This document shows positions 1 through 64,000 of a DNA stretch of 64,000 nucleotides, in pieces. Origin of the DNA: Candidatus Dojkabacteria bacterium (lineage in GTDB: Bacteria > Patescibacteriota > Dojkabacteria > JAHIVN01). The DNA is taken from the NCBI GenBank assembly GCA_016932045.1, contig JAFGDO010000010.1, positions 1,759 through 65,758 on the forward strand, read 5' to 3'. How positions within the stretch are numbered: position 1 is the first letter of the stretch; each line of letters opens with the position of its first letter. The notes beneath the pieces were generated by a model. It searched no databases. It was not told the DNA's origin and saw only the letters and a program-made list of their open reading frames with translations. Made by a program: the position numbers and the translations under genes.

Positions 1-3
1 TCC

Positions 4-936
4 ATGAATGACTACCTAGACACGCTCAACGAATACGAAGAATATGATACAGATGAAATGATGGAAGACTTTAATATTAAGCTTACAGATAAAGAACTGG
101 AAGAAATTGAGAACATCCTGAGAAGTGAAGAACTTACAGGAGAGGTTAGATGGGAAAGTGCGAAAACATTTAATGGAAAAAGAGCGAAGTGTTATAGTAT
201 GAATTGGGAAGAAAAAGATATCGAAGCCATTGTTGAAATGGTTAAAGATTCAAACCTGCTTGCAGATGAATTTGATGAAGATAATTTCAAAGAATTCTCA
301 AACAGTATATCAACATTAAAGATTACCCAATGTACTGACAGGAAAAACGACAATCTTTATGAACTTTCAATCTTTGCTGAATTGAAACAACAAATAAATG
401 CCATTTCTTTTGACTCGTGGTCAGACACTTCAAAGAAAGAGGAAACAAAAATTGAACTAACAGCAACAATTTTATACTCTGACTATGGAAAAACATTTGA
501 CATTGAGATACCAAAAGATGCAGTTGATCTGACTGAATATATGAATGAAGCATTAAATACATACGACTTGGATAGCGGGAACACAAACGGTTTTGAGTAC
601 AACTATGACTTTGACAACTATGATTTTAGTGAATATGAATACTACTATCTATACTACGACTCGACACAGGTTGAAAGCCAGGAGCTAATTGCGTATCTGC
701 GGGATAATGATATTTTTAACGAACTCGATTACATGCTTTCTTCATATGATCTAACGATCGAGTCGTGGGCGAACGATTCTTTAGAGTATGAATGTGATCA
801 GAAGAATATCTCTCCGTGCAATCCGCCGATTCTTAAAGTCATCAGTAACTGGGAGAACCTGGACGACTTTGAGCTCATTGTAGGCAAAGAAGAAGTTATT
901 GGCTACCTTGAGAGTAAATTGAGCGAGTCTACATGA
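4..936 (+). CDS. Highly acidic hypothetical protein, rich in D/E/Y and YxY/DFD repeats. Possibly 5'-partial because the ORF starts at the window edge.
   Basis: A 310-aa ORF with extreme acidic composition and no recognisable catalytic motif. There is nothing upstream within the window to confirm the start. Confidence 0.45.
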   Translation: MNDYLDTLNEYEEYDTDEMMEDFNIKLTDKELEEIENILRSEELTGEVRWESAKTFNGKRAKCYSMNWEEKDIEAIVEMVKDSNLLADEFDEDNFKEFSNSISTLKITQCTDRKNDNLYELSIFAELKQQINAISFDSWSDTSKKEETKIELTATILYSDYGKTFDIEIPKDAVDLTEYMNEALNTYDLDSGNTNGFEYNYDFDNYDFSEYEYYYLYYDSTQVESQELIAYLRDNDIFNELDYMLSSYDLTIESWANDSLEYECDQKNISPCNPPILKVISNWENLDDFELIVGKEEVIGYLESKLSEST

Positions 937-1052
937 CAATTCACACAAATATATTGACTCCACTAATTGTGTGACAACAAGGTATCATACTAACTGTTCA
1001 TCTTCAAAAATCCCTGCTATAATTTAATTCGTTTACTTTACTCCTTTCGAAG

Positions 1053-2039
1053 ATGGATCCTATCATTGAAGTCGAAAATTTGTGTAAGTACTACAAGCAA
1101 CACAAAAAAGAACCGGGCCTCAAAGGTTCTATAAAGGCTCTATTTAAAAGAAAGTACAAGACAATTAAGGCGGTAGATAAAATCTCATTTACCATAAATA
1201 AAGGGGAAATGGTCGGCTTTATTGGCCCAAATGGGGCAGGGAAGACAACTACACTAAAGGTCCTATCTGGACTTCTATACCCAACTTCTGGAGAAGCTAA
1301 AGTGTTGGGGTATGTTCCTCACAAAAGACAACCCGAGTATCAGAAACAATTCTCGCTTGTAATGGGACAAAAAAATCAACTCTGGTGGGATCTTCCTGCT
1401 ATTGAATCATTCATCTTAAATAAGGAGATATATGAAGTACCCGATAATCAATACAAAAAAACAGTAAATGAGCTTTCAAGCCTTCTTGACGTAAAAGATA
1501 TACTTAAGGTTCAGGTAAGAAAACTTTCGCTCGGTCAAAGAATGAAATGTGAACTCATTGCAGCTCTTCTACATTCACCTAGAGTTCTATTTCTTGACGA
1601 ACCTACAATCGGGTTGGATGTTGTGATGCAAAAGAAGATTCGAGAATTTTTTAAAGAATACAATCAGCTCTACAAAACAACTGTTATACTTACAAGTCAC
1701 TATATGGATGACGTAAAGGAGCTGTGCCAGAGGATCATAATGATCAATAAGGGAAAAATCGTTTACGACGGTGATCTTGAACAAATCATCAAGAAGTATG
1801 CAAGAAATAAGTACATAAAACTGATTTTCCTTAAGGAAGTAGAGAAAAAAGATATTTCTGAGTACGGAAAAGTAGTCGAATATGAGCCGTTAAAAGCCAC
1901 AATTGCAGTATCACGCCATGTTACTCCCCATATTGCCTCCGAAGTCCTCAAAAAGCTCCCTGTGGACGACGTTGACATTGCAGAACCGGAGCTTGAGGAT
2001 ATCATTAGGGTGTTATTCCAGACAAAGAAGAAAATCTGA
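1053..2039 (+). CDS. ABC transporter ATP-binding protein with a C-terminal extension.
   Basis: Walker A GPNGAGKTT, ABC signature LSLGQRMK and Walker B LFLDEPT are all present in the translation. Confidence 0.85.
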   Translation: MDPIIEVENLCKYYKQHKKEPGLKGSIKALFKRKYKTIKAVDKISFTINKGEMVGFIGPNGAGKTTTLKVLSGLLYPTSGEAKVLGYVPHKRQPEYQKQFSLVMGQKNQLWWDLPAIESFILNKEIYEVPDNQYKKTVNELSSLLDVKDILKVQVRKLSLGQRMKCELIAALLHSPRVLFLDEPTIGLDVVMQKKIREFFKEYNQLYKTTVILTSHYMDDVKELCQRIIMINKGKIVYDGDLEQIIKKYARNKYIKLIFLKEVEKKDISEYGKVVEYEPLKATIAVSRHVTPHIASEVLKKLPVDDVDIAEPELEDIIRVLFQTKKKI

Positions 2040-2189
2040 AACTGATAAATAGAAAATTTCCCCATCATTCTTATCGAACGTAGGAGAAAAATAATATCTG
2101 TATCTTCTACATCATGCCAAAATCAGAAATTCTAAAGAATAAGTTTCAAATAAAAACTAAACCCAAAATGACTAGATCTAAATATTTAA

Positions 2190-2468
2190 GATCTAGAAAA
2201 ACGAACCATTTCCTTTTCAAAAGAAATAATTGATTTTTGTAAGACGTTACCAAAGAATTACATAAACATGAGTATAATAAAACAAGTTCTTCGATCTTCA
2301 ACGTCAATTGGTGCAAATTATAGGGAAGCAAATGAAAGCTATACAGAGAGAGAGTTCAAACATCAAATAAGAATTTCTAAAAAAGAAGCAAAAGAAACAA
2401 GTCACTGGCTTGATCTACTATTACATGCAAATCAAAGTAATAAACGCTTGATAGTATGGGGAATATAA
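2190..2468 (+). pseudogene. Degenerate fragment of a four-helix-bundle protein gene (PF05635 / 23S rRNA IVS protein / Avd-like family) lacking a usable start codon.
   Basis: The ORF-track ORF 2268..2468 encodes SIGANYREA...KKEAKETSHWLDLL, the central and C-terminal motifs of the family. The same frame stays open upstream to a TAA at 2187 and encodes the family's N-terminal motif (..FCKTLPKNY..IIKQVLRSS..). That upstream stretch contains no ATG/GTG/TTG before 2268. Confidence 0.5.
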
Positions 2469-2518
2469 AGTCACCTTGTTTTTAATTTAGGATTTATTTG
2501 GAACCTAAGATTTAGTAC

Positions 2519-2905
2519 TTAGAATTTATCCCTTATATACGGCCAGAAAATCATAACTGCAAGTATCACATCCATTATAGCAACAGCAAGAACAGCTGCA
2601 GCAGCAAGATCTTTAATTTTTTTTATCACAGAATGAAATCTTTTCAGCTCTCCGAGTACTTCGATACTAGTATTCATAAGTTCGGCAGAAAGTGTAATCC
2701 CGATACAAAAGATTATAATTATCCACTCTAACTTTGTTATAGGAAATATTATTCCTGCAATAATGACACCAGCCATAGCAATAAGCTCAATCTGGAAGTT
2801 TAATTCATGGTTAAAGGCTATAGACAGACCAGAAAAAGCTGCCCTGTAACTTCTCAGGTGTTTCTTCGTTTTACTACTAATAATTTTTGTAAAACCCATA
2901 CTCAT
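2519..2905 (-). CDS. dgkA: Diacylglycerol kinase / undecaprenol kinase family (DgkA).
   Basis: A 128-aa polytopic membrane protein with the DgkA-like motifs NTSIEVLGE and KDLAAAAVLAVAI. The size and topology are typical of prokaryotic DgkA. Confidence 0.7.
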   Translation of the reverse strand: MSMGFTKIISSKTKKHLRSYRAAFSGLSIAFNHELNFQIELIAMAGVIIAGIIFPITKLEWIIIIFCIGITLSAELMNTSIEVLGELKRFHSVIKKIKDLAAAAVLAVAIMDVILAVMIFWPYIRDKF

Positions 2906-3132
2906 CTTCTAAAGATAATACTTATGATAGAGAACAGTATAATAATAGGCTCAATTAATTTCAAATCACCTTTCGTCGGCAAGATAACTTCACCAACCTG
3001 CTCCTTCATCCTTTCCGCTAAGAATCTTATAATGCCAATTGGTGCGGCTATACAACCCGAAGAGTTTTCCTTTGCTTCAAGGCGCAGATTCCAGCTTCTA
3101 TTCCGCCAGCTTTGTATAGTAGCAGTCTCCAT
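2902..3132 (-). CDS. Small hypothetical protein, possibly co-transcribed with dgkA.
   Basis: A 76-aa ORF whose end overlaps the dgkA start by 4 nt, which suggests translational coupling. The competing + strand ORF 2807..3274 translates as low-complexity sequence. Confidence 0.3.
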   Translation of the reverse strand: METATIQSWRNRSWNLRLEAKENSSGCIAAPIGIIRFLAERMKEQVGEVILPTKGDLKLIEPIIILFSIISIIFRR

Positions 3133-3334
3133 ATTTAGAAAAACTATTGCTACTTTAAAACGTTATTTATGTACGATCATCACAAAACTTTACTTCTCTG
3201 AGTTGAAAATAATCGACGATATATTACTTAGGAAATTATTTTCTCAAGATATAATCATAAATTCTTCTGACTAAAATTGACAAAATAATGCACCTAGCAT
3301 TATATTTAACCGGTATATAGATTATTGCTAAAAA

Positions 3335-4408
3335 ATGCTGACTGCCCATCAAGTAAAAAAAATGCCGAAGGTTGATCTTCACAGACATATTGAAGGAAGC
3401 ATCCGACCTGCAACTATACTTGAGTACTCCCGCCTTAAAGATATTCTAGAAACAAGACAAACGCTTTCTGACTACGTTAATGCAATGCAGGTTAACGGTG
3501 AAGAAGAAAGTTTAATGGAATTCATCGAAAAGCTGGGAACAAGATTTATGCTTAAATATACAACTTGCCAAGAAGATATCGAGCGTTTCAGCTACGAAGC
3601 TTGTGAAGATGCTTCAAATGATTCTATTGTATATCTTGAATTGCGATGTTGCCCATCAAATTATATAAAGACTCCGATTTCGATCGAAGAGTTTATAGAA
3701 GGAATTTATACTGGCATACAAAAAGCAAAAGAAAAATACGGAATTAAAACCGGTCTTATAGTCTCGATAAAAAGAGAAGATCATTGGGAGATTAATCAAA
3801 AGGTTTCAAAAACAGTTATCGACTTCTTCCAAGAAGGAAAAGTAAATGGAATTGACCTTTGCGGAAACGAACCTATGTTTCCGGCAAGAGAGTATAAAGA
3901 TCTTTTTAAAGAATTCTATAAACGAGGTATTCCGATTTCAATTCATGCGGGAGAAGAAAAAGGTGCCAAGGGATTAGAGAATATAAAAGATGCAATAACA
4001 CTGCTCCATGCAGATCGAATCGGCCATGGTACTTTTGGAACATCTTCGCAAAGAATTATTTCACTTATAAAAGAGGAAGATATATTATGCGAGTTATGTT
4101 TAACAAGCAATGTACATACGAAACTTATTGAATCTGTTAGAAAGCACCCGATCTTTAAGTTTCTCGAATGCAAAGTACCTGTTTCAATAAATACCGACGA
4201 TCCAATAACATCAGGAATCACGCTAACTAAAGAATATATAAACCTAATTAAATATTACAATTTTAGCATCAGAGACTTCAAGAAGATCAACCTGGATGCA
4301 ATCAAATACTCGTTTCAGACCAAAAGGGAGAAAAAAGCTATCAAAAGAAGCTTTATGCACAAGTTCGATGAGTGGAGATACTTGTTGCTTGATAAGTATC
4401 TGATATAA
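3335..4408 (+). CDS. add: Adenosine/AMP deaminase family metal-dependent hydrolase.
   Basis: An N-terminal VDLHRHIEGS metal-binding motif and a C-terminal SINTDDP motif, both characteristic of adenosine deaminase. Confidence 0.8.
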   Translation: MLTAHQVKKMPKVDLHRHIEGSIRPATILEYSRLKDILETRQTLSDYVNAMQVNGEEESLMEFIEKLGTRFMLKYTTCQEDIERFSYEACEDASNDSIVYLELRCCPSNYIKTPISIEEFIEGIYTGIQKAKEKYGIKTGLIVSIKREDHWEINQKVSKTVIDFFQEGKVNGIDLCGNEPMFPAREYKDLFKEFYKRGIPISIHAGEEKGAKGLENIKDAITLLHADRIGHGTFGTSSQRIISLIKEEDILCELCLTSNVHTKLIESVRKHPIFKFLECKVPVSINTDDPITSGITLTKEYINLIKYYNFSIRDFKKINLDAIKYSFQTKREKKAIKRSFMHKFDEWRYLLLDKYLI

Positions 4409-4565
4409 GCTATATGCTGTCTGCTTTCAGCCTACAACTTGCAGCTATACAGCTGTTTCCCCTTTTCCTTCTGGACTTTTGCCTTTTGCCTTATTCTCTG
4501 CTATCATCCGTTCAAGTATGAGATATTTAGTAACTATGAATAAAAACTCCTTACAAACCGCTTCA

Positions 4566-4588
4566 GCCCCGAAGGGGGCCTAATTTTC
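4566..4588 (+). terminator. Hairpin GCCCC-GAAG-GGGGC followed by CTAATTTT, a likely intrinsic terminator after add.
   Basis: A GC stem with a tetraloop and a downstream T-rich tract at 4566-4588. Confidence 0.45.
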
Positions 4589-4691
4589 TACACCTTTAGC
4601 ATTTTTCATATAAATTCTCTATAATAAAGTTATTCTTTAATGCTACATTTTTCATTCTTAATTTATAATTCTTAATTTTTAATCAGACAAA

Positions 4692-6626
4692 ATGAACTCT
4701 CTTGAAATCAAGAAAAAATTTATAGAATTCTTTAGATCAAAAGGGCATAAAGAAATCCCGAATGTGCCATTAATTCCCGAAAACGATCCAACATCGCTTT
4801 TCATCATGGCCGGTATGCAGCCCCTTTCGCCATATTTTGGAGGAGAACCGCATCCTACAGGCGATAAACTTGTTAATATACAAAGATGTGTCCGAACAGA
4901 TGATATTGAAGAAGTAGGTGATACTATTCATCAAACTTTCTTTGAGATGTTAGGCTATTGGTCACTTGGAGCATATTTCAAGAAAGAGGCCATCGAAATG
5001 TCTTTTGAATTTTATACTTCACAAGAGTGGCTCGGATTAGATCCAGAAAGAATTTATGCTACGGTATTTGAAGGCGATAATGATGCTCCACGCGATGAAG
5101 AAGCAATAGAGATCTGGAAAAAAATCTTTAAAAATGTTGGTATAAGAGCTGAAGTTTATGACAAAAAGAAAAAAGACAATAGTTCCGCAAGAATTTTCCC
5201 GTTAAATAAAAAAGAGAATTGGTGGGGACCAGTAGGAGAAAGTGGTCCCTGCGGTCCTGATAGCGAATTTTTCTATTGGAGGGGGAAAGACAAACCTGAC
5301 TTTTCAGAATTTGTTCCTTATGACAATTCAAATATGTTTATTGAAATAGGAAACGATGTTTTCATGGCATATAATAAAACTAAGGAAGGAAAATACGAAC
5401 CTTTAAAGCAGAAGAATATTGATTTTGGCGGAGGAATGGAACGAATAGCTTTAGTCTGTACGCTAAGAGAAAAGGACGGTTCAGTTCCGTATAATTTCAC
5501 TAATTTTAATACAGATTTATTTGATACGCCTCTCTCGTATCTTCGAAGCCTTGTTGAAGATGAAAGCAGAAAGTCCACAAGAGAAGAGAATGAAGATGCA
5601 GAAAATATTACAGAATTTGATCTTACACTAACTGATTTCAACAACCCCAGCCAGGCTGTTAAGGCTTTCAGAGTTATTCTTGATCACACAAGAGCTTGTA
5701 CTTTCCTTGTCGCAGATGGTATCGAGCCGTCAAACAAAGATCAGGGCTATATACTTCGAAGACTGTTGAGAAGATCAGTAAGACACGCAAAGTTAATAGG
5801 CATAGAGGGCACCTTTACCAAAGATATTGCTAAACTTTACATTGATAAATACAAGATCCAATATCCTCATCTTGCTGATATGCAGAACAAAATTCTGAAT
5901 ATCTTAGAGAAGGAAGAGATAAATTTTGAGAATTCAATAAAAATCGGTGCCAAAGAAATAGATAAACTTGAAGCAAGCGGGAAAAAGATTACCGGAAAAG
6001 ATCTTTTTAATATCTTCGAGACCTATGGCTTTCCAATTGAAATGGCATTAGATGAGTTAGGCATAGAGAAGGACGAATTACGAATGAAATATCAGAGGGA
6101 ATTTGATAAGGCAAAGGAGAAGCATCAAGAACTATCAAGAAAAGGATCTAAAGGAAAATTCAAGGGGGGATTAGCCGATTCCTCTGAAATTACAAAGCGG
6201 TATCATACCGCAACACATCTTTTACTTCGTGCTTTACAGGAAGTTCTTGGAGATCATGTACATCAACGAGGCAGTAACATAACAGAGGAAAGATTAAGAT
6301 TCGACTTCTCTCAAAGTGAACAATTAACAGATGAGCAGAAAAAAGAAGTTGAGAGACTTGTAAATGATAAGATAAAGGCAGGATTAAAGGTTCTAAAAAA
6401 GGTGATGCCGAAAGAGGAGGCTCTAAAAATCGGAGCTGAATGTGAATTTCCAGAAAAGTATCCCGATCAGGTTTCAATTTACGAGGTTGAAGGCTTCACA
6501 AAAGAATTCTGTGGAGGGCCTCATGTTGAAAACACCAAAGAACTTGCAAAGTCCGGCAAATTTAGGATAATAAAGGAAGAGAGTGTTGGGAGTGGAGTGA
6601 GAAGGATAAAGGCAGTATTACAATGA
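4692..6626 (+). CDS. alaS: Alanine--tRNA ligase, short form without the C-terminal C-Ala domain.
   Basis: An N-terminal class II AlaRS core (FIEFFRSKGH...FIMAGMQP...IQRCVRTDDIEEVGDT..HQTFFEMLGYWSLGAYFK) and an editing-domain HxxxH motif (HTATHLLLRALQ, CGGPHV). The protein is 644 aa, against about 870 for typical AlaRS. Confidence 0.9.
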   Translation: MNSLEIKKKFIEFFRSKGHKEIPNVPLIPENDPTSLFIMAGMQPLSPYFGGEPHPTGDKLVNIQRCVRTDDIEEVGDTIHQTFFEMLGYWSLGAYFKKEAIEMSFEFYTSQEWLGLDPERIYATVFEGDNDAPRDEEAIEIWKKIFKNVGIRAEVYDKKKKDNSSARIFPLNKKENWWGPVGESGPCGPDSEFFYWRGKDKPDFSEFVPYDNSNMFIEIGNDVFMAYNKTKEGKYEPLKQKNIDFGGGMERIALVCTLREKDGSVPYNFTNFNTDLFDTPLSYLRSLVEDESRKSTREENEDAENITEFDLTLTDFNNPSQAVKAFRVILDHTRACTFLVADGIEPSNKDQGYILRRLLRRSVRHAKLIGIEGTFTKDIAKLYIDKYKIQYPHLADMQNKILNILEKEEINFENSIKIGAKEIDKLEASGKKITGKDLFNIFETYGFPIEMALDELGIEKDELRMKYQREFDKAKEKHQELSRKGSKGKFKGGLADSSEITKRYHTATHLLLRALQEVLGDHVHQRGSNITEERLRFDFSQSEQLTDEQKKEVERLVNDKIKAGLKVLKKVMPKEEALKIGAECEFPEKYPDQVSIYEVEGFTKEFCGGPHVENTKELAKSGKFRIIKEESVGSGVRRIKAVLQ

Positions 6627-6689
6627 AGTGGAGTAATAACCATATAGCAATATAACAGCCTAGATATCTAACGATTTAACTATACTTCA

Positions 6690-7277
6690 ATGATCACTAT
6701 CGGCATCCAAGGCGGCAAAGGTTCATACAATGAGGAAGCCTGCAATCATTTCTGCAAAGTAAATGGTATTAAAGATTATGAAATTAAATACCTCTTCACT
6801 ACAGAAAAGGTTCTTGAAAACTTACATTTAGGAAGAATTGATTATGCACAGTTTGCTATAGAGGATCCTTCGGGAGGGATTGTAAATGAATCAATTGACG
6901 CTTTAACAAAATATACATGCAAAATTATTGATAAATTTAAGTATCCCATGAACCACTGCTTGCTTATTCATAAGGACGTTTCAATGGATGATGTGAAAAC
7001 AGTAATGACACACCCGCATATTTATAAACAATGTATAAATACACTTAAAGAAAAATACCCTCAATTGGAAGTAAAGATTGGAAAAGGTGACTTAATAGAC
7101 CAATCAAAAGTTGCGGAGAAAATCTCTGAGGGTGATATAGATAAAACAACTGCTGTCATAGGCTCTAAGCTTCTCGCAGAAATATACAGCAATTTAAAGG
7201 TCATCGAAGAAGGAATACAAGACTCAAAGGATAACTATACAACTTTTATGTTCTGCAAGAGAAGATATATCATCTAG
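6690..7277 (+). CDS. Prephenate dehydratase (PDT) domain protein without an ACT domain.
   Basis: IGIQGGKGSYNEEA (cf. PheA IAFLGPKGSYS), AIEDPSGGIV, THPHIYKQC (cf. SHPQALxQC) and NYTTF (cf. NFTRF). It is a paralog of the gene at 58454..59083. Confidence 0.75.
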   Translation: MITIGIQGGKGSYNEEACNHFCKVNGIKDYEIKYLFTTEKVLENLHLGRIDYAQFAIEDPSGGIVNESIDALTKYTCKIIDKFKYPMNHCLLIHKDVSMDDVKTVMTHPHIYKQCINTLKEKYPQLEVKIGKGDLIDQSKVAEKISEGDIDKTTAVIGSKLLAEIYSNLKVIEEGIQDSKDNYTTFMFCKRRYII

Positions 7278-7525
7278 TAGCCAATCTCCAACAACCAATA
7301 TCCAATATTCAATCGTCAATTTAGTAACTCACAACTCATATCTGTTAACCTACTACTTCCCTATTTAACTATAAACTATCCAGCCACATATCCATCCGAC
7401 TATGTGACTATCTTTATTTTCACCTCTTCGCTTTTTGCTGTTCGCCATTTATACTGAGTGGAGTCGAAGTATTTGCTATTTGCAATTATCTTGTATTGAA
7501 ATCCTCTTTCAGCTAATATAAACCC

Positions 7526-8194
7526 ATGTCAAAACTGCCTGATCATAAAACAATTTATCTAGTAAGACATGCCCAGACCAAAGGGAATTTTAAGGGGAAC
7601 TGGCTTGGTGCCCGCTCGATTGATGAATTGAATGAGTATGGGAGAAAACAAGCCCGTTTTACAGCAGAATATCTTCTGGAAAGGAATGTAAATGCCTCGA
7701 AAATATTCTCAAGTCCCACTCCAAGAGCTCTTCAGCACGCAGAGATCTTGCAGAAAAGACTCGATCTCCCGATTGAGAAATTAAACTCGCTAACGGAGAT
7801 AAATCTGGGAATACTTGAAGATAGAACGAGGGATGAAGGTTTAAGACTTGTGCCTGAAGAAGTCCACGATTGGCACACAAATCTTACTCGATTTGAGCCT
7901 CCACTCGGTGAATCTGCAATAGAGGCAGCTGAACGTTTTTACGAAATTGTAGAATTAATAACTAAAAATTATCAAAAGCCAGATCTTATATTTGTTTCTC
8001 ACGGAGTTGTAATCAAACTATTTTTGGCAAGAATACTTAAATCCTCCATAGAAACTGCTGAAACAAAAATTAAAGTTCCCTGGACCACACACGGTACAAT
8101 AACGATAGCTGGTTATGAAAAACAAGGTTTTAGGTTCCAAAGAGTTGTCCAGAATAAGTACCCCGACAGTGAGAGAATCGCCGCTTTTGGATAA
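7526..8194 (+). CDS. Histidine phosphatase superfamily protein (phosphoglycerate mutase-like).
   Basis: An N-terminal LVRHAQTKGN RHG motif, plus downstream His and SHG motifs (FVSHGVVIK). Confidence 0.75.
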   Translation: MSKLPDHKTIYLVRHAQTKGNFKGNWLGARSIDELNEYGRKQARFTAEYLLERNVNASKIFSSPTPRALQHAEILQKRLDLPIEKLNSLTEINLGILEDRTRDEGLRLVPEEVHDWHTNLTRFEPPLGESAIEAAERFYEIVELITKNYQKPDLIFVSHGVVIKLFLARILKSSIETAETKIKVPWTTHGTITIAGYEKQGFRFQRVVQNKYPDSERIAAFG

Positions 8195-8277
8195 AAAACA
8201 CATTATATTTCCACCCGTGTAACCTTCTAGACAGAGTCATCTCGAACGAATTCAAATATATTGAATGATAATAAAAA

Positions 8278-9066
8278 TTACTGGACTTTTATAGTTTGAA
8301 TAGATAAATCTGTATATTCCATTAACTTTTCATCCATATAATGGAGATAGGAGATAAGGAACACTCTTTGTTGACTATCAAATATATATACCTCTGTTAA
8401 AGGAACGCCCATGGGTTCATTTGGACATAATGCTCTAATTACGGTCTTATCTCCAATTTTAAAGTTTTTATCCACACTACAACCTGTTTTGTAGCTCTGA
8501 TATGTTTCATAAAACTCATTTAAGGACAATTTTTCAGGATTTTCCCAAACATCCCAACGAATAACGATCTCATTGCCATAGTCATTATTTATTTCAAAAC
8601 CTACTCTGATAACGTTTGGATCAGAAACTCCAGGATTATCTATAATCTCCCTTTCAGCTCCCGACCCGTTGTGCTTAAAAGAGATTCCCCATTCATTATT
8701 TGTGTATGTTTTCCATCCAGCATAAGGATCTTCACTTATAGTAGTTACCTGCTGACTTTCATTTTGTTCCTCGCTTTCTCCAGACTCATCTTCTTTCTCT
8801 TCTGTTATAGTTGTAGTTGTTGTTGTCGTTTCAATTATAGATTCTTCTTCATTTTTCTTTCCTTTCCCAAGTATATAAGCTATAACTACAATAACTATAA
8901 ACAAAATCAATAATACTGCTATCAATAATAATTTCATAACCCTCTTTTTGCCTTTTGAATCATTATTAATTTTTATATCCTGATTCTCTTTTTCTAAAGT
9001 TATTCTAGAAGAACTTGACTGTAAACCCTTTTGAAATTTTTCATTCATTGAAGAATCACCCTGCAT
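8278..9066 (-). CDS. Membrane-anchored hypothetical protein with a Thr-rich and acidic linker.
   Basis: An N-terminal TM helix (LLLIAVLLILFIVIVVIAYIL), then a TTTTTTTITEEKEDESGESEE linker and a C-terminal globular domain. Confidence 0.55.
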   Translation of the reverse strand: MQGDSSMNEKFQKGLQSSSSRITLEKENQDIKINNDSKGKKRVMKLLLIAVLLILFIVIVVIAYILGKGKKNEEESIIETTTTTTTITEEKEDESGESEEQNESQQVTTISEDPYAGWKTYTNNEWGISFKHNGSGAEREIIDNPGVSDPNVIRVGFEINNDYGNEIVIRWDVWENPEKLSLNEFYETYQSYKTGCSVDKNFKIGDKTVIRALCPNEPMGVPLTEVYIFDSQQRVFLISYLHYMDEKLMEYTDLSIQTIKVQ

Positions 9067-9230
9067 AGCAAACTTTTAAGAAATAAACAATAAAAATATA
9101 ATAACATAATAATTTCTATAAAGAAAAGTTACTTTTCCACACAAGTCCCGTTTAATGTCTACCATTTAGTATCAGTTTTTACTGAACAGACAAGAAGTAT
9201 TCGCCGTTATCTTTCAGCTAAATAAAAAAA

Positions 9231-9833
9231 ATGGAAAAATTGATTCCATTACTATTTATTGCTAGTTTTATACTAGCAGGCTACACCATCTTTCCAACAA
9301 TGAGCCTACTTTTAATTATATGGTTTGGCTTGTTCTTTCTAGCAAGGCATAGAAAGCTTGATAGAAAGTTAAATAAAAAAGAAGCTAAATTTTATTATAT
9401 TGTAATATTTACCTATCCCTTACTTGAAGGCATTATAAAGCTGTTAATTGTCCAAAATATCATTCCCGGTTCGTGGTTCTGGCTCAATAGGGTAGAGCAT
9501 TTTCTTTCGGCTATTGCCATAGAAGCTTTATTCTATCCTCTGCTAAAGCCGACGATTCTAAAATTAAATCAAAAAGAAGCATTCATCTTTGTTGTTTCAA
9601 CAGTTGTGCTGATTGGAAATTTTAATGAGTTTTTTGAGTATGCAATTCGTCTTCAACTAAAACTAACTGATGCTGCACGCTTTAGTGCATACTATTGGGA
9701 TACTATCTATGATATGGCAATTAACATCTTAGGGGCATCTACTGGGTTTCTTTTGCTTTGGAAGTTTTCAAGAGTAAAGCCAAAAACAGCCAGAAATTAT
9801 AATCAGAAACGGTTTCCTGAAATAATCTCATAG
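9231..9833 (+). CDS. Polytopic membrane protein, hypothetical.
   Basis: Multiple hydrophobic helices. Its 3' end overlaps the convergent yvcK gene by about 30 nt. Confidence 0.5.
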   Translation: MEKLIPLLFIASFILAGYTIFPTMSLLLIIWFGLFFLARHRKLDRKLNKKEAKFYYIVIFTYPLLEGIIKLLIVQNIIPGSWFWLNRVEHFLSAIAIEALFYPLLKPTILKLNQKEAFIFVVSTVVLIGNFNEFFEYAIRLQLKLTDAARFSAYYWDTIYDMAINILGASTGFLLLWKFSRVKPKTARNYNQKRFPEIIS

Positions 9834-10816
9834 AGTACTCTCCCAAGCTTTTGTGGATCATGCCTGCTTAGACTTCTTTTTAGGTAATCTCCTTTATCTT
9901 TTGCTACTTCAGAATTTGATATCAGATCATCCCTTACTACTATATAATCCTCCTTATCAGTTGTGTCATCAAGAATTGGTTTTTCCCCTTCTAATTTAAA
10001 GTACTTTTGGATAATTTCCTTAGCAATCGGAGCATTATTTACAAGAACAGTATCCGGCTTACGTTTTGTATATTTAGAAATCTCATTTACTAAGTCCCTT
10101 ACTCCCATTCCACGAGTTTGCCCATTCTTTGTCATTAAGTTACTGATAAATATAAACTCCCCCTCATTCTCTTTGAATGCATCGGGAATGCCATCAACAA
10201 TAATATTGGCAAGTGTACTGGTATACGAATCTCCCGGACCGGCTATAATGAAATCCGCTTCTTTAATAGCCTTCCTAGCTTCTGGATTAGCTTTCGCTTT
10301 CGGCTTAAGGTAGAAATTCACAATTCTTTCATTTCTTTCGACTTCAGGTTCGTCAATCAAGTGCTCACCACAGATAACGTCTCCATCTTCAAATTCTGCA
10401 ACAAGCCTAACATTCTCAAGGGTCACAGGGATGACCTCCCCCGAAACATCAAATAGTTTACAACTTGCCTTTACAGCACCTAGCTCAGAACCGGTAATAT
10501 CAGATAGTGCCATCATTATGATGTTTCCCAAAGTATGTCCTTTAAACCCCTTTCCTTTATCAAACCTATAAGTAAACAATTCGCGGAATAAACCATTTCC
10601 CTTTTCGGATAATGCAATAATCGACTTTCTCAAGTCACTTAGAGGCAAAAGACCAAATTCATCTCTTACAACGCGATTGCTTCCTCCTTCGTCCATCATA
10701 CTAACTATGACACTTAAGTCTAAATCTTTGTGGTTTTTTAGTCCGGAAAGCACGGGTATAGTACCAGTACCTCCACCAATCGCAACTACTTTCTTCTTAT
10801 TTGATTTAGTTTTCAT
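9803..10816 (-). CDS. YvcK/CofD family protein (gluconeogenesis factor / UPF0052).
   Basis: An N-terminal VVAIGGGTGTIPVLSGLK motif typical of the YvcK/CofD family. It lies 9 nt downstream of glmS on the same strand. Confidence 0.8.
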   Translation of the reverse strand: MKTKSNKKKVVAIGGGTGTIPVLSGLKNHKDLDLSVIVSMMDEGGSNRVVRDEFGLLPLSDLRKSIIALSEKGNGLFRELFTYRFDKGKGFKGHTLGNIIMMALSDITGSELGAVKASCKLFDVSGEVIPVTLENVRLVAEFEDGDVICGEHLIDEPEVERNERIVNFYLKPKAKANPEARKAIKEADFIIAGPGDSYTSTLANIIVDGIPDAFKENEGEFIFISNLMTKNGQTRGMGVRDLVNEISKYTKRKPDTVLVNNAPIAKEIIQKYFKLEGEKPILDDTTDKEDYIVVRDDLISNSEVAKDKGDYLKRSLSRHDPQKLGRVLYEIISGNRF

Positions 10817-10825
10817 GTGTTTATT

Positions 10826-12592
10826 CTACTTAACTGTTACACTTTTTGCTAAATTCCTGGGTTTATCAGGAGTATTTCCTAGTTCAACAGCTAGATAATA
10901 AGCCAGCAACTGAAATGTAATAACTTTTGCAATCGGATCGGCAATTCCGGCGTCAACTGTCGGGATAAAATTATCAAATAACTCATTATTCTTACTTGAA
11001 ATTCCAATTACCCAAGCTCCTCTTGCTTTCACTTCTGCAGCAGCACTCAAAAGATCATCTTTAACATCATCTTCCGACACAATAACGAAAACAGGTGTAC
11101 GTTTTTCAATTAAAGCTATAACACCGTGTTTCAGCTCACCCGACGCAAATCCTTCTGCATGCTTATATGCTGTTTCTTTTAGCTTCAAAGCTCCTTCAAG
11201 CGACATATAATAGTTCTGCTCCCTTCCAAGGACAAATATATGCTCTTTACGCAACAATTCCTTTGCAAGCTTTCTTATGTTCTTGAAAAGATCCTCATTG
11301 AAGTACTTCTCAAGCTTTTTTGAGAATTCTTCAATACTTCTTTTCACAAATTTGTGTTTCCCGGCAACTGAAAAAGCAAGCAATAGTCCCCATGCCACTT
11401 GAGACGTAAAGGCTTTTGTAGAAACAACACATATTTCAGGTCCGCTACGAGTAAAGAATGGATAATCCGACATCCGCGGAATGCTGGACCCGACCATATT
11501 TACAATACTCGCAACTTTTGCTTCCCGAGCTTTAGCAGCATCAATAGCCTCAATAGTATCAGCTGTTTCGCCGCTTTGACTAACAGCTATTATCAAATCA
11601 TTTTTTTGGAATAGCTGCTTATAACTATCAACTTCATAGGCCTTTAGTTCAACAGCTGGGATACTTGCATATTTACGTAAGAAATAAGCGATCTGGCCAG
11701 CAGCGAAACTAGCTGTTCCAGAACCAACAGTATAAACGTTCTTTGCTGATTTTATAGACTTCATAAGTCCTTTCAGTTCTTCAATACTATACTGAACTGC
11801 TTCACGAACAGTATGCTTTTGCTCAACAATTTCTTTAAGCATATAATGAGGAAAACCTGCTTTATCTATAGATACGTCCCTATGATCTAGCTTCTGCAGT
11901 TTATACTTTCTCCTTTTGCCATCAGAAACCCTAAAGATATTCACTCCCTCATCGTCCAAAACAACCATTTCCAAGTTGTCAACAAATATGACATCATCTG
12001 TCTTATCAGCAAAAGATAAGGTATCGGAAGCAATAAAAATCTCATCCTTTCCGACGCCAACAACCAAGGGAGATCCGTTACGAACTGCAAAAATTCGTCC
12101 AGCTTTAGTAAGCAGAATAATAGTGTTTCTACCTTGAAGCTTTTTGAAAGCCCAGATAATAGCTTTTTGTAAACCCTTACTGCGCTTTAGCTCATCTTCG
12201 ATAAGTCTTACTATAATTTCAGTATCGGTTTCTGAAATAAACTTATAGCCTCTTGCCGCAAGTCTTCTCTTCAAGTTCTGATAATTTTCTACAATTCCGT
12301 TTTGAGCTAGTACAAAGCTTTTATCCGAAGCATAATGCGGGTGAGCATTTACTTTTGTAACTCCTCCATGTGTTGCCCAGCGAGTATGTCCTATGCCAAT
12401 AACTGCATTATCTTCTCTTTCAAGAACCTTAATATCTCCAATTGCCCCGACCTTTTTAGCCACTGAAATTTTCCCCTTTTTCAAGCTCGATACACCCCAT
12501 GAATCATAACCCCGGTATTCAAGTCTTTTAAGCCCAGTAAGAATTGTATTTAAAGCACCTTTTTTCCCTTTATAGCCGAATATACCACACAT
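10826..12592 (-). CDS. glmS: Glutamine--fructose-6-phosphate aminotransferase. The ORF-track ORF is N-terminally over-extended.
   Basis: MCGIFGY places the class II amidotransferase nucleophile Cys at position 2, followed by two SIS domains. Twenty-four upstream codons (MQLVIV...) precede this conserved start, so the true start is most likely the internal Met at about 12590-12592. Confidence 0.9.
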   Translation of the reverse strand: MCGIFGYKGKKGALNTILTGLKRLEYRGYDSWGVSSLKKGKISVAKKVGAIGDIKVLEREDNAVIGIGHTRWATHGGVTKVNAHPHYASDKSFVLAQNGIVENYQNLKRRLAARGYKFISETDTEIIVRLIEDELKRSKGLQKAIIWAFKKLQGRNTIILLTKAGRIFAVRNGSPLVVGVGKDEIFIASDTLSFADKTDDVIFVDNLEMVVLDDEGVNIFRVSDGKRRKYKLQKLDHRDVSIDKAGFPHYMLKEIVEQKHTVREAVQYSIEELKGLMKSIKSAKNVYTVGSGTASFAAGQIAYFLRKYASIPAVELKAYEVDSYKQLFQKNDLIIAVSQSGETADTIEAIDAAKAREAKVASIVNMVGSSIPRMSDYPFFTRSGPEICVVSTKAFTSQVAWGLLLAFSVAGKHKFVKRSIEEFSKKLEKYFNEDLFKNIRKLAKELLRKEHIFVLGREQNYYMSLEGALKLKETAYKHAEGFASGELKHGVIALIEKRTPVFVIVSEDDVKDDLLSAAAEVKARGAWVIGISSKNNELFDNFIPTVDAGIADPIAKVITFQLLAYYLAVELGNTPDKPRNLAKSVTVK

Positions 12593-12816
12593 TTTTAAAA
12601 TTAATGTAACATTTATATAGTCTAATTTGCGTCTTGTTATATCTGAAACGATGACTAATTGCATTCCTTACAAATATATGTCATAAGAAGTGAAAGGCAA
12701 AAAGCATAAAGCGCTACGCTAAAAGTTACCAAGCTAGAAAGCTGAAAGCAAATAGAGAACAGCTGATAGCTATGAGATGTAAATTATGAGATATGAGTTA
12801 TTAAGATTTATAAACC

Positions 12817-13548
12817 GTGATTAACTTTTCAGTAATAGTTCCGACATTAAACGAAAGGGTGACTATACCTATACTTCTAAATTCACTCGAAAATCAAACA
12901 CTTAAAACTTTTGAGGTTATAGTTGTCGATAACGGTTCAACGGATGGTACAGTAAATGTTATTAAAAGTATTAAAGAAAAATATCCTTTTCCGATAAGGC
13001 AAGTCTTTTTTAAACAACGTGGAATAAGTCATGCCCGAAACCACGGATCAAAATATGCTAAAGGCAAATATCTCATCTTTTTTGATGCTGATGGAATAGT
13101 GCATAGACAGTGGATTAAAAATGCCGCAGATATTTTAGAGAGGGATAGTGAAATACTTGTCTTGAGTGGTTTCCTAATTTACAGACATTCTAACTTCTTA
13201 AAATTCCTGCTTTATAATAGTTACTCTTCTATTGGATACACAATTCTAATCATACTTCAAAGAGTTTTTAAAATTGGCTATTTTTTTCTGGGGAACAATA
13301 TGCTCATTGATAAAGAATTCTTCACAAAACTCGGCAAGTTCCCCCACATTGTTGGAGAAGATATGGCACTGACTCAGAAAGCTCTATCCTCTATAAAGGA
13401 TCACAAAAGATTTAGGTCAGAATTTAACTTAAAAGTATACAATTCTTCAAGACGTTTTGAGCAAAGAGGGTTCATAAGTTCGCTTATTGGATGGATAGTG
13501 GATTTCAAAAACAAAAAAAGTTCAAGCAAATACGATGTGTATAGATAA
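12817..13548 (+). CDS. Family 2 glycosyltransferase with a GTG start.
   Basis: FSVIVPTLNE...VIVVDNGSTDGT and a DAD-like FFDADG motif. GTG at 12817 is preceded by an in-frame TAA. Confidence 0.8.
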   Translation: MINFSVIVPTLNERVTIPILLNSLENQTLKTFEVIVVDNGSTDGTVNVIKSIKEKYPFPIRQVFFKQRGISHARNHGSKYAKGKYLIFFDADGIVHRQWIKNAADILERDSEILVLSGFLIYRHSNFLKFLLYNSYSSIGYTILIILQRVFKIGYFFLGNNMLIDKEFFTKLGKFPHIVGEDMALTQKALSSIKDHKRFRSEFNLKVYNSSRRFEQRGFISSLIGWIVDFKNKKSSSKYDVYR

Positions 13549-13590
13549 ACAGTCAAATAGTTGAATAGCTAGCTAGTTACATTTTTTCCT

Positions 13591-13655
13591 CTAGATGAAG
13601 GTTAAACCTTCATCTAGTATGGATCCATATTGAGACGAAAGTTAAACTTTCGTCC
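13591..13655. repeat. Two tandem variant copies of one 21-nt palindrome (GATGAAGGTTAAACCTTCATC and GACGAAAGTTAAACTTTCGTC) between convergent genes.
   Basis: Perfect hairpins at 13591-13617 and 13635-13655. They differ at two positions, each matched by a compensatory change on the opposite arm. Neither is followed by a U-tract. Confidence 0.5.
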
Positions 13656-13676
13656 ATTGGGAGTTAGGCTGCTACT

Positions 13677-14429
13677 TCATACCTTTTGCATCCTCCCCTC
13701 AACAGGTTTCAAAAGCTTCTCTCTATGATACTTCGTATTTCGCAAATTAGTCCCAATTCCAAGATATATCTTGTGTCCACCTATTCTTTCAAGAAGCCCC
13801 ATACCTAGAACAACGCCATAATCACGTATATCAAACTTCCATTTGAGAAAATTTTTGTCAAGATATTTTGTAGCAGATTTGTTAAGCTCATCAAAAGACA
13901 AATTGGTATCTATATCTATCTGGAAATGAGGGATCCATTCATCAGAGTAGCCTTTACCAAACTCAGATAATACTATCTCAAATAAAGGGGACTCCCACTT
14001 GACTTTGTCACCTATGAAAAACCATCTCGAGGTTTTGTTACCAGAATCTTCTTCAAAAATTTCCACATCGGCATTTTCAGCAATTCTTTTATAATAAGCC
14101 ACTTCCTTTTCAATAAAATTACATGAATAACTTACTCCTAGATGATTTAATCTTACTATTTGAGGGCGCATATTCCTGATAAATTCTTTAAAACTAGACA
14201 AAAGGGAAATATCTCTCATTCCTTGCTTCTTTGTCTTCATTTTTGAAGTTATTTCTTTACCAAGAATGCTAACTTTTTCTCCGACTACCTGGGCCAGCTC
14301 TCCAGTTTTTAGCCTTAGAGAGCAACTGGCACCCTCTACTAATAAACTCTTTGTTTCTAAATCATCTGAGAGTATTTGAAGGTACATACATACTTTACTT
14401 AAATAAGACATACCCCGCAAATCCTTCAT
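13677..14429 (-). CDS. Hypothetical protein, weakly VOC/glyoxalase-like.
   Basis: A 250-aa ORF. The RLNHLGVSY segment resembles the start of a VOC domain, with no firm assignment. Confidence 0.45.
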   Translation of the reverse strand: MKDLRGMSYLSKVCMYLQILSDDLETKSLLVEGASCSLRLKTGELAQVVGEKVSILGKEITSKMKTKKQGMRDISLLSSFKEFIRNMRPQIVRLNHLGVSYSCNFIEKEVAYYKRIAENADVEIFEEDSGNKTSRWFFIGDKVKWESPLFEIVLSEFGKGYSDEWIPHFQIDIDTNLSFDELNKSATKYLDKNFLKWKFDIRDYGVVLGMGLLERIGGHKIYLGIGTNLRNTKYHREKLLKPVEGRMQKV

Positions 14430-14848
14430 AAGTAATTTATATAGTTAAAGCATATTCCATTATATATTTTTATATCATCATAGCACTGCAGAGCGCCATC
14501 CTCAAATAAAATAACATAATTTGATTCTAAAAGTACAGCACCTTTCTAACTTGGAGTAATAATGTTTATTATAAACTCAACACAGGAAGGTACAAATTAA
14601 CTATAAAATTCAGAACAGTCATTTTATTCTAGCTTCTTCAAAATATTTCGAAACTACGAATACTTTATTTACTCTATTATAGGTTGCTCTGAGTAAGTAT
14701 ATTCTGGTAATATGAATTACTTGTGTCAAATTATAAAAGGCGACACCTCTGATATCTATATAAAGAAAACGGCGTTCCCTGGTAATACTCCCAAGGATAT
14801 TCTCAATTTTAGATAAATAACTATTTTTTACACGTTACTTTACACAGC

Positions 14849-17173
14849 ATGACCAGAAGACAATATTATAGGTCACGCGGCCGAAAAAGATTCTTTAGTA
14901 GATATCATAATAATCCACGGATTACAAGCATAAGAAAAAAAACAGTAAATCCATTACTTAGGAAAGCAAAAATGATAGGGGGAATTCTCGTAAATATTAT
15001 ACTTTTTTCCTTAATCTTTGTCTTACTATGGTGTCTTGCAATTATCGGCAAATACTCAAAGGATATCCCCAATCCAAATGAACCTTTTGAAAGGAAAGAA
15101 GATTTAACTAGTCACATATATGACAGAAATGGAAACGAACTATACAAAATACATGGGGATCAAAACAGAGAACTTGTTGAAGTTGAAGAAGTTCCTATAA
15201 GCGTATTGTGGGCCTTCCTGGCTTCTGAAGACATAGATTTCTATTCACATAATGGCATAGATTTTGGAGGTACTTTTATGGCACTGCTACATGATTGCTG
15301 CAATATTGGACAGCCAAGGGGTGGATCAACAATTACACAACAAATGCTCAAGAATACTGTACTATCGAATGAACGCACCTACGAGCGAAAAGCGAAAGAA
15401 ATCATCTTAAGCCTCAGAGTCGAACAAAAGTACAAAAAGAATGAAATTTTAAAACTGTATTTAAATGAAATAGGTTTCGGAGGAAACACATATGGTATCA
15501 AAACTGCTGCAAATGTATATTTCGACAAAGATGTAAAGGAGTTAACTCTTGGTGAAGCCGCTCTTCTTGCCGGTCTTCCACAAGCCCCGGGGAGATACTC
15601 TCCGCTATTTGCAGCAGATACTCAAGAAGCACAAAAGCTTGCTAAAGAAAGGCAGATTTATGTTTTGGATCAAATGCAGGAAAAAAAAGAGTTGATAAAC
15701 CAATATATTCAAGAATATAACACTTGGACTACCGATAAAGTCGAAATAACTGACGATATTATTCAAACCGCAAGAGAAGAGGAGATCACCTTTGCAGATG
15801 GGAAAATAGATATAAAAGCTCCTCATTTTGTTTTTTTTGTACAAGAAGAATTACAGATCGGCACTTATAATAGGGGGAAGTCCTTTACGCTTTCAGAAAT
15901 CGAACGAGGAGGGCTGAAGATAACAACCTCCCTCGATCTTGAACTCCAAGAAATTGCAGAAAGACACATAAAAGATGGCATACCCAAATGGGTGATTCCG
16001 CACGGTGGGTATAATGCCGCGCTTGTCACTTTGGACCCAGACACTGGGCAAATACTTGCTATGGTGGGATCTGGGGACTATTTTGGACAAAATTTCCCCG
16101 AGGGTTGCACTCCTGGTTTAGATTGCAAGTTTGAACCCAATGTAAACGTTGCCATTTCCTTGCGTCAGCCCGGATCGTCTATAAAACCTATGGTTTATTT
16201 TACAGGCTTTGAAACAGGACAGCTATATCCTGCTTATCCATTTGTTGATATGCCAATAAAGTTTTCAGACAACTATGAGCCAAGAAACAACAGCGGAACA
16301 TTCCTATATGGACCAATAAACTTAAGGCAGGCACTTCGGGAATCTTTAAATATTCCAGCCGTTGAAGCAACAGAAATTATTGGTGTTGATAATTTCGTTA
16401 AAAGTTTACAAAGACTTGGATATACAACCTATGACAGTTCTGCCTATTTTGGACCGGCAATAGGAGTAGGAGCAGGTGATGTTAAACTCATTGAGCATGT
16501 AAATGCCTTTGCTGTTTTTGCAGCAAATGGTATACATAATAAGCCGTCACCAATTCTCAGAGTCGAGGATTCAGAAGGAAATCTCCTTTACGATTACTAC
16601 CTAGACGAAAAGGAGAAGGGGATTAAAGTTGCAGATGAAAGGGCGTGCTATCTCATTAATGATGTAGCTAAATTTTACCACTATCGCCCTTCAAAGCCTG
16701 GATATGAATTTGCAGGAAAGACAGGGACATCCGATAATAACACCAATACTTACTATATAGGATGGTCGCCGGAAGTAGTCACGGGTATCTGGGTAGGAAA
16801 TAACGACAACTCAAGAATGTATAGATCCGCCTACGGATATACAACAGCGAGATACATTTGGATGGCTTACAACGAAGAAATACTTGAAAGGTTTCCTGCA
16901 GCAAAATTCCAAAGACCTCCTGGCATAGTGACTGCATCTGTATGCCAAGACAGCGGTCTCCTAGCTACGGGAAACTGCAGCGCAATAAGCGATCTCTTCA
17001 TTGCTGACAAACTCCCATCAGTTGACACTTCAACTTCGGCACAAAAGTCGTGTTCTTATGAAGTAAATAGGGATGATCCAAGCATAAAAAAATGGGTTTG
17101 TTCAAATAAATATAGCCGCTACATCAAGGCACCTAAGCCTGAATGGCAGGTGTATTGGGATAAGGTATTTTGA
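14849..17173 (+). CDS. Class A penicillin-binding protein (PBP1A-type; GT51 transglycosylase plus transpeptidase), copy 1.
   Basis: GT51 motifs (GGSTITQQMLKN, RKAKEIILSLRVEQ) and transpeptidase motifs SxxK (PGSSIKP) and KTG (KTGTSDN). A basic N-terminal tail precedes a TM anchor. Confidence 0.9.
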   Translation: MTRRQYYRSRGRKRFFSRYHNNPRITSIRKKTVNPLLRKAKMIGGILVNIILFSLIFVLLWCLAIIGKYSKDIPNPNEPFERKEDLTSHIYDRNGNELYKIHGDQNRELVEVEEVPISVLWAFLASEDIDFYSHNGIDFGGTFMALLHDCCNIGQPRGGSTITQQMLKNTVLSNERTYERKAKEIILSLRVEQKYKKNEILKLYLNEIGFGGNTYGIKTAANVYFDKDVKELTLGEAALLAGLPQAPGRYSPLFAADTQEAQKLAKERQIYVLDQMQEKKELINQYIQEYNTWTTDKVEITDDIIQTAREEEITFADGKIDIKAPHFVFFVQEELQIGTYNRGKSFTLSEIERGGLKITTSLDLELQEIAERHIKDGIPKWVIPHGGYNAALVTLDPDTGQILAMVGSGDYFGQNFPEGCTPGLDCKFEPNVNVAISLRQPGSSIKPMVYFTGFETGQLYPAYPFVDMPIKFSDNYEPRNNSGTFLYGPINLRQALRESLNIPAVEATEIIGVDNFVKSLQRLGYTTYDSSAYFGPAIGVGAGDVKLIEHVNAFAVFAANGIHNKPSPILRVEDSEGNLLYDYYLDEKEKGIKVADERACYLINDVAKFYHYRPSKPGYEFAGKTGTSDNNTNTYYIGWSPEVVTGIWVGNNDNSRMYRSAYGYTTARYIWMAYNEEILERFPAAKFQRPPGIVTASVCQDSGLLATGNCSAISDLFIADKLPSVDTSTSAQKSCSYEVNRDDPSIKKWVCSNKYSRYIKAPKPEWQVYWDKVF

Positions 17174-17374
17174 TTCATAGTTGCCGGTTTAAAGCTCCAG
17201 CTTTGAACCAGCAAGACAATTGAAGGTTTTTCCTTCAATCAGTACTGAAAAATAAGATAAGGAGCAAAAGTCCCTTGTACCAAAGGTTAGTTTAACCCTC
17301 CACGATTGAACAATTTATCACTTGCAAGATCTTTTGAAAAATATAAGAATAAGACTAACTAAAAGAATAGTAAA

Positions 17375-18349
17375 ATGAAAAGTAAGCTAAAGATCATAAT
17401 TCTTCTTATATTTGCAACTTTGTCTATACTCCTTTTGCTTCCCTATATTATTCCCCTTAAGAGAATGGAGACTTGTACAAAAGAAGACCTAGTCTCAGAT
17501 AATGGTACTTTCCTACTTGTTGAAGGGAAACAAATTTATATAGAAGATTTTGGCAGTAAAAGTTCAGAAAAAGTTCTAGTATTCATTCACGGATTTGGAT
17601 CGAACAATTATTCCTGGAGAAAGAACATCCCTTTCTTCACCGAAAAAGGCTATAGAGCCATAGCCATAGAACTTTTAGGCTTTGGTTTATCTGATAAAGA
17701 CTGGAAATCAGATTATTCTCATCCAGCCCAAGCTGATAGGATAAAAAGTATTCTGGATCAACTAGAACTTAATAATGTAACATTAGTGGGTCATAGTATG
17801 GGAGGAAATGTTGCAGTGCATTTTACTCATAAATATCCAGAATATGTTGATAAGTTAATATTAGTCGATGGGTCAGTCTTTACAAAGTCCATCAATGGAC
17901 ATCCAAATCTTCCCCTTAGTTTCTTTCTCGAATTACCGCCAATCAGAAGAACTGCTCGTCATATCTTAAGATTTTTCCTTACTGAAGAAAGATCAAAGCA
18001 GATATTCCAGAGTACATTCTATAATAAAGATTATTTAACAAACGAAATACTTGAAGGTTATGGAGAAAGAACAATAATAGGCGAGTGGGACCTTTCCTTA
18101 CTTGCAGCAACAAGAGATTACAACAGAAATATGATAAAATTTGAATTACAAGAAATAAAGACCACTACACTTGTTATAACAGGAGATAATGACACATGGG
18201 TTAGCCCTGATTTAGCAGAGCGAATCAGCAGGGAAATTGAGCCTTCAGAACTTATAATTATTTCTAATGCTGGTCATCTGCCTATGGAAGAACAATCTGA
18301 AATCTTTAACCAAGAACTATACGCATTCTTAACTACTGATTATGAATAA
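17375..18349 (+). CDS. Alpha/beta hydrolase with an N-terminal TM anchor.
   Basis: A GHSMGG nucleophile elbow and a downstream His (SNAGHLP). Confidence 0.8.
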   Translation: MKSKLKIIILLIFATLSILLLLPYIIPLKRMETCTKEDLVSDNGTFLLVEGKQIYIEDFGSKSSEKVLVFIHGFGSNNYSWRKNIPFFTEKGYRAIAIELLGFGLSDKDWKSDYSHPAQADRIKSILDQLELNNVTLVGHSMGGNVAVHFTHKYPEYVDKLILVDGSVFTKSINGHPNLPLSFFLELPPIRRTARHILRFFLTEERSKQIFQSTFYNKDYLTNEILEGYGERTIIGEWDLSLLAATRDYNRNMIKFELQEIKTTTLVITGDNDTWVSPDLAERISREIEPSELIIISNAGHLPMEEQSEIFNQELYAFLTTDYE

Positions 18350-18393
18350 TTGTCATAAGTCCATAAAAGATCAAGTTTTATCGAACATCTATA

Positions 18394-19152
18394 TTGTGTG
18401 ATCTATTCTTTTCTTTTATCTGTAAATATAACATGGGTGATCTTCTTCCTACCAAAAAAGCATTTGTTCATAAAGATCCCAAAGCCATCCTTGATTACTG
18501 GGAACAGCAGTTCAGTACGTCTTATAAAATAGGCAAAATCAGTAGTGAGAATCAAAAAATACTAAAAACCCTAGTCAAAAACGTCTCAAAAGGGAAAATG
18601 CTTGATAATGGCTGTGGTGAAGGTAGGATAAAGCAATTTTTCGAAAAACTGGGGTGGGAAGTCTACGGAAGTGACATTTCTTCAAATGCAATTAAGAAGG
18701 CATCCGAAATAACTCCAGTGAATTTAGTTTGTGCTCCATGCGAGAATTTACCTTTTCGGGACAAATTTTTCGATGCACAGATTTCGTGGAGAGTGCTTCA
18801 CAGTATCCCAAAACCAAAAAGGAAAAAAGCAGTAAAAGAAATGGCCCGTGTACTCAAAAAGAATAGCCTTCTTTTCTGTTCTGTACAAACAGCAGATGAC
18901 AAAGAAACGATCAGTAAGTATAGAAAACATGGTATTGAGTTGAATTATGATAGGCTTTCCTTTGTTGCTGACATAATGGTGGAGGGAAGAAAAGTCCAGA
19001 GATTAAAGCACTTTTATACAAAAAAAGACATCTTTCAAGAAATTGAATCAGGAGGATTATTTCAAGTCGAAAAAATCCTTCTTTATAAGGAAAAATGTGG
19101 ATGGAGTAATAAGAAGCAAACGTACTGGATAGTAACTGCCAAAAAATTTTAA
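18394..19152 (+). CDS. Class I SAM-dependent methyltransferase.
   Basis: Motif I LDNGCGEGR and a downstream acidic motif (YGSDIS). Confidence 0.7.
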   Translation: MCDLFFSFICKYNMGDLLPTKKAFVHKDPKAILDYWEQQFSTSYKIGKISSENQKILKTLVKNVSKGKMLDNGCGEGRIKQFFEKLGWEVYGSDISSNAIKKASEITPVNLVCAPCENLPFRDKFFDAQISWRVLHSIPKPKRKKAVKEMARVLKKNSLLFCSVQTADDKETISKYRKHGIELNYDRLSFVADIMVEGRKVQRLKHFYTKKDIFQEIESGGLFQVEKILLYKEKCGWSNKKQTYWIVTAKKF

Positions 19153-19164
19153 AAGAACAAAACT

Positions 19165-19392
19165 ATGCCTTGGCATTTATACTCACCAGATGGGATTACA
19201 CCTGCCCCGCAATATATGGATAAAGGAGAATCCGAACCAAGCCTGGGTAGACAAGCGGCTATTGCAATGGCAATACTCATTCTTGCAGCAAGTTGCGCTT
19301 TGTGCGGAAGACGTGAACAAAGAGATATTCAAAGTCCCATGACAACTCCTGTGGCAGAAAGACCAACTCTTCCTCAGATAGTTGAGCCCTAA
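19165..19392 (+). CDS. Small ORF (75 aa) in an anomalously GC-rich segment. Its coding status is doubtful.
   Basis: The ORF sits in a ~400-nt stretch whose GC content is visibly above that of its surroundings. It has an internal hydrophobic stretch, no SD, and no recognisable homology by inspection. Confidence 0.25.
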   Translation: MPWHLYSPDGITPAPQYMDKGESEPSLGRQAAIAMAILILAASCALCGRREQRDIQSPMTTPVAERPTLPQIVEP

Positions 19393-19410
19393 TCTAAACC
19401 AGAATTAATA

Positions 19411-19434
19411 GACAAGTGGCTTAAGCCCTTTGTC
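19411..19434. repeat. Degenerate copy of the ACAAGGGGCTTAAGCCCCTTG palindromic element.
   Basis: GACAAGTGGCTTAAGCCCTTTGTC shares the flanks and the GCTTAAGC core with the copies at 21611, 30753 and 32434. Confidence 0.4.
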
Positions 19435-19570
19435 CTAGAAGTTGATCCATCCGCCCCACTACCAAATACCAAACCTGGTCATTACGCAAAATCTTGCGTA
19501 ATGACTGGACTAGTCAAATCTGTTATACTTAACAAGACGCAACGTTTAAGTAGTACAATCACTAATACTA

Positions 19571-20731
19571 TTGGTAACAATTTTTACTATGAAAGAAAAG
19601 CTGGAAATACTTGTGAAACAACTTAATCCGAAGTACACAAAGATCAATGAGCCGCTATCAAATCACACCACATTAAAAATCGGAGGACCCGCAGACATTT
19701 TATACGAAGCTTTTGATACAAAAGATCTTGTGAATACTGTAAAACTAGCTAAACTCCAGGAAATACCAGTTACAGTACTCGGCAGGGGGAGTAATGTTCT
19801 TGTTTCTGACGATGGCATCCGTGGGCTTGTTATTCAAAACCTAAGTAAAACCATAAAGATAGGTGGTGAAAAGCCTGTGCACGAAGACCATGTTGAAGTG
19901 ACAGCAAGATGGGAGTCGGATCACAAAGAAGGCACTTTTCGCGGTATAGAATTTAAAGATCTTGATTATGATGAGTCGGACAAGGACCGAATCGAAGTGG
20001 TCATGGATAGTGGGGTAGATCTCCCATTTGCACTGAAATACACGTTAGACAAAGAAATTACTGGCCTGCAGTGGTATGCAGGAATACCAGGAACTATTGG
20101 AGGAGCAGTTTTCAATAATATTCATGGTGGAACGCACTTTTTGAGTGAAATACTGGAAAGCGTAAAAATCATAAATAAAGAACTGGAAATTAAAGAATTA
20201 AGAATTAAAGACCTAGGTGTTGATTATGATAAAAGTAGATTTCATGATACAGGGGAGATAATCTTGCAAGCAACGTTCAATCTTTATAAAGGAGATAGCC
20301 AAAAAGCTAAGCTTACTGCCCTAGAATGGGCAAAAAGGAAGAAAATTCAACCGCGAAACTCTCCTGGTTGCGTCTTTGCAAACATTACCCAGGAGCAAAA
20401 GGAAAGACTTAAGTACCCAACAACCGCTGTTGGCTATATAATCGAGCACGTAGTAAAAATGTCCGGTTTTAAAATAGGGGATGCAGCTATATACAAAGAA
20501 CACCACAACTTTGTAGTGAACAAAGGAGATGCTACTGCGAATGATTATTTAGCAGTAATGAAGGAAATGCATAAAAGAGTAAAAGAGGAAATTGGCATCG
20601 AATTAGTTCCTGAAATTATACTACTTGGCTTTAAGCCAGAGGAAATAAGAGAATTCACGAAAGAGGAGCAGAAAGAACTTAGAAAGGTAAGAAATAAGGA
20701 AATAAAGACGGTATACAAGAGTAAGGTCTGA
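19571..20731 (+). CDS. murB: UDP-N-acetylenolpyruvoylglucosamine reductase (MurB) with insertions.
   Basis: A FAD-binding N-terminus (LSNHTTLKIGGPADILYEA...VTVLGRGSNVLVSD). The protein is 386 aa, against about 300 for typical MurB. Confidence 0.8.
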   Translation: MVTIFTMKEKLEILVKQLNPKYTKINEPLSNHTTLKIGGPADILYEAFDTKDLVNTVKLAKLQEIPVTVLGRGSNVLVSDDGIRGLVIQNLSKTIKIGGEKPVHEDHVEVTARWESDHKEGTFRGIEFKDLDYDESDKDRIEVVMDSGVDLPFALKYTLDKEITGLQWYAGIPGTIGGAVFNNIHGGTHFLSEILESVKIINKELEIKELRIKDLGVDYDKSRFHDTGEIILQATFNLYKGDSQKAKLTALEWAKRKKIQPRNSPGCVFANITQEQKERLKYPTTAVGYIIEHVVKMSGFKIGDAAIYKEHHNFVVNKGDATANDYLAVMKEMHKRVKEEIGIELVPEIILLGFKPEEIREFTKEEQKELRKVRNKEIKTVYKSKV

Positions 20732-20786
20732 ATTTTTTCGGACCTCAATAGGAATCGAAATAACTATTTAATGTTACTAATTCTCA

Positions 20787-21590
20787 ATGAAAATAAGACA
20801 CCTACAACTAAATACTTCTGTTCTAAAACACCCGCAAAAAGTGATGGATTTCATCACTAAAAAGAACGTTGATGTTGCCTGTCTTCAAGAAATTGTTTAT
20901 CCAATCAGTAAAGAAAGCCCAATGAGAAAGTTATCTAAAAAAACCGGGTATAACTACGAAGAAGGAGTCCACTTCTACTTTCTACCAGATAACAAGACTG
21001 TAGCGATGGCTATTCTTTCTAAATGGAAAGTAATAGAGAAAACACTCCATTACTACAATACAACAAGTTATGAACCCAAAGAATTGAGGAAAGAGAAACT
21101 CATAAGTGTGAATCTGCTTGACGACAAAAAAGAGGCTGATTTTCCAGCCTCAAGAGGCCTAAAACACTGGGTAAAGTCGAGATGCATCATAAATACCCTT
21201 ATAGATGCTCCAAAAGGACTTTTAAGGGTCATAACTTCACATAACACTGTCTCAAGTCTTTGTACTGAAACAGTACAAATGTACGAAATGGCTCAGATGG
21301 TAAATTCTATAGTAAAACATGCTAAAAAGTATCCTACTATATATTCAGCTGATCTAAATATACGGCCGCAATCGTATTCAGTAAAGAAAATCTCTGAAGT
21401 AATGACATGTCATACAGAAGATTTTACAGATACATTGGCGAAGTCACATGTTGCAAAAAAGAAAGACTTTCCCGAAGGCCTAGCTGTCGATCACGTATTC
21501 TCTATTGGACTGAAACACTTAGAAACAAAACTTGAAGATGTAGATTTTTCTGAACACAAAGCTGTGCTATCAGAATTCGAACTCTTTTAG
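20787..21590 (+). CDS. Endonuclease/exonuclease/phosphatase (EEP) family protein.
   Basis: VDVACLQEI matches the characteristic EEP N-terminal metal-binding motif. A C-terminal DH motif (AVDHVFS) is also present. Confidence 0.6.
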   Translation: MKIRHLQLNTSVLKHPQKVMDFITKKNVDVACLQEIVYPISKESPMRKLSKKTGYNYEEGVHFYFLPDNKTVAMAILSKWKVIEKTLHYYNTTSYEPKELRKEKLISVNLLDDKKEADFPASRGLKHWVKSRCIINTLIDAPKGLLRVITSHNTVSSLCTETVQMYEMAQMVNSIVKHAKKYPTIYSADLNIRPQSYSVKKISEVMTCHTEDFTDTLAKSHVAKKKDFPEGLAVDHVFSIGLKHLETKLEDVDFSEHKAVLSEFELF

Positions 21591-21610
21591 GACTATATTC
21601 ATCTCCTGAA

Positions 21611-21630
21611 CAAGGGGCTTAAGCCCCTTG
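21611..21630. repeat. Palindromic element CAAGGGGCTTAAGCCCCTTG (copy).
   Basis: A perfect 20-nt palindrome just after the EEP gene. The same element recurs at 30753 and 32434, with a degenerate copy at 19411. Confidence 0.55.
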
Positions 21631-21851
21631 CCTAGATCACAACATACTCAACCTATAAACAACATTCGGTATTTATGATAGGATTGAAGTAGCTAAACAC
21701 ATAGTTGCATAGTTACATAGCTAAGGAATTAAATAGATACTTGGCACTTTAGCTATTTAACTATCAGACTATGTAACTATTGAAGGATTATCTAACAAAT
21801 TGCACTTAATATTATCAATAATTATTTTCAAAATTTAAAAAGGCAATAATA

Positions 21852-23645
21852 ATGATTATCAAACTGCACCCGAATCTCATAAACAAAATTGCGGCAGGAG
21901 AGGTTGTAGAACGTCCAGCCTCAGTTCTAAAAGAGCTCATAGAGAATTCTATAGATGCTGACGCGACAAAGATTAGTATAAATCTTGAGAAAGCAGGCAC
22001 TGAGCATATCGAGGTAGTTGATAATGGAGTAGGGATGGATAAGGAAGATGCTAAACTTGCACTCGAGTCCCATACAACCTCAAAAATTTCCACTGTTCAA
22101 GACCTAGAAGCTATTGAAACAATGGGATTTAGAGGCGAAGCTCTAGCTTCAATAGCATCAGTATCACAATTTGAGCTCATAACTATGTCCGAAAAAGGAG
22201 AAGTTGGAACAAAAGTGACAGTACTTAAAAAAGGCAGCTTGAAAACAGAAGAATTTTCAACAAATCAGGGCACAAAAGTAGTTGTGAAGAATTTATTCTA
22301 TAACGTTCCTGCAAGACGGAAATTTTTAAGATCAATCAACACTGAGTACAAGCATATCTTAACTACTTTTCATAATTATGCCCTTGCATTTCCTCATATT
22401 CATTTCACTTTATCCCATAACAAAAAAACTGTCTATAATTTACCATCGGTAGGGAAGGAAAGTTTCAGTGATGAACTGCTAGTTAGAATTAATGATTTAC
22501 TAGGAAATCAAATTGCAACCAATCTAGTTCCGATTGTGTATAACTCTCCGTACATACAAATCAGCGGATTTGCAGGACACCCTAAAATAGCAAGGAGACA
22601 AAGGAGTTATCAGTTAATATTTTTGAACAGAAGACCGATCGCTGATAAATTAATTACAAAGGCAGTATATAACTCGTACCATGGTTTGATACCAAAGGAC
22701 AAGTATCCTATATTCTTCATGTTTTTGAAGATAGATCCATCGAAAATTGACGTAAACGTTCACCCCAGAAAAAGTGAGGTGCGCTTCTCAGATTCTCAAC
22801 TAATTTTCCGTTCTGTTATGGACAGCGCCAAACACTCGCTCCTAAAGTTTTTAAAAAGCGATGCGGAGAGAGCTATTGACACATACTCGCACCTCACGAA
22901 AAGAGTGCCAACCACTAGGGAAGAGGTTACAACATCAACTAAAGGTCAAAAAAGATGGTCTCAAATTGATCAATTTCCTAAGAGAGAATTTACCAAAGAG
23001 AATCTCATACAAGAATCGATAAAATTCACAAGGGCACTATTAAAAAGTGACGATTTAGTAAATTTCGCTATACCCAAATCTTTTCAAATTTTTAACAGTT
23101 ATATAGTTCTTGAGAAAGGTGACACAATTCAGATCATAGATCAGCATGCTGCAGCAGAAAGAGTGACATTCGAAAAACTAAATGAACAGTTTAAGAGAGG
23201 AACAGTTGAAACCCAGGAACTGCTTATTCCGGAAATTGTAGAACTCAACAAAGTACAATTCATAAATTTAACTGAGAATAGGGAAGGTCTTCATAAATTA
23301 GGCTTGAAAATATCTATATTTGGGAAAAAAGCCGTTAAAGTTACAGCCATACCGGCAATGTTAGCAAGGACCAATATCAAAGAGCTAATTCTTGATATTG
23401 TGTCCGAATTAGAAGAAACACAAGATAAAAATACCGAAAGCCTAGAAGACCAGATAGAACAACTCATAGCTACTATGGCATGTCATACAAGCATAAGAGC
23501 AGGAATGAAGCTGACTACTCGGGAAATAGATGATCTTATTAGAAAGTTATTAAAATGCAAGAATCAGTATGCCTGCCCGCACGGAAGACCTATCACGTGG
23601 GAGCTCAAACGTAAAGATCTTGAAAAGAATTTTGAGAGACATTAG
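21852..23645 (+). CDS. mutL: DNA mismatch repair protein MutL.
   Basis: GHKL ATPase N-terminal motifs (KIAAGEVVERPASVLKELIENSIDA, DNGVGM) and a C-terminal dimerisation/endonuclease region (ACHTSIRAG...CPHGRP). Confidence 0.9.
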   Translation: MIIKLHPNLINKIAAGEVVERPASVLKELIENSIDADATKISINLEKAGTEHIEVVDNGVGMDKEDAKLALESHTTSKISTVQDLEAIETMGFRGEALASIASVSQFELITMSEKGEVGTKVTVLKKGSLKTEEFSTNQGTKVVVKNLFYNVPARRKFLRSINTEYKHILTTFHNYALAFPHIHFTLSHNKKTVYNLPSVGKESFSDELLVRINDLLGNQIATNLVPIVYNSPYIQISGFAGHPKIARRQRSYQLIFLNRRPIADKLITKAVYNSYHGLIPKDKYPIFFMFLKIDPSKIDVNVHPRKSEVRFSDSQLIFRSVMDSAKHSLLKFLKSDAERAIDTYSHLTKRVPTTREEVTTSTKGQKRWSQIDQFPKREFTKENLIQESIKFTRALLKSDDLVNFAIPKSFQIFNSYIVLEKGDTIQIIDQHAAAERVTFEKLNEQFKRGTVETQELLIPEIVELNKVQFINLTENREGLHKLGLKISIFGKKAVKVTAIPAMLARTNIKELILDIVSELEETQDKNTESLEDQIEQLIATMACHTSIRAGMKLTTREIDDLIRKLLKCKNQYACPHGRPITWELKRKDLEKNFERH

Positions 23646-23679
23646 TTGTAAGTTTAGATTCAAAAGAAACCTTTCACAG

Positions 23680-24999
23680 ATGAACAGATGCAAATATAAT
23701 ATTCTGAAGCTTAAAAACGGATTGAAGGTTTTAGTTTACCCTCAAAGTCATGTAAATTCTATCTCAGTAAGCGCAGCAGTTAGAGCAGGACACATAAGTG
23801 AAAATCCCGAAGAAAATGGAATAGCTCACCTACTTGAGCATACACTCTTTGATGGAACTCAAGAATTCCCGACCTATCAAGATTTAACTGATTTTTTCGA
23901 TAAGATGGCAGGAGGGTATAGTGGTTCAACCTCGCTTGAGACGATTAATTTATTCGGAACTTTTGTAGATGAAGAGATGCAAAATGCATTCTATACTCTC
24001 GAACAGATCTTGTTTCATCCTTTAATATCAGAAAAAGATGTGGCGCGAGAAAAAGATGTGCTTATGAATGAGCTTTCAGAGTACGAGGACTCTCCTGATT
24101 ACCTACATTTCCTTGAAACAAAAAAACTTAGATTTAAGGGGAAGACAATTCTTTCGATGCCACCAGGAGGTACATCGGAAAGTGTCCGGGAGATTAACTC
24201 AAATCAAATTAAAGCTTTCCATCAAAAATATTTCCAACCAGGCAATATCAATATTGTAATCGCAGGAAGATGTAATACAAGAGATGTGGAAAGAGTAGTG
24301 CAAAAAACATTTCAAAGCAAAGAAAATAAGAAAGTCGCACATAAAGAATTCTCATACAAGCAGTTTTCGGACAAAGCAATAAAGATTCTTGCCAGACGAT
24401 CAAAAAAAGCTTATATACGGATAACTTTTCCCTCGTTAAGCTGGAAACACCCCTCAATTGAAAGAGTCGCCTTAAATTATCTTTGTACTCTTTTTTCAAA
24501 TCATAGAGCTAGCTTGCTTTACTCTAAACTCAGAGAAAAGCTAGGCTGGATATATGATATTGGTACGGATCACTATGTAGGTTTTGATATAGGAGCTCTT
24601 GAAATCATAACCTCAACTCCTCCTGAAAAGAGTTTACTTGTTACCGAGGAAATTTTAAAGGCCATCAAGCATGTGAGAACCCATATATTTGATATAAAAA
24701 GGATAAAACAGCTTGTGGAGATTGACCGAAAGAACATGAAGATGTCGCTTGATACAACAGAAGATATAGTTAACTGGTTTCAGGGTGAGATGATTTACCG
24801 ATATCCTAAAATAATGCTTCCAAAAGACTTCATTGAAGTATATAATGAAATTGATGCTAAACTCGTCCAGAAGGTTGCTAGAGATGTTTTTGATTGGAAG
24901 AGACTTAATATCTGTGTTTTACAGCAATTAAGTCCTATCAAAAGAGCTCAATTCAGATCAAGAATTAATGGGCTGATTGATAAATATTCGGAGGAATAG
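23680..24999 (+). CDS. M16 family zinc peptidase (insulinase-like).
   Basis: An HxxEH inverted zinc motif (HLLEHTLF). The ORF-track start at 23569 overlaps mutL, so the likely start is the internal ATG at 23680 (MNRCKYN...). Confidence 0.8.
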   Translation: MNRCKYNILKLKNGLKVLVYPQSHVNSISVSAAVRAGHISENPEENGIAHLLEHTLFDGTQEFPTYQDLTDFFDKMAGGYSGSTSLETINLFGTFVDEEMQNAFYTLEQILFHPLISEKDVAREKDVLMNELSEYEDSPDYLHFLETKKLRFKGKTILSMPPGGTSESVREINSNQIKAFHQKYFQPGNINIVIAGRCNTRDVERVVQKTFQSKENKKVAHKEFSYKQFSDKAIKILARRSKKAYIRITFPSLSWKHPSIERVALNYLCTLFSNHRASLLYSKLREKLGWIYDIGTDHYVGFDIGALEIITSTPPEKSLLVTEEILKAIKHVRTHIFDIKRIKQLVEIDRKNMKMSLDTTEDIVNWFQGEMIYRYPKIMLPKDFIEVYNEIDAKLVQKVARDVFDWKRLNICVLQQLSPIKRAQFRSRINGLIDKYSEE

Positions 25000-25063
25000 T
25001 AGTTGGATGGTCGAAGCCAATCAGCTAATAAGCTAAAAGCTAACAAGCTAAAAAGCTAATAAA

Positions 25064-26083
25064 ATGAACCAAAAAGAACTAGCCGAAATAAAACAAGCAA
25101 TTCTTAAAAAGGTTGAAGAATTCGACACCTTCGCCTGTCTAGTTTCAGATCCTGATGAGGACGCTATTGCTTCAGGCCTTGCAATGGAAGAAGTTCTTGA
25201 ACAGCTCGGGAAAAACGTAAAACTTTATACAAGCTATGACGTAGAAGACTATTCTTATCTGCCTCGAAGTGAAAAGTATATACATCAAGATATTGCCTCG
25301 GTTGATTTAAGTATATTTGAATGTTTAATATTTCTTGATTGTGCCAGTCCTGAGAGGGTTTTACTGCCGCATGCAAGGATTGAGGAGTTTAAACTGCCTG
25401 ATAACGTTTTCGTTATTAATATAGACCATCATGAAACCAAAGAACCGTTTGGTGATTTAAATTATATTTCAACAAGCTTATCTTCATCTTCCGAAGGTAT
25501 TTATGATATTTTCAAAGACAAAGTAAAGCTTACACCATCTCTTTCTACAAATTTGCTTGCTGCAATAATAGGTGACACCGACTGCTTTAAACATACCGCT
25601 ATTACTACGCCAAAAACACTAAGGATTGCCGCAGATCTAATTGAGAATAATGCAAAGCATAAGCTTATCATTCAGAATATCTTTTATTCCTTTGCTGAAA
25701 AAGTAGTTGATTTGAATATAGATGCGATAAAAAACATAAAGGTAAAGCAGGTCGGGAAATACAGATATGCCTATGCAACATTTAACCCCAAAAAATTTGG
25801 TTTCACAGATGTCACAAGAGATCAAAGAGCACTAACACAGGAAAATGTGATTAGGACCATTAAGGGCATCGACTTTTCAATTGTAATTACTCCACTTGAA
25901 GATGGGATAATTAAACTTTCCTTTCGCTCTTCGAATGTTTACGTAAGACCTATAGGTGAACACTTCGGTGGAGGAGGGCACAATGAAGCTGCGGGAGCAA
26001 CTATCAATATGACAGAAAAAGAATTCTGGCAAAAGTTAGAAAAATATCTTGAGACTGCAGAATTACCCGAAATCAAAAATTGA
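25064..26083 (+). CDS. DHH/DHHA1 phosphoesterase (NrnA-like oligoribonuclease/pAp phosphatase).
   Basis: A DHH motif (INIDHHE) and a DHHA1 GGGH motif (FGGGGHNEAAG). Confidence 0.8.
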   Translation: MNQKELAEIKQAILKKVEEFDTFACLVSDPDEDAIASGLAMEEVLEQLGKNVKLYTSYDVEDYSYLPRSEKYIHQDIASVDLSIFECLIFLDCASPERVLLPHARIEEFKLPDNVFVINIDHHETKEPFGDLNYISTSLSSSSEGIYDIFKDKVKLTPSLSTNLLAAIIGDTDCFKHTAITTPKTLRIAADLIENNAKHKLIIQNIFYSFAEKVVDLNIDAIKNIKVKQVGKYRYAYATFNPKKFGFTDVTRDQRALTQENVIRTIKGIDFSIVITPLEDGIIKLSFRSSNVYVRPIGEHFGGGGHNEAAGATINMTEKEFWQKLEKYLETAELPEIKN

Positions 26084-26936
26084 ATTTTTCATTCTTACAT
26101 AAATTCTCGTAAAAATATACTTCGCAACGTTCTTTTTTCACAAGATGCTATCATTACTACAAGACAAGCTGTGAAACGCCGGTTCCACAGAATTATCCAC
26201 AAGTAATCTCCATCCGTGATCATTCCCAGACACAAACAACATTAAAACTGTGCATTTCTAGAACACAAGAAGGCTAGTATCCGCACATACCAGATCTTTC
26301 AACTTTATTCATCATTATATTATACCCACTACTCGTACCATCTCCTACGATATTACCAACGATATTAAGCTATCTACTATAAGTTGCACAGACCACTAGC
26401 TTAATATATAATCACGGCAACCATGCAAGTGCGAAAAAATGATCAAAATAGTCAATTTATTTTAAGGACCTTTTTTAAGATTCTAACCGCCTCTGTTTAT
26501 ATAAATCTGTTTTTCGGTCTCACGACTCCACTCTTGCTAAATAAATAACTAAGAATCAATTTCCAATCCACGATCTACAATCTACAATTAAACAACATGT
26601 CAATATAGCAATATAGCAATATATCAATTATACAATTATTCAATGATTCGCTTGAGAATCAAGAATGAAGAATTAAAAATTAACAATGAAACAATTTGGC
26701 AATGCAACTATTCCATTATTATAAGCTCTAGGAAATATTTTTCTTCCTCCAGCATCTACTTCTATTTTCCTATTCTCCATCAAAGAGAAGACTACATTTA
26801 CAATTAAGGGTGTACATACTCTACCAGGCTTAATGCAACTTGCATTTTTTCTATATTTATGAGTAAATTAATATGCTTATATTAAATAGAGATATAACTT
26901 CATTTATTAAAATATAAAATTTTAATCCCACCAAAA

Positions 26937-29900
26937 ATGTTTAAAGCTCTATTCCAAGTAAGAAAATTTTCCTCAAAAGTGTTACCTTTAGCGGTAACTT
27001 TTTTTATATTAGGAAATTATTTTCTTCCTTTATTTAACATTGTCGATTTTAGTGTAAATGCAGCACCAAATGTACCAACCAATCTTGGGTGGAATACATC
27101 TGCAACTCATCCTGGTAATCCTGGATACAGACCAGTTGAAATTACCTGCGGAGGATATACGAATCAAAACTCAGTAGCTCATAACTGGAGTGATGAGTCT
27201 GCAAGTGGTGCAGTAAGTTACGAGAGACAATGGCGGGCACCTGGATCTGCAACTTGGAGTACAGATCCAACTTCATACGTTAATCCTTACACCTCATTTA
27301 GTTCTTTTGGTGGAGGTGGAGGCACAGAGGGAATATGGAATACAAGAGTACGAGGATATGATGCTACCGGAGATCCAAGTGCTTGGAGCAATGAATGCCA
27401 AATCACATATGATGTAACCGCCCCAGTTGTACAAATAACCAGCCCAGGTGACGGAAATGTACTTAACGGCTTTGTAGACATACGAGGAAGTGTCACTGAC
27501 ACTAATCCTGATCATTATTATCTTGTTGTAAGAGAATTAGATAACACAGTAATTGATGGTCCTGGCACTGTTTACAGGTATGACTCTTTCACAGATGAAT
27601 TGCTTTTTACATGGGACACTACTTCAGTTACAGACGGGGATTATATAATCCATCTGGCCGCTCGAGATGCTGCTGGGAATAGAGATGATGCGGCCGGATC
27701 ACTTCATAGGATAACAGTAACAGTAGATAACACAGCACCGCCAACTCCTTCTCTTGTTTGGCCAACAGATGGTGCAGTTATTCATCCATCTATAGCTATT
27801 CTTGATTGGACTGATGAAACCGATCCGCATGGACCTGTTACTTACAACTATCAAAGCTCTTGGAGCGGTGGTTCTTTTGGTCCTGTTTCTACTGGCACAA
27901 ATTCTTTTATAAATGCTACTGGCAGTGCTGATAATACTTATCTATGGTAAGTTCAGGCCTGTGATAGTTTAAACAATTGCAGTGCCTGGTCAGGTCCTTG
28001 GGAAGTCACTATTGACGGCACTCCACCTTACTCAAATTTCCTAACTCCAACTGATAATTCCTACCATAACTCTCCCATTAATATTTCCGGATTAACAGCC
28101 GACGATGGAAGTGGAGTAGATTATGTTGATATATCCTGGACTACTTATAATGGAGCATCTTGTGACGACTTGAGCTGGGCTTACCTTACAACATTTGATA
28201 ACACGGATAATGATACACCTTTTAACTGGCCGGAGTCCCCTTACGCTTGGACTCCAGCATCAGAGGGAAGCTACTGTCTTATGGCTGAAGGTACTGATAA
28301 TGCCGGTAATCTGGAAACAACTGCATATGCAACCAATGTTGTTTATGATACGACAGCTCCATTGGTGCAAATTACAAACCCAAGCGACGGAGATCTGGTA
28401 AATGGAACTGTAAACATTCAAGGATCAGTAACCGATGATAATCTTTGGAGATACTGGTTTGTTGTACAAAATTCTGGAGGTACAACTGTAGCTGGACCAG
28501 GGACTGTCTATCATGACGGACCGATTGTAAATGTTAATTTGGGATGGGATACAACTGCTGTTCCTGATGGAGACTATACCATAAAACTTGAAGCACGTGA
28601 TAAAGCAGACAATAAAGATCCAATCGACTCTGTCCACTGGATAACAGTAACAGTAGATAATACAGCACCGCCAACCCCTTCTCTTGTTTGGCCGTCAGAT
28701 GGTGCCGTTATTCATCCATCCATAGCCATTCTTGATTGGACCGATGAAACTGATCCACATGGACCTGTTACATACAACTATCAAAGCTCCTGGAGCGGTG
28801 GCTCTTATGGCCCAGTTTCAACAGGAACGAATTCTTTCATTAACGCTACAGGTAGCGCTGATAATACTTACTTCTGGCAAGTTCAAGCTTGTGATAGTTT
28901 GAATAATTGTAGCGCTTGGTCGAGTCCTTGGGAAGTTACTATTGACAGTACACCTCCTTACTCTACATTCTTCGAACCAACAGATAATTCCTATCACAAT
29001 TCACCGATCGCAATTAGTGGACAGACAGCAGATGATGGAAGCGGTGTTGATTACGTAGATATATCATGGACCACCTATAACGGAGCATCTTGTGATGATT
29101 TAGGTTGGACATACCTAACAACATTTAACAATACTGATAATGACACGCCATTTAATTGGCCTGAATCCCCTTATGCTTGGACTCCAGCATCAGAAGGTAG
29201 CTATTGTCTGATGGCTGAAGGCACTGATAATGCGGGTAACCTTGAAACGACAGCTTACGCTACAAACGTTGTTTACGACACAACAGCTCCATATGTTGAG
29301 ATCACAGATCCTCTAGATGGTCAATATGTTAATGGTACTGTTGATATCTGGGGTTTTATCATAGATGATAATCTGAGTCACTATAATATTGCTATTTATC
29401 CAGGAGGTGTTGATACATGGAACTTTTCCGAAAGACTTGAACAACAGACAGTATACACATCAGAATTTGGAAATTCACAAATCTACTCGTGGGATACAAC
29501 AATCTATCCTGATGGGGACTATCAGATCCGTTTAGCTGCACGTGATTTAGCAGGTAATAGGGACCCGATGACTCCATCTTATCCCAATGAGATAGGAGAT
29601 TCAGTTCACATAATCACAGTTACAGTTGACAACACAGCTCCAACGGCTATGTTTGCAAATCAGTCTGTAGATGAGACAGTTACTTCATGGCCTGGGTATT
29701 CATTACTTGTGAGTTCTGAGCCAATAGTAAATATCAACTGTTCAACACTAGAGACACTGCCAAGAAATGCAGAAACCTTACCAAATCCAGTTGCCTTTAA
29801 CTGTACATTCGAGGACCTTGCGGGAAATCTTGGAACTAGTTCATATACAGTTACTGTAAATGATATTGTACCTTCAGTAGTTGTTAATCCTTCTAGTATA

Positions 29901-30719
29901 ACAGTTACTACAGCAGATCCTGCAGTCACACTTACAGCAACAGGAAGTGGTGGTAATGCACCATTAACTTATAGCTGGTCAGGAGCCTGCGCTGGTTCAA
30001 GTAGTACCACTACCGCTCCAAGTACAGTAGGAACACACGTCTGTACTGTAACAGTCACTGACGCTGATGGTGATACTGCTTCTGCAACAGCCACAGTTAC
30101 TGTAAATCCAGCTTCAACACCACCTGCCGGAGGACAACCAGGAACAGGTGCAGGAGGAGGAACTGTTGGCACACAGGTGACAGTTCTTGGTGCAGAAACC
30201 GGAGGTGAAGGAGAGGTAAACGGTGATGCAGAGTCAGACGAACAGGAAGAAGACGGTGAAGTCCTTGGAGAAGAAGAGTGTGAAAATAAATCTAAAGTAA
30301 GAGGCTACATCTACTATGATAACAATGACAATGATCAGAAGGATAAAGGAGAAGAAGGACTTGAAAGTATAGAGGTTAAAATCTATCTAGAAAAGGACGG
30401 AGAAAAAGATGTTGTAACAACAGAGAGAACAGATGAGAATGGATATTGGGAAGCAGAGGTTTGTCCGGGAGAATATAAAGCAGAGATAAATAAAGACGAT
30501 CTTCCCGAAAATGTCGCTCTCTCAAGCGATGAAGTTCTAGGACTTAGTGTAAAAGAAGATGAAGAAATGAATGATATAAACTTCACTGTAAAGAAAACCC
30601 AAGGAATTGACTTCAGCTGGTGGTGGTGTCTAGTACCTCTTGCTATAGTCGCTCTTGTTTATCTTGCCAGTAAATTCTTTAAGCCGAAAGAAGAACAGGA
30701 TGTTAAGGTCGGGATGTAG
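26937..30719 (+). pseudogene. Very large (~1260 aa) secreted or membrane-anchored repeat protein, interrupted by a single in-frame TAA at 27948-27950. The ORF track reports it as 26937..27950 plus 28170..30719.
   Basis: The two ORFs share a frame and the 27951-28169 interval has no stops. Homology to the downstream repeat runs straight across the stop, which is CAA (Gln) in the paralogous repeat at 28878. Other features are an N-terminal signal peptide, three tandem ~310-aa repeats, Ig-like domains, an SdrD-B/CnaB-like domain (RGYIYYDNNDND...TDENGYWEAEV) and a C-terminal TM anchor with a basic tail. Confidence 0.7.
27400..29640 (+). repeat. About 2.3 tandem copies of a ~930-nt intragenic repeat with roughly 85-90% nucleotide identity between copies.
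   Basis: For example, 27715-27945 against 28648-28878 are near-identical (ACAGTAACAGTAGATAACACAGCACCGCCAAC...). The units begin near 27420, 28350 and 29280. Confidence 0.6.
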
Positions 30720-30752
30720 CATGAGATATAGATAATAACAAAGTTTGAGAGA

Positions 30753-30778
30753 CAAGGGGCTTAAGCCCCTTGTTTTTT
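30753..30778 (+). terminator. Intrinsic terminator: CAAGGGGC-TTAA-GCCCCTTG hairpin followed by TTTTTT.
   Basis: A perfect palindrome followed by a T6 run, 34 nt after the stop of the large surface protein gene. The hairpin is a copy of the recurring palindromic element. Confidence 0.7.
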
Positions 30779-30883
30779 CTACCATTGATTTTGACTTCCA
30801 TTTATAAATATAATATTGCAAAGTAAAAAAACTTTTGCTAGAGTGTATGGAGTTATTAGTTTACATTATTTTTCCTACTGCCA

Positions 30884-31981
30884 ATGAAAAAAAGAGCCCT
30901 AGCAGTTGCAATTGTTTCAGGATTATTTCTTTTCTCTCCCTTATTTATACTTACAGTAAATGCAGCCGACATAAGGGTGAATGAAGAAAGTGTCGTTGTA
31001 GATGAATATGTTGATGATGATCTGTATGTAAATGCAGGTTCAATTGAGATAAATGAAGATGTAAATGGAGACCTCGTCGCTGGCGGTGGACAAATTGTCA
31101 TAAACGACGACATATACGGGCACGCAATGATAGGAGGAGGAACTATTGAAATCAATGGCGATATTCGCGGAAGTCTTTTTGTTGGCGGGGGACAGATCAC
31201 TGTAAATGGAAGAATCTATGAGGATGCAAATATAGGCGGAGGAATGGTTACCTTAAATGGCGACGTTGACGATGATGTACGAATCGGCGGAGGCACCGTA
31301 TATATTAGAAGTACCGAGATTGGAGGAGATCTATTTGTTGGAGCCGGTAATGGATCCGTCTCGAATGATACTGAGGTAGGAGGAGATACACAGGTAGAAT
31401 TTGGTGATGCCCAAGGGTCAAAAGCATTTGATTTTAAAGACGTGTTTAGATTTCAACAAAGAAGTTTTGTAAGTATTCTCCTGGATTTTCTTAGAAAACT
31501 TGGGGTACTTGTTGGTTGGCTAATAGTTGGATATCTACTATTCAAATTTGCACCTGTAAAGAGCAAAACGATTGCCAATACCCTAACAGATAAGAATTCT
31601 TCTGTGATGAGTCTTGTAGTCGGAGTTGTATTTATGTTGTCACTAATAATTATAGTACCCGGTCTAATTCTTCTTACAGTGCTTGGCATTGGACAGCCTC
31701 TTTTGGGCCTATTCTTCTCACTTCTTGCAGTTGCACTTACAATTGGAGGACTATATAGTGCAACAGGATTAACAAGGATGATAATCCGCTTAAAGAAGCC
31801 GAAGTATGAAGGCCTGATGCTTCCTATGCTTATAGGAGTAACTGTCTATCAAATATTGGGTTGGATACCTTGGATATTCTGCTGTCTTGGACCGATCGTA
31901 AAGATTCTCATTACCACATGGGGAGTAGGGGGAATACTTGTTTCAAAATGGAATATGATAAAAGAATCAAAAGGTAAATAA
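30884..31981 (+). CDS. Membrane protein with an N-terminal secreted bactofilin/CcmA-like beta-helical repeat domain and a C-terminal polytopic domain.
   Basis: A signal peptide, then about six repeats of the form D.(N)GD(L/V)..GGG.(I/V).(I/V)NG.. as seen in bactofilin/DUF342 beta-helices, then four or more TM helices. Confidence 0.55.
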   Translation: MKKRALAVAIVSGLFLFSPLFILTVNAADIRVNEESVVVDEYVDDDLYVNAGSIEINEDVNGDLVAGGGQIVINDDIYGHAMIGGGTIEINGDIRGSLFVGGGQITVNGRIYEDANIGGGMVTLNGDVDDDVRIGGGTVYIRSTEIGGDLFVGAGNGSVSNDTEVGGDTQVEFGDAQGSKAFDFKDVFRFQQRSFVSILLDFLRKLGVLVGWLIVGYLLFKFAPVKSKTIANTLTDKNSSVMSLVVGVVFMLSLIIIVPGLILLTVLGIGQPLLGLFFSLLAVALTIGGLYSATGLTRMIIRLKKPKYEGLMLPMLIGVTVYQILGWIPWIFCCLGPIVKILITTWGVGGILVSKWNMIKESKGK

Positions 31982-32008
31982 TATTTTACTTATTAATTAA
32001 TTTAAAAA

Positions 32009-32362
32009 ATGAGAAAAGTTGGAAAGATAGCAACTGCAGCGGGCACTATGTTAGCAAGCCTTTTTATGGGAGCTACAAGTGTTTCGGCTCAATCAGATTC
32101 TGCAGGCGATGTTTTTGGAGCCGGCATGAGTGCATTTATGTGCATCTGCTATGCAGTAGCAATTATTGTAGGCTTAGGACTCCTTGTATTCACAGTCATG
32201 ATGATAGTTGACGTGACAAAAAGAGATGAATCAGTCCTGCCTAACAAAACTATGTGGATGGTGCTTATGATCGTCGGAACAGTTGTTGGTGGTTTTGGTT
32301 GGATAGTAGCAATTTACTACTACTTCGCAAGGAAGAGAAAGTTAGATGCAATGGGTAAGTAG
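32009..32362 (+). CDS. Small membrane protein, PLDc_N-like.
   Basis: A signal/anchor segment, two TM helices and a C-terminal YYYFARKRK motif. Confidence 0.45.
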   Translation: MRKVGKIATAAGTMLASLFMGATSVSAQSDSAGDVFGAGMSAFMCICYAVAIIVGLGLLVFTVMMIVDVTKRDESVLPNKTMWMVLMIVGTVVGGFGWIVAIYYYFARKRKLDAMGK

Positions 32363-32382
32363 AACGATTAGATTAGAATAGA

Positions 32383-32416
32383 TGAAAAGAGCTTTACAGA
32401 TGTAAGGCTCTTTTTT
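32383..32416 (+). terminator. Intrinsic terminator: AGAGCTTTA...TAAGGCTCT hairpin followed by TTTTTT.
   Basis: A 9-bp stem including one G-U pair, then a T6 run, 20 nt after the stop at 32362. Confidence 0.55.
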
Positions 32417-32433
32417 ATATATTATCACCTAAG

Positions 32434-32455
32434 ATAAGGGGCTTAAGCCCCTTAT
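32434..32455. repeat. Palindromic element ATAAGGGGCTTAAGCCCCTTAT (copy).
   Basis: A perfect palindrome with the same GGGGCTTAAGCCCC core as the copies at 21611 and 30753. Confidence 0.55.
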
Positions 32456-32572
32456 TATATAGTCGAAGGTTGAAAGTTAGACTTTCAACCATTTCATACT
32501 AGTCCACTTGTCTAACAGCAACCAATAAATTATAATTCTAGAAATAGCTTATTTTTTAAGTGAACAATATAA

Positions 32573-33163
32573 ATGGCTGACACATATCTGATTCCTTCCG
32601 TCATAGAAAGAACTAGAGAGGGAGAAAGGGCATATGATATTTACTCACGTCTTTTGAAAGAGCGAATAATATTTTTGGGGACAGGAATAGACAACCAGGT
32701 TGCAAATGCAGTAGTTGCTCAGCTTCTTTTCCTCCAGAAAGAAGATAGTAAAAAAGATATCATGATGTATATAAATTCACCCGGAGGCATAATATATGCC
32801 GGTCTTGCAATAATCGATACTATGAATCATATAAGCTGCAATATCTCAACAGTTGCAGTTGGCGTTGTTGCTTCAATGTCAACATTAATACTCTCAAGCG
32901 GAACTAAAGGTAAACGCTACTCACTTCCAAATAGTATGATACATATTCACCAGCCCCACGCTCCAAGTGGAGTAAAAGGGCAGGCAAGCGATATAGAAAT
33001 TGAGGCCAAAGAAATTCTTAGATTAAAAGAGCTTTCCGCAAGAATTCTTGCAAAAACTACAGGTCAAAAAAAAGGCAAAATCATACAGGATTTCGACAGG
33101 GACTTTAATATGACAGCAAAAGAAGCAAAGGATTACGGAATAATAGATAGTATAATAACGTAG
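32573..33163 (+). CDS. clpP: ATP-dependent Clp protease proteolytic subunit.
   Basis: ERIIFLG...INSPGG, the catalytic-Ser context VASMST, and the His in IHQP. Confidence 0.9.
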
Positions 33164-33275
33164 ATAGCTCGACGGTTGGATGGCCGGATGGCTAGGTAGC
33201 TAACCATCTAAAAAGCTGCAAGCTGATAGCTTGAAGCTTCATGACAATTATTAATTCTTCATTCTTAATTTTTAA

Positions 33276-33761
33276 TTGAATATAGTGCAAAACAAAGCTT
33301 GGATAAAAGCAGGTCTTCTTGCAGCAGGAGTTTCAATATTACTACAGCTACTTGGAACCATTTCGTGTCTAAAATGTGCATTGTGGCCTATATATTGCAC
33401 TTCGTGGTTCCTCGTTCCTTTAACCTGTGGATTTCTTGCTTCAACATGGGCTACCTTGGCTCGTGATGATCTCAGAGAAGCAGCGATTCAAGGAGCTCTT
33501 GCCGGTCTTGTTCTTGGAGTCTTAAGCGGAATTGTATCAATCAGTATAACGATAATCTCTTCAGTGCTCAACCTTAGCACGGTGACCTTCTTTAATGCTA
33601 TTGAAGAGAACAGGAATCTAACGGATTACCTGCCAATAAACACGTTAAACTTCGGAACAAGAATAGTATTTTCGACAATTGGATTTGTATTCGGGACCTT
33701 TTCAAATGTGATTCTTTCAGTTATTGGTGGTATAATCAAAGTCGCACTTTCAAAAAAATAG
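33276..33761 (+). CDS. Polytopic membrane protein, hypothetical.
   Basis: Four predicted TM helices and no recognisable motif. Confidence 0.5.
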   Translation: MNIVQNKAWIKAGLLAAGVSILLQLLGTISCLKCALWPIYCTSWFLVPLTCGFLASTWATLARDDLREAAIQGALAGLVLGVLSGIVSISITIISSVLNLSTVTFFNAIEENRNLTDYLPINTLNFGTRIVFSTIGFVFGTFSNVILSVIGGIIKVALSKK

Positions 33762-33816
33762 CAAGCTGTTAGACTGTAAATCAGCCTGTAATCGAGGCTA
33801 GTTCTGAAAAGAACAT

Positions 33817-33890
33817 GGGCGGTTAGCTCAGTTGGTTAGAGCATTCGCTTGACGTGCGAAAGGTCACAAGTTCGAATCTTGTACCGCCCA
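33817..33890 (+). tRNA. tRNA-Val (anticodon GAC). The 3' CCA is not encoded.
   Basis: A cloverleaf with acceptor GGGCGGT/ACCGCCC, D-arm AGCTCAGTTGGTTAGAGC, anticodon stem TTCGC/GCGAA with loop TTGACGT, and T-arm with GTTCGAATC. It is flanked by the inverted repeat GAAAAGAACA / TGTTCTTTTC. Confidence 0.85.
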
Positions 33891-34036
33891 TGTTCTTTTC
33901 TAGATGATGCAGATACGGTCGCAAGTTTCCTCCTTCGCTAAAGCTTTGTAGGACAGGCGAGTCATATCGTGCCCATTTTCTCTCTTCCAACTTTTCCTTT
34001 ACCCTTTTACACTTTACCTTCTATCTCCACCGCTAC

Positions 34037-34066
34037 TTGACATCGCTAGGTACCATGTGATACTAT
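34037..34066 (+). promoter_or_regulatory. Sigma70-like promoter upstream of padR: TTGACA, 18-nt spacer, TGaTACTAT (extended -10).
   Basis: CTTGACATCGCTAGGTACCATGTGATACTATGCAG, with the -35 at 34037-34042 and the -10 at 34061-34066. An ATGT...ACAT-type half-site (ATGTGATAC) overlaps the -10 and could be a PadR operator. Confidence 0.45.
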
Positions 34067-34090
34067 GCAGCCGTTTTGTCTACTCAAAAT

Positions 34091-34417
34091 ATGTCTATAA
34101 GAACGCAACTAAAAAAAGGAACTCTAGAACTCTGCATTTTAGCCCTAATATACAAGGAAAAGCGATATGGCTATGACCTTGTCTGTCTTCTTCGTGATGC
34201 AGGACTTCTCGTTGCAGAAGGGACCTTATACCCAATTCTAACTCGCCTAGGAAAAGAGGGCTTAGTTATTCATGCATGGGTAGAGTCAACACAGGGACCT
34301 CCAAGAAAATATTATGAGATAACAAACAAAGGAAGAGAGATTCTAAAAGAAGAATTAATCGAATGGGGTGACATATCAAAAAGCGTAGACAAATTAATAA
34401 ACGGTATAAAATTTTAA
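34091..34417 (+). CDS. PadR family transcriptional regulator.
   Basis: A winged-HTH PadR signature: LELCILALIYKEKRYGYDLVCLL...EGTLYPILTRLGKEGLV...KYYEITNKGRE. The ORF-track TTG start at 34076 is probably too early; the ATG at 34091 is preferred. Confidence 0.8.
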   Translation: MSIRTQLKKGTLELCILALIYKEKRYGYDLVCLLRDAGLLVAEGTLYPILTRLGKEGLVIHAWVESTQGPPRKYYEITNKGREILKEELIEWGDISKSVDKLINGIKF

Positions 34418-34426
34418 TTTGAAAAA

Positions 34427-36358
34427 ATGGTTAAAAAAGAGGGATTGGGCCCAAAGGTATCCCAAAAAATTAAAAAATCCATAACAAGTTTTACCTATAA
34501 AGAATTTGACTTAGTTAAATTATTTAAATTTACAAAAGAGGCCAAAGTATCATTACAGAGCTATTTTAAAGAATTGGCAGTAATTAGGACGAATTATACT
34601 ACAGAAGAATATGAAGATATCACTTCAAGCATCAAAGAGCACTTCTATGTAGTTTTAAATGAATATAGAAAGAAGTCCAAAAAGGAACCAATAGGGAAAG
34701 ATAAAGTAGAGAAAATAATAAATGATCTTGGTGATCCGAAAGAATTTATCGAGGAAAAGGGCGGTGAAAAACTAGAAAAGACCATACGACGCGAAAAGTT
34801 TCATAAGATTGCACTTAAGGCCGTATGGGTAATCATAAAATATTCATTTCTTATACTCTTGTTCATCTGTATTTACCTGCCAATAATCTTGACGCTCTTG
34901 TCTGTAGCGATTGGCGGATTTTTTGCTTCACTTATATGGATAGTAAATCCTACTAACTTCTTCGGAGAACAAATTATTGTGACCTCCTCTCTGGGTGTGT
35001 TAACACCAATCTTTGGAGTAGGACTGACTTTTCTGGCAACTGGACTTTGCATTCTTATTTTAAATCTCATTGGACGAATCCACTGGAAAAGACCATTACT
35101 AAAACTGAGATGTCTTACATTCCTGATCATCTTATTTGGAATAGTAATCACTTTTGGCACCTTTATAACCTTCTTTATCTTAAACAGAAAAGAAGAAGTA
35201 AGTTCTGAGTCGTTTAAAGAAGAACTGAATGGAATAGACACATTAGTTGTGGATGAAATATTTGATGATTTAGAAATTGTCGGTGATCAAAGTTTGGAAG
35301 ATGAGATTTCTATCCAAATTGAGAAGAGTGCCACAGGTTATGACAGCAGGGACGCATTTAACAATTTAGAAAGCATTGATTTCTCGATTGAAAAGATAGA
35401 AAACGAAATTTTCATTTCAAGCTTCTATAATGAATCTTTACGAAGTATGTATCATTTTGAAGACCTCAATATCACTATCAAAGTACCGCGGAATTTAAAA
35501 GTCAAATTCAATAGTGAAAAAGAGGATGATTCCAGGAAGATATTCCTTATGCTTGCTCTCCATGACATCTCATCAAAGATCAAGGTGAAAAATATTACTA
35601 CTGACTTAGATATCAGTTATTCATTTGGCAACCTGGAGTTTGAAAATATTACAAATGATGAATTTAGACTTGATCACAAGTTTGGGAATACGAAGGTGAA
35701 GAATCTAAAAACAAATGACCTTTTGATACAAAAGGAAAGCGGCTCAACCTTACTTGAAGAGATTAACGTTAGAAAAGATTGCGTTTTAAACTCAAAATTT
35801 GGATCAATAGAAGCAAAAACCGTAACTGCCGAATCAGTACAAATTGATAGTAATTCTGGAAGTATCGAGTTAGCGGGGATTGATGCAAGACTATCACTAA
35901 ATTCTAAATATAGCTCGATACAGATAGATAACGTAACGGGAGATACTTACATTGATTCAAGTAGTGGGGCCATAGAAATTATCAATCTTGTTGGCGACTT
36001 AACTATTGAAACAAAATACGGGAGCACGAGTGTAAACGACATAAGAGGAAAGCTCATAGTAAATAGCTCGGGCGGATCCATTGAAATTGGAAACATGAAG
36101 GGAAGTGTAGATATAAAAAATAAGTACGGCTCGATAGAAGTCGATTTTGAAGAAGTAACCAAGAGAAGTCAGAATTTTATAACAAACTCCTCAGGATCAG
36201 TTTATGTGGCTCTTCCTCAGGAAGCATATCCGGAGGTGCGCGTTTCTTCTGATTATGGCAGTGTAAGCAATGACTTTTCAAAGGAAAGTGTAAGAGACGA
36301 CAGTCCAATCTTCGATATAGAAGTAGAGTATGGAGGTGCGGAGATAGATAGAAAATGA
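34427..36358 (+). CDS. Membrane protein with an N-terminal DUF1700/HAAS-like (PadR-associated sensor) domain, a TM segment and a C-terminal DUF4097-like beta-rich domain (LiaG/YvlB-like).
   Basis: The N-terminal ~120 aa are helical and charged, followed by 5-6 TM helices. The C-terminus has repeated strands of the type KYGSIEVD / SSGGSIEIGN / SSGAIEII typical of DUF4097. It lies 10 nt downstream of padR. Confidence 0.6.
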   Translation: MVKKEGLGPKVSQKIKKSITSFTYKEFDLVKLFKFTKEAKVSLQSYFKELAVIRTNYTTEEYEDITSSIKEHFYVVLNEYRKKSKKEPIGKDKVEKIINDLGDPKEFIEEKGGEKLEKTIRREKFHKIALKAVWVIIKYSFLILLFICIYLPIILTLLSVAIGGFFASLIWIVNPTNFFGEQIIVTSSLGVLTPIFGVGLTFLATGLCILILNLIGRIHWKRPLLKLRCLTFLIILFGIVITFGTFITFFILNRKEEVSSESFKEELNGIDTLVVDEIFDDLEIVGDQSLEDEISIQIEKSATGYDSRDAFNNLESIDFSIEKIENEIFISSFYNESLRSMYHFEDLNITIKVPRNLKVKFNSEKEDDSRKIFLMLALHDISSKIKVKNITTDLDISYSFGNLEFENITNDEFRLDHKFGNTKVKNLKTNDLLIQKESGSTLLEEINVRKDCVLNSKFGSIEAKTVTAESVQIDSNSGSIELAGIDARLSLNSKYSSIQIDNVTGDTYIDSSSGAIEIINLVGDLTIETKYGSTSVNDIRGKLIVNSSGGSIEIGNMKGSVDIKNKYGSIEVDFEEVTKRSQNFITNSSGSVYVALPQEAYPEVRVSSDYGSVSNDFSKESVRDDSPIFDIEVEYGGAEIDRK

Positions 36359-36427
36359 TCGTGGTGATCAATTCAAATCAGTAAATTTAATTACAAAAGT
36401 AACCAAATAACTTAAGTTCTATTAAAC

Positions 36428-37084
36428 ATGTTAATCCAAACAAAAAATCTGACTCTAATATATGAAAACGGCAAGAATGATGTAACTGCAGTTAACGAGG
36501 TCAACATGACCCTTCCTGAAAAAGGTTTTTTCGGAATTCTTGGTCCGTCAGGCTCAGGAAAAACTTCGCTTCTTTACCTTTTATCTGGCATAAAACGTCC
36601 GACACTTGGAACAATTATTTACAGGGGAGAAACTTTTCCGCAATCATCTGGAGCAAGAAATAAGATAAGGAAAGAGGAGATGGGATTTGTATTTCAACAC
36701 CATTTCTTGATTAATTATCTCAGTACAGAGCAAAATATCCTTATTGGAGCATCCAGACAAGATCATGAAGCCCAGGAAAGAGTCCGGGAACTTATAGCTA
36801 AACTAGGTCTAGAAGAACTAGAAAAAAGACCCCCATATAAACTATCGGGGGGACAGAGACAGAGAGTTGCAATAGGAAGAGCGTTTGCAAATGAACCCAA
36901 GGTTGTTTTTGTCGACGAGCCAACAGCTTCTCTAGACCATAAAACGGGACAGAAAGTTGTCAAATTGCTAAAGGATTATTCGAAAAATGCATGCGTACTC
37001 TCCGTTACCCATGATCCGACAATTTTAAAGGGAGCAGATGGAGTATTCAAAATGTGGGACGGGAGATTGGAGGCTGGAAGTTAG
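36428..37084 (+). CDS. MacB/LolD-type ABC transporter ATP-binding protein.
   Basis: Walker A GPSGSGKTS, signature LSGGQRQRVAIGRA and Walker B VFVDEPTASLD. Confidence 0.85.
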   Translation: MLIQTKNLTLIYENGKNDVTAVNEVNMTLPEKGFFGILGPSGSGKTSLLYLLSGIKRPTLGTIIYRGETFPQSSGARNKIRKEEMGFVFQHHFLINYLSTEQNILIGASRQDHEAQERVRELIAKLGLEELEKRPPYKLSGGQRQRVAIGRAFANEPKVVFVDEPTASLDHKTGQKVVKLLKDYSKNACVLSVTHDPTILKGADGVFKMWDGRLEAGS

Positions 37085-37145
37085 ACGTTGGACGTGCGAT
37101 GTTAGACGTCAATCGTCAAACTTACTACTTATTACTACATTTCAA

Positions 37146-37502
37146 ATGCAGAACTACCACAATATAAATACCTGGAAGAAATCACATAAGCTGACAATGG
37201 AACTATACAAAGTAACTTCAAGATTCCCCAAGGAAGAGGTTTATGGAATAACAAATCAGCTTAAAAGATGTTGTTCATCTATTCCTGCAAATATTGCAGA
37301 AGGATGTGGGAGAAGAACGAATAAGGACTTATTGAGATTCTGTTACATTGCACTTGGATCTGCAAATGAAACTGAATACTTTTTACTTCTTTCAAAGGAT
37401 CTTAGTTACTTGGGTACAAAAGAATATAAAGCTTTAAATGAAAAGATAAACGAAATCAGACGCATGCTGATTAATTTTATTAAGAAACTTGATCCGAAGT
37501 AG
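37146..37502 (+). CDS. Four-helix-bundle protein (PF05635 / 23S rRNA IVS protein family; DGR Avd homolog).
   Basis: WKKSHKLTMELYKVTSRFPKEEVYGITNQLKRCCSSIPANIAEGCGRRTNKDLLRFCYIALGSANETEYFLLLSKDL shows the full family signature. The ORF-track start at 37038 overlaps the ATPase gene, so the internal ATG at 37146 is preferred. Confidence 0.75.
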   Translation: MQNYHNINTWKKSHKLTMELYKVTSRFPKEEVYGITNQLKRCCSSIPANIAEGCGRRTNKDLLRFCYIALGSANETEYFLLLSKDLSYLGTKEYKALNEKINEIRRMLINFIKKLDPK

Positions 37503-37560
37503 ATAAAATTATTGTGAAACGTCATACGTCAAACATCTAACTTCTTACTCTTTAGAAAAC

Positions 37561-38739
37561 ATGTTAAAACCACTCTCAGTACTAACTTACTACCTAAAAA
37601 ATAAAAGAAAGATATTGCCTATCATAGCAATCATAGCACTCTCTATTCTTGGGATATCTGTAACTGCCGCGATATCTGACTCTATGTGGCGAACTGTGTA
37701 CCAAAGTTTAGGCTTTTTTAACGACTACTACACCGCCTCTATCTCCTTTTCCCCTGACTCAGAGCTTGGTATAGAAGAATTCAAACAACTGCACAAAGAT
37801 CTTATAAACGAAATAGAGGGCATGGATGCAAAGGAGTACTACATCGAAAGTGATATCAGAAGTATAAAAATCACAACAATTTTTGGATCAAACAACGCCC
37901 TTATACTATTCATGGACAAGAACGACCATGACAAATTCTTAGATGAAATAGACTGCAAAGTTGTTGAAGGCCGGCTACCGGAAAATACTAGTGAAGTAAT
38001 TCTTGAAAAATCGATCATGAAAAATAAAGATCTAAAGCTAGGAGATAAGATAGGATCAAAGGTAGATGAGGATGAATGGCTTGATGGTGAATATGAGGTC
38101 GTAGGGATCATAGAGTCAAATGATAAGGAAAACGAGAATATGCTTGCTGTCGGATATAAAAATGGTGAAAAGGATGAAGAAATGGCTCTTATAAGTGAGT
38201 ACCTTATTCATCCAAAAGATGGACAGGAGGAAGCATTGAATCAACAAATGCACGACCTTACAGAAAAGTACCCAGATGTTGAGATAGAAACAAAACAAAC
38301 TCTTTACAAAGAAATAGAAGAAGAGTTTAATTCTATAAATCAGGTACTTTGGGCTATGAATATTGTTGTTATTCTGACAATTACTTCTTCAATAGCTCTT
38401 CTAAATGTCATTTTTTTCATGCAAAGGGCAAATGAATTTGGTCTCCTCGCAGCAGTTGGCTATTCAAAGAGTTTCATCATAAAAAGAACACTTTTTGAGT
38501 CATTTGGAAGTATCATTTTCGGATGGCTTTGTGGAATCGCATTCTCTGAGGTCGTATATAGAATTATCAATGCACAAGTATTTGACCCAAAGGGAATAGA
38601 GGGCCTGACAATCATAAATGGTAATACTTTGCTTTTCACAGTCCCGGTTCCTGTTGCAGTTGCAATATTCAGCGCAGGAACAGTGCTGTGGAAATTATTC
38701 AAAATGGACCCGATAAGTATTATTGAGAGGCGAGACTAA
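37561..38739 (+). CDS. FtsX/MacB-family ABC transporter permease.
   Basis: An N-terminal TM helix, a ~230-aa extracytoplasmic domain, and a C-terminal three-helix FtsX-like bundle. Confidence 0.75.
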   Translation: MLKPLSVLTYYLKNKRKILPIIAIIALSILGISVTAAISDSMWRTVYQSLGFFNDYYTASISFSPDSELGIEEFKQLHKDLINEIEGMDAKEYYIESDIRSIKITTIFGSNNALILFMDKNDHDKFLDEIDCKVVEGRLPENTSEVILEKSIMKNKDLKLGDKIGSKVDEDEWLDGEYEVVGIIESNDKENENMLAVGYKNGEKDEEMALISEYLIHPKDGQEEALNQQMHDLTEKYPDVEIETKQTLYKEIEEEFNSINQVLWAMNIVVILTITSSIALLNVIFFMQRANEFGLLAAVGYSKSFIIKRTLFESFGSIIFGWLCGIAFSEVVYRIINAQVFDPKGIEGLTIINGNTLLFTVPVPVAVAIFSAGTVLWKLFKMDPISIIERRD

Positions 38740-39085
38740 GAAATGGGAAAGTAGTGAAATAGTGAAGTAGTAAATAGTTTGACGGTTGGATGGTTGCTTG
38801 CTCCTGCCCTCGCCGGCAGGCCACGTAATGCGCGGCAGACGGACGCATTGTGCGGGGACGGTTTCATTGCTTCATTGACCAAATGTGCATATTTTTAATT
38901 TTTAATTGAAGATTGAAAATTGATTATTGAATATAGGTTCCTAGTTGGGGTTTATTTCGCGTACAATTATTTAATTTTTAAAAACAAGTCCATTCGCCTT
39001 ACTTCATTAATACTGCCGTTTCCTTGCTAAGCAGATCTCAAACCGGCTTTCAGTTATTAATGAAAAAGGATTAGGCTTTAAATTT

Positions 39086-39691
39086 ATGGCAAAATTCTTC
39101 AGCTGGCTTAAGATCAACTGTATCTTCTTCCTCCTCCCATTTATCTTAGTAGGAATAGTGTCAATTGTAATGCCAGATTTGATGTTGCTTTTACTTGGTG
39201 CCTGGGTAAAGGTTATTGAACTAGTTGCAAATCCACCTAAAATTGATGATAACTGCTCACGATTTCAACTTTTTCAAGAAATCTTTTTCAGGAATTCATT
39301 TTCAGCTGTAATCTGCTTTCTGGTTGGAATTGTCAATCAGGGACCAATTACAATGCTTTTTTATGGAATTTTTTATGCACTAATTATATTTTTAGCACCA
39401 GTAACAAGAGGAAGTTTGTTTTCCCTTATTGATTGGATATTTGTGGCAATGGAAATTGTAGCACTTATCATAAGCACCTCAATTGGATCATATATAGCGG
39501 GTGAATGGTTAGGTGTTGAGCCTACATTTAAGTCATTTTTCAAATACTGGAAAGAAAATTGGAAAAGATTCTGGCCAAAGGGAATTATCTCATTTAAGGA
39601 AGCAATACTAAAAACAAAAATGGAATTAATATTCGCAATAATCATAGCTCTTATTCTTCTTATATTGAGCGCAGCTATAGAAGTTTTATAA
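39086..39691 (+). CDS. Polytopic membrane protein, hypothetical.
   Basis: Several TM helices. The antisense ORF 39373..39816 is judged spurious. Confidence 0.5.
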   Translation: MAKFFSWLKINCIFFLLPFILVGIVSIVMPDLMLLLLGAWVKVIELVANPPKIDDNCSRFQLFQEIFFRNSFSAVICFLVGIVNQGPITMLFYGIFYALIIFLAPVTRGSLFSLIDWIFVAMEIVALIISTSIGSYIAGEWLGVEPTFKSFFKYWKENWKRFWPKGIISFKEAILKTKMELIFAIIIALILLILSAAIEVL

Positions 39692-39846
39692 GTAAAAAAT
39701 AGCAAAATGACCGCTCTTTGGAGCTTCCTTTTGCAATCCAACCAATACGAAATAAACCATGAACTTACCAAACTGTACTTTTTCTGTATAGAAAAACTCC
39801 TAAAGATCTGATACAATATTTCATCAATAATATTATTCTACCAAGC

Positions 39847-40698
39847 ATGACAAAGAAAAAGACAATAGAGATTGGACCTGCATTAAAGTACTTCTTTCAA
39901 CTTCCTGACTGGAAGATGAGAACCGTATGGGTTGGAGGAGTCCCCTTGCTTGTAATTACGCTGATATTTCTTGAAGCTTTCTTCATATTCTTTTCATACA
40001 TAGGGCTGTTAATATGCACTATTTTTATGTCAGTTACACTAGTACTCCTCTTTATCTACAATTTAAATCTAAATGGGTATAAGTATGAACTAATTAAAGC
40101 TATATCTGAAGGGAAAGACTCTTCTAAAATAGCGCTTCCAAATTCGTTCTCTTCTCAAAGGATAAAAACAGGACTTGTGTTTTTTATAAGTAATTTTATC
40201 TATTCTTTGCCAGCTCTGATCTTGTATGTTCTTACAATGTGTCTCTTCTTTATCCCCATTTTAGTCCTGGATTCTGGGCAGATGAGTGAAGCAATGACTG
40301 ATGACACAGCTTGGACAACAGGAGACACGATAATATTCTTTGGAATAATCATTTCTTTTATTCCGGCAGGGATTGCACAGATTTACATGATGATACAACA
40401 ATTCTTCCTGCAACCCGCCTGTTACCGGCAATTCATTGTAAACAAAGATATTTCCGCCTTTTTTAGTTTTAAGGAGATTTTCAAATTCATCAAGCAAAAT
40501 ATTGTAAATATGTTCCTTTACCTTGGTATATTCTGGGGAGTAATCTTTATCCTAAACTTTGTAAATTCTTTCCTTTCACTGACCATTTTTATTTGTATAG
40601 GCATTATAATCTATCCGATTTTTATAGCCGTCTACAGCGCATACTTCCATCACCTGCAGGCATATATGATTGGGGAAATTATCAGATTGAGCAAGTAA
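39847..40698 (+). CDS. Polytopic membrane protein, hypothetical.
   Basis: Six or more hydrophobic helices and no recognisable motif. Confidence 0.5.
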   Translation: MTKKKTIEIGPALKYFFQLPDWKMRTVWVGGVPLLVITLIFLEAFFIFFSYIGLLICTIFMSVTLVLLFIYNLNLNGYKYELIKAISEGKDSSKIALPNSFSSQRIKTGLVFFISNFIYSLPALILYVLTMCLFFIPILVLDSGQMSEAMTDDTAWTTGDTIIFFGIIISFIPAGIAQIYMMIQQFFLQPACYRQFIVNKDISAFFSFKEIFKFIKQNIVNMFLYLGIFWGVIFILNFVNSFLSLTIFICIGIIIYPIFIAVYSAYFHHLQAYMIGEIIRLSK

Positions 40699-40964
40699 TA
40701 CTTTGATCTAAACAATCTAGGAGATCTAGTGATCAAAAAAGGTCGATTGGATCGTATAGATCGATTTAATCGACTTAATCATCGATCATCTGAATAGATA
40801 AACAGTAATGTTGTTAAAATTGATAGGCTCGAATAGCGATTAGCAAGAAGCGAAGAATTGTCGTATGGTTGTATAGCTGGAGGCTGAAAGCTTATAGCTA
40901 AAAGCTAAAAAGCTAACAGCCAATAGTTATGAGATATTGGATCATTTCAACCGTTTGACTTCCG

Positions 40965-41207
40965 GATTCATTGCGAATATAATTCTTATCGACAGTGAGG
41001 AAGAGGTCTAGTGAGACTCTTCCATTTTTCAAAATTACCATAAAACTGAATATTCCACATAAAGAGTGCTCAGCTTGCATTGCTGAGAAATAAGAGTGGA
41101 ACCACGGTTTATCCTGCCTGCGATGAGCAAAGTAGAATAAAGCTTGTCGAAGGAAAATTCCGCCTCTAAACATTAATATTATTAGTGTTTAAAGGCGGGA
41201 TTTTTTT
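40965..41207 (+). promoter_or_regulatory. Candidate T-box riboswitch leader for thrS, with an ACC (Thr) specifier.
   Basis: A T-box-like motif AGAGUGGAACCACGG at 41093-41107 (consensus AGGGUGGNACCGCGG). An antiterminator can form as AGAG[UGGAACC]ACGG paired with CCGCCUCU, and the latter is the 5' arm of the downstream terminator hairpin 41159-41199 followed by U7. Upstream there is a Stem-I-like long hairpin whose distal loop contains AGUGA, and ACC-A at 41037-41040 sits on its 3' side. Confidence 0.5.
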
Positions 41208-41407
41208 AGTATAGTCATACTGTTAAACAACTTCACAACTAGAGGTCTATGTTTAGGATTAATAAATAGAAATATGTTGTTTATGCAAAATATTACTATA
41301 GAAATGAATACAAACTCTACAGCATCTAGAACTACAACCCCCTAGGGGGTAACATTTATATTCCTAATTTTATAATTTTTCATTTTACATTTTTAGTTTT
41401 TCTTAAC

Positions 41408-43171
41408 ATGGCACAAAAAAATGAACAATCCAAAAAAGTATCTGAGATAGAAAGGATGCGGCACAGTTTTGCGCATATACTTGCCCATGCTGTTATGCAT
41501 TTATTTCCAGAGGCCAAGCTTGGTATAGGACCGGCTATTGAAAACGGATTTTACTATGATTTTGACCTTCCAAAGCAACTTACTCCAGAAGATCTACCAA
41601 AGATAGAAAAAGAGATGAAAAAACTTATTGCTGAAGAATTACCTTTTCAGCAATTAAATCTCAACAGAGATGAAGCTATGGACATGCTGCTTCAGCAGGG
41701 ACAACTATACAAAACTGAGCTACTGAATGAAATTCCTGATGAGGAAGTCAGTTTCTACAGAACTGGGAATGAATTTATGGATATGTGCAGAGGTCCTCAT
41801 GTTGAGCATACAGGACAGCTGGGGGCATTTAAACTTATGAGTGTAGCCGGAGCTTATTGGAGAGGGGATGAGAAGAGACCACAAATGCAGCGTATTTATG
41901 GTGTAGCATTTAAAACTGAGCAGGAACTGAAAAAACATCTTGAGAACCTAAAAGAATTAAAGAATCGCGACCACAGAAAGCTTGGAAAAGAGCTGGATCT
42001 ATTCTTAATTGATGAAACTGTCGGACAAGGGCTAGTTATGTGGTTACCCAAGGGATCTCAAATAAGAAAAATCATCGAGGACTTTGAGTATAAAGAGAGA
42101 ATTAAATTAGGGTATGAACCTGTTTATACTCCACATATAGGTAGTCTAAAATTATTTAAAGAATCAGGACATTGGCAGCATTACCGTGACTCAATGTACG
42201 CACCAATCGAAATAGATAAGGAAAAATACCTTCTTAAGCCCATGAATTGTCCTTTCCATGCCAAGATTTACTCAAGAAAAATTCGAAGTTATCGTGATCT
42301 TCCAATAAAGTACTGCGAATATGGAACTGTATATAGATATGAGAAGTCTGGAGAACTATCTGGACTGACTCGTGTAAGAGGATTTACTCAAGATGATGCT
42401 CATATCTATTTCCGTGAAGACCAAACGAAAGAGCTTGTCATAGAAACAATCCAAGCAACAATAAGACTGATAACTGCATTCGGCTTTGATAACTATCGTG
42501 TAAGGCTATCTTTAAGAGACCAAAAAGATAAAGAAAAATTCATAGATAAACCAGAAGCTTGGGCAAAAGCAGAAAAAGGACTGAGAGACGCACTTAAAGA
42601 AATGGAAGTAGATTATATAGAGGAAATAGGAGAGGCGGCCTTTTACGGGCCTAAAGTTGATTTTCTTGTGAAAGATGCATTGGGAAGAGAAGAGCAGTGT
42701 GGCACAGTACAACTTGATTTCAATGTCCCTGAAAGATTTAAGTTAACCTATATTGACGAGAATGGAAAGGAACAGCAGCCTGTTATGATTCACTGGGCAC
42801 CGCTCGGTTCATTTGAGCGTTTCTTCTCGCGAATTATAGAGCACTATGGTGGAGCATTTCCTGCTTGGTTATCACCATTACAGGCAAGAATTATCCCGAT
42901 TTCCAAAAAGTTTAACAACTACGCGAAAATAGTAAAGGAGGAACTTGATAAAAGAGATATTCGCTCCGCTATTGATGAGAGGGATGAGACACTGCAAGCT
43001 AAGATACGAGATTCAGAAATGGATAAGATTCCTTATATGTTGGTCATAGGGAAAAAGGAACAAGCAAATAAAGCTGTTGCTGTAAGACCAAGAACTGGAG
43101 CAGACTTGGGAATGATGAAACTCGATGAATTCATTGAACGGATAGAGGAGGAAATCCAAGCAAAAAAATAG
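41408..43171 (+). CDS. thrS: Threonine--tRNA ligase, short form lacking the N-terminal TGS domain.
   Basis: It starts at the second additional domain's HxxxH motif (HSFAHILAHAV). Class II motifs are present (FRTGNEFMDMCRGPHV, YGTVYRYEKSGELSGLTRVRGFTQDDAHIY) along with a C-terminal anticodon-binding domain. Confidence 0.9.
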   Translation: MAQKNEQSKKVSEIERMRHSFAHILAHAVMHLFPEAKLGIGPAIENGFYYDFDLPKQLTPEDLPKIEKEMKKLIAEELPFQQLNLNRDEAMDMLLQQGQLYKTELLNEIPDEEVSFYRTGNEFMDMCRGPHVEHTGQLGAFKLMSVAGAYWRGDEKRPQMQRIYGVAFKTEQELKKHLENLKELKNRDHRKLGKELDLFLIDETVGQGLVMWLPKGSQIRKIIEDFEYKERIKLGYEPVYTPHIGSLKLFKESGHWQHYRDSMYAPIEIDKEKYLLKPMNCPFHAKIYSRKIRSYRDLPIKYCEYGTVYRYEKSGELSGLTRVRGFTQDDAHIYFREDQTKELVIETIQATIRLITAFGFDNYRVRLSLRDQKDKEKFIDKPEAWAKAEKGLRDALKEMEVDYIEEIGEAAFYGPKVDFLVKDALGREEQCGTVQLDFNVPERFKLTYIDENGKEQQPVMIHWAPLGSFERFFSRIIEHYGGAFPAWLSPLQARIIPISKKFNNYAKIVKEELDKRDIRSAIDERDETLQAKIRDSEMDKIPYMLVIGKKEQANKAVAVRPRTGADLGMMKLDEFIERIEEEIQAKK

Positions 43172-43295
43172 TAACAAAATCTTTTAAAATATAAGTAAAA
43201 ATTCTAGATTCTCTACTTTTATTGAAAAAGGGTTGATATTCTGTGTGAATTTGCTATTATTAGCCTAATACTTTTTAATTTTTATACAAACTACA

Positions 43296-43856
43296 ATAGC
43301 ATATCCAAAACAGTCGCGTCCTAAGATTCCTTTTTACAGAAGGAATGATTACATTCGAATTTCTCCAATTCGATTAATTGACGAGAAAGGGAATAACCTC
43401 GGAGAGGTAGAAACACCCAAAGCACTAGAAATGGCTCGAGAAAAAGGACTCGATCTTATCGAGGTCGCTCCAAGTGTCAGGCCGCCTGTGTGCAAAATTC
43501 TTTCTTGGTCAAAATTTAAATATGACTTATCCAAGAAACAACGCTCATCCTCTAAGGGAAAAGCAAAAGAGATGAAGGAAATGTGGTTTTCTCCATATAT
43601 TGGAGAGGGAGATATCAATCATAAACTAAAAAGGGTAGAAGAATTTTTATCCAAGAAGCATCCCGTCAAGCTTACAATTCGTGTCAGGGGCAGAGTACAC
43701 AACGAAGTTGTGACTGCACAACTCGAAAAGATTCTTGGATTACTCGAAGGGAAATTTGAGACAGAAGAAAAACCAAGAAGAGAGGGGAGAAATCTTTCAA
43801 TAATCATATTTCCACCCAAGAAAATTTCAAAAACTGACGATAAAGAAAAGAAATAG
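43296..43856 (+). CDS. infC: Translation initiation factor IF-3 with a probable non-AUG (ATA/ATT) start. The ORF track gives only the C-terminal 141 aa from an internal ATG at 43431.
   Basis: The frame is open upstream of 43431 back to a TAA at 43275. It encodes an IF3 N-domain (..RRNDYIRISPIRLIDEKGNNLGEVETPKALEMAREKGLDLIEVAPSVRPPVCKI..) with no ATG/GTG/TTG, and the candidate starts are ATA at 43296 or ATT at 43326. Confidence 0.8.
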   Translation: MAYPKQSRPKIPFYRRNDYIRISPIRLIDEKGNNLGEVETPKALEMAREKGLDLIEVAPSVRPPVCKILSWSKFKYDLSKKQRSSSKGKAKEMKEMWFSPYIGEGDINHKLKRVEEFLSKKHPVKLTIRVRGRVHNEVVTAQLEKILGLLEGKFETEEKPRREGRNLSIIIFPPKKISKTDDKEKK

Positions 43857-43933
43857 ACAAAAATTTATTAGCAATAATTTTTGAACTCTATAACTTAGAA
43901 CATTAATATCAACTTAAGGTAGCTACTCTTGGC

Positions 43934-44239
43934 ATGATAAAGCGTAATGAACCATTTGTATGCATAAATTGCAAGAAAAAAGTAAAACCTGCCCTATCCG
44001 GCAAGTGCAGAAATCACTGTAATTTTTGCCTATTTTCACAGCATATTGATATAGTCCCGGGAGATAGGAGACATCCTTGCAAAGGCATAATGAAGCCAAT
44101 AAGGATAGAAAAGCGGAAAAAAGGGTTATATATTTTACATAAATGCGAGAAATGCGGGCTTAAAAAGTGGAATAAAATTCTAGAAGATGATAGAATCAGT
44201 AGTCAGTATAAAGTAAACAACACGAAGAAAGCGACCTAA
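43934..44239 (+). CDS. Cys-rich zinc-ribbon protein (RNHCP-like motif CRNHCNFC) inserted between infC and rpmI.
   Basis: A 101-aa ORF with CxxC...CxxxC...C...CxxC spacing and a basic C-terminal tail. Confidence 0.5.
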   Translation: MIKRNEPFVCINCKKKVKPALSGKCRNHCNFCLFSQHIDIVPGDRRHPCKGIMKPIRIEKRKKGLYILHKCEKCGLKKWNKILEDDRISSQYKVNNTKKAT

Positions 44240-44339
44240 ACTCCTGGTGAAGTTGAAATTATGAGCTTTTTCTGATATAAGAATTAGTCCGGTTTGTTAA
44301 ATCTACTTATAGGCGTTTTACTCTGAATAAACTATTACA

Positions 44340-44540
44340 ATGAAAATACATCAAGGTATAAAGAAGAGATTTAAAAAAAGCAGGCCTAAAATGGGCCAGT
44401 TTAAACTTAAATATCAATCTAAGGGTAGAGGCAGTAAACACCTCAAAACTAAACAAACAAGACAGAGAAGAAGACGCATTCGACAGACAAAAAGTGCAAT
44501 CATACACAAAAACATAAGAAGAGCTACCAGCTCTTTATAA
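44340..44540 (+). CDS. rpmI: 50S ribosomal protein L35.
   Basis: A 66-aa highly basic protein with a KKRFKK motif, positioned between infC and rplT. Confidence 0.75.
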   Translation: MKIHQGIKKRFKKSRPKMGQFKLKYQSKGRGSKHLKTKQTRQRRRRIRQTKSAIIHKNIRRATSSL

Positions 44541-44569
44541 TTTGCTAAATTCATGAAAACTTTTTAATT

Positions 44570-44914
44570 ATGAGAGTCAAACGAGGAACAATCAAAAGAA
44601 GAAAGCATAAGAAGATTCTAAAAGCTGCAAAGGGCTATAGACTATCTTACAGTAAACTTTACCGAAGAGCTAAGGAAGCCTTGCTGCACGCCGGACAATA
44701 CTCCTATGCTCATCGTAAGAAAAGACAAAACGAATTTAGAAAGCTCTGGATACAAAGAATCAATGGTGCTCTTAGCCAGTTTGATCTTAAATATAGTAGA
44801 TTTATTAAACTACTAAAAGACTCAAAGATAGATCTAAACCGCAAAATGCTTGCAGATCTTGCAGTAAATGATCCCCAAGCCTTCGAAAATGTTGTTGAGA
44901 AGGTGAAGAAGTAA
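44570..44914 (+). CDS. rplT: 50S ribosomal protein L20.
   Basis: [24 protein letters not shown] matches the L20 N-terminus. The protein is 114 aa. Confidence 0.9.
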
Positions 44915-44989
44915 CCTCCACTCTTCTGCCTATTATCTTATAACCTTTCGCATTAGTATATCCTGAATTTTGACAATGCATTACATACC

Positions 44990-47900
44990 TTATGGTACAA
45001 ATCTTCCACCATTATCCCTTACCCTAATAAAGTAACCTCCAACCTCAAATATCTTGAAATCATTTCCATAAGGTATATCATTTTCCTTGATGAAGTTTTC
45101 ATATCTTCCATTATCCCATCTAGTTATTGTATCAGCCTTAATCCCGTCACCGTTTATCGCATCTAGTAAACTATCTGATGTGTATTCTGTCTCTGGTGAA
45201 ACAATACTAACAAGATTCCAGCCTCTCTCAAATTCTATTGGCAAACTTTCTTCAATTTCAGCTCCCTTAAACATTACCTTGCCAGCATTATAGACTTTAA
45301 TAAAATACCCTTGCCCAGGAATAATACTAAAATTATTTGAAAAACTTATTCCATTTCTTTGAGAATAAACATACCACCTCCCTCCAAAATAAGTTGCTAC
45401 ATGAGTAGCATATACTCCTTGATCATTGATATTTTCAAGTAAAGACTTTGCATCTCCAACATTACTCCCTTCCTCTATCTTAGTATAATTGGGAATGGAT
45501 ATTATGTTCCAACCCACATCTAAATTTATAAAGACTCCATTTGATATTTTTACCTTTTCAAGACTTGATATCTTTACTTCAGTCTCCATAGGATCCATCT
45601 CCCCATTATTATTCCAATCCCAATATATTATTGAATTTCCACTCAATTTAACTATATCGCTAGTTATCTCCATCTTTCTTTCCTCCGCAACCTCCGCCTC
45701 GACTTTTCTGATAAGGCCTTTATTTGTATCATCAACATATTTATACCCATCACTACTAGTGCAACCTAAAGCATCTTTAAGCATTTCCATATTTGTATCT
45801 CCTGGATCGGGATTATGATATTCTCCTCCTGGTCCCGTTAGCGTTCTCTCGCTGTGTCCGATGACGGAACATTTATCATGGATAAAACCTGAGACTTCCC
45901 ATGTTTCTATCAGATCAACCATAGAATCAATCTGTTCTTGCGAAAAATCACTACCTGACTGTCCAACATTTTCTATAGCAATACCACGAATATTTCCTTC
46001 TTGTTCACCCGCATGAAGAGCAACCTGTTCAATATTAGTAACCTGAGTTATAACACCATTTCGATCAATGACGACATGAGCATAAGGAATAAGATTCCCA
46101 TCTGGATCAATAACATTATCTCTCCAATATGTAGCAATATTTAGTCCAGTGACATCGTCTCCGGTTTGATGAATCCACACTGCATCCTTATTTGATGTAT
46201 TATTTGAAGAATTATAATTATATGTACTTAATAAATCCTGATCATAATTATTTGACACATGTTCTCCTACCAATGAGGTTCTATCTCCACTAGAAATATC
46301 ATAATATGTGATTTCTAAATCTATAGGTGCTAAACCCACGTTTGTTATCGGAGGACAGTCATCTCCTGATGCAATAGGAAAACAAGGATCATCTGGATCT
46401 GCGTCGTTTATATCATTTATGCCATCTCCATCGGAATCAAGTCTAGGATTAACACAAGAACCTGATAAACACTCTAATCCATACCTACAATTATTAAAAT
46501 AAACACCCGAAGCCTGCCTCCATTCGCAGGGTTCACCATGACTTTTATCGCATACACCAAATAATGCTATACAGTCAGGACGACAATCGGGCTGATTATG
46601 AACTGGTACACAATCATTATCGTATTGAACAATCTCTACCAAACTATGGTACGAACCAGCCAAGAAAGCTTCTTTACTACAATTAAACCAATGCTGTCCA
46701 TTTTGAACAATATTATTGCTATCACTTAAAGATCCATTACAAGCACTTCTATACTCATGAGGATACGTATCAACTATATGGACTGTACCATTCAAACATA
46801 TATAAATATCTCCACTCCCTAACTCTATAAAACTTCCCTCAGGATGCCCTTCAATACCTAACTCATTGCAGGTTATATCACGTTTCGTATCCAAAATAGA
46901 AACTTCCCAAAACGCTTCGTAATTATTATTTATTTGTCTAATGCTGCATAACGCTAAATAGGTTACATCGTTTTCTTCAAACTTCCTGCTACCATGAACA
47001 CTTATACCTTCTGGAACATATCTTTCAAGCAAATCGTGGTACGAACTAACAGACTCCCAGTGATCCCTACCTACATCGCATGACATATTTTCGTTTACAC
47101 GATCTTCAACATCACTTTGTTCCTGACCTACTGCGCACTTATCATTTCTACCTGTAGGCATTTTTGTACATCCATATGAACCACATTCCTGATTTAAAGT
47201 ACAATCATCTGATTTCGTACAATAATACAAATTATTACCATAACAATATAAACCTACCCCTCCCCAATCATCACTACTTATTGTAACAACTCCGTCACCT
47301 TTTGTAGTTGGTCCTCCGACATCCGCAATATTATTACAAATACCATATTGACCTGGCCCAAAATCGCTAATTTCCCTACACCCAGCATCTCCACAATCAG
47401 TATAAATTTTACAATTTGACTTTGTCAGACATGCATATACATCATTATCGTAGCAGTACAATCCCTCCCCCTTCCATTTATCGTCAGGAATTTTTTGATC
47501 AGATGTAACAGATGGTGTTCCACCACTAAAACATCTATCATTTTTTCCTACCGGCATCTTCTCACACCCAGATTCATTACATTCTAGGTTCTTTGAGCAA
47601 GTAGTTTTATTTGAGCAATAATATAAGTCATTGTCATAACAGTATAATCCGGCTCCTCCCCAATCTTCATCACTAATGTATTGTGTTGTGCCTGGAGTAG
47701 CTGGAGTAGAAGGAGGAACCGTTGTTGTAGTACCAACGCATTTTGAATTCCAACAAGGCTGTGGTTTACAGATTGAATCACAGCTTTTAGGATTTCCCCA
47801 GTCCCAATCTCCTAAATCAGGGTTGCAATAATAGGCTATACAAGTATCATTAGTACAATGCCAACCACTTAATCCACCGCAATCAGCCGCATAAATCTGA

Positions 47901-48766
47901 TTTATTAAACTACTATTACTTTTTTCTAATTCGATAGGACTATATGGTTCTGTATATATATCACCCAAAGGTTGTAATTTTTCCGAAGGTATGTTTCTAA
48001 CTTGCGTCCATTCGTTTGAAGTAATAATTTCAAGATCAACAATGAAATCGCTATTTATATCAAAAAACTCTTCAAGATTTTCTTGTCTAAGTAAACCTAT
48101 ATCTATACTCCAGCCGGACTCGGTATTTATCAAAGTACTAGCAACCTGAGATTGTTTTTCATGAATGTTGCTATCATCTGTTTCTATTGACTTAAGACTC
48201 AGCAAAACAATCCCTTCATCCAAGGATTCTCTCTTAGAATTAAATACCCTGCCATATACTGGATATGGACTTTTTAATTCATCTGCGATATCAATTGTTT
48301 CAAGTGGTGGATACTCATAATCTACACTCCTCATACCTGTACTTACCTTATAGTAATATTTACTATTAGGATTTAACTCTCTTAGTATTACATAATGAAC
48401 ATAATATTCACGCCACTGATTTATTTTATATACTCCATATTCAACCTCTTCAATATCTCTTTCATCATAAGCTCTATCTTTGCCAATGTATCTAAAAATA
48501 GGGAACCATTTATCCTCTTTTGCATAAATAACACTACCACAAGTTGGACTATCGCTAATCCATGTAACTGTCGCACTCGTACCTGTAATATTTGTAACTC
48601 TAACATCTCTTATCTCTGATGTCCTTTCGCTTAAAAAATTTACACCAATCACAATTATTGTTAAAAGGAAAATAACAATCGTAGAAACTACCAACAGCAG
48701 TCCCATCTTAGAGGATCTAAAAAAAACTAAAAACCTATTCAAATAATTATCTTTAGAATTTGCCAT
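44990..48766 (-). CDS. Giant (1258 aa) membrane-anchored extracellular protein combining an N-terminal FN3-like (purple acid phosphatase N-like) domain, three Cys-rich ~55-aa repeats, a Ca-binding-like D-rich motif, an Amidase_2 (PGRP-type N-acetylmuramoyl-L-alanine amidase) domain and a C-terminal repeat region.
   Basis: An N-terminal TM helix. The FN3-like stretch is VRVTNITGTSATVTWIS...LNPNSKYYYKV. The Cys-rich repeats are DWGGAGLYCYDNDLYYC...C..EC...GC (x3), and the D-rich motif is DSDGDGINDINDADPDDP. Amidase_2 motifs are YAHVVIDRNGVITQ...ALHAGE...NIRGIAIENVG...VIGHSE. Confidence 0.8.
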   Translation of the reverse strand: MANSKDNYLNRFLVFFRSSKMGLLLVVSTIVIFLLTIIVIGVNFLSERTSEIRDVRVTNITGTSATVTWISDSPTCGSVIYAKEDKWFPIFRYIGKDRAYDERDIEEVEYGVYKINQWREYYVHYVILRELNPNSKYYYKVSTGMRSVDYEYPPLETIDIADELKSPYPVYGRVFNSKRESLDEGIVLLSLKSIETDDSNIHEKQSQVASTLINTESGWSIDIGLLRQENLEEFFDINSDFIVDLEIITSNEWTQVRNIPSEKLQPLGDIYTEPYSPIELEKSNSSLINQIYAADCGGLSGWHCTNDTCIAYYCNPDLGDWDWGNPKSCDSICKPQPCWNSKCVGTTTTVPPSTPATPGTTQYISDEDWGGAGLYCYDNDLYYCSNKTTCSKNLECNESGCEKMPVGKNDRCFSGGTPSVTSDQKIPDDKWKGEGLYCYDNDVYACLTKSNCKIYTDCGDAGCREISDFGPGQYGICNNIADVGGPTTKGDGVVTISSDDWGGVGLYCYGNNLYYCTKSDDCTLNQECGSYGCTKMPTGRNDKCAVGQEQSDVEDRVNENMSCDVGRDHWESVSSYHDLLERYVPEGISVHGSRKFEENDVTYLALCSIRQINNNYEAFWEVSILDTKRDITCNELGIEGHPEGSFIELGSGDIYICLNGTVHIVDTYPHEYRSACNGSLSDSNNIVQNGQHWFNCSKEAFLAGSYHSLVEIVQYDNDCVPVHNQPDCRPDCIALFGVCDKSHGEPCEWRQASGVYFNNCRYGLECLSGSCVNPRLDSDGDGINDINDADPDDPCFPIASGDDCPPITNVGLAPIDLEITYYDISSGDRTSLVGEHVSNNYDQDLLSTYNYNSSNNTSNKDAVWIHQTGDDVTGLNIATYWRDNVIDPDGNLIPYAHVVIDRNGVITQVTNIEQVALHAGEQEGNIRGIAIENVGQSGSDFSQEQIDSMVDLIETWEVSGFIHDKCSVIGHSERTLTGPGGEYHNPDPGDTNMEMLKDALGCTSSDGYKYVDDTNKGLIRKVEAEVAEERKMEITSDIVKLSGNSIIYWDWNNNGEMDPMETEVKISSLEKVKISNGVFINLDVGWNIISIPNYTKIEEGSNVGDAKSLLENINDQGVYATHVATYFGGRWYVYSQRNGISFSNNFSIIPGQGYFIKVYNAGKVMFKGAEIEESLPIEFERGWNLVSIVSPETEYTSDSLLDAINGDGIKADTITRWDNGRYENFIKENDIPYGNDFKIFEVGGYFIRVRDNGGRFVP

Positions 48767-48848
48767 AGAGGATAAATAAAAGATTATGTATCTTAAATAA
48801 TAAAAATATTATGATATAGAAACTACATTGTGTCAAAGGTAGGAATTA

Positions 48849-50114
48849 TTACCAATCTTCCACATCTTTTACCACTTTTTCCTCCCACCATTTCTTACAA
48901 TTACTGTTTATAAAAACTATAATCCACCCAGCTCCAGCAGTAAATACTATAAGACCGAACATTGTTCTAAAAAGCCAGTAATCTTCAAATCCAGTACTTG
49001 GCAAATCAGTTCCTGTATTTTGAGTTGTTTGTTGTTCCGCTTCAGGTGCAGGATCCTGCGAAGTAGTAGCAGTGACTTCAGATTCAATTGTAAAATTACT
49101 GCCAGCAGTTGAAGCAAAAATCTCGTCATTATAGCCTGTTTTCTCAGCCCGAATATTTAAAATTTTATCTTCAAGTTCATCTAATGCCACAGCGCTTACA
49201 TACCCCGTATAACTATCCGGACCGTATAATTTCACCTGCAATCCATTTTCTGACGAGTAGGGAAAATAAGAAACAAGATCTTGTTCCCTCGCTATACCAA
49301 TTACAAGTTCTACTCCGCCTGTAGCGTTATATATTCCACTAACTATCGACGACTCCTCTCCATGTATGTCAATCTGTTTTGCAAGTACTAAATAATCTAC
49401 ATCAGAAAAACCTGCAACCTTATTTGAAGTTATAGAAACCGAGGCAGGAGTTGAGGGTGAAGAGGTAAGTTGTGCACTTGCATAGCTATATGGCTTCCCA
49501 TTATCATTAAATTCCTCATCATTTGAGACAATTGTGAAATAATACGTTAAGCCTTCTATATCTAGATCTTCATCTGAATTAATAATGGTCACATGATGGG
49601 TAAAGCGTTTTTCTAGATTATTAGTGTTTTCTTCTCTGTCGTCATACTCAGTACGCACAAGTTCTGTTTCATCTGTACCAAATTGAATATAACCTGTTTG
49701 TGCTGTATCTGTAACCCAAGCAATACTCCATATCCTAAAATCCTCATTTGTGATTTGAACTTTTTGAGGAGTATTTTCTTTGATTGTTTCAGTTGCTTGC
49801 TCCTCTGGTTTTTCCTCTACACTAGGCATCTCTTCTTCTACTTCACCCTCAGGTTCCGCAGCATACACATCATTAGCTCCAAGTCTTACTACAGGAAGAG
49901 ATGGAACACCTTGACTGCTTAAGCATACTAACCCCTCGGGACAATTTGACACCGAGCCATCGGACTCCCATAAACTTTCTAATTCTTCATCGGTTCGAGT
50001 AGAAGGACCCGTAGTTTTATCAGTACCGCTTTCTCTTGTAAAGAAAAAGAAAATACCTATACCAATAGATATTGCAATAAACACCAAAATTATTAGCACT
50101 ATTTTATCCTTCAT
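48849..50114 (-). CDS. Surface protein with an N-terminal signal/anchor, an FN3-like domain and a C-terminal LPSTG sortase-type sorting signal.
   Basis: The C-terminus reads DLPSTGFEDYWLFRTMFGLIVFTAGAGWIIVFINSNCKKWWEEK, which is LPxTG followed by a hydrophobic segment and a basic tail. The N-terminal module is paralogous to the two flanking genes. Confidence 0.6.
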   Translation of the reverse strand: MKDKIVLIILVFIAISIGIGIFFFFTRESGTDKTTGPSTRTDEELESLWESDGSVSNCPEGLVCLSSQGVPSLPVVRLGANDVYAAEPEGEVEEEMPSVEEKPEEQATETIKENTPQKVQITNEDFRIWSIAWVTDTAQTGYIQFGTDETELVRTEYDDREENTNNLEKRFTHHVTIINSDEDLDIEGLTYYFTIVSNDEEFNDNGKPYSYASAQLTSSPSTPASVSITSNKVAGFSDVDYLVLAKQIDIHGEESSIVSGIYNATGGVELVIGIAREQDLVSYFPYSSENGLQVKLYGPDSYTGYVSAVALDELEDKILNIRAEKTGYNDEIFASTAGSNFTIESEVTATTSQDPAPEAEQQTTQNTGTDLPSTGFEDYWLFRTMFGLIVFTAGAGWIIVFINSNCKKWWEEKVVKDVEDW

Positions 50115-50123
50115 TACTTAATT

Positions 50124-50858
50124 CTATTCATTTATTTGTATGATTTGAGTCGTAACTCTTCCTTCCCCCCTGTCACCTCCCTCCGCAACAATATATAGGG
50201 TAGCACTATTATATTCAGTAAAGTAATCGGAAAGGTCGGCTAACCTTAAATTCGAAAGATCAAATGTATACCGCCTATCTAGAGTCAAAGCCGATAATTC
50301 ATTTGATACCAAACCATCTTTTTCAGCATATAAGTAAACTATCAGATCCTCATTTGAACCTGATGAGTCTTCAACTTCTCCCTTAACTGGTTGTGGCATT
50401 TGCACAGTCTCCAATGTAGAACCAGTTCTAAATTGGTAAAGCTGATTTTGAGACATCTTGTATTCTTTCCCGCCAACGGCAATGAGATAATAATAGCTTG
50501 AATCAGGGTTTAATCCGACAAGATCAACATAGTGAAGGGTATACTGTCCATTTGCCTCTCCTATATCTCTAATATCAAATGCAATCTGACTAACTTCTGG
50601 TTGATTCCCAAACTTAACAAACCCGATTGTTTCAACCGTAGGAGTGACCCATGAAATCGTAGCCGATGTATCTGTAATATTTGTAACTACAACATTCTGG
50701 GGGACCTCTGTTGGAAGAGCTTTTGTGCGCATCTCGGTTATATACATAACACCGCTGACAGAAAGCGGGATCAAGATTACCGCGATAAAAAGGATAATGA
50801 TCAATGTCCTAAATTTTCGTTGCTGTTTTTTTTGTGGAAAGGACTCATCTTCTGACAT
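50124..50858 (-). CDS. Membrane-anchored protein with an FN3-like (PAP-N-like) extracellular domain. It is the third paralog of the cluster.
   Basis: An N-terminal TM helix, then VVVTNITDTSATISWVT...LNPDSSYYYLI, matching the same domain in the two genes at higher coordinates on this strand. It lies 9 nt from the preceding gene, which suggests an operon. Confidence 0.6.
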   Translation of the reverse strand: MSEDESFPQKKQQRKFRTLIIILFIAVILIPLSVSGVMYITEMRTKALPTEVPQNVVVTNITDTSATISWVTPTVETIGFVKFGNQPEVSQIAFDIRDIGEANGQYTLHYVDLVGLNPDSSYYYLIAVGGKEYKMSQNQLYQFRTGSTLETVQMPQPVKGEVEDSSGSNEDLIVYLYAEKDGLVSNELSALTLDRRYTFDLSNLRLADLSDYFTEYNSATLYIVAEGGDRGEGRVTTQIIQINE

Positions 50859-50944
50859 TGATTTTTTTCATATCTAACCATATAATTAAAGCGTTTTATT
50901 ATAATTCTATAAAAGAAACTAACACTATAGTACAATATTGTGAT

Positions 50945-51961
50945 ATGACAATCAAACAACTAGAAAAAATCACAAAAAAAGCATCCGATGAACTATTACA
51001 AGCCAAGGATCAAAGAGATCTTGAAAAGCTCAGGATAAAGTACCTCGGACGCAAGAGTGAGTTAACCAGGATTCTTCGTTCAATAAAGAATTTACCACAA
51101 AAAAAGAGACCAATAATGGGAGCAAAGGCAAATGAAATAAGAAAAAGAATTGAAGACTTATACAATGATGCCACAGAAAAGATGAAAATTAGCAAGGCAC
51201 TAGATAAAGATGAAGAAATCGATGTAACAATACCAGTAAAAGCTCAAGCTATTGGGCACATCCACCCAATAACGCAAATGCTTTGGAGAGCTGAAGAAAT
51301 ATTTCAAAAAATGGGATTTGAAATATTTGAGCCCTTTGAAATCGATGACGATTACCATAACTTCGAAAGTGTAAATATCCCACCTGGTCACCCTGCAAGA
51401 GACTTATGGGACACATTCTGGACTGAGGACGGGTTTATCCCCATAACTCACACATCTTCTATGCAAGTGCGAATTCTTAAATCAAGAAAACCTCCAATAA
51501 GAGCTGTTGTACCGGGAAAAGTATTCAGAAACGAGAGAACCGACCCAAGGCACGAACACACTCTCTCACAAATAGAAGGCATATATGTGGACAAAGGCAT
51601 TTCTCTCTCTGACATGATCGGAACTTTAAAGACTTTTTTTGATGCTTTTTATGGAAAAGATGTACAAGTGAAAGTTGTACCCGACTACTTTCCTTTTGTC
51701 GAACCTGGAAATGGCATGAATTTAAGCTGTGTTATATGTGATATGAAAGGTTGTAGAGTTTGCAAACATACTGGATGGTTAGAAATTTTGGGCTGCGGGA
51801 TGATCCATCCAAATGTTTTACGAGAGGGAGGAATTGACCCTGATGTGTACTCAGGATTTGCATGGGGGTTTGGCCTGGACAGATTGGTAATGCTAAAGTA
51901 CGGCATAGAAGACATACGGCATTTCCGAAATGGCGATCTAAGATTCATAAGACAGTTTTAA
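50945..51961 (+). CDS. pheS: Phenylalanine--tRNA ligase alpha subunit.
   Basis: A PheS N-terminal coiled coil (MTIKQLEKITKKASDELLQAKDQRDLEKLRIKYLGRKSELT) and class II core motifs (FRNERTDPRHEHTLSQIEG..., GFAWGFGLDRL). The ORF-track start at 50834 overlaps the divergent gene, so the internal ATG at 50945 is preferred. Confidence 0.9.
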   Translation: MTIKQLEKITKKASDELLQAKDQRDLEKLRIKYLGRKSELTRILRSIKNLPQKKRPIMGAKANEIRKRIEDLYNDATEKMKISKALDKDEEIDVTIPVKAQAIGHIHPITQMLWRAEEIFQKMGFEIFEPFEIDDDYHNFESVNIPPGHPARDLWDTFWTEDGFIPITHTSSMQVRILKSRKPPIRAVVPGKVFRNERTDPRHEHTLSQIEGIYVDKGISLSDMIGTLKTFFDAFYGKDVQVKVVPDYFPFVEPGNGMNLSCVICDMKGCRVCKHTGWLEILGCGMIHPNVLREGGIDPDVYSGFAWGFGLDRLVMLKYGIEDIRHFRNGDLRFIRQF

Positions 51962-52012
51962 TTTCTATACTAAAGAATTAACAAATAATTTATTGAGAAT
52001 TGTTTCTCTATA

Positions 52013-54421
52013 ATGCTACTATCTAAAAAATGGCTTGAACAATACTTGCCCAAGGGGATAAAAATTAAAGCCTCTAAGCTTCGCAACCGAATCACTTATT
52101 CGCTTGCAGAAGTTGAGAATATATATAATGTTGGAGAAGAATTAACGAATATAGTTGTAGGAGAAATTAAAAAGATCAAGCCTCATCCTAAATCAGATAA
52201 TCTCCATGTCGCAATAGTCGATATTGGGAATTCTCGAAAAAAAACTATCGTCTGCGCAGCAAAGAACATATTTGAAGGGGCAAAAGTTCCTGTTGCTCTC
52301 CCAGGAGGCTCCGTACTTAATCCCGAGCAGGACTTAGGTTCGCAAGACTCCTTTGAGATAAAAGAAATAGAAATAAAAAAAATTAAATCTTCTGGTATGT
52401 TATGCAGTCAGAAGGAATTGGGAATTAGTGATGACCACAAAGGTATATGGATACTTCCGGATGAGCTCAATGTAGGGGAAGATTTTTGCGGAATGCTAAA
52501 AGATACAATTCTTGAAATCGAAAATAAATCTCTTACACATAGATCAGACTGTTTCTCCCACCTAGGAATTGCAAGAGAGCTCTCGGCGATACTCAAGATC
52601 CCTTTTGATTATGAGGAAAGCCAGGAAATTTTAGTACCAACACAAACATTACCACTTGTTGTAAAAGTCGAAGATCCCAAATTATGTCAAAGATATACAG
52701 CAATTGCTATTCATGGCGTAAAGATCCAGCCATCACCCCTCTGGCTTCAACTAAAGCTTCTTGCAGTAGGCGTTAAACCTATTAACAATGTCGTAGATGC
52801 AACAAATTTCGTAATGCTAGATATGGGACAACCTATACATGCTTTCGATTACAATAAACTTGATGCGCCAAGGGTAATCGTCAGGAAAGCTAAAAAGGGT
52901 GAGGAAATACGTACTTTGGACGGAGATATACGGAGGTTAGGTAGCGATCAACTTCTTATAACTGATCCAAAGGGCCCGATTGCTATTGCCGGTATCATGG
53001 GAGGACTTGATACAGAAGTCGATAATGACACTCAAGATATTATCATTGAGTCTGCAAATTTTGAGATGTACAATATCCGCCGAAGTACAAACGAACTTGG
53101 CCTTAGAACTGAAGCAAGTACACGCTTTGAAAAAGGACAGGACCCACACACGACTCTGCCTGCTTTGAAACGAGTTGCCGAACTAATAACAGAAACAGCT
53201 GGAGGTGAAATAGCCTCAGAGGTTATAGATATATATAAAGAGCCGGGAGAAGAGAGACAGCTAGAATTTGATACCGATGACGTTCCAAGATTTTTGGGTA
53301 TAGAAGTATCCAAAGAAGAAGTTATTCATATTTTTGAATCTCTTCATCTTGCTGTAAATACACCTGAAGTAAGTTCGACAAAATTGTCGGTTACTATACC
53401 AACGTTCAGAAGAGATTTAAATATAAAAGAGGACTTGCTTGAGGAGGTTGCCAGAATTTTCGGATATGATAAATTTCACCCCACCTTACCAGTAAGAGAT
53501 CTTAAATCCGTCCCTAAAAACTTTCAAAGGGAATTCGAAAAAATGCTTATGTTTACAATGTCTTCCCTGGGATTTGATGAAATATATACATACTCATTTA
53601 TTGGAGAACAGCACTACAGGAAAACTTTACTTGATATAGATAAGTGTTTGAAACTTAAAAATCCTCTTTCCCCAGAGCTTGCCTATATGAGGAACAGCTT
53701 GGTACCAAGCATCCTTGAAAAAGTGAAATTAAACCTAGCTAATTTTGATGAGATTTTAATTTATGAGATGTCTCGTATTTTTTTCAAAGAGAAAAATAAA
53801 GAAGGTCTCCCTAACCAGCCATTAAATATCATAGGTCTGGTCTCAAAACACACAGATAATAAGGAGTTATATTTTACTCTAAAAGAAAAGGTTATCGCTC
53901 TACTTGGACAAGCCGGAATTGCTACCTATGCTTTTGAGAAAGTTGATAGTATTCCCTACTTTCATCCCGGACAACAAGCTCTCATAACCACAAACAAAGT
54001 AGTACTTGGCAACATCGGCACATTACATCCACAGGTAAAGGATAACTGGAATATTGATCCAAACACATCTCTTTTTATTTTGGATATCGAAAAACTTTTT
54101 GAACTTCAAAATAAGGAGAAGGTTTACAAAAGATTTTCCAAATATCCTTATGTGAAAAGAGATCTCAGTTTCTGGGTCAAAAAAGATACCCAGACCGGAC
54201 ACTTGGTCAAAGAATTAGAAAAGGGAAATTTTAGCTATGTAAAAGATATAGAAGTAAAAGATATATATGAACCCAAAACAAAACAGGACGAGAAGAGCAT
54301 TACAATTCAGGTAATTTTGCAATCAAAGAGAATAACACTTTCTGAAGAAGAAATTAATATTGATATCTCAGTCCTTATAGAAACAATTAAAAAATTTGGT
54401 GGCACGTTGAGGAAAAAGTGA
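52013..54421 (+). CDS. pheT: Phenylalanine--tRNA ligase beta subunit.
   Basis: An 802-aa protein with the B3/B4, B5 and C-terminal FDX-ACB domain layout, immediately downstream of pheS. Confidence 0.9.
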   Translation: MLLSKKWLEQYLPKGIKIKASKLRNRITYSLAEVENIYNVGEELTNIVVGEIKKIKPHPKSDNLHVAIVDIGNSRKKTIVCAAKNIFEGAKVPVALPGGSVLNPEQDLGSQDSFEIKEIEIKKIKSSGMLCSQKELGISDDHKGIWILPDELNVGEDFCGMLKDTILEIENKSLTHRSDCFSHLGIARELSAILKIPFDYEESQEILVPTQTLPLVVKVEDPKLCQRYTAIAIHGVKIQPSPLWLQLKLLAVGVKPINNVVDATNFVMLDMGQPIHAFDYNKLDAPRVIVRKAKKGEEIRTLDGDIRRLGSDQLLITDPKGPIAIAGIMGGLDTEVDNDTQDIIIESANFEMYNIRRSTNELGLRTEASTRFEKGQDPHTTLPALKRVAELITETAGGEIASEVIDIYKEPGEERQLEFDTDDVPRFLGIEVSKEEVIHIFESLHLAVNTPEVSSTKLSVTIPTFRRDLNIKEDLLEEVARIFGYDKFHPTLPVRDLKSVPKNFQREFEKMLMFTMSSLGFDEIYTYSFIGEQHYRKTLLDIDKCLKLKNPLSPELAYMRNSLVPSILEKVKLNLANFDEILIYEMSRIFFKEKNKEGLPNQPLNIIGLVSKHTDNKELYFTLKEKVIALLGQAGIATYAFEKVDSIPYFHPGQQALITTNKVVLGNIGTLHPQVKDNWNIDPNTSLFILDIEKLFELQNKEKVYKRFSKYPYVKRDLSFWVKKDTQTGHLVKELEKGNFSYVKDIEVKDIYEPKTKQDEKSITIQVILQSKRITLSEEEINIDISVLIETIKKFGGTLRKK

Positions 54422-54460
54422 ATAGAAAGTAATTAATAGAAAATTGTAAATGGTTTAATA

Positions 54461-54922
54461 ATGGCAAAAGAAAAAGAACAGCAAAAATCGTTTATTGAAA
54501 CTAAGATTGGGTATATAGCGGCAATCCTTGTAAGTATATTATCAATTGTTTTTGCAAATAATGTCCTGATATGGGACATAAAACTTTTTGATTTTATTCT
54601 AGAGGACTTTGAAAAGTGCCTCTGGATATTAAACATATCTTTTCTGGCAACTATTATCTCCAACATGGTTTATATATTATTTGATCACAAGATCTTTAAG
54701 GGAGTTATCCAGATAGTCTTAAATATCATATCAGTTGCAGTAATATTATCATTCATCAGAGTCTTTCCTTTTGATTTTTCTAAGCTTATTAATCTTTCGT
54801 TTATCAATACATGCGTAAAGATTGCTTTCTACCTGGGATTATTTGGAACGATTATTGCAATAATTGTCGAAGCAGTGAAGATTATTATATATATCATAAA
54901 TGACATTTTAAGCCTGCAGTAA
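54461..54922 (+). CDS. Small polytopic membrane protein, hypothetical.
   Basis: Four hydrophobic helices. The antisense ORF 54433..54666 is judged spurious. Confidence 0.45.
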   Translation: MAKEKEQQKSFIETKIGYIAAILVSILSIVFANNVLIWDIKLFDFILEDFEKCLWILNISFLATIISNMVYILFDHKIFKGVIQIVLNIISVAVILSFIRVFPFDFSKLINLSFINTCVKIAFYLGLFGTIIAIIVEAVKIIIYIINDILSLQ

Positions 54923-55046
54923 GTATACTTCCTCACCTGATTTTTTATGGGAATGAATTACTAGATAGTCTGAAGCCACCAGAAACTAAGAACTTACTTT
55001 CTACTATTAACCTACTACCTTTCCCCTTATACTTTCAACCTTCCTT

Positions 55047-58025
55047 TTACGGACTAACAACATTAATAGTAATGTTTTGCGAATAGATAGTACTGCCATT
55101 TGATAAAGTTAGTGCGGCCTGAAGGGTATAACTTCCGACTTGAGTAGGCGCCCATGTACAGGTATATGCCCCTCCACCGGAATCGCTCATGGTCTCACTT
55201 GGCAGTGACCCACCTGGTCCAGTAATCAAAAGTCTTGCTGATGTTACACTGGTCCCGCCGTAACGCTGAGCAGTTACTGTGATTGCAGCCATTTCTAGGC
55301 TTACACCATTTTGTGGATCAGTAATCGACACGACATCTCCTACAATTATCCTTACCGAAGCACTTCCGGTACGTCCAGCACCATCATAGGCTTTCACAAT
55401 CAGATCATGCCAGCCATCCGATACTGTAGCAGGTATAGTTACAGATGCCACAAATGGATTATTTGTGGCCTGAGTAATATAGGTTCCATCAACATATACC
55501 TCAATTTTTGAAATGCCTGATGACGTAGCATATGCTCTTGCTTCAACATCGACTTTCCCTCCCTTTGATACTGCAGTATTTGCTGCAGGTTTAGAAATAG
55601 TTACCCACGGGTTATCCTCTCCAGTTGGGTTTCTATTGATATCGCAATATTCTGTAGGAGGAGCACCTTGGCTGAAATATGAATCCCATGCAGCCTGCCA
55701 TGTATCCTTTGGGGCTTTAATATATCTATAAACCTTTTCGATCACTAAGCCTAGCTGTTCATCAATGTCGCGAGCAAGTCTATCCTGCTGGTCGCTACAT
55801 ACACGGAATAACTGTGTTGCAGAATCATCCTGCGGTGGAAGTTTGTCTTGAATGAATAGATCGCTTATTGCCTCACAGTGCTCAGTTGCCAAAAGCCCAC
55901 TATCACGGCATACAGAGGCTGACACAACTCCTCCTGGGCGTGTAAACCTCGATGGAGTAAACCTTGGAAGTATTTTATTTGTATAATCAATCCATATTGG
56001 TCTTGCAGCTGTATATCCATATGCTGATTTATTCATACGGGAGTTGTCGTTGTTCCCGGCCCAGACCCCAGTAACAACTTCTGGAGTCCAACCCATATAC
56101 CATACATTTGTATTATTATCATTTGTTCCAGTTTTACCAGCCTGATCCCATCCTGCTGGTGGCGTATAGTGGTAGTTCCGCGCGGTGTCATTCACAAGAT
56201 AAACGGCTCGTTCATCGGCTACCCTTACCCCCTGTCTTACCTCATCTGTATTAAAGTCATAGATTACATTGCCTTCCTTGTCCTCAATTTTTAATATTGG
56301 CGATATCGGATGATAAATTCCACCTGTTGCCATAACCGCATAAGCGTTTGTATGTTCAACTAACTTTACATCCCCTGCACCTAAGGCAATTGCGTCTCCA
56401 TAATTTTCGGGATTTGTAAATGTCGAGTAACCAAACTTTTCAAGTGTATTTATAAAATTAGTCACTCCGACTATTTCAATTGCTTCAACAGCAGGAATAT
56501 TGAGTGAATCGCGGAGAGCTTGCCTTAAGGTCAAAAGACCATGGTATCTGCCGTCATTATTCTTTGGCCTATAATTGCCATCAAAAGGAACATCCATATC
56601 CAGAAAAGGATATGCCGGATACAGTTGTCCTGTTTCAAAGCCAGCATAATAAACTACCGGCTTAAGGGAAGAACCCGGTTGTCTCAAAGCAACTGCTACA
56701 TTCACATTTGGCTCAAATTTACAATCAGCTCCAAGTGTACATCCTTCTGGCGAAGCAGTTCCAAAATAGTCAGCCGAACCAACCATCGCTAAAACTTGAC
56801 CAGTTTTTGGATCAATTGTAACCAAAGCTGCATTATTTCCTCCATGAGCCTTTACAACATTCTCAACACCATTCAGTATAGATTCTTCCGCTATATTCTG
56901 CATATCAAGGTCTAGACTTGTAGTGATACGAAGTCCACCTCTTTCAACCTCTGATAAAGTAAACGGCCTACCATTATTGTAGTTGCCCTTTGTTAACTCG
57001 TCCTCAACATAAAATACAAAGTGAGGAGCTTCTATATTTATGTCGCTGGTCTTATATGCTATTTTCTGCTCTCTTGCCTGCTGTATTTTTTCATCTGTAA
57101 TTAGATCTTCCTCGCCCTCCCAGCCATTATACTTTCTTGCATAAGCATTTATTTTGTCTTTTTTACTTTGCAGCTGATCGAGAACATAATTTTGTCTTTG
57201 TATAGCTAGTTCACGTGCCACCTTCACGTCAGATGCAAAAAGAGGAGAATAGAGCCCTGGTGCCTGAGGCAGTCCTGCAAGAAGAGCCGCCTCCCCGAGC
57301 GACAGTTCAGTAACATCTTTACCAAAATAAATTCTAGCAGCAGTTTTCACGCCATAAGTATTTCCGCCAAAGCCGATTTCATTTAGATACAACTGCAAAA
57401 CATCCTTTTTATCATACTTCTGCTCAATTCTTAAACTTAATATTATTTCTTTGATTTTTCTCTCATAAGTTCTCTCCGTTGTAAGAACCGTGTTTTTAAT
57501 CATCTGTTGGGTAATAGTTGATCCTCCGCGAGGACTGCCAACTTTGAAAACCTCGTACATTCCAGCTTTCACAACTCCTCCAAGATCCACCCCCTTGTGA
57601 GTATAAAAGTCAATGTCCTCAGCAGCAAGAAAAGCCCACTGAGCTTCTAAAGGAACCTCATCAATCTGAACTATATCCCTATTTTCATCCCCATGTATCT
57701 TGTAAAGCTCTTTCCCATTCCTATCGTAGACATAACTTGTCAGATCCTGACCTCTTTCAAAAGGTTCATCGGGATTTGGAAGTTCTGAAGAATACTTAGC
57801 AATAACTGAAAGAGTAAAAATAGTGGTAATAAATATGACAACAAAAACAATTCCGGCAAAAATACCCAGAACTTTCTTTACTCTCCCCTTTAAACTATCT
57901 TTTCCAAGCACAGATTTACTCCAGCCCTTCTTTCCTCTTTTCGATTTCAATTTCTTCAAACGCTTCTGGAAGCGGGACTTGTACGTTCTTCTTCTATTGT
58001 AGTTTATCGCTGTCTTATAAGCCAT
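55047..58025 (-). CDS. Class A penicillin-binding protein (PBP1A-type), copy 2, with a C-terminal Ig-like (Big) extension.
   Basis: GGSTITQQMIKN, PGSSLKP (SxxK) and KTGTNDN (KTG) motifs, and a basic N-terminal tail plus TM anchor as in copy 1. About 250 extra C-terminal residues carry Ig-like repeats. Confidence 0.9.
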   Translation of the reverse strand: MAYKTAINYNRRRTYKSRFQKRLKKLKSKRGKKGWSKSVLGKDSLKGRVKKVLGIFAGIVFVVIFITTIFTLSVIAKYSSELPNPDEPFERGQDLTSYVYDRNGKELYKIHGDENRDIVQIDEVPLEAQWAFLAAEDIDFYTHKGVDLGGVVKAGMYEVFKVGSPRGGSTITQQMIKNTVLTTERTYERKIKEIILSLRIEQKYDKKDVLQLYLNEIGFGGNTYGVKTAARIYFGKDVTELSLGEAALLAGLPQAPGLYSPLFASDVKVARELAIQRQNYVLDQLQSKKDKINAYARKYNGWEGEEDLITDEKIQQAREQKIAYKTSDINIEAPHFVFYVEDELTKGNYNNGRPFTLSEVERGGLRITTSLDLDMQNIAEESILNGVENVVKAHGGNNAALVTIDPKTGQVLAMVGSADYFGTASPEGCTLGADCKFEPNVNVAVALRQPGSSLKPVVYYAGFETGQLYPAYPFLDMDVPFDGNYRPKNNDGRYHGLLTLRQALRDSLNIPAVEAIEIVGVTNFINTLEKFGYSTFTNPENYGDAIALGAGDVKLVEHTNAYAVMATGGIYHPISPILKIEDKEGNVIYDFNTDEVRQGVRVADERAVYLVNDTARNYHYTPPAGWDQAGKTGTNDNNTNVWYMGWTPEVVTGVWAGNNDNSRMNKSAYGYTAARPIWIDYTNKILPRFTPSRFTRPGGVVSASVCRDSGLLATEHCEAISDLFIQDKLPPQDDSATQLFRVCSDQQDRLARDIDEQLGLVIEKVYRYIKAPKDTWQAAWDSYFSQGAPPTEYCDINRNPTGEDNPWVTISKPAANTAVSKGGKVDVEARAYATSSGISKIEVYVDGTYITQATNNPFVASVTIPATVSDGWHDLIVKAYDGAGRTGSASVRIIVGDVVSITDPQNGVSLEMAAITVTAQRYGGTSVTSARLLITGPGGSLPSETMSDSGGGAYTCTWAPTQVGSYTLQAALTLSNGSTIYSQNITINVVSP

Positions 58026-58453
58026 GTTGTATCTTTATAACTTTTAGTAGGTAGAAGTTACAATATCAAATCAAATCACATAACAATAGTATCTTTGATA
58101 TAATATCTTATCACAAATTAAACGTAAAGAGCGGTTTAAAAGTAACACTTCGGGCGGGAAATGAAAGGACAGACTTGCAATAGCAAATTCAATTTTGAAC
58201 ACGCCGAAACACTATTGTCCCTCTGCATGCCCCGCATTCACTGGTAATGGTTTCTGGAATGTTTCCCGGATCAGAGTAGTATCTTGTAAAGTTCTGCTGG
58301 ATACCTTGCTGAGGACAATCGCCTACCCAGAAACTATCAAGTTTAGTGCAGACTCCTACATAAGTGACTCTGATTCTTTGAGGAATTTCTGGTGATTGCA
58401 TATGGCATTCTATAGGAATTCAAACTCGACAACAAGCACCCTAATAATATCGA

Positions 58454-59083
58454 TCATTTTTCACCCATAGGCTGATCCTCCTTTGGCGGAAATTGTTCAT
58501 ATCCATTTCCCTTCACCAATAAAAAAGTTGTATAATTCTTCTTATTATCCTGTAAATTACCTGCAATAACATCCAAGTCATAAATATCCGAAAGGATTTT
58601 CGAACCCATGACTGCTATATTTCTTGGCAGTTTCTTTGCACTCATCTTTTTTGCCACCATTGCATGATCAATTAAATCACCCTTACCGCTCACCTTTTTC
58701 AAATTTGGATACCTTTTAGCCAAAGTAGATTTGCACTGAGCTAAAACTTGAGGATGCGTCATGATTGTATCTATTTCAGCTAATTCTACACCCTTTCTTT
58801 TCATAAGGTAGTGAGAAATAATAATTGAAATCTCTCCGGCTACTTTGAACTTATACCTACCCATTGCATTTATAGATTCGTGCACTATTCCTCCGACTGA
58901 GTTGTGAATAGCAAACAGTCCATAATCTATTTTCCTTTCTTTCAGATGCCGAAGCACTCTTTCGGAAGTATAAAGGTACTTTACTTCATAATCTCTAATC
59001 TTGTGCCTTTCAATATAAGTCATAATGGCTTGCTCATTGAAGCTGCCTCTGCCACCTTGTATTCCGTATAGTACTTTACTCAT
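58454..59083 (-). CDS. Prephenate dehydratase (PDT) domain protein, paralog of 6690..7277.
   Basis: YGIQGGRGSFNEQA, AIHNSVGGIV, THPQVLAQC and NYTTF motifs, with no ACT domain. Confidence 0.75.
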   Translation of the reverse strand: MSKVLYGIQGGRGSFNEQAIMTYIERHKIRDYEVKYLYTSERVLRHLKERKIDYGLFAIHNSVGGIVHESINAMGRYKFKVAGEISIIISHYLMKRKGVELAEIDTIMTHPQVLAQCKSTLAKRYPNLKKVSGKGDLIDHAMVAKKMSAKKLPRNIAVMGSKILSDIYDLDVIAGNLQDNKKNYTTFLLVKGNGYEQFPPKEDQPMGEK

Positions 59084-59150
59084 TTTTCCAGTTTAAAATG
59101 TAAAATTTTATTAGTTTCCCAAATAGATTCTGATCGGCTTCTGTTCTTTT

Positions 59151-59305
59151 CATGTAGAATCCACTATGCTCGTTTACGGATTACGTGCCATGAAGATATC
59201 GCAAGATATTCTTCATGTTTTATCTCTACGAAAATTCCCATCGTTCCACTTGGAAATTTCCTAGAGCTATATAAAAAAACCTCCTTTCGGAGGTCTCTCT
59301 TTTCA
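59151..59305. repeat. Copy A of a ~155-nt conserved structured intergenic element ending in an A-run plus a CCTCC/GGAGG hairpin.
   Basis: It aligns with copy B (62008-62175) and shares GGATTACGTGCC, ACGAAAAT and CTAGAGCTATATAAAAAAACCTCC-TTTC-GGAGG. The internal stem GAAGATATC...GATATTCTTC differs from B's GAAGATCTC...GAGATTCTTC by a compensatory change. Confidence 0.45.
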
Positions 59306-59599
59306 TGCTAAACAGTCGGGTAGAGAACTACCTCCCAAAAAGAAGGTTTGCAAAAAAGAAAAAATTCTTGTTTGCTACTTTAGTTCTCATGGCGCAAATA
59401 TATCAGAAATAATTAACCTAAGTCAACATTTTAATTTAATACATATCAGATATCAAAATCAATCCACTAACCTTATTCATTAAAGTGTTTTTCTAATTGA
59501 TATTAACGATTTATAGGAAATAATCAAATTATTATATAAATCACTAAAAGAGAGGGAAAAAAACAAAAGACAATAAATGATTTATATGTATCAAAATTA

Positions 59600-61126
59600 T
59601 CAATTCTGGTTTTGAAAAACAAAAGGTGGTTTTTTGATATAAATGGTCATTCGATCTTTCTCTGGTTTATATTGACCATAATTGAATAGACTTTGAAAGA
59701 GGTTCCCTTTTAAAGCTTCTCCAAGAGTATAAAGATATATATCTCCCCACGTATGCATACACTTTGGAATATAATCTCTTTTCCCCAAAAAAGATGATCC
59801 CCCTCCGTCTACTCCAGGATTTAAATCTCCTATTGCCCTAGCATAGTCTCCCTCATCAGGGTTCCAAGTAAATCCAAACTCGCTTAAATTCTTGATCTCA
59901 TCTCCTTGCGGTCCAGTTTGTCCAATGCTCCTAAAAACATCTTCAAGTTTTACTTCATTAACTCCTGTTTCATCAGGCAGAATTATTACATTCCCACCAT
60001 CAACGAACAAAGTTCCTCTATCATGATTTCCTCGAGCATATCCAACTGCTACTTTTACTCCTCCTCTCATATCAAACTCACAGTTCCTGATAACAGTAAA
60101 TGATTGTGGGAATACAAATATAATTCCATTATCAGTTCTATCATCAATCACGCCGCATCTTACAAATCTGCAGCTATCTATCATGACGTAACCTGAAAGT
60201 ATATCTATAGCAAAACCTGTTCCCAAACCACTTGGTTCAAGATCACAATCTTCAAACATACAATTTGTAATTCTTGACTGTCTCGTCATCTCAAAAGCAG
60301 TATCGAATGAGAGAGCACCACCACATATTAATCCTTTACAATTTTGGAAAGTACACTTATCAATATTAACCTGAGCTTTACCATGGACAACTATACCACC
60401 ACCATCTACAACGTTCCAAACGGTATATCTTTTATCTGTTCTTGCAATATTAACTTTTTTTGCTCTTGCTCCAGCATGGCCATTTGTAAATCTTACATTT
60501 TCGATTTGTATATCGACACATTCATCTAAGTAACTTCTTCCCTCGCCATCAACATACATACATCTGCATTTCCCTTCTGCATCAAGAATTACTTTCCCTT
60601 GTCCTTCAATTTGAATACCACTATGTCTTGTATCTAGAACTAAAGGCTTTCCGTTTGGATAATATGTTCCTTCTTGTAAAACAACTTTATCTATCCCAGA
60701 TCCTTCTCTTTTTCTATCTCTTGCTATCCAATCAAGAGAATTCTGTAAGGAATATCTTGGATCGTCTTTAGTGCTCTCATCATGAGGCTGAATATTATAA
60801 AACTGATTCCCAGATGAATCTACTTCTATAGTTATATGCCCATCCGGAGGATCTAGTACTCTATCATATTCTCCAGTATTTCTTATATAAGAATCGGGAT
60901 TTGGAACTAGAGCTTCACAATTAGGAAGTCCTACCAAATTTCTTAATAAATTTCTCCTTGAAACACGTGCTTGAGGATCGCTGCATCTACCTTGATCCTC
61001 GGAAGTGAATCTTGGTACTGCAAAACGTGATAATACACATGCAGCAACCGCAATAGCAGCGGCACTAATTGCACCTCTTCTTGAAATAGTCATTATTCCA
61101 TTTTGAGTTTCTTGTTTTTCGATCAT
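59600..61126 (-). CDS. Secreted right-handed parallel beta-helix (pectate-lyase-fold) protein with a Tat-type signal.
   Basis: An N-terminal twin-arginine signal (SRRGAISAAAIAVAACVLS). Repeated PbH1-like turns follow (NCMFEDC, CTFQNCKG, IRNCEFD, NVRFTNGHAG). Confidence 0.6.
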   Translation of the reverse strand: MIEKQETQNGIMTISRRGAISAAAIAVAACVLSRFAVPRFTSEDQGRCSDPQARVSRRNLLRNLVGLPNCEALVPNPDSYIRNTGEYDRVLDPPDGHITIEVDSSGNQFYNIQPHDESTKDDPRYSLQNSLDWIARDRKREGSGIDKVVLQEGTYYPNGKPLVLDTRHSGIQIEGQGKVILDAEGKCRCMYVDGEGRSYLDECVDIQIENVRFTNGHAGARAKKVNIARTDKRYTVWNVVDGGGIVVHGKAQVNIDKCTFQNCKGLICGGALSFDTAFEMTRQSRITNCMFEDCDLEPSGLGTGFAIDILSGYVMIDSCRFVRCGVIDDRTDNGIIFVFPQSFTVIRNCEFDMRGGVKVAVGYARGNHDRGTLFVDGGNVIILPDETGVNEVKLEDVFRSIGQTGPQGDEIKNLSEFGFTWNPDEGDYARAIGDLNPGVDGGGSSFLGKRDYIPKCMHTWGDIYLYTLGEALKGNLFQSLFNYGQYKPEKDRMTIYIKKPPFVFQNQN

Positions 61127-61389
61127 ATATAATTACTATATACACTATTTATATACCTATCTATAACTCAATATCAATGAAAAGATTACATTTAATCCCC
61201 AAAATCCCAGACGAAATCTAGGTAAAAACAAGAGTCTTTACAAGACTAGATGAGAAAGAGGAAGATGAAAAAATTAAAACACTATAGGGTGGGGTAGGGG
61301 AGGAGAAGTAATTATTAGTTCACAAGGATAATGTGCTTCAAAATTCACTTTTTATTAATCTCTCTAATGTATAAACGGATATAAGATTT

Positions 61390-61722
61390 CTATGTCCTTC
61401 TTCCTATTCCTCTCATTATATCATTCGCAGTGTTTGCCAAACGGTGTACAATAACAGGCTCATCCCAATTCATACTAAATTGTACTAAAGCTCCAAAGCC
61501 TTTTCCCTGAATAACATAACATGCAGGACCCAGAGCACAAGTCCTTTGTAGTCTCCACCCCGACAAACTATTCGCTCCGGCTTGTTGGGCAGCCCATATC
61601 TTTTCCTCTAAAATAAATGCTAGTCCTTCAGCTCTGTCAGATGTAAACTTGCCTAAATACTTCATTGCTTCGTTACTATAGCAGACGCATCTTCTTGGAG
61701 CTGATTCTACTTGTTCAATCAT
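61390..61722 (-). CDS. Hypothetical protein (110 aa) in a locally GC-rich segment.
   Basis: An ORF with codon usage distinct from its neighbours and no recognisable motifs. Confidence 0.4.
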   Translation of the reverse strand: MIEQVESAPRRCVCYSNEAMKYLGKFTSDRAEGLAFILEEKIWAAQQAGANSLSGWRLQRTCALGPACYVIQGKGFGALVQFSMNWDEPVIVHRLANTANDIMRGIGRRT

Positions 61723-61759
61723 TAGATTATCATAAAGTCTAATATTGAAAACTACTTTT

Positions 61760-61890
61760 TATGATTACATCGAACACAAACTCATCTCGAAAATAATGTT
61801 TCTAAATTCTTGTTGATTAAGGCATTTTGTTTTATCGAGTGTCATGTCTCTATATTCAAAAAAAAATCCTCCCTTTCGGGAGGATTTTCC
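61760..61890. repeat. Degenerate copy C of the intergenic element family, ending in A9 plus an ATCCTCCC-TTTC-GGGAGGAT hairpin.
   Basis: It shares GATTAC.., CGAAAATA, TTGATTA and TCTATATTCAAAAAAAAATCCTCC with copies A and B. The hairpin plus T9 on the minus strand forms a strong intrinsic-terminator-like structure. Confidence 0.35.
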
Positions 61891-62007
61891 TAAATCTTAT
61901 ATCTATCTTTATACTTAACCCCCCGAAAGGTTACCTTTACTAATAAGGATAATTTCTAGAAGGTTAAGTTTTGAGTTTGATGCTTTGTTCATATTATTTG
62001 TATATCC

Positions 62008-62175
62008 CGTAGAAGCTTCACTTCGTTCAGCTCAACGGGATTACGTGCCCTGAAGATCTCGAAGAGATTCTTCGGGGTTTATCCCCACGAAAATTTGATT
62101 ATTCTAATTTTCATAGTTCTATTTTCTAGATCTATATAAAAAAACCTCCTTTTCAGGAGGTCATCTTTATTTCAG
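62008..62175. repeat. Copy B of the conserved structured intergenic element.
   Basis: See copy A. It ends in CTAGATCTATATAAAAAAACCTCC-TTTTCA-GGAGG. Confidence 0.45.
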
Positions 62176-62188
62176 TTATTTATTTTTT

Positions 62189-62392
62189 TTATTGAGCAGC
62201 TGCGACTTGACCTCCTTGCTCGGCCTGAACCATAAGGAGGATAATAATTACAAAAAATGCTATTACTAAAAATGTCATTACTGAAGTTGTTAGTCGTTTC
62301 ATTTTCTTATAATAATTGGTCAAATTTATGCTAAAAATCAGTTCAAATTGTGAGTTGCGGGGTATTTTACAATTATAGATCATAATTGTCAA
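62189..62392 (-). CDS. Small hydrophobic protein, possibly only about 37 aa from the internal Met.
   Basis: One TM helix (TFLVIAFFVIIILLMV). Its coding status is uncertain. Confidence 0.3.
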   Translation of the reverse strand: MTIMIYNCKIPRNSQFELIFSINLTNYYKKMKRLTTSVMTFLVIAFFVIIILLMVQAEQGGQVAAAQ

Positions 62393-62481
62393 GACCGACT
62401 AGCAAACTGTTATTATTTGCCCCAACCACAGGCCTAAATCGATTTAAGCCTAAGTGTTTCAAACCCCAAAGTTTTAAACAC

Positions 62482-63309
62482 CTATAGTTGAACTATCTCC
62501 ACCTCAAATACATTGGGCCACAACTTGCCAGTAACAAACAGTCTGTCTTTTTCGCTATCGTAAGCAATTCCATTTAACACATCTGCTTCTTGATCTTGAG
62601 TTAGCAAGCCCTCAAAATTAATTCTTCCAAAAACCTCTCCTGTTTCCGGATCTATAATAACTATAAAATCCGTAAGCCAAATATTAGCATAGATTTTTCC
62701 GTCAATATATTCAAGTTCATTTAAATTCTCAACAGCTCCTTCCTCATCATAGACCTCAACTTCTTTTACTTTCTTTAAAGAGCCTGGGTCAAGGTAATAC
62801 AATTTATCTGTTCCATCGCTCATAATTAAATTCTCTCCATCGTGAGTAAGCCCCCACCCCTCAGTAGGATATGAGAATTCCTTAATTAACTCAAAAGTCT
62901 CAAGATCATAAACAAATCCTTTTTTAGACTGCCAGGTGAGTTGAATTATCTGATCATTGAAAATAGTAACTCCTTCACCGAAATATTTTTCTTCCAAATG
63001 AAAGATTTTTACAATTCCTCCTGTTTCAAGTTCCACTTTGCGGACAGTTGACTTCCCGTTCAAACCAGTACCTTCATATAGATATCCATTGTGAAATATT
63101 AGTCCTTGCGTAAAAGCTTCAGAATCATGTGGATATGAATCTAGCACCCTATAGGTGTATTCAGTAAATTCTTCTTCTGAATCTTTCATCTTGACTTCTT
63201 CCTCTTTTCCTTCTCGCTGTTTTGAAAAATAGTACCAAGAACCAAAGCCTGCCAGAAGTACAATTATGATAACAGCAAAAAAAATAAGAAAAATTTTTGC
63301 TACCTTCAT
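62482..63309 (-). CDS. Glutaminyl-peptide cyclotransferase (plant/bacterial beta-propeller type) with an N-terminal TM anchor.
   Basis: FTQGLIFHNGYLYEGTGLNGKSTVRKVELETGG and repeated propeller blades, typical of PF05096. Confidence 0.7.
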   Translation of the reverse strand: MKVAKIFLIFFAVIIIVLLAGFGSWYYFSKQREGKEEEVKMKDSEEEFTEYTYRVLDSYPHDSEAFTQGLIFHNGYLYEGTGLNGKSTVRKVELETGGIVKIFHLEEKYFGEGVTIFNDQIIQLTWQSKKGFVYDLETFELIKEFSYPTEGWGLTHDGENLIMSDGTDKLYYLDPGSLKKVKEVEVYDEEGAVENLNELEYIDGKIYANIWLTDFIVIIDPETGEVFGRINFEGLLTQDQEADVLNGIAYDSEKDRLFVTGKLWPNVFEVEIVQL

Positions 63310-63497
63310 TTTTAATTCTAAATTATTAATTTGTTTACATTATTATATTAGATTTCACACTTGTTAGGCAAAGGAATGTATCTTTAACTATCAAATTGAA
63401 TCATCTCGATCATTCAATCGTTTCTCGCCCATTGACACTACTATAAGGCTTGATATAATCAGAAAAACCCGTGGATTATTTATTAGCAACATAATCA

Positions 63498-63773
63498 ATG
63501 TCAAATATTAGTCCAGAAGCTACATCAACTATAGAGGCTCAACAAACCATAAATGTTTTCGGAGAAAATGATTGGGATGTTATAGGTCAAATCGAAGCTG
63601 GACAAGAATTCCAGGTTGATCCTGATGATACTTGCTCTTTGTTCGGTGAAAATGATGGACTAAAAGTCTCATGTGGACAACTTGTCGGATGGGCTTCAAG
63701 AAGCGAAATATATCCTGATGGTGAACAAGTACAAACTCCTGAAGCTGGACCGCCAAGTCTTGTTGAACCATAG
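63498..63773 (+). CDS. Hypothetical small acidic protein in a relatively GC-rich segment.
   Basis: A 91-aa ORF with no recognisable motif. Confidence 0.3.
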   Translation: MSNISPEATSTIEAQQTINVFGENDWDVIGQIEAGQEFQVDPDDTCSLFGENDGLKVSCGQLVGWASRSEIYPDGEQVQTPEAGPPSLVEP

Positions 63774-63811
63774 GATACTCTGAATAAGAGGATTAGACAT
63801 TACTTCCAAAT

Positions 63812-64000
63812 TTACTCATCTTTCAACATCACCCCATGAGCCTTCATGCCTCGCGCAACTTGGATAGCACCTTCAACTTCATCTAAAATTGACAAAGGAC
63901 TTTGCCATCTCGGATCAGAGAATGCCATTCCAGCCACTTGTAATACCAGATCTCCTTCAGGTAATTGCAATTCTTCATCATCACAATCTTCTTCCGGCAT
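63812..64000 (-). CDS. Hypothetical protein; the ORF runs to the window edge and its start is undetermined.
   Basis: The ORF reaches the window edge. The ATG at 63998-64000 may be a coincidental terminal start or an internal Met of a longer ORF continuing beyond the window. Confidence 0.25.
   Translation of the reverse strand: MPEEDCDDEELQLPEGDLVLQVAGMAFSDPRWQSPLSILDEVEGAIQVARGMKAHGVMLKDE

Follow-up and report, generated by a model that had tools for sequence, protein, structure and literature searches.

An in-frame TAA with a CAA counterpart in a second assembly, in a repeat-containing surface-protein gene of Candidatus Dojkabacteria

One gene annotated as two

The window, the whole 64,000-nucleotide stretch of DNA that was analysed, contains two long open reading frames, 26937..27950 (337 aa, ATG start) and 28170..30719 (849 aa, TTG start), in one common frame. 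Translation of 26700-30800 reads ...NTYLW*VQACDSLNNCSAWSGPWEVTIDGTPP... and has one internal stop only and no frameshifts, in agreement with the original prediction that a single TAA lies between the two frames. The stop is codon 338, with T at base 27948, and reading through it gives an ORF of 1260 codons. Judged from the sequence, a chance adjoining of two ORFs is ruled out, as a conserved motif, Y-x-W-[Q]-V-x-A-x-D, runs directly across the stop; the claim that homology to the next repeat unit continues across the TAA also holds. We conclude that 26937-30719 is one gene, encoding a cell-surface protein of Candidatus Dojkabacteria (Patescibacteria/CPR). NCBI annotates two coding sequences because of the in-frame TAA, and MBN2015668.1 is a by-product of the stop and no separate gene. 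In practice, MBN2015667.1 (337 aa) and MBN2015668.1 should be read as one 1260-aa protein with Gln338.

The domains of this protein follow the order signal peptide, FN3-like, two Ig-FN3-Ig units, further Ig-like, weak PKD-like, acidic linker, SdrD-B/CnaB-like and C-terminal membrane anchor. Ig-like Pfam matches are to Big_3_3, Big_13, Big_3_2 and Y_Y_Y, and the linker preceding the SdrD B-like domain is rich in Glu, Asp and Gly. Hydropathy identified two hydrophobic segments, one at the N-terminus and the other at the C-terminus. Together, Pfam and hydropathy support the SdrD-B/CnaB-like domain, Ig-like repeats and C-terminal transmembrane anchor proposed at the outset, the SdrD_B match being marginal. 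A motif search for [LIVN]PX[TSA]G, the LPXTG-type sorting signal, found none anywhere in the 1260-aa protein, and the full-length protein, searched by sequence against the PDB, returned no match, FN3 structures being reached by a module profile only.

Giant Ig-like/FN3 repeat proteins of other Patescibacteria (Dojkabacteria, Saccharimonadales and Microgenomates) have the same domain vocabulary (Big_3_3, Big_13, Big_3_2, Y_Y_Y, FN3, PKD and SdrD_B). An N-terminal signal, a C-terminal TM helix and an FN3 subtype marked by WQVQACD...NCS-WS are also held in common, whereas the domain order and an internal 310-aa duplication are specific to the Dojkabacteria 1260-aa protein. Like the staphylococcal Sdr/MSCRAMM adhesins, it carries one SdrD_B-type domain by the membrane anchor, after an acidic low-complexity linker. 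Unlike them, it is without LPXTG, Ser-Asp dipeptide repeats and an A-domain, and its SdrD_B match clears the cut-off by a very narrow margin. Membership of the Sdr/MSCRAMM family was rejected, the likeness being confined to one shared domain with no sortase signal.

Table 1. Features of the interrupted gene, in window coordinates
Feature	Position	Strand	Remarks
1260-aa surface-protein gene, one gene	26937..30719	+	interrupted by one in-frame TAA; equals Logan P0122 except residue 338
N-terminal signal peptide or membrane segment (MFKALFQVRKFSSKVLPLAVTFFILGNYFLPLF...SVNA/AP)	26937..27065	+	hydropathy maximum at residues 15-36; cleavage site judged by eye
Duplicated conserved block, copy 1 (FN3 + Ig-like B)	27699..28301	+	amino acids 92-94% identical to copy 2
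FN3-type domain, unit 1	27723..28031	+	stop within the Y-x-W-Q-V-x-A F-strand motif; profile matches
In-frame TAA, codon 338	27948..27950	+	T here; the Logan assembly of SRR13394437 has C (CAA, Gln)
Deposited CDS MBN2015668.1, 849 aa	28170..30719	+	internal TTG start; homologous sequence extends upstream of the TTG
Duplicated conserved block, copy 2	28629..29231	+	930 nt offset from copy 1
FN3-type domain, unit 2, intact paralog	28653..28961	+	
Paralogous codon 648, repeat unit 2, CAA (Gln)	28878..28880	+	
PKD-like domain, weak	29895..30104	+	PF22352, E = 7e-4 to 1.7e-3, 18.7-20 bits against a cut-off of 27 (below)
SdrD B-like (CnaB-type) domain	30306..30521	+	PF17210, 29.9-30.4 bits against a cut-off of 29.7; single copy, marginal
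C-terminal transmembrane helix and basic tail (WWWCLVPLAIVALVYLASKFFKP)	30618..30686	+	hydropathy, motif search

The module holding the stop and its paralog

The stop falls inside the motif of a fold, away from the domain boundary. A profile built from 30 homologous modules matches solved FN3 structures, namely titin (1e-22), RPTP-delta (5.5e-8), the FN3 of chitinase A1 (6.8e-8) and the insulin-receptor FN3, and Pfam fn3, Ig_Rha78A_N and Pur_ac_phosph_N match members of the module alignment. By these profile matches, the stop-bearing module is a fibronectin type III domain, and it carries the F-strand motif Y-x-[WFV]-x-V-x-A of such domains. Across 102 homologous modules, Gln is the commonest residue at the stop position (Q 43, R 25, H 24), and it is nearly invariant in the closest subtype, WQVQACD.

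The protein is similar to itself at a shift of 310 aa (930 nt), and repeat unit 2 reads ...NTYFWQVQACDSLNNCSAWSSPWEVTIDSTPP... at the corresponding place. Its equivalent codon is CAA, as first described, although two nucleotides further on than the 28876-28878 then given, which reads GGC. DNA identity between the units is ~85%, with the differences spread over synonymous sites. Comparing unit 1 with unit 2 gives pN 0.027 and pS 0.48 before the stop, and pN 0.056 and pS 0.77 after it. These values point to strong purifying selection between the repeat units on both sides of the stop. The low downstream pN/pS indicates that the region beyond the stop was long kept as coding sequence, and therefore that the stop arose very recently. 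The idea that the repeats actively avoid identical DNA was considered and rejected: the fraction of same codons (0.51-0.64) is at or above the random expectation (0.38-0.42).

The variable base in two assemblies

The cluster of both deposited ORFs includes an intact 1260-aa protein, P0122, from the Logan assembly of SRR13394437, with Gln338 encoded by CAA. A single C-to-T change thus does separate an intact protein of ~1260 aa from a truncated one, as had been proposed. The Logan contig L001 (7,020 bp) aligns with window positions 26855-33874 with one mismatch, T/C at 27948. With five further loci from the same run, six Logan contigs (L001-L006) cover 59,611 of the 64,000 window bases without gaps, and 27948 (T in the window, C in Logan) remains the sole mismatch across all compared bases. 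Since there is one mismatch in 59,611 bases, both assemblies sample the same population. An intact allele exists in that population, and the ancestral, normal state of the gene is CAA (Gln338).

Among indexed contigs, the T allele is carried by the NCBI metagenome-assembled genome (MAG) only. Scans for the exact pattern, with the variable base set to N, gave 0 matches in genome contigs and 0 in metagenome contigs, and look-ups of the flanking genes in the index found the organism in one run only, SRR13394437. A homolog search retrieved no ortholog above 47% identity, the best non-self match having 45-47% across roughly one third of the query. The MAG may originate from the Zodletone Spring project PRJNA690107, whose link to the contig and to SRR13394437 is circumstantial. 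Dojkabacteria MAGs listed by this project have a GC content of 36.9-37.2% and were built with MEGAHIT from Illumina data of single samples.

Origin of the TAA

We favour the explanation that the TAA is a non-fixed single C-to-T change at 27948, most likely with both alleles co-existing in the sampled population (probability roughly 0.6). De Bruijn-graph assemblers require that each allele have its own k-mers in the reads. The MAG assembler and the Logan assembler may each have retained a different branch of a bubble, and from such assembler behaviour the T allele is most likely a true, read-backed polymorphism and not a consensus error. However, if both assemblers pop bubbles toward the better-covered branch, agreement would normally be expected. 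For them to disagree, the alleles must be nearly equal in frequency, the input reads must differ, or one assembly must contain an error. This last case is possible but less probable: CAA would be (almost) the only codon in the population, and the T in the MAG would be an artefact such as a miscall at low coverage, a path of error k-mers or an edit made after assembly. In its favour, the independent assembly shows C with no other difference over 59.6 kb, T is absent from every other indexed contig, and the lone discrepancy destroys a long, selectively maintained ORF, which is how errors often get noticed. Against an error, short-read de Bruijn assemblers emit no base without k-mer support, as is generally known, and if the MAG is one of the Zodletone Dojkabacteria bins, itself a circumstantial assignment, coverage of ~20-65x makes a pure error path unlikely. 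Nor does the repetitive nature of the gene help. No k-mer longer than 11 nt covering 27948 recurs in the window with either allele, which makes the site unique at k > 11, and no repeat copy could supply T. A repeat-collapse misassembly as its source was therefore rejected, given that units ~85% identical in DNA have at most an 11-mer in common across the site and T in neither. The suggestion of an error arising in a repeat region is disfavoured on the same grounds.

Two assemblies with two alleles would also be seen if the MAG came from another sample or sub-population where the nonsense allele had swept, SRR13394437 then representing the intact lineage. Surface proteins are, as general knowledge has it, frequent targets of loss-of-function selection. 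We nevertheless find a true fixed pseudogene unlikely. Zero other differences in 59.6 kb make separately evolving lineages improbable, and the index holds the organism in one run only. Moreover, the region downstream of the stop has no decay, no further stops or frameshifts, and low pN/pS against the paralog. Thus, of the explanations first offered, heterogeneity and consensus error both stand, while the CAA allele and the sole difference in 59.6 kb argue against fixed pseudogenization.

Recoding, whereby the TAA would be decoded as Gln or another residue through stop reassignment, a suppressor tRNA or programmed readthrough with the full-length product retained, seems highly implausible. The TAA does sit exactly at a conserved-Gln position. 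However, TAA ends 5 of the 16 long ORFs checked, with TGA and TAG ending the remainder, and the sole tRNA in the window is tRNA-Val(GAC), Rfam finding nothing else. The CAA allele in the same population, moreover, makes recoding unnecessary. Alternative codes in some Patescibacteria lineages reassign UGA and not UAA. Code 25 (UGA=Gly, Gracilibacteria/Absconditabacteria) offers a parallel in that it belongs to a related phylum-level group and places a stop in frame where a sense codon is conserved. It differs from the present case, where the codon is UAA, all three stops terminate genes in the window, and a sense allele co-exists. An in-frame stop at a conserved position is a single case within the 64 kb. 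Two other same-frame ORF pairs, 34061-34417/34418-36358 (PadR and a membrane protein) and 12667-10826/10825-9803 (GlmS and a CofD-like protein), proved to be separate genes with their own starts.

Targeted mutagenesis of the DGR type, suggested by two small Avd-like genes elsewhere in the window, was rejected as well. At the variable base the alleles are T and C and the paralog has C, a pattern that is not adenine-specific, and there is no RT: no RVT family occurs among the precomputed Pfam matches of genes on L001-L006. Nor does the gene resemble a phase-variable contingency gene, in which reading frame or expression is switched by a simple-sequence tract or an invertible element: neither a homopolymer nor a short tandem tract was found at the site, and the lesion is a substitution in the unique CTATGG[T/C]AAGTTC.

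A segregating C/T nonsense variant remains our preferred explanation, and it resembles known nonsense SNVs and strain heterogeneity that are collapsed in a MAG consensus. The likeness lies in the single-base difference between assemblies of one population and, here, in a truncated non-essential surface protein whose downstream homology is intact without decay; the difference is that the present case is built on two assemblies and not on reads. At the protein level, the T allele would be a loss of function, with translation ending inside the FN3 domain. Its product would be a 337-aa secreted fragment without an anchor. The downstream 922 codons encode no signal peptide, and the surface would be unreachable for their product even if the internal TTG were used. 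Whether polymorphism or consensus error, this is an ordinary single-base difference, and it involves no new mechanism or principle.

It is conceivable, though improbable, that selection keeps the nonsense allele at intermediate frequency. Phage or the host-cell interface could, for example, impose negative frequency-dependent selection, and the target would be the main surface adhesin of a CPR episymbiont. Point mutation would then turn 'armed' cells 'bald' and back, and gene conversion from the paralogous unit 930 nt downstream might carry out the repair. More generally, independent Logan assemblies can settle the question of pseudogene or error for MAGs without a return to the reads. A segregating loss-of-function allele in a large adhesin-like CPR protein would, if true, be a small datum on the turnover of surface proteins in episymbionts.

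The interrupted surface-protein gene

The two open reading frames (ORFs) of the surface-protein gene share one frame, and the only internal stop in the translation of 26700-30800 is the TAA at codon 338, with recognisable protein on both sides (...GSADNTYLW before the stop, VQACDSLNNCSAWSGPWEVTIDGTPP... after it). The read-through product has 1260 residues and resembles itself at an offset of 310 aa (930 nt), the distance between its two repeat units. The original prediction of one gene split by a single in-frame TAA therefore holds, as does its single C-to-T transition from CAA: at 27948 the window has T, the Logan assembly C. The codon facing the TAA in the alignment of units 1 and 2 is CAA, also as predicted, but it lies at 28878-28880, two bases away from the predicted 28876-28878. 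The TAA is real in the sequence, and reading it as one gene changed by one transition is right.

Pfam and hydropathy bear out the SdrD-B domain, Ig-like repeats and C-terminal hydrophobic anchor segment proposed for the protein. The Ig-like domains match Big_3_3, Big_13, Big_3_2 and Y_Y_Y, the one SdrD_B domain is barely over its Pfam cut-off, and a PKD-like match is weak (18.7-20 bits, cut-off 27). Hydropathy gives one hydrophobic segment at the N-terminus and one at the C-terminus. An SdrD-B/CnaB-type domain is shared with the staphylococcal Sdr adhesins, but a motif search of the protein found no LPXTG and it has no SD repeats, placing it outside that family. The closest other homolog retrieved is only 45-47% identical. 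This is an uncharacterised but typical large FN3/Ig-repeat surface protein, of a kind common in Patescibacteria.

In the public records, the upstream ORF is MBN2015667.1 (JW766_02440, 'hypothetical protein'), and MBN2015668.1, a 'PKD domain-containing protein' of Candidatus Dojkabacteria bacterium, has exactly the sequence of the downstream ORF; both lie on one 69,736-bp contig. The latter is annotated as an independent gene with an internal start, and neither CDS is marked as a pseudogene or split gene. The 849-aa CDS is most reasonably regarded as a by-product of annotation.

Coordinates of the features described, in window positions
Feature	Position	Strand	Description
Upstream ORF	26937..27950	+	337 aa, ATG start
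Internal stop	27948-27950	+	TAA
Downstream ORF	28170..30719	+	849 aa, TTG start
Tandem duplication	27357-28301 and 28293-29231		Constraint mosaic
Cysteine-pair motif	27954-27992 and 28884-28922		QACDSLNNCSAWS
AT-rich stretch	26084-26936		850 bp; no (+) ORF of at least 60 aa
Small gene called	26673-26858	-	61 aa
Avd-like genes	37197-37502 and 2268-2468		23S_rRNA_IVP / bAvd (PF05635, PF22296)
Second giant gene	44990-48766	-	1258 aa; Amidase_2 (peptidoglycan amidase), FN3-like Pur_ac_phosph_N
Flanking gene	48849-50114	-	421 aa, no Pfam match
Flanking gene	50124-50858	-	244 aa, Pur_ac_phosph_N
PBP and PDT genes	14849-17173 (+), 55047-58025 (-), 6690-7277 (+), 58454-59083 (-)		Two of each, listed together

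Constraint around the stop

Combined into a profile, 30 homologous modules match the FN3 arrays of titin (E = 1e-22), RPTP-delta FN3 (E = 5.5e-8), the FN3 of Bacillus chitinase A1 (1k85, E = 6.8e-8) and insulin-receptor FN3; single members of the alignment match fn3, Ig_Rha78A_N and Pur_ac_phosph_N in Pfam. In the stretch Y-x-W-x-V-x-A, the stop takes the place of the residue that separates W from V; by alignment and general knowledge, we take this stretch to be the F strand with its 'tyrosine corner', so the TAA allele would terminate inside the fold and not between domains. Its 337-aa product would retain the signal peptide and lose the C-terminal anchor, and the 922 codons after the stop are without an export signal. 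This FN3 subtype also carries a cysteine pair (A-C-D...N-C-S) in both units and in homologs; the two cysteines co-occur, and other FN3 copies are non-Cys at both sites (A-V/I-D...N-K/T/V-S), which may mean that a disulfide bridges the F-G hairpin of extracellular FN3 domains in Patescibacteria.

The retrieved homologs contain the motif Y-x-W-x-[VA]-x-[ASV]-x-D 102 times; its W is followed by Q 43 times, by R 25 times and by H 24 times, and the closest subtype (WQVQACD...NCS-WS) nearly always has Q there. With Q also in the paralog and in the Logan allele, CAA is the ancestral codon. Comparing the two units by Nei-Gojobori counts gave pN 0.027 and pS 0.48 over 83 conserved codons ahead of the stop (94% amino-acid identity), and pN 0.056 and pS 0.77, at saturation, over the 117 codons after it (92%). 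Judged from this comparison, constraint is strong on either side of the stop. Identical residues share the same codon at a fraction of 0.64 upstream and 0.51 downstream, against a random expectation of 0.38-0.42. The low pN relative to pS and the low same-codon fraction indicate that the duplication is old and that both copies were kept coding, including everything 3' of the stop; on the time-scale of the duplication the stop is extremely recent. The duplication is itself a mosaic: the FN3 + Ig-B block keeps 92-94% amino-acid identity despite near-saturated synonymous sites (omega about 0.04-0.07). In the Ig module ahead of it, identity is down to 46%, with omega about 0.29. The FN3 + Ig-B block is apparently the part of each unit that is critical to function.

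Surrounding genes

The Logan assembly breaks within the AT-rich stretch upstream of the surface-protein gene (contig ends 26855 and 26859), where Rfam has no match. The two Avd-like genes belong to a four-helix-bundle family with DGR accessory proteins among its members; one is flanked by genes for an ABC ATPase and an FtsX permease, and no reverse transcriptase is among the Pfam matches of the window genes. The second giant gene and its same-strand flanking genes may form a cell-wall-hydrolase or surface cluster. For a genome of roughly 1 Mb, it is notable that 64 kb contain two class-A PBP genes (Transgly + Transpeptidase, one with Big_7) as well as two paralogs with a prephenate-dehydratase (PDT) domain.

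Origin of the nonsense base

The 90%-identity cluster of the two public proteins has a third member, the 1260-aa P0122 from the Logan assembly of SRR13394437, identical to the read-through translation save for Gln at residue 338. Its 7,020-bp contig aligns to 26855-33874 with one mismatch, the C at 27948. As a baseline, five further contigs from the same run with flanking genes were added; together the six span 59,611 of the 64,000 window bases, ungapped, and the five contribute no extra mismatch, making the nonsense base the sole difference between the two assemblies across 59.6 kb. An intact CAA allele thus exists on a genomic background that is the same in every other respect, a new observation here. 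Look-ups of the surface-protein and flanking genes found the organism in no indexed sample besides SRR13394437, exact-pattern scans with N at the variable base gave 0 matches in GTDB representative genomes and JGI metagenome contigs, and a literature search by accession found no paper on the run.

A de Bruijn-graph assembler places an allele in a contig only if the reads supply k-mers for it. On the simplest interpretation, reads with C and reads with T therefore both exist, and we favour a segregating nonsense polymorphism (probability about 0.6). Two assemblers may have settled a C/T bubble differently, or may have worked from different libraries. The remaining alternative, which is less likely, is that the T is a consensus error in the MAG, the deposited assembly carrying the window. 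The proposed assembly error arising from the repeat region was not borne out: units 1 and 2 have about 85% DNA identity, the longest k-mer spanning 27948 found elsewhere in the window is 11 nt for either allele, and a repeat-induced chimera would yield C, neither unit supplying a T at the site. The Zodletone Spring project (PRJNA690107) used MEGAHIT (k = 27-127) on Illumina data from single samples to obtain its Dojkabacteria MAGs, which have 36.9-37.2% GC and a coverage of roughly 20-65x. These properties fit the window (36.6% GC), as a candidate link only.

A fixed pseudogene is unlikely given the intact allele in the same background, which also rules out, for practical purposes, that the TAA is decoded. 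Nothing in the window suggests such recoding: its long ORFs end in all three stop codons (among 16, TGA 8, TAA 5, TAG 3), the only tRNA is tRNA-Val(GAC), with nothing else from Rfam, and the two other same-frame adjacent open stretches are ordinary neighbour genes, each with a start codon of its own (a PadR regulator then a DUF4097 membrane protein; GlmS then a CofD-like protein). It is very unlikely that selection keeps a nonsense allele of a surface adhesin. Whether polymorphism or consensus error, the phenomenon is an ordinary one.

Follow-up and report, generated by a model that had tools for sequence, protein, structure and literature searches.

The four-helix-bundle gene between the ATPase and permease genes of a MacB-type ABC transporter is most likely a self-contained selfish-type insert and not a part of the transporter. 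The window (the whole 64,000-nucleotide stretch analysed, on a contig of Candidatus Dojkabacteria, CPR) carries at 34,076-38,739 five co-directional genes on the + strand, separated by gaps of 9, 69, 61 and 58 nt. This row very probably combines three units that have separate histories, namely a PadR dyad, an ABC pair and an inserted cassette. A first-pass annotation had read it as one module with an additional transporter component of unknown role; its five genes and its gene and domain calls were essentially correct as judged by ORF coordinates and domain profile matches, and it is the single-module reading that is not supported. The features discussed below are as follows.

34,037-34,066, +, sigma-70-like promoter: -35 TTGACA at 34,037-34,042, TG-extended -10 GATACT/TACTAT at 34,059-34,066
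34,046-34,054, no strand assigned, partly palindromic CTAGGTACC in the promoter spacer, same letters in the window and in L141
34,076-34,417, +, PadR-family winged-helix regulator (PF03551, E 3.4e-21)
34,427-36,358, +, 643-aa membrane protein (DUF4097/Toastrack, E 2.6e-17; Toast-rack_PspC-Cterm, E 8.8e-8)
36,428-37,084, +, ABC ATPase of the LolD/MacB/FtsE-like group (ABC_tran, E 9e-33)
37,067-37,122, +, left array of ~8 degenerate heptamers (TRF: period 7, 4.1 copies, 37,067-37,095)
37,069-37,552, +, whole cassette, closed by a predicted terminal stem (arms 37,069-37,103 and 37,518-37,552)
37,146-37,502, +, four-helix-bundle gene, S23p/23S rRNA IVS protein family (PF05635, E 1.7e-39)
37,511-37,555, +, right array of ~6 degenerate heptamers (inverted-repeat, pattern and lag-7 evidence)
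37,561-38,739, +, FtsX-type ABC permease, 392 aa (PF02687, E 1.6e-9)
41,151-41,214, +, terminator-like long hairpin with U-run (fold z-score -5.8)

The PadR and Toastrack genes form a conserved dyad

The true start of the PadR gene is likely the ATG at 34,091, giving a protein of 108 aa, as this start is called in locus L058 (108 aa) and is present in the orthologue of locus L141. The 643-aa membrane protein combines a HAAS-like region (around residues 45-115), a hydrophobic block (127-254, from hydropathy) and C-terminal Toastrack/DUF4097 repeats, with LiaG-like similarity (69 bits). Of its proposed HAAS/DUF4097 architecture, the DUF4097 half has a strong profile match, but the HAAS match, at 18.7 bits (E 0.0024), fell short of the cut-off of 27. 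Sub-threshold HAAS matches (E 0.021 and 0.034) recur at the corresponding N-terminal place in the two orthologues, P0242 (39% identity) and P0243 (35%), each of which is preceded by a PadR gene. The pairing is real and conserved, with PadR orthologues adjoining the Toastrack gene in both L141 and L142. In L141 the synteny extends over PadR, Toastrack, DUF4013, ThrRS and IF3 with the same promoter, and no ABC genes are present in this relative; in L142 the pair stands alone.

The PadR and Toastrack/DUF4097 proteins are thus a conserved two-gene unit of the HAAS-PadR dyad type (10.1101/2020.09.24.301986), in which PadR is modelled as being held or released by the membrane protein. The same order, PadR followed by a HAAS-type/Toastrack membrane protein, is seen in the HAAS-PadR-like wHTH dyads with Toastrack (PSP-partner systems) and in the Listeria lltR-lmo0600(DUF1700)-lmo0601(DUF4097) operon, which is autorepressed (PMC6624303), and the kind of promoter in the window is compatible with autoregulation. 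The window dyad differs in that a single 643-aa protein unites the HAAS, transmembrane and Toastrack parts, in its sub-threshold HAAS region and in its CPR host. We propose that it would act as a self-regulated envelope-signal dyad driven from the promoter at 34,037-34,066.

This promoter, already pointed out in the first-pass annotation, was borne out. It matches at 10 of 12 positions with a 16-18 nt spacer between -35 and -10, is the top + strand match within the region, and retains 83% identity across 48 nt with its orthologous stretch in L141, whereas the adjacent proteins are just 39-72% identical. The PadR operator suggested at 34,051-34,070 was not found there: ATGT-N8-ACAT is absent and the ATGT at 34,055-34,058 has no ACAT partner. 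CTAGGTACC is instead the conserved element of the promoter spacer between the window and L141, with a related pair ACTAGGTA...TACCAAGT lying either side of the -35 in L142, and we infer that it is a candidate PadR operator. No + strand terminator-like site was found in 33,700-39,200. Going downstream from the PadR promoter, a strong hairpin with a trailing U-run is first met at 41,151-41,214, and it is conserved against L141 in both orientations; all five genes may therefore well be co-transcribed.

The transporter is an ordinary two-gene unit

The top NCBIfam similarities of the ATPase were to LolD, DevA and MacB, every one under the equivalog cut-off. The permease is full length (100% query coverage in ~50 homologues) and has hydrophobic segments at residues 15-42 and 261-379, the first two hydrophobic stretches being ~220 aa apart. 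The designation as a MacB-type transporter holds for ABC_tran, the LolD/DevA/MacB similarity and PF02687, but no MacB_PCD was detected in the permease at E<=0.01 in a domain profile search. As in the MacB/LolCDE/FtsEX-type (type VII) transporters, a separate LolD/DevA/MacB-like ATPase accompanies a permease whose FtsX domain is C-terminal; the window transporter differs by the undetected MacB_PCD and by having no adjacent adaptor or outer-membrane partner. The two genes are an ordinary two-gene MacB-type ABC unit, also found without PadR in other loci, which together with the PadR pair lacking ABC genes in L141 speaks against a single module. Located downstream of the dyad, the transporter would probably be read through from the dyad promoter.

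A lineage-specific cassette occupies the ATPase-permease spacer

Ten relatives share the ATPase-permease order (L001-L006, L016, L017, L057 and L145). In each of them the two genes overlap or are separated by 0-19 nt, and none carries a PF05635 gene between them. The gene was also absent from the transporter in relatives with the reverse gene order, and an all-frame HMM search of L001-L057 gave family matches in L007 and L008 only. The five-gene order was otherwise seen only in L058, which matches the window with 100% identity across 9650 nt; L058 is therefore the same genome, leaving one genome with a cassette at this junction. The insert is thus lineage-specific and the gene order is not conserved, as no relative has the four-helix-bundle gene there, the outcome that the first-pass annotation had itself named as speaking against its reading. 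Both flanking genes stay intact: the ATPase has a C-terminus of normal length (KMWDGRLEAGS-stop, aligning with KMWDGELERIS-stop of L001). The left array overlaps its last 6 codons and stop codon, and the right array ends 5 nt ahead of the permease start codon.

The four-helix-bundle protein (118 aa, pI 9.5) scored 135 bits against TIGR02436 (cut-off 24), its profile matched PDB 2GSC (E 8e-23) and 2RLD (E 3e-17), and 42 columns were invariant in an alignment of 23 homologues. Its closest source-named homologues (55-63% identity) come from Bacteroidota, not Patescibacteria.

The left array consists of the units TTGGAGG, CTGGAAG, TTAGACG, TTGGACG, TGCGATG, TTAGACG, TCAATCG and TCAAACT (lag-7 detection at 37,061-37,102), and the right array of GTGAAAC, GTCATAC, GTCAAAC, ATCTAAC, TTCTTAC and TCTTTAG; the unit of the right array is the reverse complement of that of the left, and a heptamer pattern search matched in these two arrays only. 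The arms form a 27 nt inverted repeat, 81% complementary, and are complementary far beyond chance: the arm duplex reached -38.3 kcal/mol against -20.5 +/- 2.6 in shuffles, and 0 of 300 shuffles attained this value. Both the MFE and centroid folds of 37,060-37,565 close the cassette by a predicted arm stem of ~30 bp. The cassette measures ~490 bp (37,067-37,555), where relatives have 0-19 nt. No direct sign of recent mobility emerged: no target-site duplication was found at the cassette, near-identical copies of a cassette at separate sites were seen only beside ISL3 transposase genes in Nostoc, and the gene has the same GC and GC3 as the host genes.

These features would fit a ~490 bp cassette inserted exactly into the ATPase-permease spacer. 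It seems to lack any recognisable strong promoter and would be transcribed with the host operon. The arms could then pair in the transcript to form a ~30 bp stem cleavable by RNase III, as in rRNA intervening sequences, and the basic, conserved protein may act on nucleic acid, possibly the heptamer arrays, rather than on the transporter.

The same architecture recurs in unrelated operons

Across many phyla and unrelated operons, homologues are as a rule enclosed by inverted heptamer arrays. Among 70 homologous genes from metagenomes, 56 loci (80%) had a flanking inverted repeat with z>4, compared with 2 of 116 neighbouring genes (2%; Mann-Whitney p 1.6e-25). Autocorrelation of the flanks peaked at a lag of 7 in nearly every locus, a few peaking at 8 instead. 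The repeat core varies by locus (TAAGT, TCAGC, TTAGC, TCAGT, AAAGT, AACGC, GACGT and others), and the downstream array is the reverse complement of the core of its own locus, and in 41 loci the own partner was among the three best-ranked of 76. When the heptamer units were permuted, complementarity dropped significantly in just 5 of the 33 loci (median p 0.30). Arm complementarity is therefore mostly register-independent, and the evidence is one of array-level matching, not of position-specific compensatory change.

The neighbours were co-directional upstream in 64 of 75 loci and downstream in 57 of 72, with median gaps of 58 and 49 nt. Host contexts included argC-argD, cheA-cheB, relA, a sigma-54 activator, Wzz-kinase, lysA-holB, MacB permease pairs, ilvB-ilvN, leuA-leuB, nuoF-nuoG, CHAT-APH and cas6-cas4. 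The argC-argD position is common to many Bacteroidota-like contigs (proteins 55-60% identical to the query), some of which have a second copy at argD-argF, and the cas6-cas4 position is common to Pseudanabaena and Anabaena.

In its anatomy the cassette, here placed in an mRNA operon, matches the published Coxiella 23S rRNA intervening sequence, whose ends form a 28-bp stem, whose S23p ORF is preceded by tandem GACAGAT heptamers, and which is excised by RNase III (PMC4990558). Intervening sequences with an S23p ORF are known from Leptospira, Coxiella burnetii, Xanthomonas and Brucella, and 23S_rRNA_IVP ORFs also occur within rRNA insertions of CPR bacteria, which lie at scattered sites (10.1101/2024.02.27.582315). 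Cassette and rRNA elements share a ~120 aa PF05635 ORF in the loop of a long terminal-inverted-repeat stem, tandem heptamers between stem and start codon, a total of ~430-490 nt, sense orientation in the host transcript and a patchy distribution. Unlike them, the cassette lies between two protein-coding genes, not in an rRNA helix, and has heptamer arrays on both sides; its ORF is intact and strongly conserved, whereas that of Coxiella is reported to be decaying and probably untranslated. RNase III excision has been shown for the rRNA elements, and is only inferred for the cassette.

Alternative roles of the four-helix-bundle gene

The cassette could be a domesticated operon-internal device, kept as useful, in which stem and protein set the relative stability or translation of the genes on both sides. 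Long persistence at fixed junctions (argC-argD, cas6-cas4), the strong conservation of the protein and solo heptamer arrays before start codons, where an effect on translation was proposed in Beggiatoaceae (PMC4679880), all speak for it. We consider it unlikely, as presence is patchy among close relatives and a decayed copy lies in the same window, the second PF05635 gene being a remnant after the ABC ATPase at 1053-2039. Such a role would be compatible with a selfish origin.

Much less credible is an accessory subunit or regulator of the PadR/Toastrack/ABC module, even if the gene is intact, well conserved, co-directional and placed between two transporter genes. PF05635 genes do recur beside ABC/efflux genes (both in the window, counting the remnant, L007, L008, the L101/L104/L123/L140 clade, L113 and L147), and a non-random tie to such operons may exist. 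However, absence from the junction in every relative largely refutes this role, close homologues of the same subfamily sit in arg, ilv, leu, nuo, che and cas operons, and profile searches gave no match to any transporter-associated family. The position of the gene also differs between two orthologous Anaerolineae ABC operons, permease-[4HB]-permease-ATPase in L007 and permease-permease-ATPase-[4HB] in L008, and seven sister loci lack it.

An Avd accessory gene of a diversity-generating retroelement, or its remnant, can practically be dismissed: similarities were weak (PF22296, E 3.8e-7; NF033474, E 1.9e-7; phrog_3206, E 1.5e-7), the curated-threshold Avd models stayed under cut-off (31 vs 40 and 31 vs 80 bits) whereas TIGR02436 scored far above its own, the genes identified between 25 and 44 kb include no reverse transcriptase, no template/variable repeat pair lies nearby, and the only long direct repeat there (27,709/28,639, 87% identical), which links two Ig-like surface protein genes, differs mostly T-C and not at adenines. 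Both bAvd, a pentamer, and the cassette protein are basic members of the four-helix-bundle superfamily with weak profile similarity. XCC0516, a close structural relative of the S23p/IVS-protein family, was reported as a pentamer (PMC4990558).

Heptamer arrays across the window

Degenerate heptamer arrays are strongly over-represented throughout the window and common in its intergenic DNA, so the cassette arms may be built in place and not carried in. Arrays and PF05635 genes co-occur in the loci sampled. The cyanobacterial STRR of Mazel et al. (1990) are reportedly intergenic heptamer direct repeats. Intergenic TAACTGA direct repeats are described from Beggiatoaceae, Cyanobacteria and Bacteroidetes, and their patchy occurrence across taxa hints at horizontal transfer (PMC4679880). 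The arrays of the window resemble these as degenerate 7-nt tandem arrays, often right before start codons; unlike the published repeats, those of the cassette form an inverted pair around a PF05635 ORF. The searchable heptamer literature held no link to PF05635 genes or to ORF-enclosing inverted pairs, and PMC4679880 does not mention IVS, S23 or a helix bundle. Solo heptamer arrays also occur directly ahead of start codons within the window.

A row of five genes

The first-pass annotation had described a row of five co-directional genes at 34037-38739, and this description was borne out. Five ORFs lie on the + strand, with intervening gaps of 9, 69, 61, and 58 nt, and Pfam and NCBIfam agree on their identities.

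Genes of the row, in order, with their domain matches
PadR gene, +: PF03551 (E 3.4e-21)
643-aa membrane protein, +: Toastrack/DUF4097 (E 2.6e-17) and PspC-type Toastrack (E 8.8e-8); hydrophobic block at residues 127-254
ABC ATPase, +: ABC_tran (E 9e-33); closest NCBIfam models LolD, DevA, and MacB
Four-helix-bundle gene, 37146-37502, +: PF05635 23S_rRNA_IVP (E 1.7e-39, with the start at 37146)
Permease, +: FtsX (E 1.6e-9)

NCBIfam labels the membrane protein as a LiaG-like Toastrack protein. The ATPase translation contains GPSGSGKT, LSGGQRQR, VVFVDEPT, and VTHD, corresponding to the Walker A, signature, Walker B, and H-loop motifs, and together with a permease carrying a C-terminal FtsX domain this places the two proteins in the MacB/FtsX-type (type VII) ABC class. 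The MacB_PCD domain (PF12704), for which a search had been suggested, was not detected in the window permease at E<=0.01. A segment of ~220 aa separates the hydrophobic stretches of this permease, and precomputed PF12704 matches are listed for its homologues P0004, P0032, and P0047, that of P0004 being marked weak.

The four-helix-bundle gene is an insert between the ATPase and permease genes

The row is a known regulator pair and an ordinary transporter, interrupted by an intervening-sequence (IVS)-type cassette of ~490 bp (37067-37555). Relatives of the permease were scanned at 53 loci, one genome per species. In every relative locus with the ATPase-permease order (L001-L006, L016, and L017, with L057 and L145 from metagenome assemblies), the two genes overlap or are spaced by 0-19 nt. 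The gap in the window is 476 nt, the insert being ~460 nt longer than the spacer of the relatives. Both flanking genes are intact around the cassette, the ATPase C-terminus reading ...KMWDGRLEAGS* in the window and ...KMWDGELERIS* in L001. The five-gene order was found elsewhere at a single locus, which we take to be the same genome because it is 100% identical over 9650 nt.

The first-pass annotation had proposed that the four-helix-bundle protein is an extra component of the transporter, and had reasoned that absence of its gene from this position in all relatives would mark it as a sporadic insertion. The exact gene order is not conserved, and the gene is absent from the ATPase-permease junction in all relatives with that order, so the proposal is not supported. 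The four-helix-bundle gene is a lineage-specific insert placed precisely in a gene junction, and we consider it probable that it belongs to a sporadic IVS-type cassette and is not a transporter part. This removes a false lead: the transporter is without a new subunit, and annotation based on gene neighborhood would mislead at this locus. In related ABC operons of Anaerolineae type, L007 and L008 do not carry the gene at the same junction, and seven sister loci are without it. Divergent members such as that of L008 and a second copy in the window were missed by tblastn with the window protein and were caught by an HMM search over all frames. The composition of the gene (GC 0.33, GC3 0.32) is like that of the host genes, giving no compositional sign of recent transfer.

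The PadR/Toastrack pair and the ABC pair as separate units

A PadR gene lies directly upstream of the Toastrack gene in L141 and L142, the loci of the only two full-length relatives of the window Toastrack protein (39% and 35% identity). A stand-alone PadR wHTH protein whose gene adjoins that of its partner, with this adjacency kept in both relatives, and TM segments linked to a Toastrack domain in the partner itself are features of the HAAS-PadR dyad (10.1101/2020.09.24.301986), and a Listeria pair of the PadR/Toastrack type was shown to be autorepressed (PMC6624303). The DUF4097 assignment of the first-pass annotation was confirmed; its HAAS assignment is suggestive, as the PF22564 matches (E 0.0024, 0.021, and 0.034 in the window protein and two orthologues) all score below the 27-bit cut-off. 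They fall at the same N-terminal place, residues ~45-115, in all three proteins.

The permeases closest to that of the window (48-55% identity) belong to simple ABC units of two genes, which lie in other neighborhoods and have no PadR gene. Each pair thus occurs without the other in relatives: PadR/Toastrack is a conserved unit of the dyad kind, and the ABC pair is a separate one, lying downstream of it by happenstance in the window lineage. The earlier idea of a single module therefore stands for its genes and fails for their unity, the PadR pair being found without ABC genes in L141 and the ABC pair without PadR.

L141 is syntenic with the window over PadR, the Toastrack protein, DUF4013, ThrRS (75% DNA identity), and IF3, and lacks ABC genes as well as four-helix-bundle and SpoIIM-like genes. 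Between the Toastrack and DUF4013 genes, the window (36359-39846, compared with 3287-3566 of L141) has an extra block of ~3.3 kb consisting of the ATPase, the cassette, the permease, and a SpoIIM-like gene, through gain in the window or loss in L141.

The best-ranked promoter-like site on the + strand has TTGACA at 34037 and a TG-extended -10. This stretch, CTTGACA-N3-CTAGGTACC-N6-TACTATGCA, is 83% identical between the window and L141; the conserved CTAGGTACC of the spacer emerged from visual inspection and from the comparison with L141 and L142. A PadR operator had been suggested at 34051-34070, where the form ATGT-N8-ACAT is absent, and a repeat search with a 6-nt seed revealed no short inverted repeat.

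Co-transcription of the row is plausible, since no terminator-like site was found on the + strand up to 39200. A strong hairpin followed by a U-run is first met at 41151-41214 and is probably a bidirectional terminator ending the transcription unit that would begin at the PadR promoter. This near-perfect 57-nt hairpin (fold z -5.8), located between the genes for DUF4013 and ThrRS, has an A-rich stretch before it and the U-run after it, and its conservation with L141 holds in both orientations. Downstream of the permease gene, within a spacer of 346 nt, the stretch 38780-38870 is G+C-rich in a 36% G+C genome; considered as a candidate structured RNA, it does not fold better than shuffled sequences (z +2.2) and has no Rfam match.

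Anatomy of the cassette and comparison with rRNA intervening sequences

The four-helix-bundle gene is bracketed by an inverted repeat of 27 nt, 81% complementary, and its flanks consist of degenerate heptamers in tandem arrays.

Arrays of the cassette
37067-37122, upstream array: TTGGAGG CTGGAAG TTAGACG TTGGACG TGCGATG TTAGACG TCAATCG TCAAACT; begins within the last ATPase codons
Downstream array: GTGAAAC GTCATAC GTCAAAC ATCTAAC TTCTTAC TCTTTAG; ends 5 nt ahead of the permease start

When 37060-37565 was folded, the predicted minimum free energy and centroid structures alike had a stem of 37069-37103 with 37518-37552 closing the entire cassette. The isolated arm duplex has an energy of -38.3 kcal/mol, compared with -20.5 +/- 2.6 for shuffled arms (z -6.7), and none of 300 shuffles was as low. 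A pattern search found no further copies of the arm motif in the window outside the cassette, and Rfam, run on the arms and the other intergenic parts of the window, returned tRNA-Val only and no known RNA family.

The IVS of the Coxiella burnetii 23S rRNA measures 428 nt, has a 28-bp terminal stem, is excised by RNase III, and carries 3-4 tandem GACAGAT heptamers ahead of its S23p ORF (PMC4990558). The window cassette matches this element in its parts and in its size, with tandem heptamers upstream of an S23p ORF and terminal inverted repeats predicted to close a long stem. It differs in location: the cassette lies in an mRNA operon, between the ATPase and permease genes, and not in a 23S/16S rRNA helix (a search with Rfam gave no rRNA anywhere in the window), while it is alike in every other respect tested. 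Insertions in the rRNAs of CPR bacteria, at scattered sites, also hold 23S_rRNA_IVP ORFs (10.1101/2024.02.27.582315). In the literature searched, we found no description of operon-nested PF05635 cassettes with inverted heptamer arrays. The pattern of the cassettes is in itself a lead worth following.

By analogy with the rRNA elements, the cassette would be transcribed by read-through from the host operon (promoter-like matches within it are weak only), its arms would pair in the transcript, and RNase III could then cut the stem, a step we regard as possible but somewhat doubtful. Such cutting would separate the message of the ATPase from that of the permease and free the small ORF, whose basic product may act on nucleic acid. 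For operon biology, a long stem of the RNase III type set between the genes for two subunits of a single machine would be of interest, as it should uncouple the expression of the two.

The four-helix-bundle protein family

The protein, of 118 aa, belongs to the S23p (23S rRNA IVS protein) family, scoring 134.7 bits with PF05635 (cut-off 33.8; profile positions 2-105 of 106, the whole domain) and 135 bits with TIGR02436, "four helix bundle protein" (cut-off 24). Its profile matches the XCC0516 structure PDB 2GSC (E 8e-23) and also 2RLD; XCC0516 is known to be a homopentameric toroid of four-helix bundles (cited in PMC4990558). The closest homologues are 55-63% identical, and those with a source name are Bacteroidota (Pedobacter, Daejeonella, Ferruginibacter). 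Conservation is strong, with 42 invariant columns among 23 homologous sequences, and the protein is basic (pI 9.5).

An identity as Avd, the accessory protein of diversity-generating retroelements, was rejected, the scores being below cut-off for both PF22296 (31 vs. 40 bits) and NF033474 (31.3 vs. 80 bits); no reverse transcriptase was found among the neighboring genes. An adenine-mutated TR/VR pair was also rejected: the sole long repeat nearby, 27709/28639, is a paralogue duplication with T-C dominated mismatches. This direct repeat (27709-28008/28639-28938; 300 nt, 87% identical) is shared by two adjacent genes for surface proteins with Ig-like domains, the first of which has TAA where the second has CAA and may be truncated. 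PADLOC gave no anti-phage defence match.

The same architecture around homologous genes

We fetched 80 metagenome loci with homologues, 70 of which were testable for a flanking inverted repeat. Such a repeat (z>4 vs. shuffles) was present around the homologous gene at 56 of the 70, compared with 2 of 116 for the other genes at these loci. Autocorrelation of the flanks peaked at lag 7 almost throughout, a few loci having their peak at lag 8 instead. The repeat core depends on the locus (TAAGT, TCAGC, TTAGC, TCAGT, AAAGT, AACGC, and others), and the downstream array contains the reverse complement of the upstream core of its own locus. A unit-permutation test for position-specific compensatory covariation in the arms was mostly negative (median p 0.30), which shows that pairing is mostly register-independent, and for this reason we claim complementarity at the array level only. 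Neighboring genes are co-directional in 64 of 75 cases upstream and 57 of 72 downstream, the gaps to them having medians of 58 nt and 49 nt, respectively. The cassette architecture is thus general for the four-helix-bundle family.

The host operons are unrelated. Besides MacB permease pairs, they include cheA-cheB, relA, a sigma-54 activator, Wzz-kinase, lysA-holB, ilvB-ilvN, leuA-leuB, nuoF-nuoG, CHAT-APH, and TldD. The gene is found at argC-argD in many contigs, with a second copy at argD-argF in some. The argC-argD cassette was checked with Pfam in L059 and L119, and ten further contigs (L061-L063, L065-L067, L070, L073, L084, and L086) have the same neighbor-gene sizes. In L063, L065, and L084, a second, divergent copy with a different heptamer core lies one gene further. 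The shared argC-argD pattern and these divergent copies suggest long persistence of the cassette at the arg junction.

The gene is also hosted between cas6 and cas4 of type I-D loci on a Pseudanabaena plasmid (L144) and an Anabaena sp. 90 plasmid (L148), with very long arrays: AAAAGCT x15 upstream and AAAAGCC x9 downstream in L144, and in L148 a downstream CTGTCAC array within the annotated 5' end of cas4. Published work had already recorded the family within cas loci, took it there for a possible functional partner, and tied it to other systems as well (PMC3936711). The cas6-cas4 nesting may explain the published "cas-associated" matches, and it suggests that many reported associations with CRISPR-Cas and other systems would reflect cassettes nesting in operons of any function.

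The same four-helix-bundle protein, WP_010994075.1, is encoded on two plasmids of Nostoc sp. PCC 7120, alpha and gamma (L143 and L149). The gene directly follows an annotated ISL3-family transposase gene on gamma and, on alpha, a sequence like the 3' end of such a gene; from this position it looks like an IS passenger. The plasmid copies keep the downstream heptamer array only (CCTCTGC type).

ABC ATPase genes adjoin both PF05635 genes of the window, and ABC contexts recur elsewhere. By our estimate, they account for ~4 of 20 independent unbiased contexts, a share that is suggestive but indistinguishable from chance given the abundance of ABC genes; the cassettes may prefer ABC operons. The second window copy (2169-2468, +) is decayed and looks frameshifted: frame 2190-2465 matches PF05635 (E 3e-17, profile positions 7-83 of 106) and is directly preceded by a stop codon, the likely ATG at 2169 is in another frame, and the final helix is absent. 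The copy follows closely on an ABC ATPase gene (1053-2039) and lies ahead of a convergent diacylglycerol kinase gene, and a weak flanking inverted repeat alone remains.

Heptamer arrays beyond the cassette

The 64-kb window contains 12 period-7 arrays, compared with 0.07 expected from Markov-2 shuffles. Each lies between genes or across the end of one, and several stop directly ahead of start codons, namely those of ORF 4692, ORF 25064, and ThrRS (41408).

Degenerate arrays of tandem heptamers or octamers in the window outside the cassette (two of the nine are octamer arrays)
4397-4438
4643-4685
7278-7323
25015-25063
26557-26695
33241-33285
38888-38940
40874-40923
41366-41404

These arrays resemble the intergenic heptamer repeats of Beggiatoaceae, Cyanobacteria, and Bacteroidetes (PMC4679880), which were described without reference to the four-helix-bundle family and whose patchy distribution was left unexplained (PMC4679880). 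Outside cassettes, array density is 14.2 per 100 kb in loci with four-helix-bundle genes and 4.2 per 100 kb in loci unselected for them. Among 55 permease-selected loci, all 25 period-7 arrays fall in L007-L015 (Anaerolineae/Chloroflexi-type), the group that also holds the only two PF05635 genes of this set (L007 and L008). As arrays are about threefold denser where the gene is present, and those of the unselected set are confined to the gene-bearing clade, their distribution suggests that the protein and the heptamer arrays may be functionally coupled. If so, this would offer a testable handle on the function of rRNA IVS proteins and on the origin of intergenic heptamer repeats.

More speculatively, and on balance improbably, S23p/PF05635 genes and mirror-image arrays might form one widespread class of element that nests in any well-transcribed RNA, be it an rRNA helix or an operon spacer, and whose basic, probably pentameric protein recognizes, maintains, or spreads the arrays. 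One such class, for which the array counts and densities above speak, would link rRNA IVS proteins, the recurrent associations with cas and other operons, and the patchy repeats of TAACTGA/STRR type, the last spanning Cyanobacteria, Bacteroidetes, and Beggiatoaceae as well as the CPR bacterium and Anaerolineae of the present analysis. Examples of arrays in the L007-L015 group are L009 5805-5884, L015 4535-4625, and L010 6962-7002; some arrays of this group are inverted back to back with no ORF between them.

Follow-up and report, generated by a model that had tools for sequence, protein, structure and literature searches.

A putative threonine-specific T-box riboswitch with a reduced Stem I precedes thrS in a Candidatus Dojkabacteria bacterium

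We analyzed a 64,000-nucleotide stretch of DNA (hereafter, the window) from a Candidatus Dojkabacteria bacterium, in which thrS lies on the + strand. Its product was 100% identical to the NCBI protein "threonine--tRNA ligase [Candidatus Dojkabacteria bacterium]". The gap 5′ of the gene, put at about 700 nt by an earlier sequence-only reading, measured 709 nt (40699–41407), and the Pfam matches listed below backed the identity of the gene. Within this gap, the leader at 40990–41207 (+ strand) is self-contained, with its own promoter at 40955–40983 and a strong terminator. Its parts stand in canonical T-box order on the thrS strand: first AGUGA, then a 7-bp hairpin whose loop reads AGUGAGA, followed by ACC-A, Stem III, the core AGAGUGGAACCACGG and lastly the terminator. 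Folding of 40985–41210 gave a minimum free energy (MFE) of −74.8 kcal/mol, with z = −6.7. The features were assigned as follows.

40955–40983, + strand: promoter, with −35 TTGACT (40955–40960), a 17-nt spacer and −10 TATAAT (40978–40983)
40992–40999, + strand: 5′-terminal ACAGUGAG, counterpart of the Stem I "AG bulge" (AGNGA)
40999–41023, + strand: P1, distal Stem I hairpin, GGAAGAG/CUCUUCC, 7 bp, with an 11-nt apical loop GUCUAGUGAGA
41024–41036, + strand: A/U-rich unpaired linker from P1 to the specifier, 13 nt
41037–41040, + strand: specifier ACC (Thr codon) and conserved purine A; UU-ACC-A is conserved
41041–41068, + strand: A-rich conserved segment (..AAAACUGAAUAUUCC..) ending in AAAGAGUG, from a codon-anchored alignment
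41069–41087, + strand: Stem III hairpin, CUCAGC, loop UUGCAUU, GCUGAG
41093–41107, + strand: T-box core, with A1 AGAG, the 7-nt bulge UGGAACC and A2 ACGG
41108–41159, + strand: antiterminator-loop insertion, 52 nt, with its own hairpin at 41117–41153
41160–41167, + strand: shared strand CCGC-CUCU (CCGCCUCU), antiterminator A2/A1 3′ strand and terminator 5′ arm
41154–41207, + strand: intrinsic terminator, ~23-bp hairpin (core 41160–41198, extended 41154–41204), then A and U7 (41201–41207)
41408–43171, + strand: thrS, the putative regulated gene, 587 aa; Pfam tRNA_SAD, tRNA-synt_2b and HGTP_anticodon

The same element was found at 10 further Dojkabacteria-type thrS loci, whose threonyl-tRNA synthetases (ThrRS) are 59–82% identical. 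At each of them it lay immediately 5′ of thrS and in the same orientation, while the upstream neighbour genes differed, and the gap from the leader to the thrS ATG ranged from 10 to 245 nt across loci. The recurrence of the same parts in the same order at these loci argues that the features of the leader are more than chance. In P1 and the antiterminator, 93.7% of cells were paired, compared to 42–57% when the partners were slid, and six pairs showed double changes, a number reached in 0 of 500 shuffles, although the shuffles ignore phylogeny and the 11 sequences are related. Covariation was apparent in every helix of the 11 leaders, which, as related sequences, carry limited statistical power. 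The whole-leader MAFFT alignment was kept out of the statistics, with L168 and L169 misaligned and the specifier shifted in L163 and L164; Stem III was also out of register and was judged sequence by sequence. A model built from eight leaders (R1) found the three held-out leaders at E = 1.6e-7, 6.6e-6 and 1.4e-4 and picked out a single site in the whole window.

The 3′ domain held the T-box motif with a 7-nt UGGAACC bulge that had been proposed at 41093–41107. This core was nearly invariant across the 11 leaders, and AGAGUGGAACCACG at 41093–41106 matched 11 of the 13 specified positions of the 14-nt T-box sequence AGGGUGGNACCGCG. Bacillus thrS T-boxes carry the same UGGAACCACG as the leaders here, together with an ACC specifier. 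Ten of the 11 leaders had a hairpin in the position of Stem III, unrelated in sequence from leader to leader and followed by a 3–6-nt purine-rich spacer and then A1; the RF00230 alignment assigned the hairpin at 41069–41087 to Stem III. The shared strand CCGCCUCU pairs as AGAG/CUCU and CGG/CCG around the bulge, with one mismatch of A41104 versus C41163; the mutually exclusive antiterminator and terminator of the sequence-only reading held up. The antiterminator 3′ strand doubled as a terminator arm in 11 of 11 leaders. Antiterminator pairing, scored in eight leaders, was 100% for A1 and 96.9% for A2, and compensatory variants were seen as ACGA/UCGU in L171 (A2) and UUGAG/CUCAA in L081 (A1). 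The antiterminator loop measured 6–15 nt in nine orthologs but was much longer in L081 (44 nt) and in the window (52 nt). The strong terminator followed by U7, also noticed earlier, was recovered at −25.6 kcal/mol when folded alone; terminators of the 11 leaders, each with a U-run, ranged from −20 to −27 kcal/mol, and 12 of 18 consensus pairs showed compensatory changes. The terminator fold was calculated at −41.5 kcal/mol versus −22.0 kcal/mol for an enforced antiterminator, and these modelled energies would fit a ligand-dependent switch.

The 5′ domain was then compared with a canonical Stem I. The sequence ACAG(U/A/C/G)GAG was found in 11 of 11 leaders, and the RF00230 alignment placed ACAGUGAG of the window on the consensus acAGAGAg with high posterior probability; in the canonical AGCGA/AGAGA motif the third base is variable (PMC11404447). 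The distal hairpin GGAAGAG/CUCUUCC with AGUGA in its loop had been predicted from the window and was borne out, with its arms at 40999–41005 and 41017–41023. P1 folded in 11 of 11 leaders as a covarying 5–7-bp helix with a loop of 11–14 nt in most, and changes on both sides were seen in 4 of 6 scored pairs. The loop motif (A)GUGA(A/G)A was conserved among the leaders and resembles the canonical T-box apical loop with its conserved G, U, G and A (PMC11404447). The sequence motifs of an elbow platform are present and conserved, yet AGNGA forms a 5′-terminal tail and not a bulge, and P1 may act as the platform for the tRNA elbow.

Downstream of P1, the linker to the codon was 10–16 nt long in nine leaders and had no conserved partner strand. 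The ACC-A at 41037–41040, earlier taken as the Thr specifier, stood up to the comparison with orthologs, which held only Thr codons: ACU in L163, ACG-A or ACC-G in L169, and otherwise ACC. The specifier of the thrS leaders thus appears always to be a Thr codon, ACC or ACU and probably ACG in L169. An A lay directly 3′ of the assigned codon in 11 of 11 leaders (in L169 only under the ACG reading), and the codon was predicted to be unpaired in 9 of 10 leaders. The segment that follows ends in AAAGAGUG, which abuts Stem III on its 5′ side, and its AAAG(A)GUG matches the RF00230 consensus ..aaAGuG preceding Stem III.

As for the 5′ end, the promoter hexamers matched 11 of 12 consensus positions and were the sole conserved sequence upstream of the RNA at the 11 loci. 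The promoter ended 7–9 nt before CAGNGAG in the thrS loci (14 nt in L167), and that of L171 has an extended −10, TGCTATAAT. In the sequence of the window alone, promoter-like sites occurred at the chance rate (4 found versus 4.0 expected from shuffles). From the promoter consensus, transcription is predicted to start at ~40990–40992. The sequence-only reading had proposed a long Stem I with the base GAAUAU...AUAUUC. Both hexamers are present, but the pairing was kept in none of the orthologs, and GAAUAU (40975–40980) overlaps the conserved −10 box TATAAT (40978–40983). The proposed base was rejected because its sequence is the −10 promoter box.

Neither a K-turn/GA motif nor a specifier loop closed by a lower S-turn helix, which make up the proximal Stem I, was found in the leaders. 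Upstream of ACAGNGAG, only the promoter hexamers were conserved, ending 7–9 nt before it. A hidden proximal strand was sought by duplex-energy z-scores against mononucleotide shuffles, and then by pair counts and positional consistency. The z-scores were uninformative, since even a Bacillus positive control failed to reach significance (z = 0.5 and −0.3). In energy, the best upstream partner of the linker came to no more than −1.6 to −6.6 kcal/mol, and its site was not consistent between leaders; a Bacillus control gave −18.4 kcal/mol with 27 correctly placed pairs. A local codon-presenting hairpin in the style of the actinobacterial ultrashort Stem I was also rejected, as RNAalifold gave no consensus pairs around the codon. 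Stem II and the IIA/B pseudoknot were likewise missing, their positions being deleted or poorly filled in the RF00230 alignments of the window, L172 and L165, and the spacing from specifier to AAAGAGUG was only 21 nt. Stem I thus seems to be reduced to the distal platform hairpin, its lower half being absent.

The window was next scored against Rfam. RF00230 gave 15.1 bits (E 0.16–0.69) against a gathering score of 93, and a scan at the gathering threshold returned zero matches. The sequence-only reading had held that a cmsearch without a match above threshold would refute a T-box. The score did fall below the threshold, but this is no valid refutation because the same cutoff rejects a textbook-type Bacillus thrS T-box: the control from Bacillus spizizenii scored 85.1 bits, below 93, and that from H. 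halodurans 107.6 bits, above it. The low score of the window was attributed to the 52-nt antiterminator-loop insertion. Two orthologous leaders with short antiterminator loops, L172 and L165, scored 30.2 bits (E 2.6e-5) and 39.4 bits (E 1.1e-7), respectively; RF00230 was the top or only Rfam match in both, the two orthologs tested, and their discriminator domains aligned to it with high posterior probability. Other weak Rfam matches in the region, to SAR11_0636, PyrD leader and SpF03 and, over the terminator, to miRNA/snoRNA models, were far below their thresholds and were taken as chance.

The distribution of the element was limited. L170, whose ThrRS is 65% identical, and L079, which is more distant, have thrS without the leader, so the leader is not essential. 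Among other CPR thrS loci (Saccharibacteria L002–L004, L015 and L039; Dojkabacteria L079), neither Rfam at gathering threshold nor R1 detected a T-box. On these searches, the element is restricted to a single clade of Dojkabacteria.

A second T-box in the same lineage was found upstream of pheS on a related Dojkabacteria contig (L170:13775-14045), where RF00230 scored 51.3 bits (E 1.6e-10). Like the thrS leaders, it has AAGCGAG followed by an AGUGA-loop hairpin, a codon linker (14 nt), Stem III, the T-box core and a terminator. Unlike them, it retains Stem II and IIA/B, which accounts for its 51.3 bits, and it has a longer 5′ tail of ~14 nt. It holds UUC(-G) and UGGU where the thrS leaders hold ACC and UGGA, and UGGU fits A73 of bacterial tRNA-Phe. 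Codon and bulge base thus appear to be switched together, as the T-box model predicts. The T-box core was absent upstream of pheS in L166 and L171 by direct reading, and in L167 and L168 by motif scan. A search of the window and the 172 fetched loci (1.36 Mb) for tRNA-Thr and tRNA-Phe genes gave none; the tRNA genes there were 13 tRNA-Val and 1 tRNA-Gly only.

The anatomy of the leader, which is conserved and covarying, together with a 3′ domain homologous to RF00230 and a specifier that behaves as a Thr codon, points to 40990–41207 being, very probably, a threonine-specific T-box riboswitch that controls thrS via transcription attenuation. The Thr-specific T-box upstream of thrS suspected at the outset is backed by the 11 comparable leaders, the Thr-only specifiers and the pheS switch; tRNA binding and the direction of regulation we infer from the sequences. 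Transcription would start ~7 nt downstream of the −10 box. By default, the nascent leader would form the terminator at 41154–41207, and RNA polymerase would halt ~200 nt before thrS. When uncharged tRNA-Thr accumulates, its anticodon GGU would pair with ACC (41037–41039), its elbow would stack on a platform of the 5′-terminal AGUGA and the P1 apical loop, and its free 3′ end (NCCA) would pair with UGGA in the T-box bulge (41097–41100). The bound tRNA would stabilise the weak antiterminator (AGAG/CUCU plus CGG/CCG) and withhold CCGCCUCU from the terminator, allowing read-through into thrS. Charged tRNA-Thr would be unable to fill the bulge, and termination would prevail.

How far this T-box has been minimised is a more balanced matter. 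We give an even chance to a form in which Stem I is only the elbow platform, made of the 5′-terminal AGNGA tail and a 6–7-bp hairpin (P1), and the codon sits on a flexible 10–16-nt strand. Such a T-box would lack the K-turn, the S-turn, the closed specifier loop and Stem II. The leader peptide with Thr codons at 41274–41345 may provide a second, ribosome-based Thr sensor in the sub-clade that includes the window.

Several other explanations of the leader were weighed. The one that survives best, although we consider it improbable, is that the window copy is a decaying T-box relic, in which antitermination is disabled and the terminator acts as a constitutive partial one, with thrS expressed by read-through or from a downstream promoter-like site. 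A2 of the window, ACGG/CCGC, contains the A·C mismatch where all other leaders have A-U or G·U, its antiterminator loop is 52 nt against 6–15 nt in nine orthologs, and in the nascent-RNA MFE structure UUCCG takes up part of the UGGAA bulge by pairing. A promoter-like site (41349–41376, 10/12) does lie between the terminator and thrS, but such sites occur at the chance rate in AT-rich DNA. Against decay, every conserved motif is intact in the window, from AGUGA and the loop motif through UU-ACC-A and AAAGAGUG to the T-box core and terminator. The insertion itself forms its own hairpin and leaves a compact junction, and the closest relative, L081, has a comparable 44-nt insertion, indicating that the insertion was tolerated across speciation. 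Functional staphylococcal glyS T-boxes with lineage-specific insertions in the antiterminator domain are also described (PMC9177973).

A further step down in probability is an independent small RNA, or an attenuator that binds a protein or metabolite, whose T-box resemblance would be convergent or partial. The leader's own promoter and strong terminator would yield a discrete ~215-nt RNA, several canonical Stem I features are missing from the 5′ domain, and the RF00230 score is under the gathering score; yet RF00230 was the top or only Rfam match in L172 (E 2.6e-5) and L165 (1.1e-7), and the 14-nt core, the 7-nt bulge and the shared antiterminator/terminator strand are present and covarying. 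The distance to the thrS ATG does vary (10 to 245 nt), but the element always stands directly before thrS on the same strand despite differing upstream neighbours. An unrelated RNA is also hard to reconcile with a triplet that changes among Thr codons only and a pheS leader that swaps both codon and bulge base.

It is very unlikely that thrS is instead under an E. coli-type translational operator or attenuation by a Thr-rich leader peptide, the T-box-like features being secondary. Between the terminator and thrS, a 23-codon ORF (41274–41345) ends in Thr-Thr-Thr-Pro-stop with its stop codon in the loop of a GC hairpin, and L162 is arranged likewise. A Thr-rich ORF was nevertheless present in only 2 of 11 loci (or 3, if L163 is included, whose ORF runs through that hairpin), on the 3′ side of the terminator, while the ORFs before the terminator, within 40990–41207, are not Thr-rich. 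As for an operator, 41208–41425 folded no better than shuffles (z = −0.7), and its sole stable hairpin has a 3–4-nt loop without a Thr anticodon and was present in 3 of 11 loci. Either form would leave the conserved T-box core unexplained. That the conserved sequence is a minus-strand protein-coding gene (ORF 40913..41173, 86 aa, predicted as a gene by one gene caller) can practically be dismissed, as the sequence-only reading had already suspected, since the ORF had no match in a Pfam search, minus-strand frames across the leader vary in position and length among orthologs and span ≤49 codons in L162, L165, L168 and L172, and substitutions preserve the base pairs of the + strand RNA.

The threonine-specific T-box reading was finally set beside known T-boxes. 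The leader is like the Bacillus subtilis-type thrS T-box (RF00230, transcriptional class I) in its gene, its logic, its ACC plus purine, its UGGAACCACG bulge region, a Stem III with purine flanks, the AG and apical-loop motifs, and an antiterminator 3′ strand shared with the terminator. It is unlike it in that the Bacillus form has a full ~100-nt Stem I, a K-turn, a closed specifier loop, and Stem II with the IIA/B pseudoknot; RF00230 scores were 85–108 bits for Bacillus-type thrS leaders and 15–39 bits for those of Dojkabacteria. Minimal transcriptional T-boxes of the glyQS type similarly do without Stem II or IIA/B and consist of Stem I, a linker, Stem III and an antiterminator with a UGGA bulge. 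In the glycyl T-boxes, Stem I is complete, including a K-turn, an S-turn specifier loop and a hinge (PMC11404447, PMC7583486), whereas the leader here keeps only the portion of Stem I that runs from the AG motif to the tip, and it is specific for Thr. Actinobacterial ileS T-boxes with an intermediate or "ultrashort" Stem I are also natural Stem I truncations outside Firmicutes, but what they have lost is the distal elbow platform; they present the specifier in a structured loop, rely on Stem II and regulate translation (PMC7583486). The truncation here is the opposite one, with the distal platform kept, the proximal part and Stem II lost, and an intrinsic terminator.

The geometric need for a K-turn is stressed in a review (PMC7583486), and in the literature we found no precedent for an experimentally validated transcriptional T-box without a K-turn, an S-turn or a closed specifier loop. 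T-boxes are distributed mainly in Firmicutes, with some in Actinobacteria, Chloroflexi and Deinococcus-Thermus and a few in Proteobacteria (PMC2494555). A literature search for T-boxes together with CPR, Patescibacteria or Dojkabacteria yielded no report. The thrS leader would be a structurally novel form of an established riboswitch class, from a phylum for which we found no report.

T-boxes are a leading model of RNA-RNA recognition and a proposed antibiotic target. The leader described here would extend the class to an uncultured lineage with reduced genomes, one that is overlooked at Rfam's curated threshold. With a covariance model tailored to the lineage, leaders of this kind could be retrieved from metagenomes, and aminoacyl-tRNA synthetase regulation in CPR bacteria could be better annotated. 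It also offers a natural test of a T-box without a K-turn, and of how much Stem I is needed, a question posed in PMC7583486. If it works as proposed, it would provide a smaller functional core, useful for structural work and for the engineering of compact tRNA sensors. If true, the decoding of tRNA and the sensing of its aminoacylation would be achievable with approximately half of the canonical scaffold.

The leader lies in a 709-nt intergenic region (40699-41407) ahead of thrS, whose ThrRS product is identical to an NCBI threonine--tRNA ligase entry of Candidatus Dojkabacteria bacterium (CPR/Patescibacteria). The G+C content of the window is 36.6%, and infC is the next gene after thrS. The features of the locus are as follows:

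39847-40698, + strand, DUF4013 membrane-protein gene, upstream flank of the gap
40990-41207, + strand, thrS leader, putative threonine T-box riboswitch
40999-41023, distal hairpin GGAAGAG/CUCUUCC with AGUGA in the loop
41037-41040, ACC-A
41093-41107, T-box motif AGAGUGGAACCACGG
41160-41167, antiterminator partner CCGCCUCU
41160-41198, core of a long hairpin, then U7 at 41201-41207
41408-43171, + strand, thrS, 587 aa, with tRNA_SAD, class-II core and HGTP anticodon-binding domains

The elements listed within the leader had been proposed in a sequence-only reading and were all found in place. The stretch 40985-41210 folded at -74.8 kcal/mol (z = -6.7 against shuffled sequence), and the terminator fold of the leader reached -41.5 kcal/mol compared to -22.0 for the enforced antiterminator.

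Orthologous loci were collected. Species-representative genomes held no ThrRS closer than ~51% identity, and a large protein collection gave ~25 relatives at 59-83%. From one metagenome contig (L081) and eleven contig look-ups, 13 further thrS loci were obtained, 12 of the Dojkabacteria type and one more distant (L079). The same element was observed directly upstream of thrS in ten of them. No leader preceded thrS in L079 (52% ThrRS identity) or in contig L170, where the gap is only 32 nt; locus L166, with too short an upstream sequence, was left out of the count. The preceding genes varied (deaminase, opposite-strand TPR protein, nitroreductase, DUF4013, ClpP plus tRNA-Val), indicating that the leader travels with thrS and not with the gene before it.

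Anatomy of the thrS leader, 5' to 3', in the window and ten further Dojkabacteria-type loci
Promoter: TTGAC(N), 17-nt spacer (18 in L172), TATAAT; 11 leaders
AG motif: ACAG(U/A/C/G)GAG; all 11 leaders
Hairpin P1 (counterpart of distal Stem I): 5-7 bp; apical loop with (A)GUGA(A/G)A, 11-14 nt in most leaders
Linker from P1 to specifier: A/U-rich, 10-16 nt; extra inserted hairpins in L167 and L169
Specifier: UU-ACC-A
Post-codon segment: conserved, A-rich, 3' end AAAG(A)GUG
Stem III: 10 of 11 leaders; sequence not conserved
Spacer before T-box core: 3-6 nt, purine-rich
T-box core: AGAGUGGAACC(A/G)CG(G/A)
Antiterminator loop: 6-15 nt in nine leaders, longer in L081 (44 nt) and in the window (52 nt)
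Shared strand: (C/U)CG(U/C)CUC(U/A); start of the terminator
Terminator: -20 to -27 kcal/mol, then a U-run; 11 leaders

The promoter hexamers were the sole conserved sequence upstream of the leader RNA in the 11 leaders; L169 has a weaker -35 (TTGCTT) and L171 an extended -10, TGCTATAAT. From the promoter end to CAGNGAG, 7-9 nt were counted (14 nt in L167). In an 8-leader alignment, P1 and antiterminator pairs were 93.7% paired, compared to 42-57% when the 3' partners were slid by 1-3 columns, and both sides had changed in 6 of 14 pairs, a count reached by 0 of 500 column shuffles, a control that ignores phylogeny. As telling examples, antiterminator helix A2 is ACGA/UCGU in L171 against ACGG/CCGU elsewhere, and helix A1 is UUGAG/CUCAA in L081 against AGAG/CUCU. 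Compensatory changes were also observed in 12 of 18 consensus terminator pairs across all 11 leaders. The covariation signal is consistent over four separate helices, within the limited power of 11 related sequences. Trained on these eight leaders, a covariance model recovered the three held-out ones (E = 1.6e-7, 6.6e-6 and 1.4e-4), found exactly one site in the 64-kb window, and weakly detected Bacillus thrS T-box cores and a pheS leader in L170.

A scan of the window with the Rfam T-box model RF00230, proposed in the sequence-only reading as a check, returned no T-box at the gathering threshold; the sole Rfam match was a tRNA-Val. Once the filters were relaxed, RF00230 matched 40958-41122 at 15.1 bits, where the gathering score is 93; the E value was 0.69 when 801 nt were searched and 0.16 with 181 nt. 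This weak alignment kept the parts in canonical order: ACAGUGAG aligned to the consensus of the AG bulge, the 7-bp helix to the distal helix, its loop to the apical loop, and AAAUUACCA to the specifier position; Stem II was deleted, and 41069-41087 served as Stem III, followed by the T-box core. The core was paired with a nearby surrogate strand because the model did not bridge the 52-nt antiterminator-loop insertion, which also mainly accounts for the low score. The gathering score was checked against control loci (L037:2492-2739 and L018:2488-2722): the Bacillus spizizenii thrS leader, closely related to the B. subtilis leader on which experiments have been done, scored 85.1 bits (E 6e-19), and that of Halalkalibacterium halodurans 107.6 bits. 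Since the B. spizizenii leader also falls below 93 bits, the cutoff is not decisive. The B. spizizenii leader shares the ACC specifier, with AAGGGUGGAACCACGA, and the same UGGAACCACG as the window leader. RF00230 was the top or only Rfam match in two short-loop orthologs, L172 (30.2 bits, E = 2.6e-5) and L165 (39.4 bits, E = 1.1e-7), with high posterior probability for Stem III, the T-box core and both antiterminator helices.

We also analyzed the 5' half. In the sequence-only reading, Stem I was closed by GAAUAU (40975-40980) and AUAUUC (41051-41056). This stem base is not RNA structure, as GAAUAU coincides in part with the -10 box and the orthologs do not keep the pairing. From the promoter position, we infer an RNA 5' end 1-3 nt before ACAGNGAG, so that no room is left for a proximal Stem I 5' strand. 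Independently of this start site, the segment from the P1 end to 12 nt past the codon was searched against the upstream 60 nt; the nine simple leaders gave only weak partners (-1.6 to -6.6 kcal/mol) at different places per locus, and the same search recovered the true Stem I pairing of the Bacillus leader (27 pairs, -18.4 kcal/mol). RNAalifold gave no consensus pairs round the codon, which was unpaired in 9 of 10 single-sequence folds, and the K-turn (GA motif), Stem II and IIA/B element were absent from the thrS leader. These results, therefore, indicated that the 3' half is a standard T-box discriminator domain and that the 5' half is Stem I from the AG motif upward only, the AG motif being a 5' tail and not a bulge. 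Our confidence that Stem I is truly reduced in this way, and works in this form, is moderate.

At the aligned specifier position, nine leaders carry ACC and L163 carries ACU; in L169, where the linker is rearranged, the position reads ACG-A, and ACC-G lies five nt further 3'. These are all threonine codons, and A comes after the assigned codon; the triplet behaves like a codon. The pheS leader (L170:13775-14045, + strand; pheS at 14102) served as an internal control; it scored 51.3 bits with RF00230 (E = 1.6e-10) and has UUGAAUUCG with the Phe codon UUC, a bulge region UAGGUGGUACCGCGG with UGGU, Stem II and IIA/B; it resembles the thrS leaders in the 5' hairpin and the AAGCGAG/AGUGA arrangement. 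UGGU is compatible with A73, the discriminator base of bacterial tRNA-Phe. Judged from these sequences, triplet and variable bulge base both change with the amino acid in one lineage, as the T-box mechanism requires. The UGGA bulge predicts U73 for tRNA-Thr, which the Bacillus thrS T-box implies for Bacillus as well; neither the window nor 1.36 Mb of retrieved sequence contained a tRNA-Thr gene. The L170 contig has a pheS T-box and no thrS leader.

The window copy might have decayed, given its A.C mismatch and 52-nt insertion; however, every motif is intact, an insertion of 44 nt is present in L081 as well, and the window insertion folds as its own hairpin, which makes decay unlikely. An unrelated sRNA or attenuator would leave the T-box core, the Thr-only codon variation and the pheS control unexplained. 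Neither an E. coli-type operator nor a leader peptide was supported upstream of the terminator. The antisense ORF, a minus-strand frame over the leader already suspected to be spurious, is not conserved in orthologs.

Several other observations were made around the locus. Between terminator and thrS (41274-41353 region, + strand) lies a 23-codon ORF (MLFMQNITIEMNTNSTASRTTTP, then stop) ending Thr-Thr-Thr-Pro-stop (ACU ACA ACC CCC UAG), with its stop codon in the loop of a CCCCC-UAG-GGGGG hairpin (41338-41353). Ending and hairpin recur in L162:5890-5952 (MLKNRIITTNILRTTTTP, then stop); in L163 the hairpin is retained and the ORF that crosses it is less rich in Thr, and both are lacking from the other eight leaders. 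Three consecutive threonines in a random 23-codon frame of such composition have a chance of ~0.003; the ORF may encode a leader peptide with Thr codons that serves as a second sensor, or may be a coincidence in shared DNA. The infC reading frame extends upstream of its first ATG (43431) by 54 open codons (43269-43433, + strand), which encode the conserved IF3 N-terminus (IRISPIRLIDEKGNNLGEV); the listed 141-aa ORF is truncated. As the only candidate starts there are ATT and ATA codons (e.g. 43296, 43326), infC probably has a non-canonical start, as in many bacteria. Right after the DUF4013 stop and upstream of the leader promoter, 40705-40784 holds six GATC sites in 80 nt, the densest cluster in the window (mean 0.39 per 100 nt), with repeated TCGAT/GATCG-like words. 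Imperfect AGCU(A)AAA repeats (..GCUGAAAGCUUAUAGCUAAAAGCUAAAAAGCUAACAGCC..) at 40867-40925, also upstream of the promoter, gave a chance-level SAR11_0636 sRNA match (25.2 bits, gathering score 67). A tRNA-Val(GAC) gene is located upstream of thrS, at a distance of a few kb or less, in the window (33817-33890, + strand) and in L162, L163, L164, L165, L168, L170 and L171; no other tRNA type turned up near thrS. ClpP and a small ORF usually precede the tRNA-Val gene, so the clade shares a conserved gene order here.

Taken together, we class the leader as a T-box, with the defining sensor and switch features present, and, because it lacks the proximal Stem I, the K-turn and Stem II, as a new structural variant; it is very probably a Thr T-box attenuator. 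Transcription would terminate by default. The anticodon of uncharged tRNA-Thr would bind ACC, its elbow the P1/AGUGA platform and its 3' NCCA end UGGA, and this three-point binding would hold the antiterminator in place and let transcription proceed into thrS. The anticodon-to-elbow distance could be spanned by the 10-16-nt single strand.

The natural truncations known from the review literature run in the reverse direction: actinobacterial translational T-boxes lack the distal platform and depend on Stem II, and the review leaves open whether a T-box can do without a K-turn (PMC7583486). The published consensus, AGCGA/AGAGA for the AG bulge and a 12-nt apical loop in which G, U, G and A are conserved (PMC11404447), is matched by the motifs of the thrS leader. 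Documented T-boxes are mainly from Firmicutes, with fewer in Actinobacteria, Chloroflexi and Deinococcus-Thermus and a few in Proteobacteria (PMC2494555); the text of a large T-box database does not name CPR (PMC7778990), and no T-box from CPR/Patescibacteria turned up in the literature that could be searched. Scans that rely only on the RF00230 threshold of this Rfam release will miss genuine T-boxes, even in Bacilli.

Follow-up and report, generated by a model that had tools for sequence, protein, structure and literature searches.

Gene order at the rplT-pheS junction

The gene order thrS-infC-rpmI-rplT-pheS-pheT is the classical arrangement of E. coli and B. subtilis. In a 64,000-nucleotide stretch from Candidatus Dojkabacteria (hereafter the window), a lineage of tiny, uncultured bacteria, three genes on the opposite strand stand between rplT and pheS. 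What do these genes encode, and how long have they occupied this place? The results described below indicate that the block is probably a lineage-specific cell-envelope cluster of variable copy number, which consists of a C-B core and A-type paralogs and goes back to an old gain at the rplT-pheS junction. A cell-envelope role of the block is well supported, whereas participation in contacts with a host or with other cells would be a putative function only.

Based on ORF and Pfam analysis the cluster begins with thrS (41408-43171, plus strand) and infC, for which both IF3_N and IF3_C are matched. An ORF with an RNHCP domain (43934-44239), overlooked in the first-pass annotation, lies between infC and rpmI (44340-44540); the latter is assigned from its position and its retention in relatives, together with a weak L35 match (13.1 bits; cut-off 28.9). 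On the left, rplT (44570..44914, plus strand; Ribosomal_L20, E = 1.3e-39) borders the block. It is followed by three minus-strand genes, A (44990..48766, 1258 aa), B (48849..50114, 421 aa) and C (50124..50858, 244 aa), and the right border is formed by pheS (50945..51961, plus strand; tRNA-synt_2d, E = 5.2e-84), for which the source contig has a gene call of 338 aa; pheT (52013-54421, plus strand; Pfam) comes next. Thus, the split of the cluster by three minus-strand genes stands with the coordinates and strands claimed before. The order and strand of the cluster genes are the same as in the classical arrangement, from which the window differs by the RNHCP ORF and, together with the other members of a block-bearing sub-clade, by 2-13 kb of opposite-strand genes between rplT and pheS. 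As these genes part rplT from pheS, pheS-pheT requires a promoter of its own and separate transcription.

The three proteins share an N-terminal module

C represents the module in its minimal form, with a TM helix (residues 12-47), an FN3 domain (54-144) and a second domain (about 155-240). The AF2 model comprises the TM helix and a confident FN3 domain (residues 54-144, pLDDT of 70-90), while the second domain is modelled with low confidence (pLDDT < 50), so that its fold is not identifiable. Foldseek searches with C return the N-domain of purple acid phytases/phosphatases and FN3 domains as top matches. In the topology that we infer from these features, the N-terminal TM helix would hold the FN3 and the second beta domain outside the cell. 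Seven orthologs of C share 49-54% identity with it.

Pairwise comparisons connect the three proteins. A and C align with 27% identity over 231 aa (E = 1e-16), and BLASTP aligns B with C at 27% identity over 100 aa (E = 3e-7). The match between A and B is weak (E = 0.002) and comprises the second domain only. Judged from these alignments the paralogy of A, B and C is beyond chance, and the earlier description of three paralogs with a TM segment, an FN3 and a second domain is further supported by the AF2 and Foldseek analysis of C. The proposed layout, in which the TM segment is directly followed by FN3, applies to A and C; in B about 85 residues intervene. Likewise, assignment of the FN3 domain to the purple acid phosphatase N-domain family by HMM holds for A and C, which score 33.0 and 38.5 bits with Pur_ac_phosph_N (PF16656; cut-off 30), and fails for B, which has no Pfam match. 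The same family is matched by 78 of 86 relatives of B.

The second domain has no Pfam match in A, B or C. CarboxypepD_reg (PF13620) is matched weakly in relatives, namely in the A-like protein of locus L014, where the match falls in the corresponding place (residues 222-265, E = 0.0065), and in L019 (E = 0.0089), and it is found in 11 of 86 members of the wider family with a best E of 7.9e-29, positions within these proteins not being reported. The B family comprises 475 representative relatives at E ≤ 1e-3; among the best 150 of these an N-terminal TM segment is present in 128 and a C-terminal one in 97.

Gene A combines the module with a cysteine-rich stalk and an amidase domain

In A (ORF and Pfam analysis) the N-terminal anchor module is followed by a cysteine-rich stalk, an Amidase_2 domain and a C-terminal two-repeat domain. 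All parts are encoded on the minus strand. The TM anchor (residues 18-48; 48623..48715) was located by a hydropathy scan and, in the alignment with C, falls on the TM helix of that protein. It precedes the FN3/purple-acid-phosphatase-N-like domain (51-145; 48332..48616) and the second beta-rich domain (about 150-290; 47897..48319), which aligns with residues 146-213 of C and weakly with residues 249-289 of B. The cysteine-rich region (296-804; 46355..47881) harbours 42 of the 45 cysteines of A. It contains three six-cysteine repeats of about 55 aa (366-415, 428-480 and 498-547), an Asp-rich DSDGDGINDINDADPDD stretch starting at residue 777 and a repeat at the DNA level, D1. Both length and sequence of this region vary among the paralogs P0010-P0013. 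One of these, P0010 of locus L086, is a full-length ortholog of A with 36% identity and the same architecture.

The designation of A as a 1258-aa Amidase_2 protein is borne out by a match to PF01510 well above the gathering threshold (52.9 bits against 26, E = 6.3e-14). The match covers residues 861-973 of a domain that extends from 861 to 990 (45797..46186). This places A in the family of AmpD, T7 lysozyme, PGRPs and phage endolysins, with two histidines, an aspartate and a glutamate in what appear to be the expected motif places. The motifs are WIHQTG, AHVVIDRNG, GIAIEN, IGHSE and NPDPG, and the histidines of WIHQTG and IGHSE, the aspartate of NPDPG and the glutamate of GIAIEN are kept in P0010. 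These residues are the putative zinc ligands and catalytic glutamate by analogy with T7 lysozyme and AmpD rather than from a structure-based alignment; by eye, a counterpart of the T7 lysozyme lysine K128 is presumably lacking in the amidase motif of A. A search of the PDB with the amidase segment as a single sequence missed all amidases, even with E allowed to rise to 10. With a two-sequence profile all PDB matches are sub-threshold; the best is AmpD (E = 0.039), with which the Glu-bearing stretch aligns, and phage and other amidases including T7 lysozyme (E = 0.16-0.65) follow, intermixed with unrelated proteins. By profile, AmpD and the phage amidases are thus the closest solved relatives of the domain. 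In contrast to typical Amidase_2 enzymes, the domain of A, which starts at residue 861, is set inside a membrane-anchored protein of 1258 aa, between the 42-Cys stalk and the C-terminal domain.

The C-terminal domain (1076-1258; 44993..45541) is built from two alpha/beta repeats in tandem, each about 90 aa long, with the pattern GWN[IL][IV]S...GYFI[KR]V. It is conserved in the A-type paralogs and its structure is well predicted. Comparison with solved structures in the PDB and with predicted viral structures in BFVD gave no match, a sequence search of the PDB gave chance matches only, and a word-indexed homolog search returned a single protein.

In the A-type proteins the variable stalk holds 44-66 cysteines, presumably disulfide-bonded, and is accompanied by the conserved two-repeat domain. 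Disulfide machinery of the MdbA/VKOR type has been reported in CPR (PMC6744442), and the extracellular cysteines predicted for the A-type stalk fit this machinery. The putative zinc Amidase_2 domain of A and of one paralog in L086 would cut the MurNAc-L-Ala bond at the cell surface, and its target would be either the cell's own wall or the peptidoglycan of a host.

If the target is the own wall, A could be a housekeeping autolysin that splits septal peptidoglycan at division, and the block would serve envelope maintenance with no host role. This is a possible reading, albeit the less probable one. Amidase_2 enzymes are classic autolysins, the N-terminal TM segment tethers A to its own membrane, and wall-synthesis genes are plentiful in the window (a glmS-like gene, murB and two class A PBPs). 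Yet an amidase is encoded at this locus only in the window and in L086/L087 and is absent from L003, L004, L008, L014 and the lineages with a fused gene. Amidases may be present elsewhere in these genomes; nevertheless, occurrence of the paralog in only two block-bearing lineages is unlike a core division function. Moreover, the long cysteine-rich stalk and the additional binding-type domain would keep the enzyme at a large distance from the membrane of its own cell. We favour the broader assignment of the block to a lineage-specific envelope cluster.

B carries a conserved C-terminal sorting-like signal

B (minus strand; ORF and ortholog alignment) is composed of an N-terminal TM segment, a cysteine pair with an acidic linker, FN3, the second domain, and a C-terminal segment with LPSTG, TM and tail. 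The N-terminal hydrophobic segment, about 25 aa within residues 1-28, may be an uncleaved anchor instead of a signal peptide, to judge from its length. The roughly 85 residues that follow contain a conserved CPEGxxC motif and the acidic linker. The FN3-like domain (about 112-205; 49500..49781, minus strand) was delineated by BLASTP alignment to C.

Residues 371-421 (48852..49004, minus strand) comprise LPSTG at 371-375, a TM segment at 384-404 and the tail NSNCKKWWEEKVVKDVEDW, in agreement with the original description of B as an LPSTG protein. The motif [LI]PxTG is kept in all seven aligned B orthologs (LPSTG, LPYTG, LPQTG, IPSTG and LPRTG); P, T and G are invariant and located 7-10 residues before the TM segment. 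Fused forms of the gene have LPETA, LPDTA, LPLTS or LPATG just before the C-terminal TM segment. Against the TIGR01167 cut-off of 15.9 bits, B scores 14.6, the B protein of L008 15.2 and the ortholog P0015 (52% identical to B) 18.5 bits; P0015 also reaches 19.6 bits on PF00746, with a cut-off of 20. B and its orthologs share with LPXTG sortase substrates (TIGR01167/PF00746) the [LI]PxTG motif and a hydrophobic stretch of about 20-30 aa behind it. Lys/Arg residues come next, in B within a net acidic tail, and the Ig/FN3-type beta-sandwich ectodomain of B resembles that of many adhesins.

B differs from such surface proteins in several respects. Its TIGR01167 score is just under the cut-off, the N-terminal hydrophobic stretch resembles a TM anchor, and deeper relatives have LPxTA or LPxTS in place of the motif. 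In addition, the tail after the TM segment is long (17 aa); it contains KK, is net acidic and is conserved in sequence in the seven orthologs (PWNYK.LWEKKVV). A tail of the form WE[KR]K[VI][VIL] recurs in 14 of the best 150 family representatives, all of which also have PxT[GAS]. For a sortase signal that would be discarded, such a tail appears unusual.

No sortase was found in the 64-kb window by a TLxTC motif scan and Pfam searches that included 30 further ORFs, and a TLxTC scan of the 93 collected sequences (1.53 Mb) gave nothing relevant. A sortase family has been reported from over half of the CPR genomes, with near-ubiquity in Microgenomates (PMC6744442). Taken together, the conserved [LI]PxTG motif, TM segment and tail suggest that B is a probable sortase substrate, anchored by this signal. 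B would display FN3 and the second domain outside the cell, where a sortase would cleave at [LI]PxTG and link the protein to peptidoglycan.

It appears rather unlikely, although the conserved tail would be readily accounted for, that B is instead a membrane protein with two TM segments (N-in, C-in) and a looped-out ectodomain, in which the juxtamembrane PxTG and the cytoplasmic WE[KR]K[VI][VIL] tail have another purpose, for instance contact with a partner in the cytoplasm or with a separate, dedicated sorting enzyme. The anchor-like N-terminal segment, the TIGR01167 score of B and the lack of a sortase gene in the window are consistent with such an arrangement. However, the invariant P, T and G are placed exactly at sortase-signal spacing from the TM segment, P0015 exceeds the TIGR01167 cut-off, and sortases are common in this part of CPR (PMC6744442). 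Processing of B by a sortase remains our preferred reading of the signal.

A more far-reaching proposal, which we regard as doubtful, is that PxT[GA]-TM-WE[KR]K[VI][VIL] constitutes a signal for a dedicated CPR-specific sorting enzyme, and that the A-type proteins are episymbiont surface effectors whose C-terminal domain binds the host wall and whose copy number tracks host range. The sorting enzyme could then be a sortase subclass or something else. The parts of such an effector would be the shared anchor, the disulfide-rich stalk, an optional peptidoglycan amidase and the two-repeat C-terminal domain.

The block is conserved in position and variable in gene content

To place the insertion we gathered the loci of relatives with pheS as an unbiased anchor and scanned them by tblastn. 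The rplT-pheS junction contains a block not only in the window but also in L003-L008, L010, L014, L016, L019 and L086/L087. At least 12 related Dojkabacteria loci, with pheS products 59-74% identical, have it at this position. The block is absent, and rplT adjoins pheS, in some 30 further loci from CPR and in every Marinimicrobia locus examined. The gap between the two genes is 9-440 bp in nearly all cases, comprising most Dojkabacteria, WWE3, CPR3 and Marinimicrobia/Fidelibacterota, which bears out the view that a conserved cluster is split here.

The number of block genes ranges from 1 to 5 among the relatives, so that the suggested local expansion is evident. L003 has C and B; in L004 these are joined by a protein of 334 aa that has the C-terminal domain of the A-type; L008 combines C and B with two A-type genes, and L086 with three, one of them with the amidase. 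A single fused gene of 605-618 aa is found in L010, L016 and L019, and a fused gene of 631 aa with one A-type gene in L014. The C-B pair is thus the constant core, replaced in deeper relatives by the single fused gene of about 610 aa. Only 9 nt separate the C stop from the B start. This spacing and the occurrence of C-B as a single gene in deeper relatives fit the proposal that C and B form one operon. The A-type paralogs, numbering from 0 to 3 per genome, would re-use the N-terminal anchor module.

In a neighbour-joining tree of pheS and pheT the block-bearing loci come together at one node, and the tree is compatible with one gain as well as with one gain and one loss. The insertion must be old because the same junction is occupied in relatives with pheS only 59-74% identical. 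The GC content of the block (0.32-0.39, compared to 0.366 in the window) is ordinary. The flanks of the block showed neither direct nor inverted repeats; no transposase or integrase domain was found in A-C by Pfam or in the gene tables of the related blocks, and no tRNA at the rplT-pheS junction. Hence none of the marks of a genomic island or mobile element that were considered (composition, repeats, integrase/transposase, tRNA and patchy presence in close relatives) was observed. The first-pass annotation had regarded the insertion as recent, a claim that does not survive, since the same genes occupy the same place in at least 12 relatives and are of ordinary composition. By these comparisons the block is a real, old and lineage-specific insertion in one Dojkabacteria sub-clade, neither recent nor foreign. 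It would have entered the rplT-pheS junction in the ancestor of this sub-clade and stayed there since. As a C-B-like pair also exists in another genomic context (L092), the event may have been a relocation within the genome instead of an acquisition.

That this genome recently received a foreign island at the rplT-pheS junction, by horizontal transfer or a mobile element, is highly improbable: the broken cluster, the opposite strand of the inserted genes and a gene content that differs from genome to genome would be in line with it, but the orthologs at the same junction and their grouping in the tree, the GC content and the lack of repeats, integrase/transposase domains and tRNA argue against it.

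We also considered the Pam pilus. PamR, the tether of this pilus, has been described as RbmA-like, with tandem FN3 domains and a TM helix at the C-terminus (bioRxiv 10.64898/2026.03.03.709456); as a CPR surface protein with FN3 and a C-terminal TM segment (NF058578) it resembles the proteins of the window. The notion that A-C belong to a Pam-type pilus of CPR, which is put together by donor-strand exchange, with B or C as the PamR-like tether, is nevertheless very hard to maintain and was rejected: beyond this common architecture only 2 of 86 distant B-family relatives show a weak NF058578 match (E = 0.011), whereas A, B, C and two orthologs have none at E ≤ 1, the block, bounded by rplT and pheS, contains no neighbouring pam genes encoding PapD/FimC-like chaperones or pilins, the anchoring signal is a different one, and Pam homologues are mainly from Saccharimonadia and Microgenomatia in a text that does not mention Dojkabacteria (bioRxiv 10.64898/2026.03.03.709456).

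The locus thus provides a compact and syntenically fixed candidate envelope set with a probable sortase substrate, a putative tethered amidase and a C-terminal domain that has no structural match. As copy number differs from species to species, the members of the set are reasonable first targets for proteomics, cryo-ET labelling and heterologous assays. All component types were already known, and nothing is overturned. In addition, the locus demonstrates that a phylum-spanning conserved cluster can stably retain an insert on the opposite strand for a long evolutionary period, which matters for synteny-based annotation and operon prediction because pheS-pheT requires separate transcription here.

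Promoter-like sites in the spacers

Promoter-like sites in the region number 28, not above the chance expectation of 27.5 ± 5.7, and the 6 terminator-like sites are not clearly above the expected 3.0 ± 1.9. The sites cited here are accordingly given as consensus matches that may serve as positional hints. In the B-A spacer, upstream of A, a minus-strand site (48808..48836) reads TTGACA-17-CATAAT and matches the consensus at 11 of 12 positions. The divergent intergenic region between C and pheS (50859..50944, 86 bp) has promoter-like sites in both directions. On the minus strand a site at 50951-50924 (10/12) has a -35 hexamer that extends 7 bp into pheS, and a plus-strand site at 50858-50886, likewise with 10 of 12 consensus positions, is a candidate for the promoter of pheS-pheT.

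Organization of the interrupted cluster

Based on the ORF list and Pfam searches, the plus strand of the window (GC content 36.6%) carries thrS (41408-43171), infC, rplT (44570-44914), pheS (50945-51961) and pheT (52013-54421). The same data confirm three genes on the minus strand between rplT and pheS, as the first-pass annotation had described, which we call A (44990-48766, 1258 aa), B (48849-50114, 421 aa) and C (50124-50858, 244 aa). In NCBI, protein C is assigned to a Candidatus Dojkabacteria bacterium (CPR/Patescibacteria). The block is assembled from parts of known kinds, with FN3 modules alongside a surface protein of LPXTG type and a hydrolase of the Amidase_2 family. The locus is particular in four respects. 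An old insert on the opposite strand sits stably in a cluster that is otherwise kept across phyla, one anchor module is shared by paralogs whose set varies, the putative sorting signal has an extended and conserved tail, and the C-terminal domain of A matches no solved (PDB) or predicted viral (BFVD) structure. A role of the block in the cell envelope is well supported, and in view of the CPR membership of the organism a role in host interaction would be plausible. We also considered a connection with the Pam pilus, described recently from CPR, and rejected it.

Within the cluster, rpmI (44340-44540) encodes a divergent L35, which is kept in relatives and whose score of 13.1 bits lies below the cut-off of 28.9. 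The infC ORF beginning with the ATG at 43431 is without the first 30 positions of IF3_N. Read from the in-frame ATA at 43296 (43296-43856, plus strand), it comprises the full IF3_N (E=1.3e-24), suggesting a non-canonical start codon, which is classical for infC. Between infC and rpmI we found a previously overlooked RNHCP-domain ORF (43934-44239, plus strand, Pfam E=5.9e-26). It makes a second insert specific to the lineage within this conserved cluster, and of the loci compared only the source contig of the window (L001/L002), L003 and L086/L087 have it.

Age and origin of the block

To place the block among relatives we gathered the pheS neighbourhoods of one genome for each GTDB species, with the pheS alignment as an anchor unbiased toward the block, and then located the cluster and block genes by tblastn. 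rplT is directly followed by pheS in about 30 loci of Dojkabacteria/WS6, WWE3, CPR3 and other Patescibacteria, and in all loci of Marinimicrobia/Fidelibacterota. Among the pheS-anchored loci, a minus-strand FN3-module block at this site is found only in the window, L003-L008, L010, L014, L016 and L019; the block-bearing L086/L087 came in separately, via an ortholog of A. In a neighbour-joining tree of pheS and pheT the block-bearing loci fall together, as a clade of the window and L003-L008, L014, and a group of L010, L016 and L019, and their node also yields a Dojkabacteria clade free of the block. A single gain, perhaps with one later loss, would account for this distribution.

As pheS of the block-bearers is only 59-74% identical, the block is old. 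The same genes occupy the same site in relatives and their composition is ordinary (GC 0.32-0.39, in line with the remainder of the window), and thus the recent insertion considered in the first-pass annotation is not borne out. No flanking repeats were found around the block, no tRNA at its junction and no recombinase domains within it by Pfam. Unusually long rplT-pheS spacers of about 880 bp occur in L035 (Dojkabacteria) and L056, which the tree places among the loci of Marinimicrobia/Fidelibacterota; no FN3-module match was found in either spacer.

Gene content across relatives

The proposal that the block has expanded locally holds, as its gene content differs between loci. L003 has C and B only, L004 adds a 334-aa protein bearing the A-type C-terminal domain, and L008 adds two A-type genes (1120 and 1244 aa). 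The block of L086/L087 extends over about 13 kb and comprises C, B and three A-type genes (1081 aa, 1278 aa with Amidase_2, and 1258 aa). L014 harbours one fused gene and one A-type gene, and L010, L016 and L019 have a single gene of 605-618 aa, encoding an N-terminal TM helix and two FN3 modules, with a C-like first half and a B-like second half. The C-B pair thus behaves as one unit, in keeping with the spacing of 9 nt between the two genes in the window. This unit exists independently of the rplT-pheS site, since away from these genes a C-like and B-like pair is found in L092 (7265-9209), in another genomic context, and a fused 620-aa form in L089 (8001-9863), both loci stemming from other metagenomic genomes. 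The latter adjoins a divergently transcribed thioredoxin-like gene and a gene for an SH3_3 protein.

The best promoter-like match of the region (11/12) precedes A in the spacer that separates it from B, and the 86-bp C-pheS spacer contains matches of 10/12 in both directions. As their total count in the region equals chance, these are positional hints only.

Shared N-terminal module and architecture of A

Protein A comprises a TM helix (residues 18-48), an FN3 domain (51-145) and a second domain reaching to about residue 290, followed by a region (296-804) with 42 of the 45 cysteines of the protein, which contains an Asp-rich DSDGDG... stretch as well as three repeats of about 55 aa with six Cys each. 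An Amidase_2 domain (861-973, Pfam E=6.3e-14) and two tandem repeats of about 90 aa each (1076-1258) complete the chain. P0010, a full-length ortholog with 36% identity, keeps the motif residues His, His, Asp and Glu of the amidase, and a two-sequence profile weakly matched AmpD, phage amidases and T7 lysozyme. Among the A paralogs about 300 N-terminal and 200-250 C-terminal residues are conserved, and the Cys-rich middle is variable.

The N-terminal module that the three proteins were said to share is real. A and C align over 231 residues (27% identity, E=1e-16) spanning the TM helix, FN3 and the next domain, B aligns with C over the FN3 domain (E=3e-7), and A with B only in a weak stretch of the second domain (E=0.002). 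Pur_ac_phosph_N exceeds the Pfam threshold in A and C, not in B. In the AlphaFold model of C, residues 12-47 form a TM helix and residues 54-144 an FN3 domain predicted with confidence, and in Foldseek this confident part groups with purple-acid phytase/phosphatase N-domains and FN3 domains. The second domain is modelled poorly (pLDDT <50); weak CarboxypepD_reg matches in relatives hint that it may be CarboxypepD_reg-like. In B, however, the module is preceded by an extra ~85 residues, which comprise an acidic linker and a CPEGxxC motif that is conserved.

Putative sorting signal of B

In the alignment of B with its orthologs, all seven carry [LI]PxTG (LPSTG, LPYTG, LPQTG, IPSTG or LPRTG) 7-10 residues ahead of the C-terminal TM segment, which is followed by a conserved tail, PWNYK.LWEKKVV, and then acidic residues. 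In the fused forms the C-terminal motif is LPETA, LPDTA, LPLTS or LPATG, and a TM segment and a basic tail come after it. Against a cut-off of 15.9 bits, TIGR01167 scores 14.6 on B and 18.5 on P0015, a 52%-identical ortholog.

An exhaustive phmmer search with B returned 475 representative relatives at E<=1e-3. Of the best 150, 128 have an N-terminal TM helix, 97 a C-terminal one and 60 an LPxTG-like motif ahead of the latter. The tail WE[KR]K[VI][VIL] occurs in 14 of these 150, each time with PxT[GAS]; a further type, with an [LIVM]Px[SA]G-type motif, TM helix and short basic tail (34/150), never has it. The two types never co-occur among the best 150 relatives, and the TM, FN3 and beta-domain module defines a large family, which includes the B relatives P0015-P0164.

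No sortase gene was detected in the 64-kb window or in the collected loci. As a real alternative, B may span the membrane twice and have a tail with a function of its own. Sortase anchoring of B is nevertheless favoured, given the motif data and a sortase family that is reported from over half of the CPR genomes, with near-ubiquity in Microgenomates (Méheust et al., PMC6744442).

Other genes of the window

On the plus strand, 26937-27950 and 28170-30719 encode two further putative surface proteins. Both have Ig-like domains (Big_3_3, Big_7, Big_13, SdrD_B), and neither has an LPxTG-type C-terminus. A 101-aa ORF at ~37197-37502 (plus strand; L002 2628-2933) matches 23S_rRNA_IVP and weakly bAvd, a profile for DGR accessory-like four-helix bundles. 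It sits between genes for an ABC ATPase and an FtsX-like permease, and the Pfam list of neighbouring genes holds no reverse transcriptase. Finally, two genes encode class A PBPs (Transgly and Transpeptidase), at 14849-17173 (plus strand) and 55047-58025 (minus strand). The latter, convergent on pheT, also carries Big_7 and is found at this place in almost every CPR locus examined, so that thrS to pheT together with the convergent PBP gene constitute a wider conserved neighbourhood.
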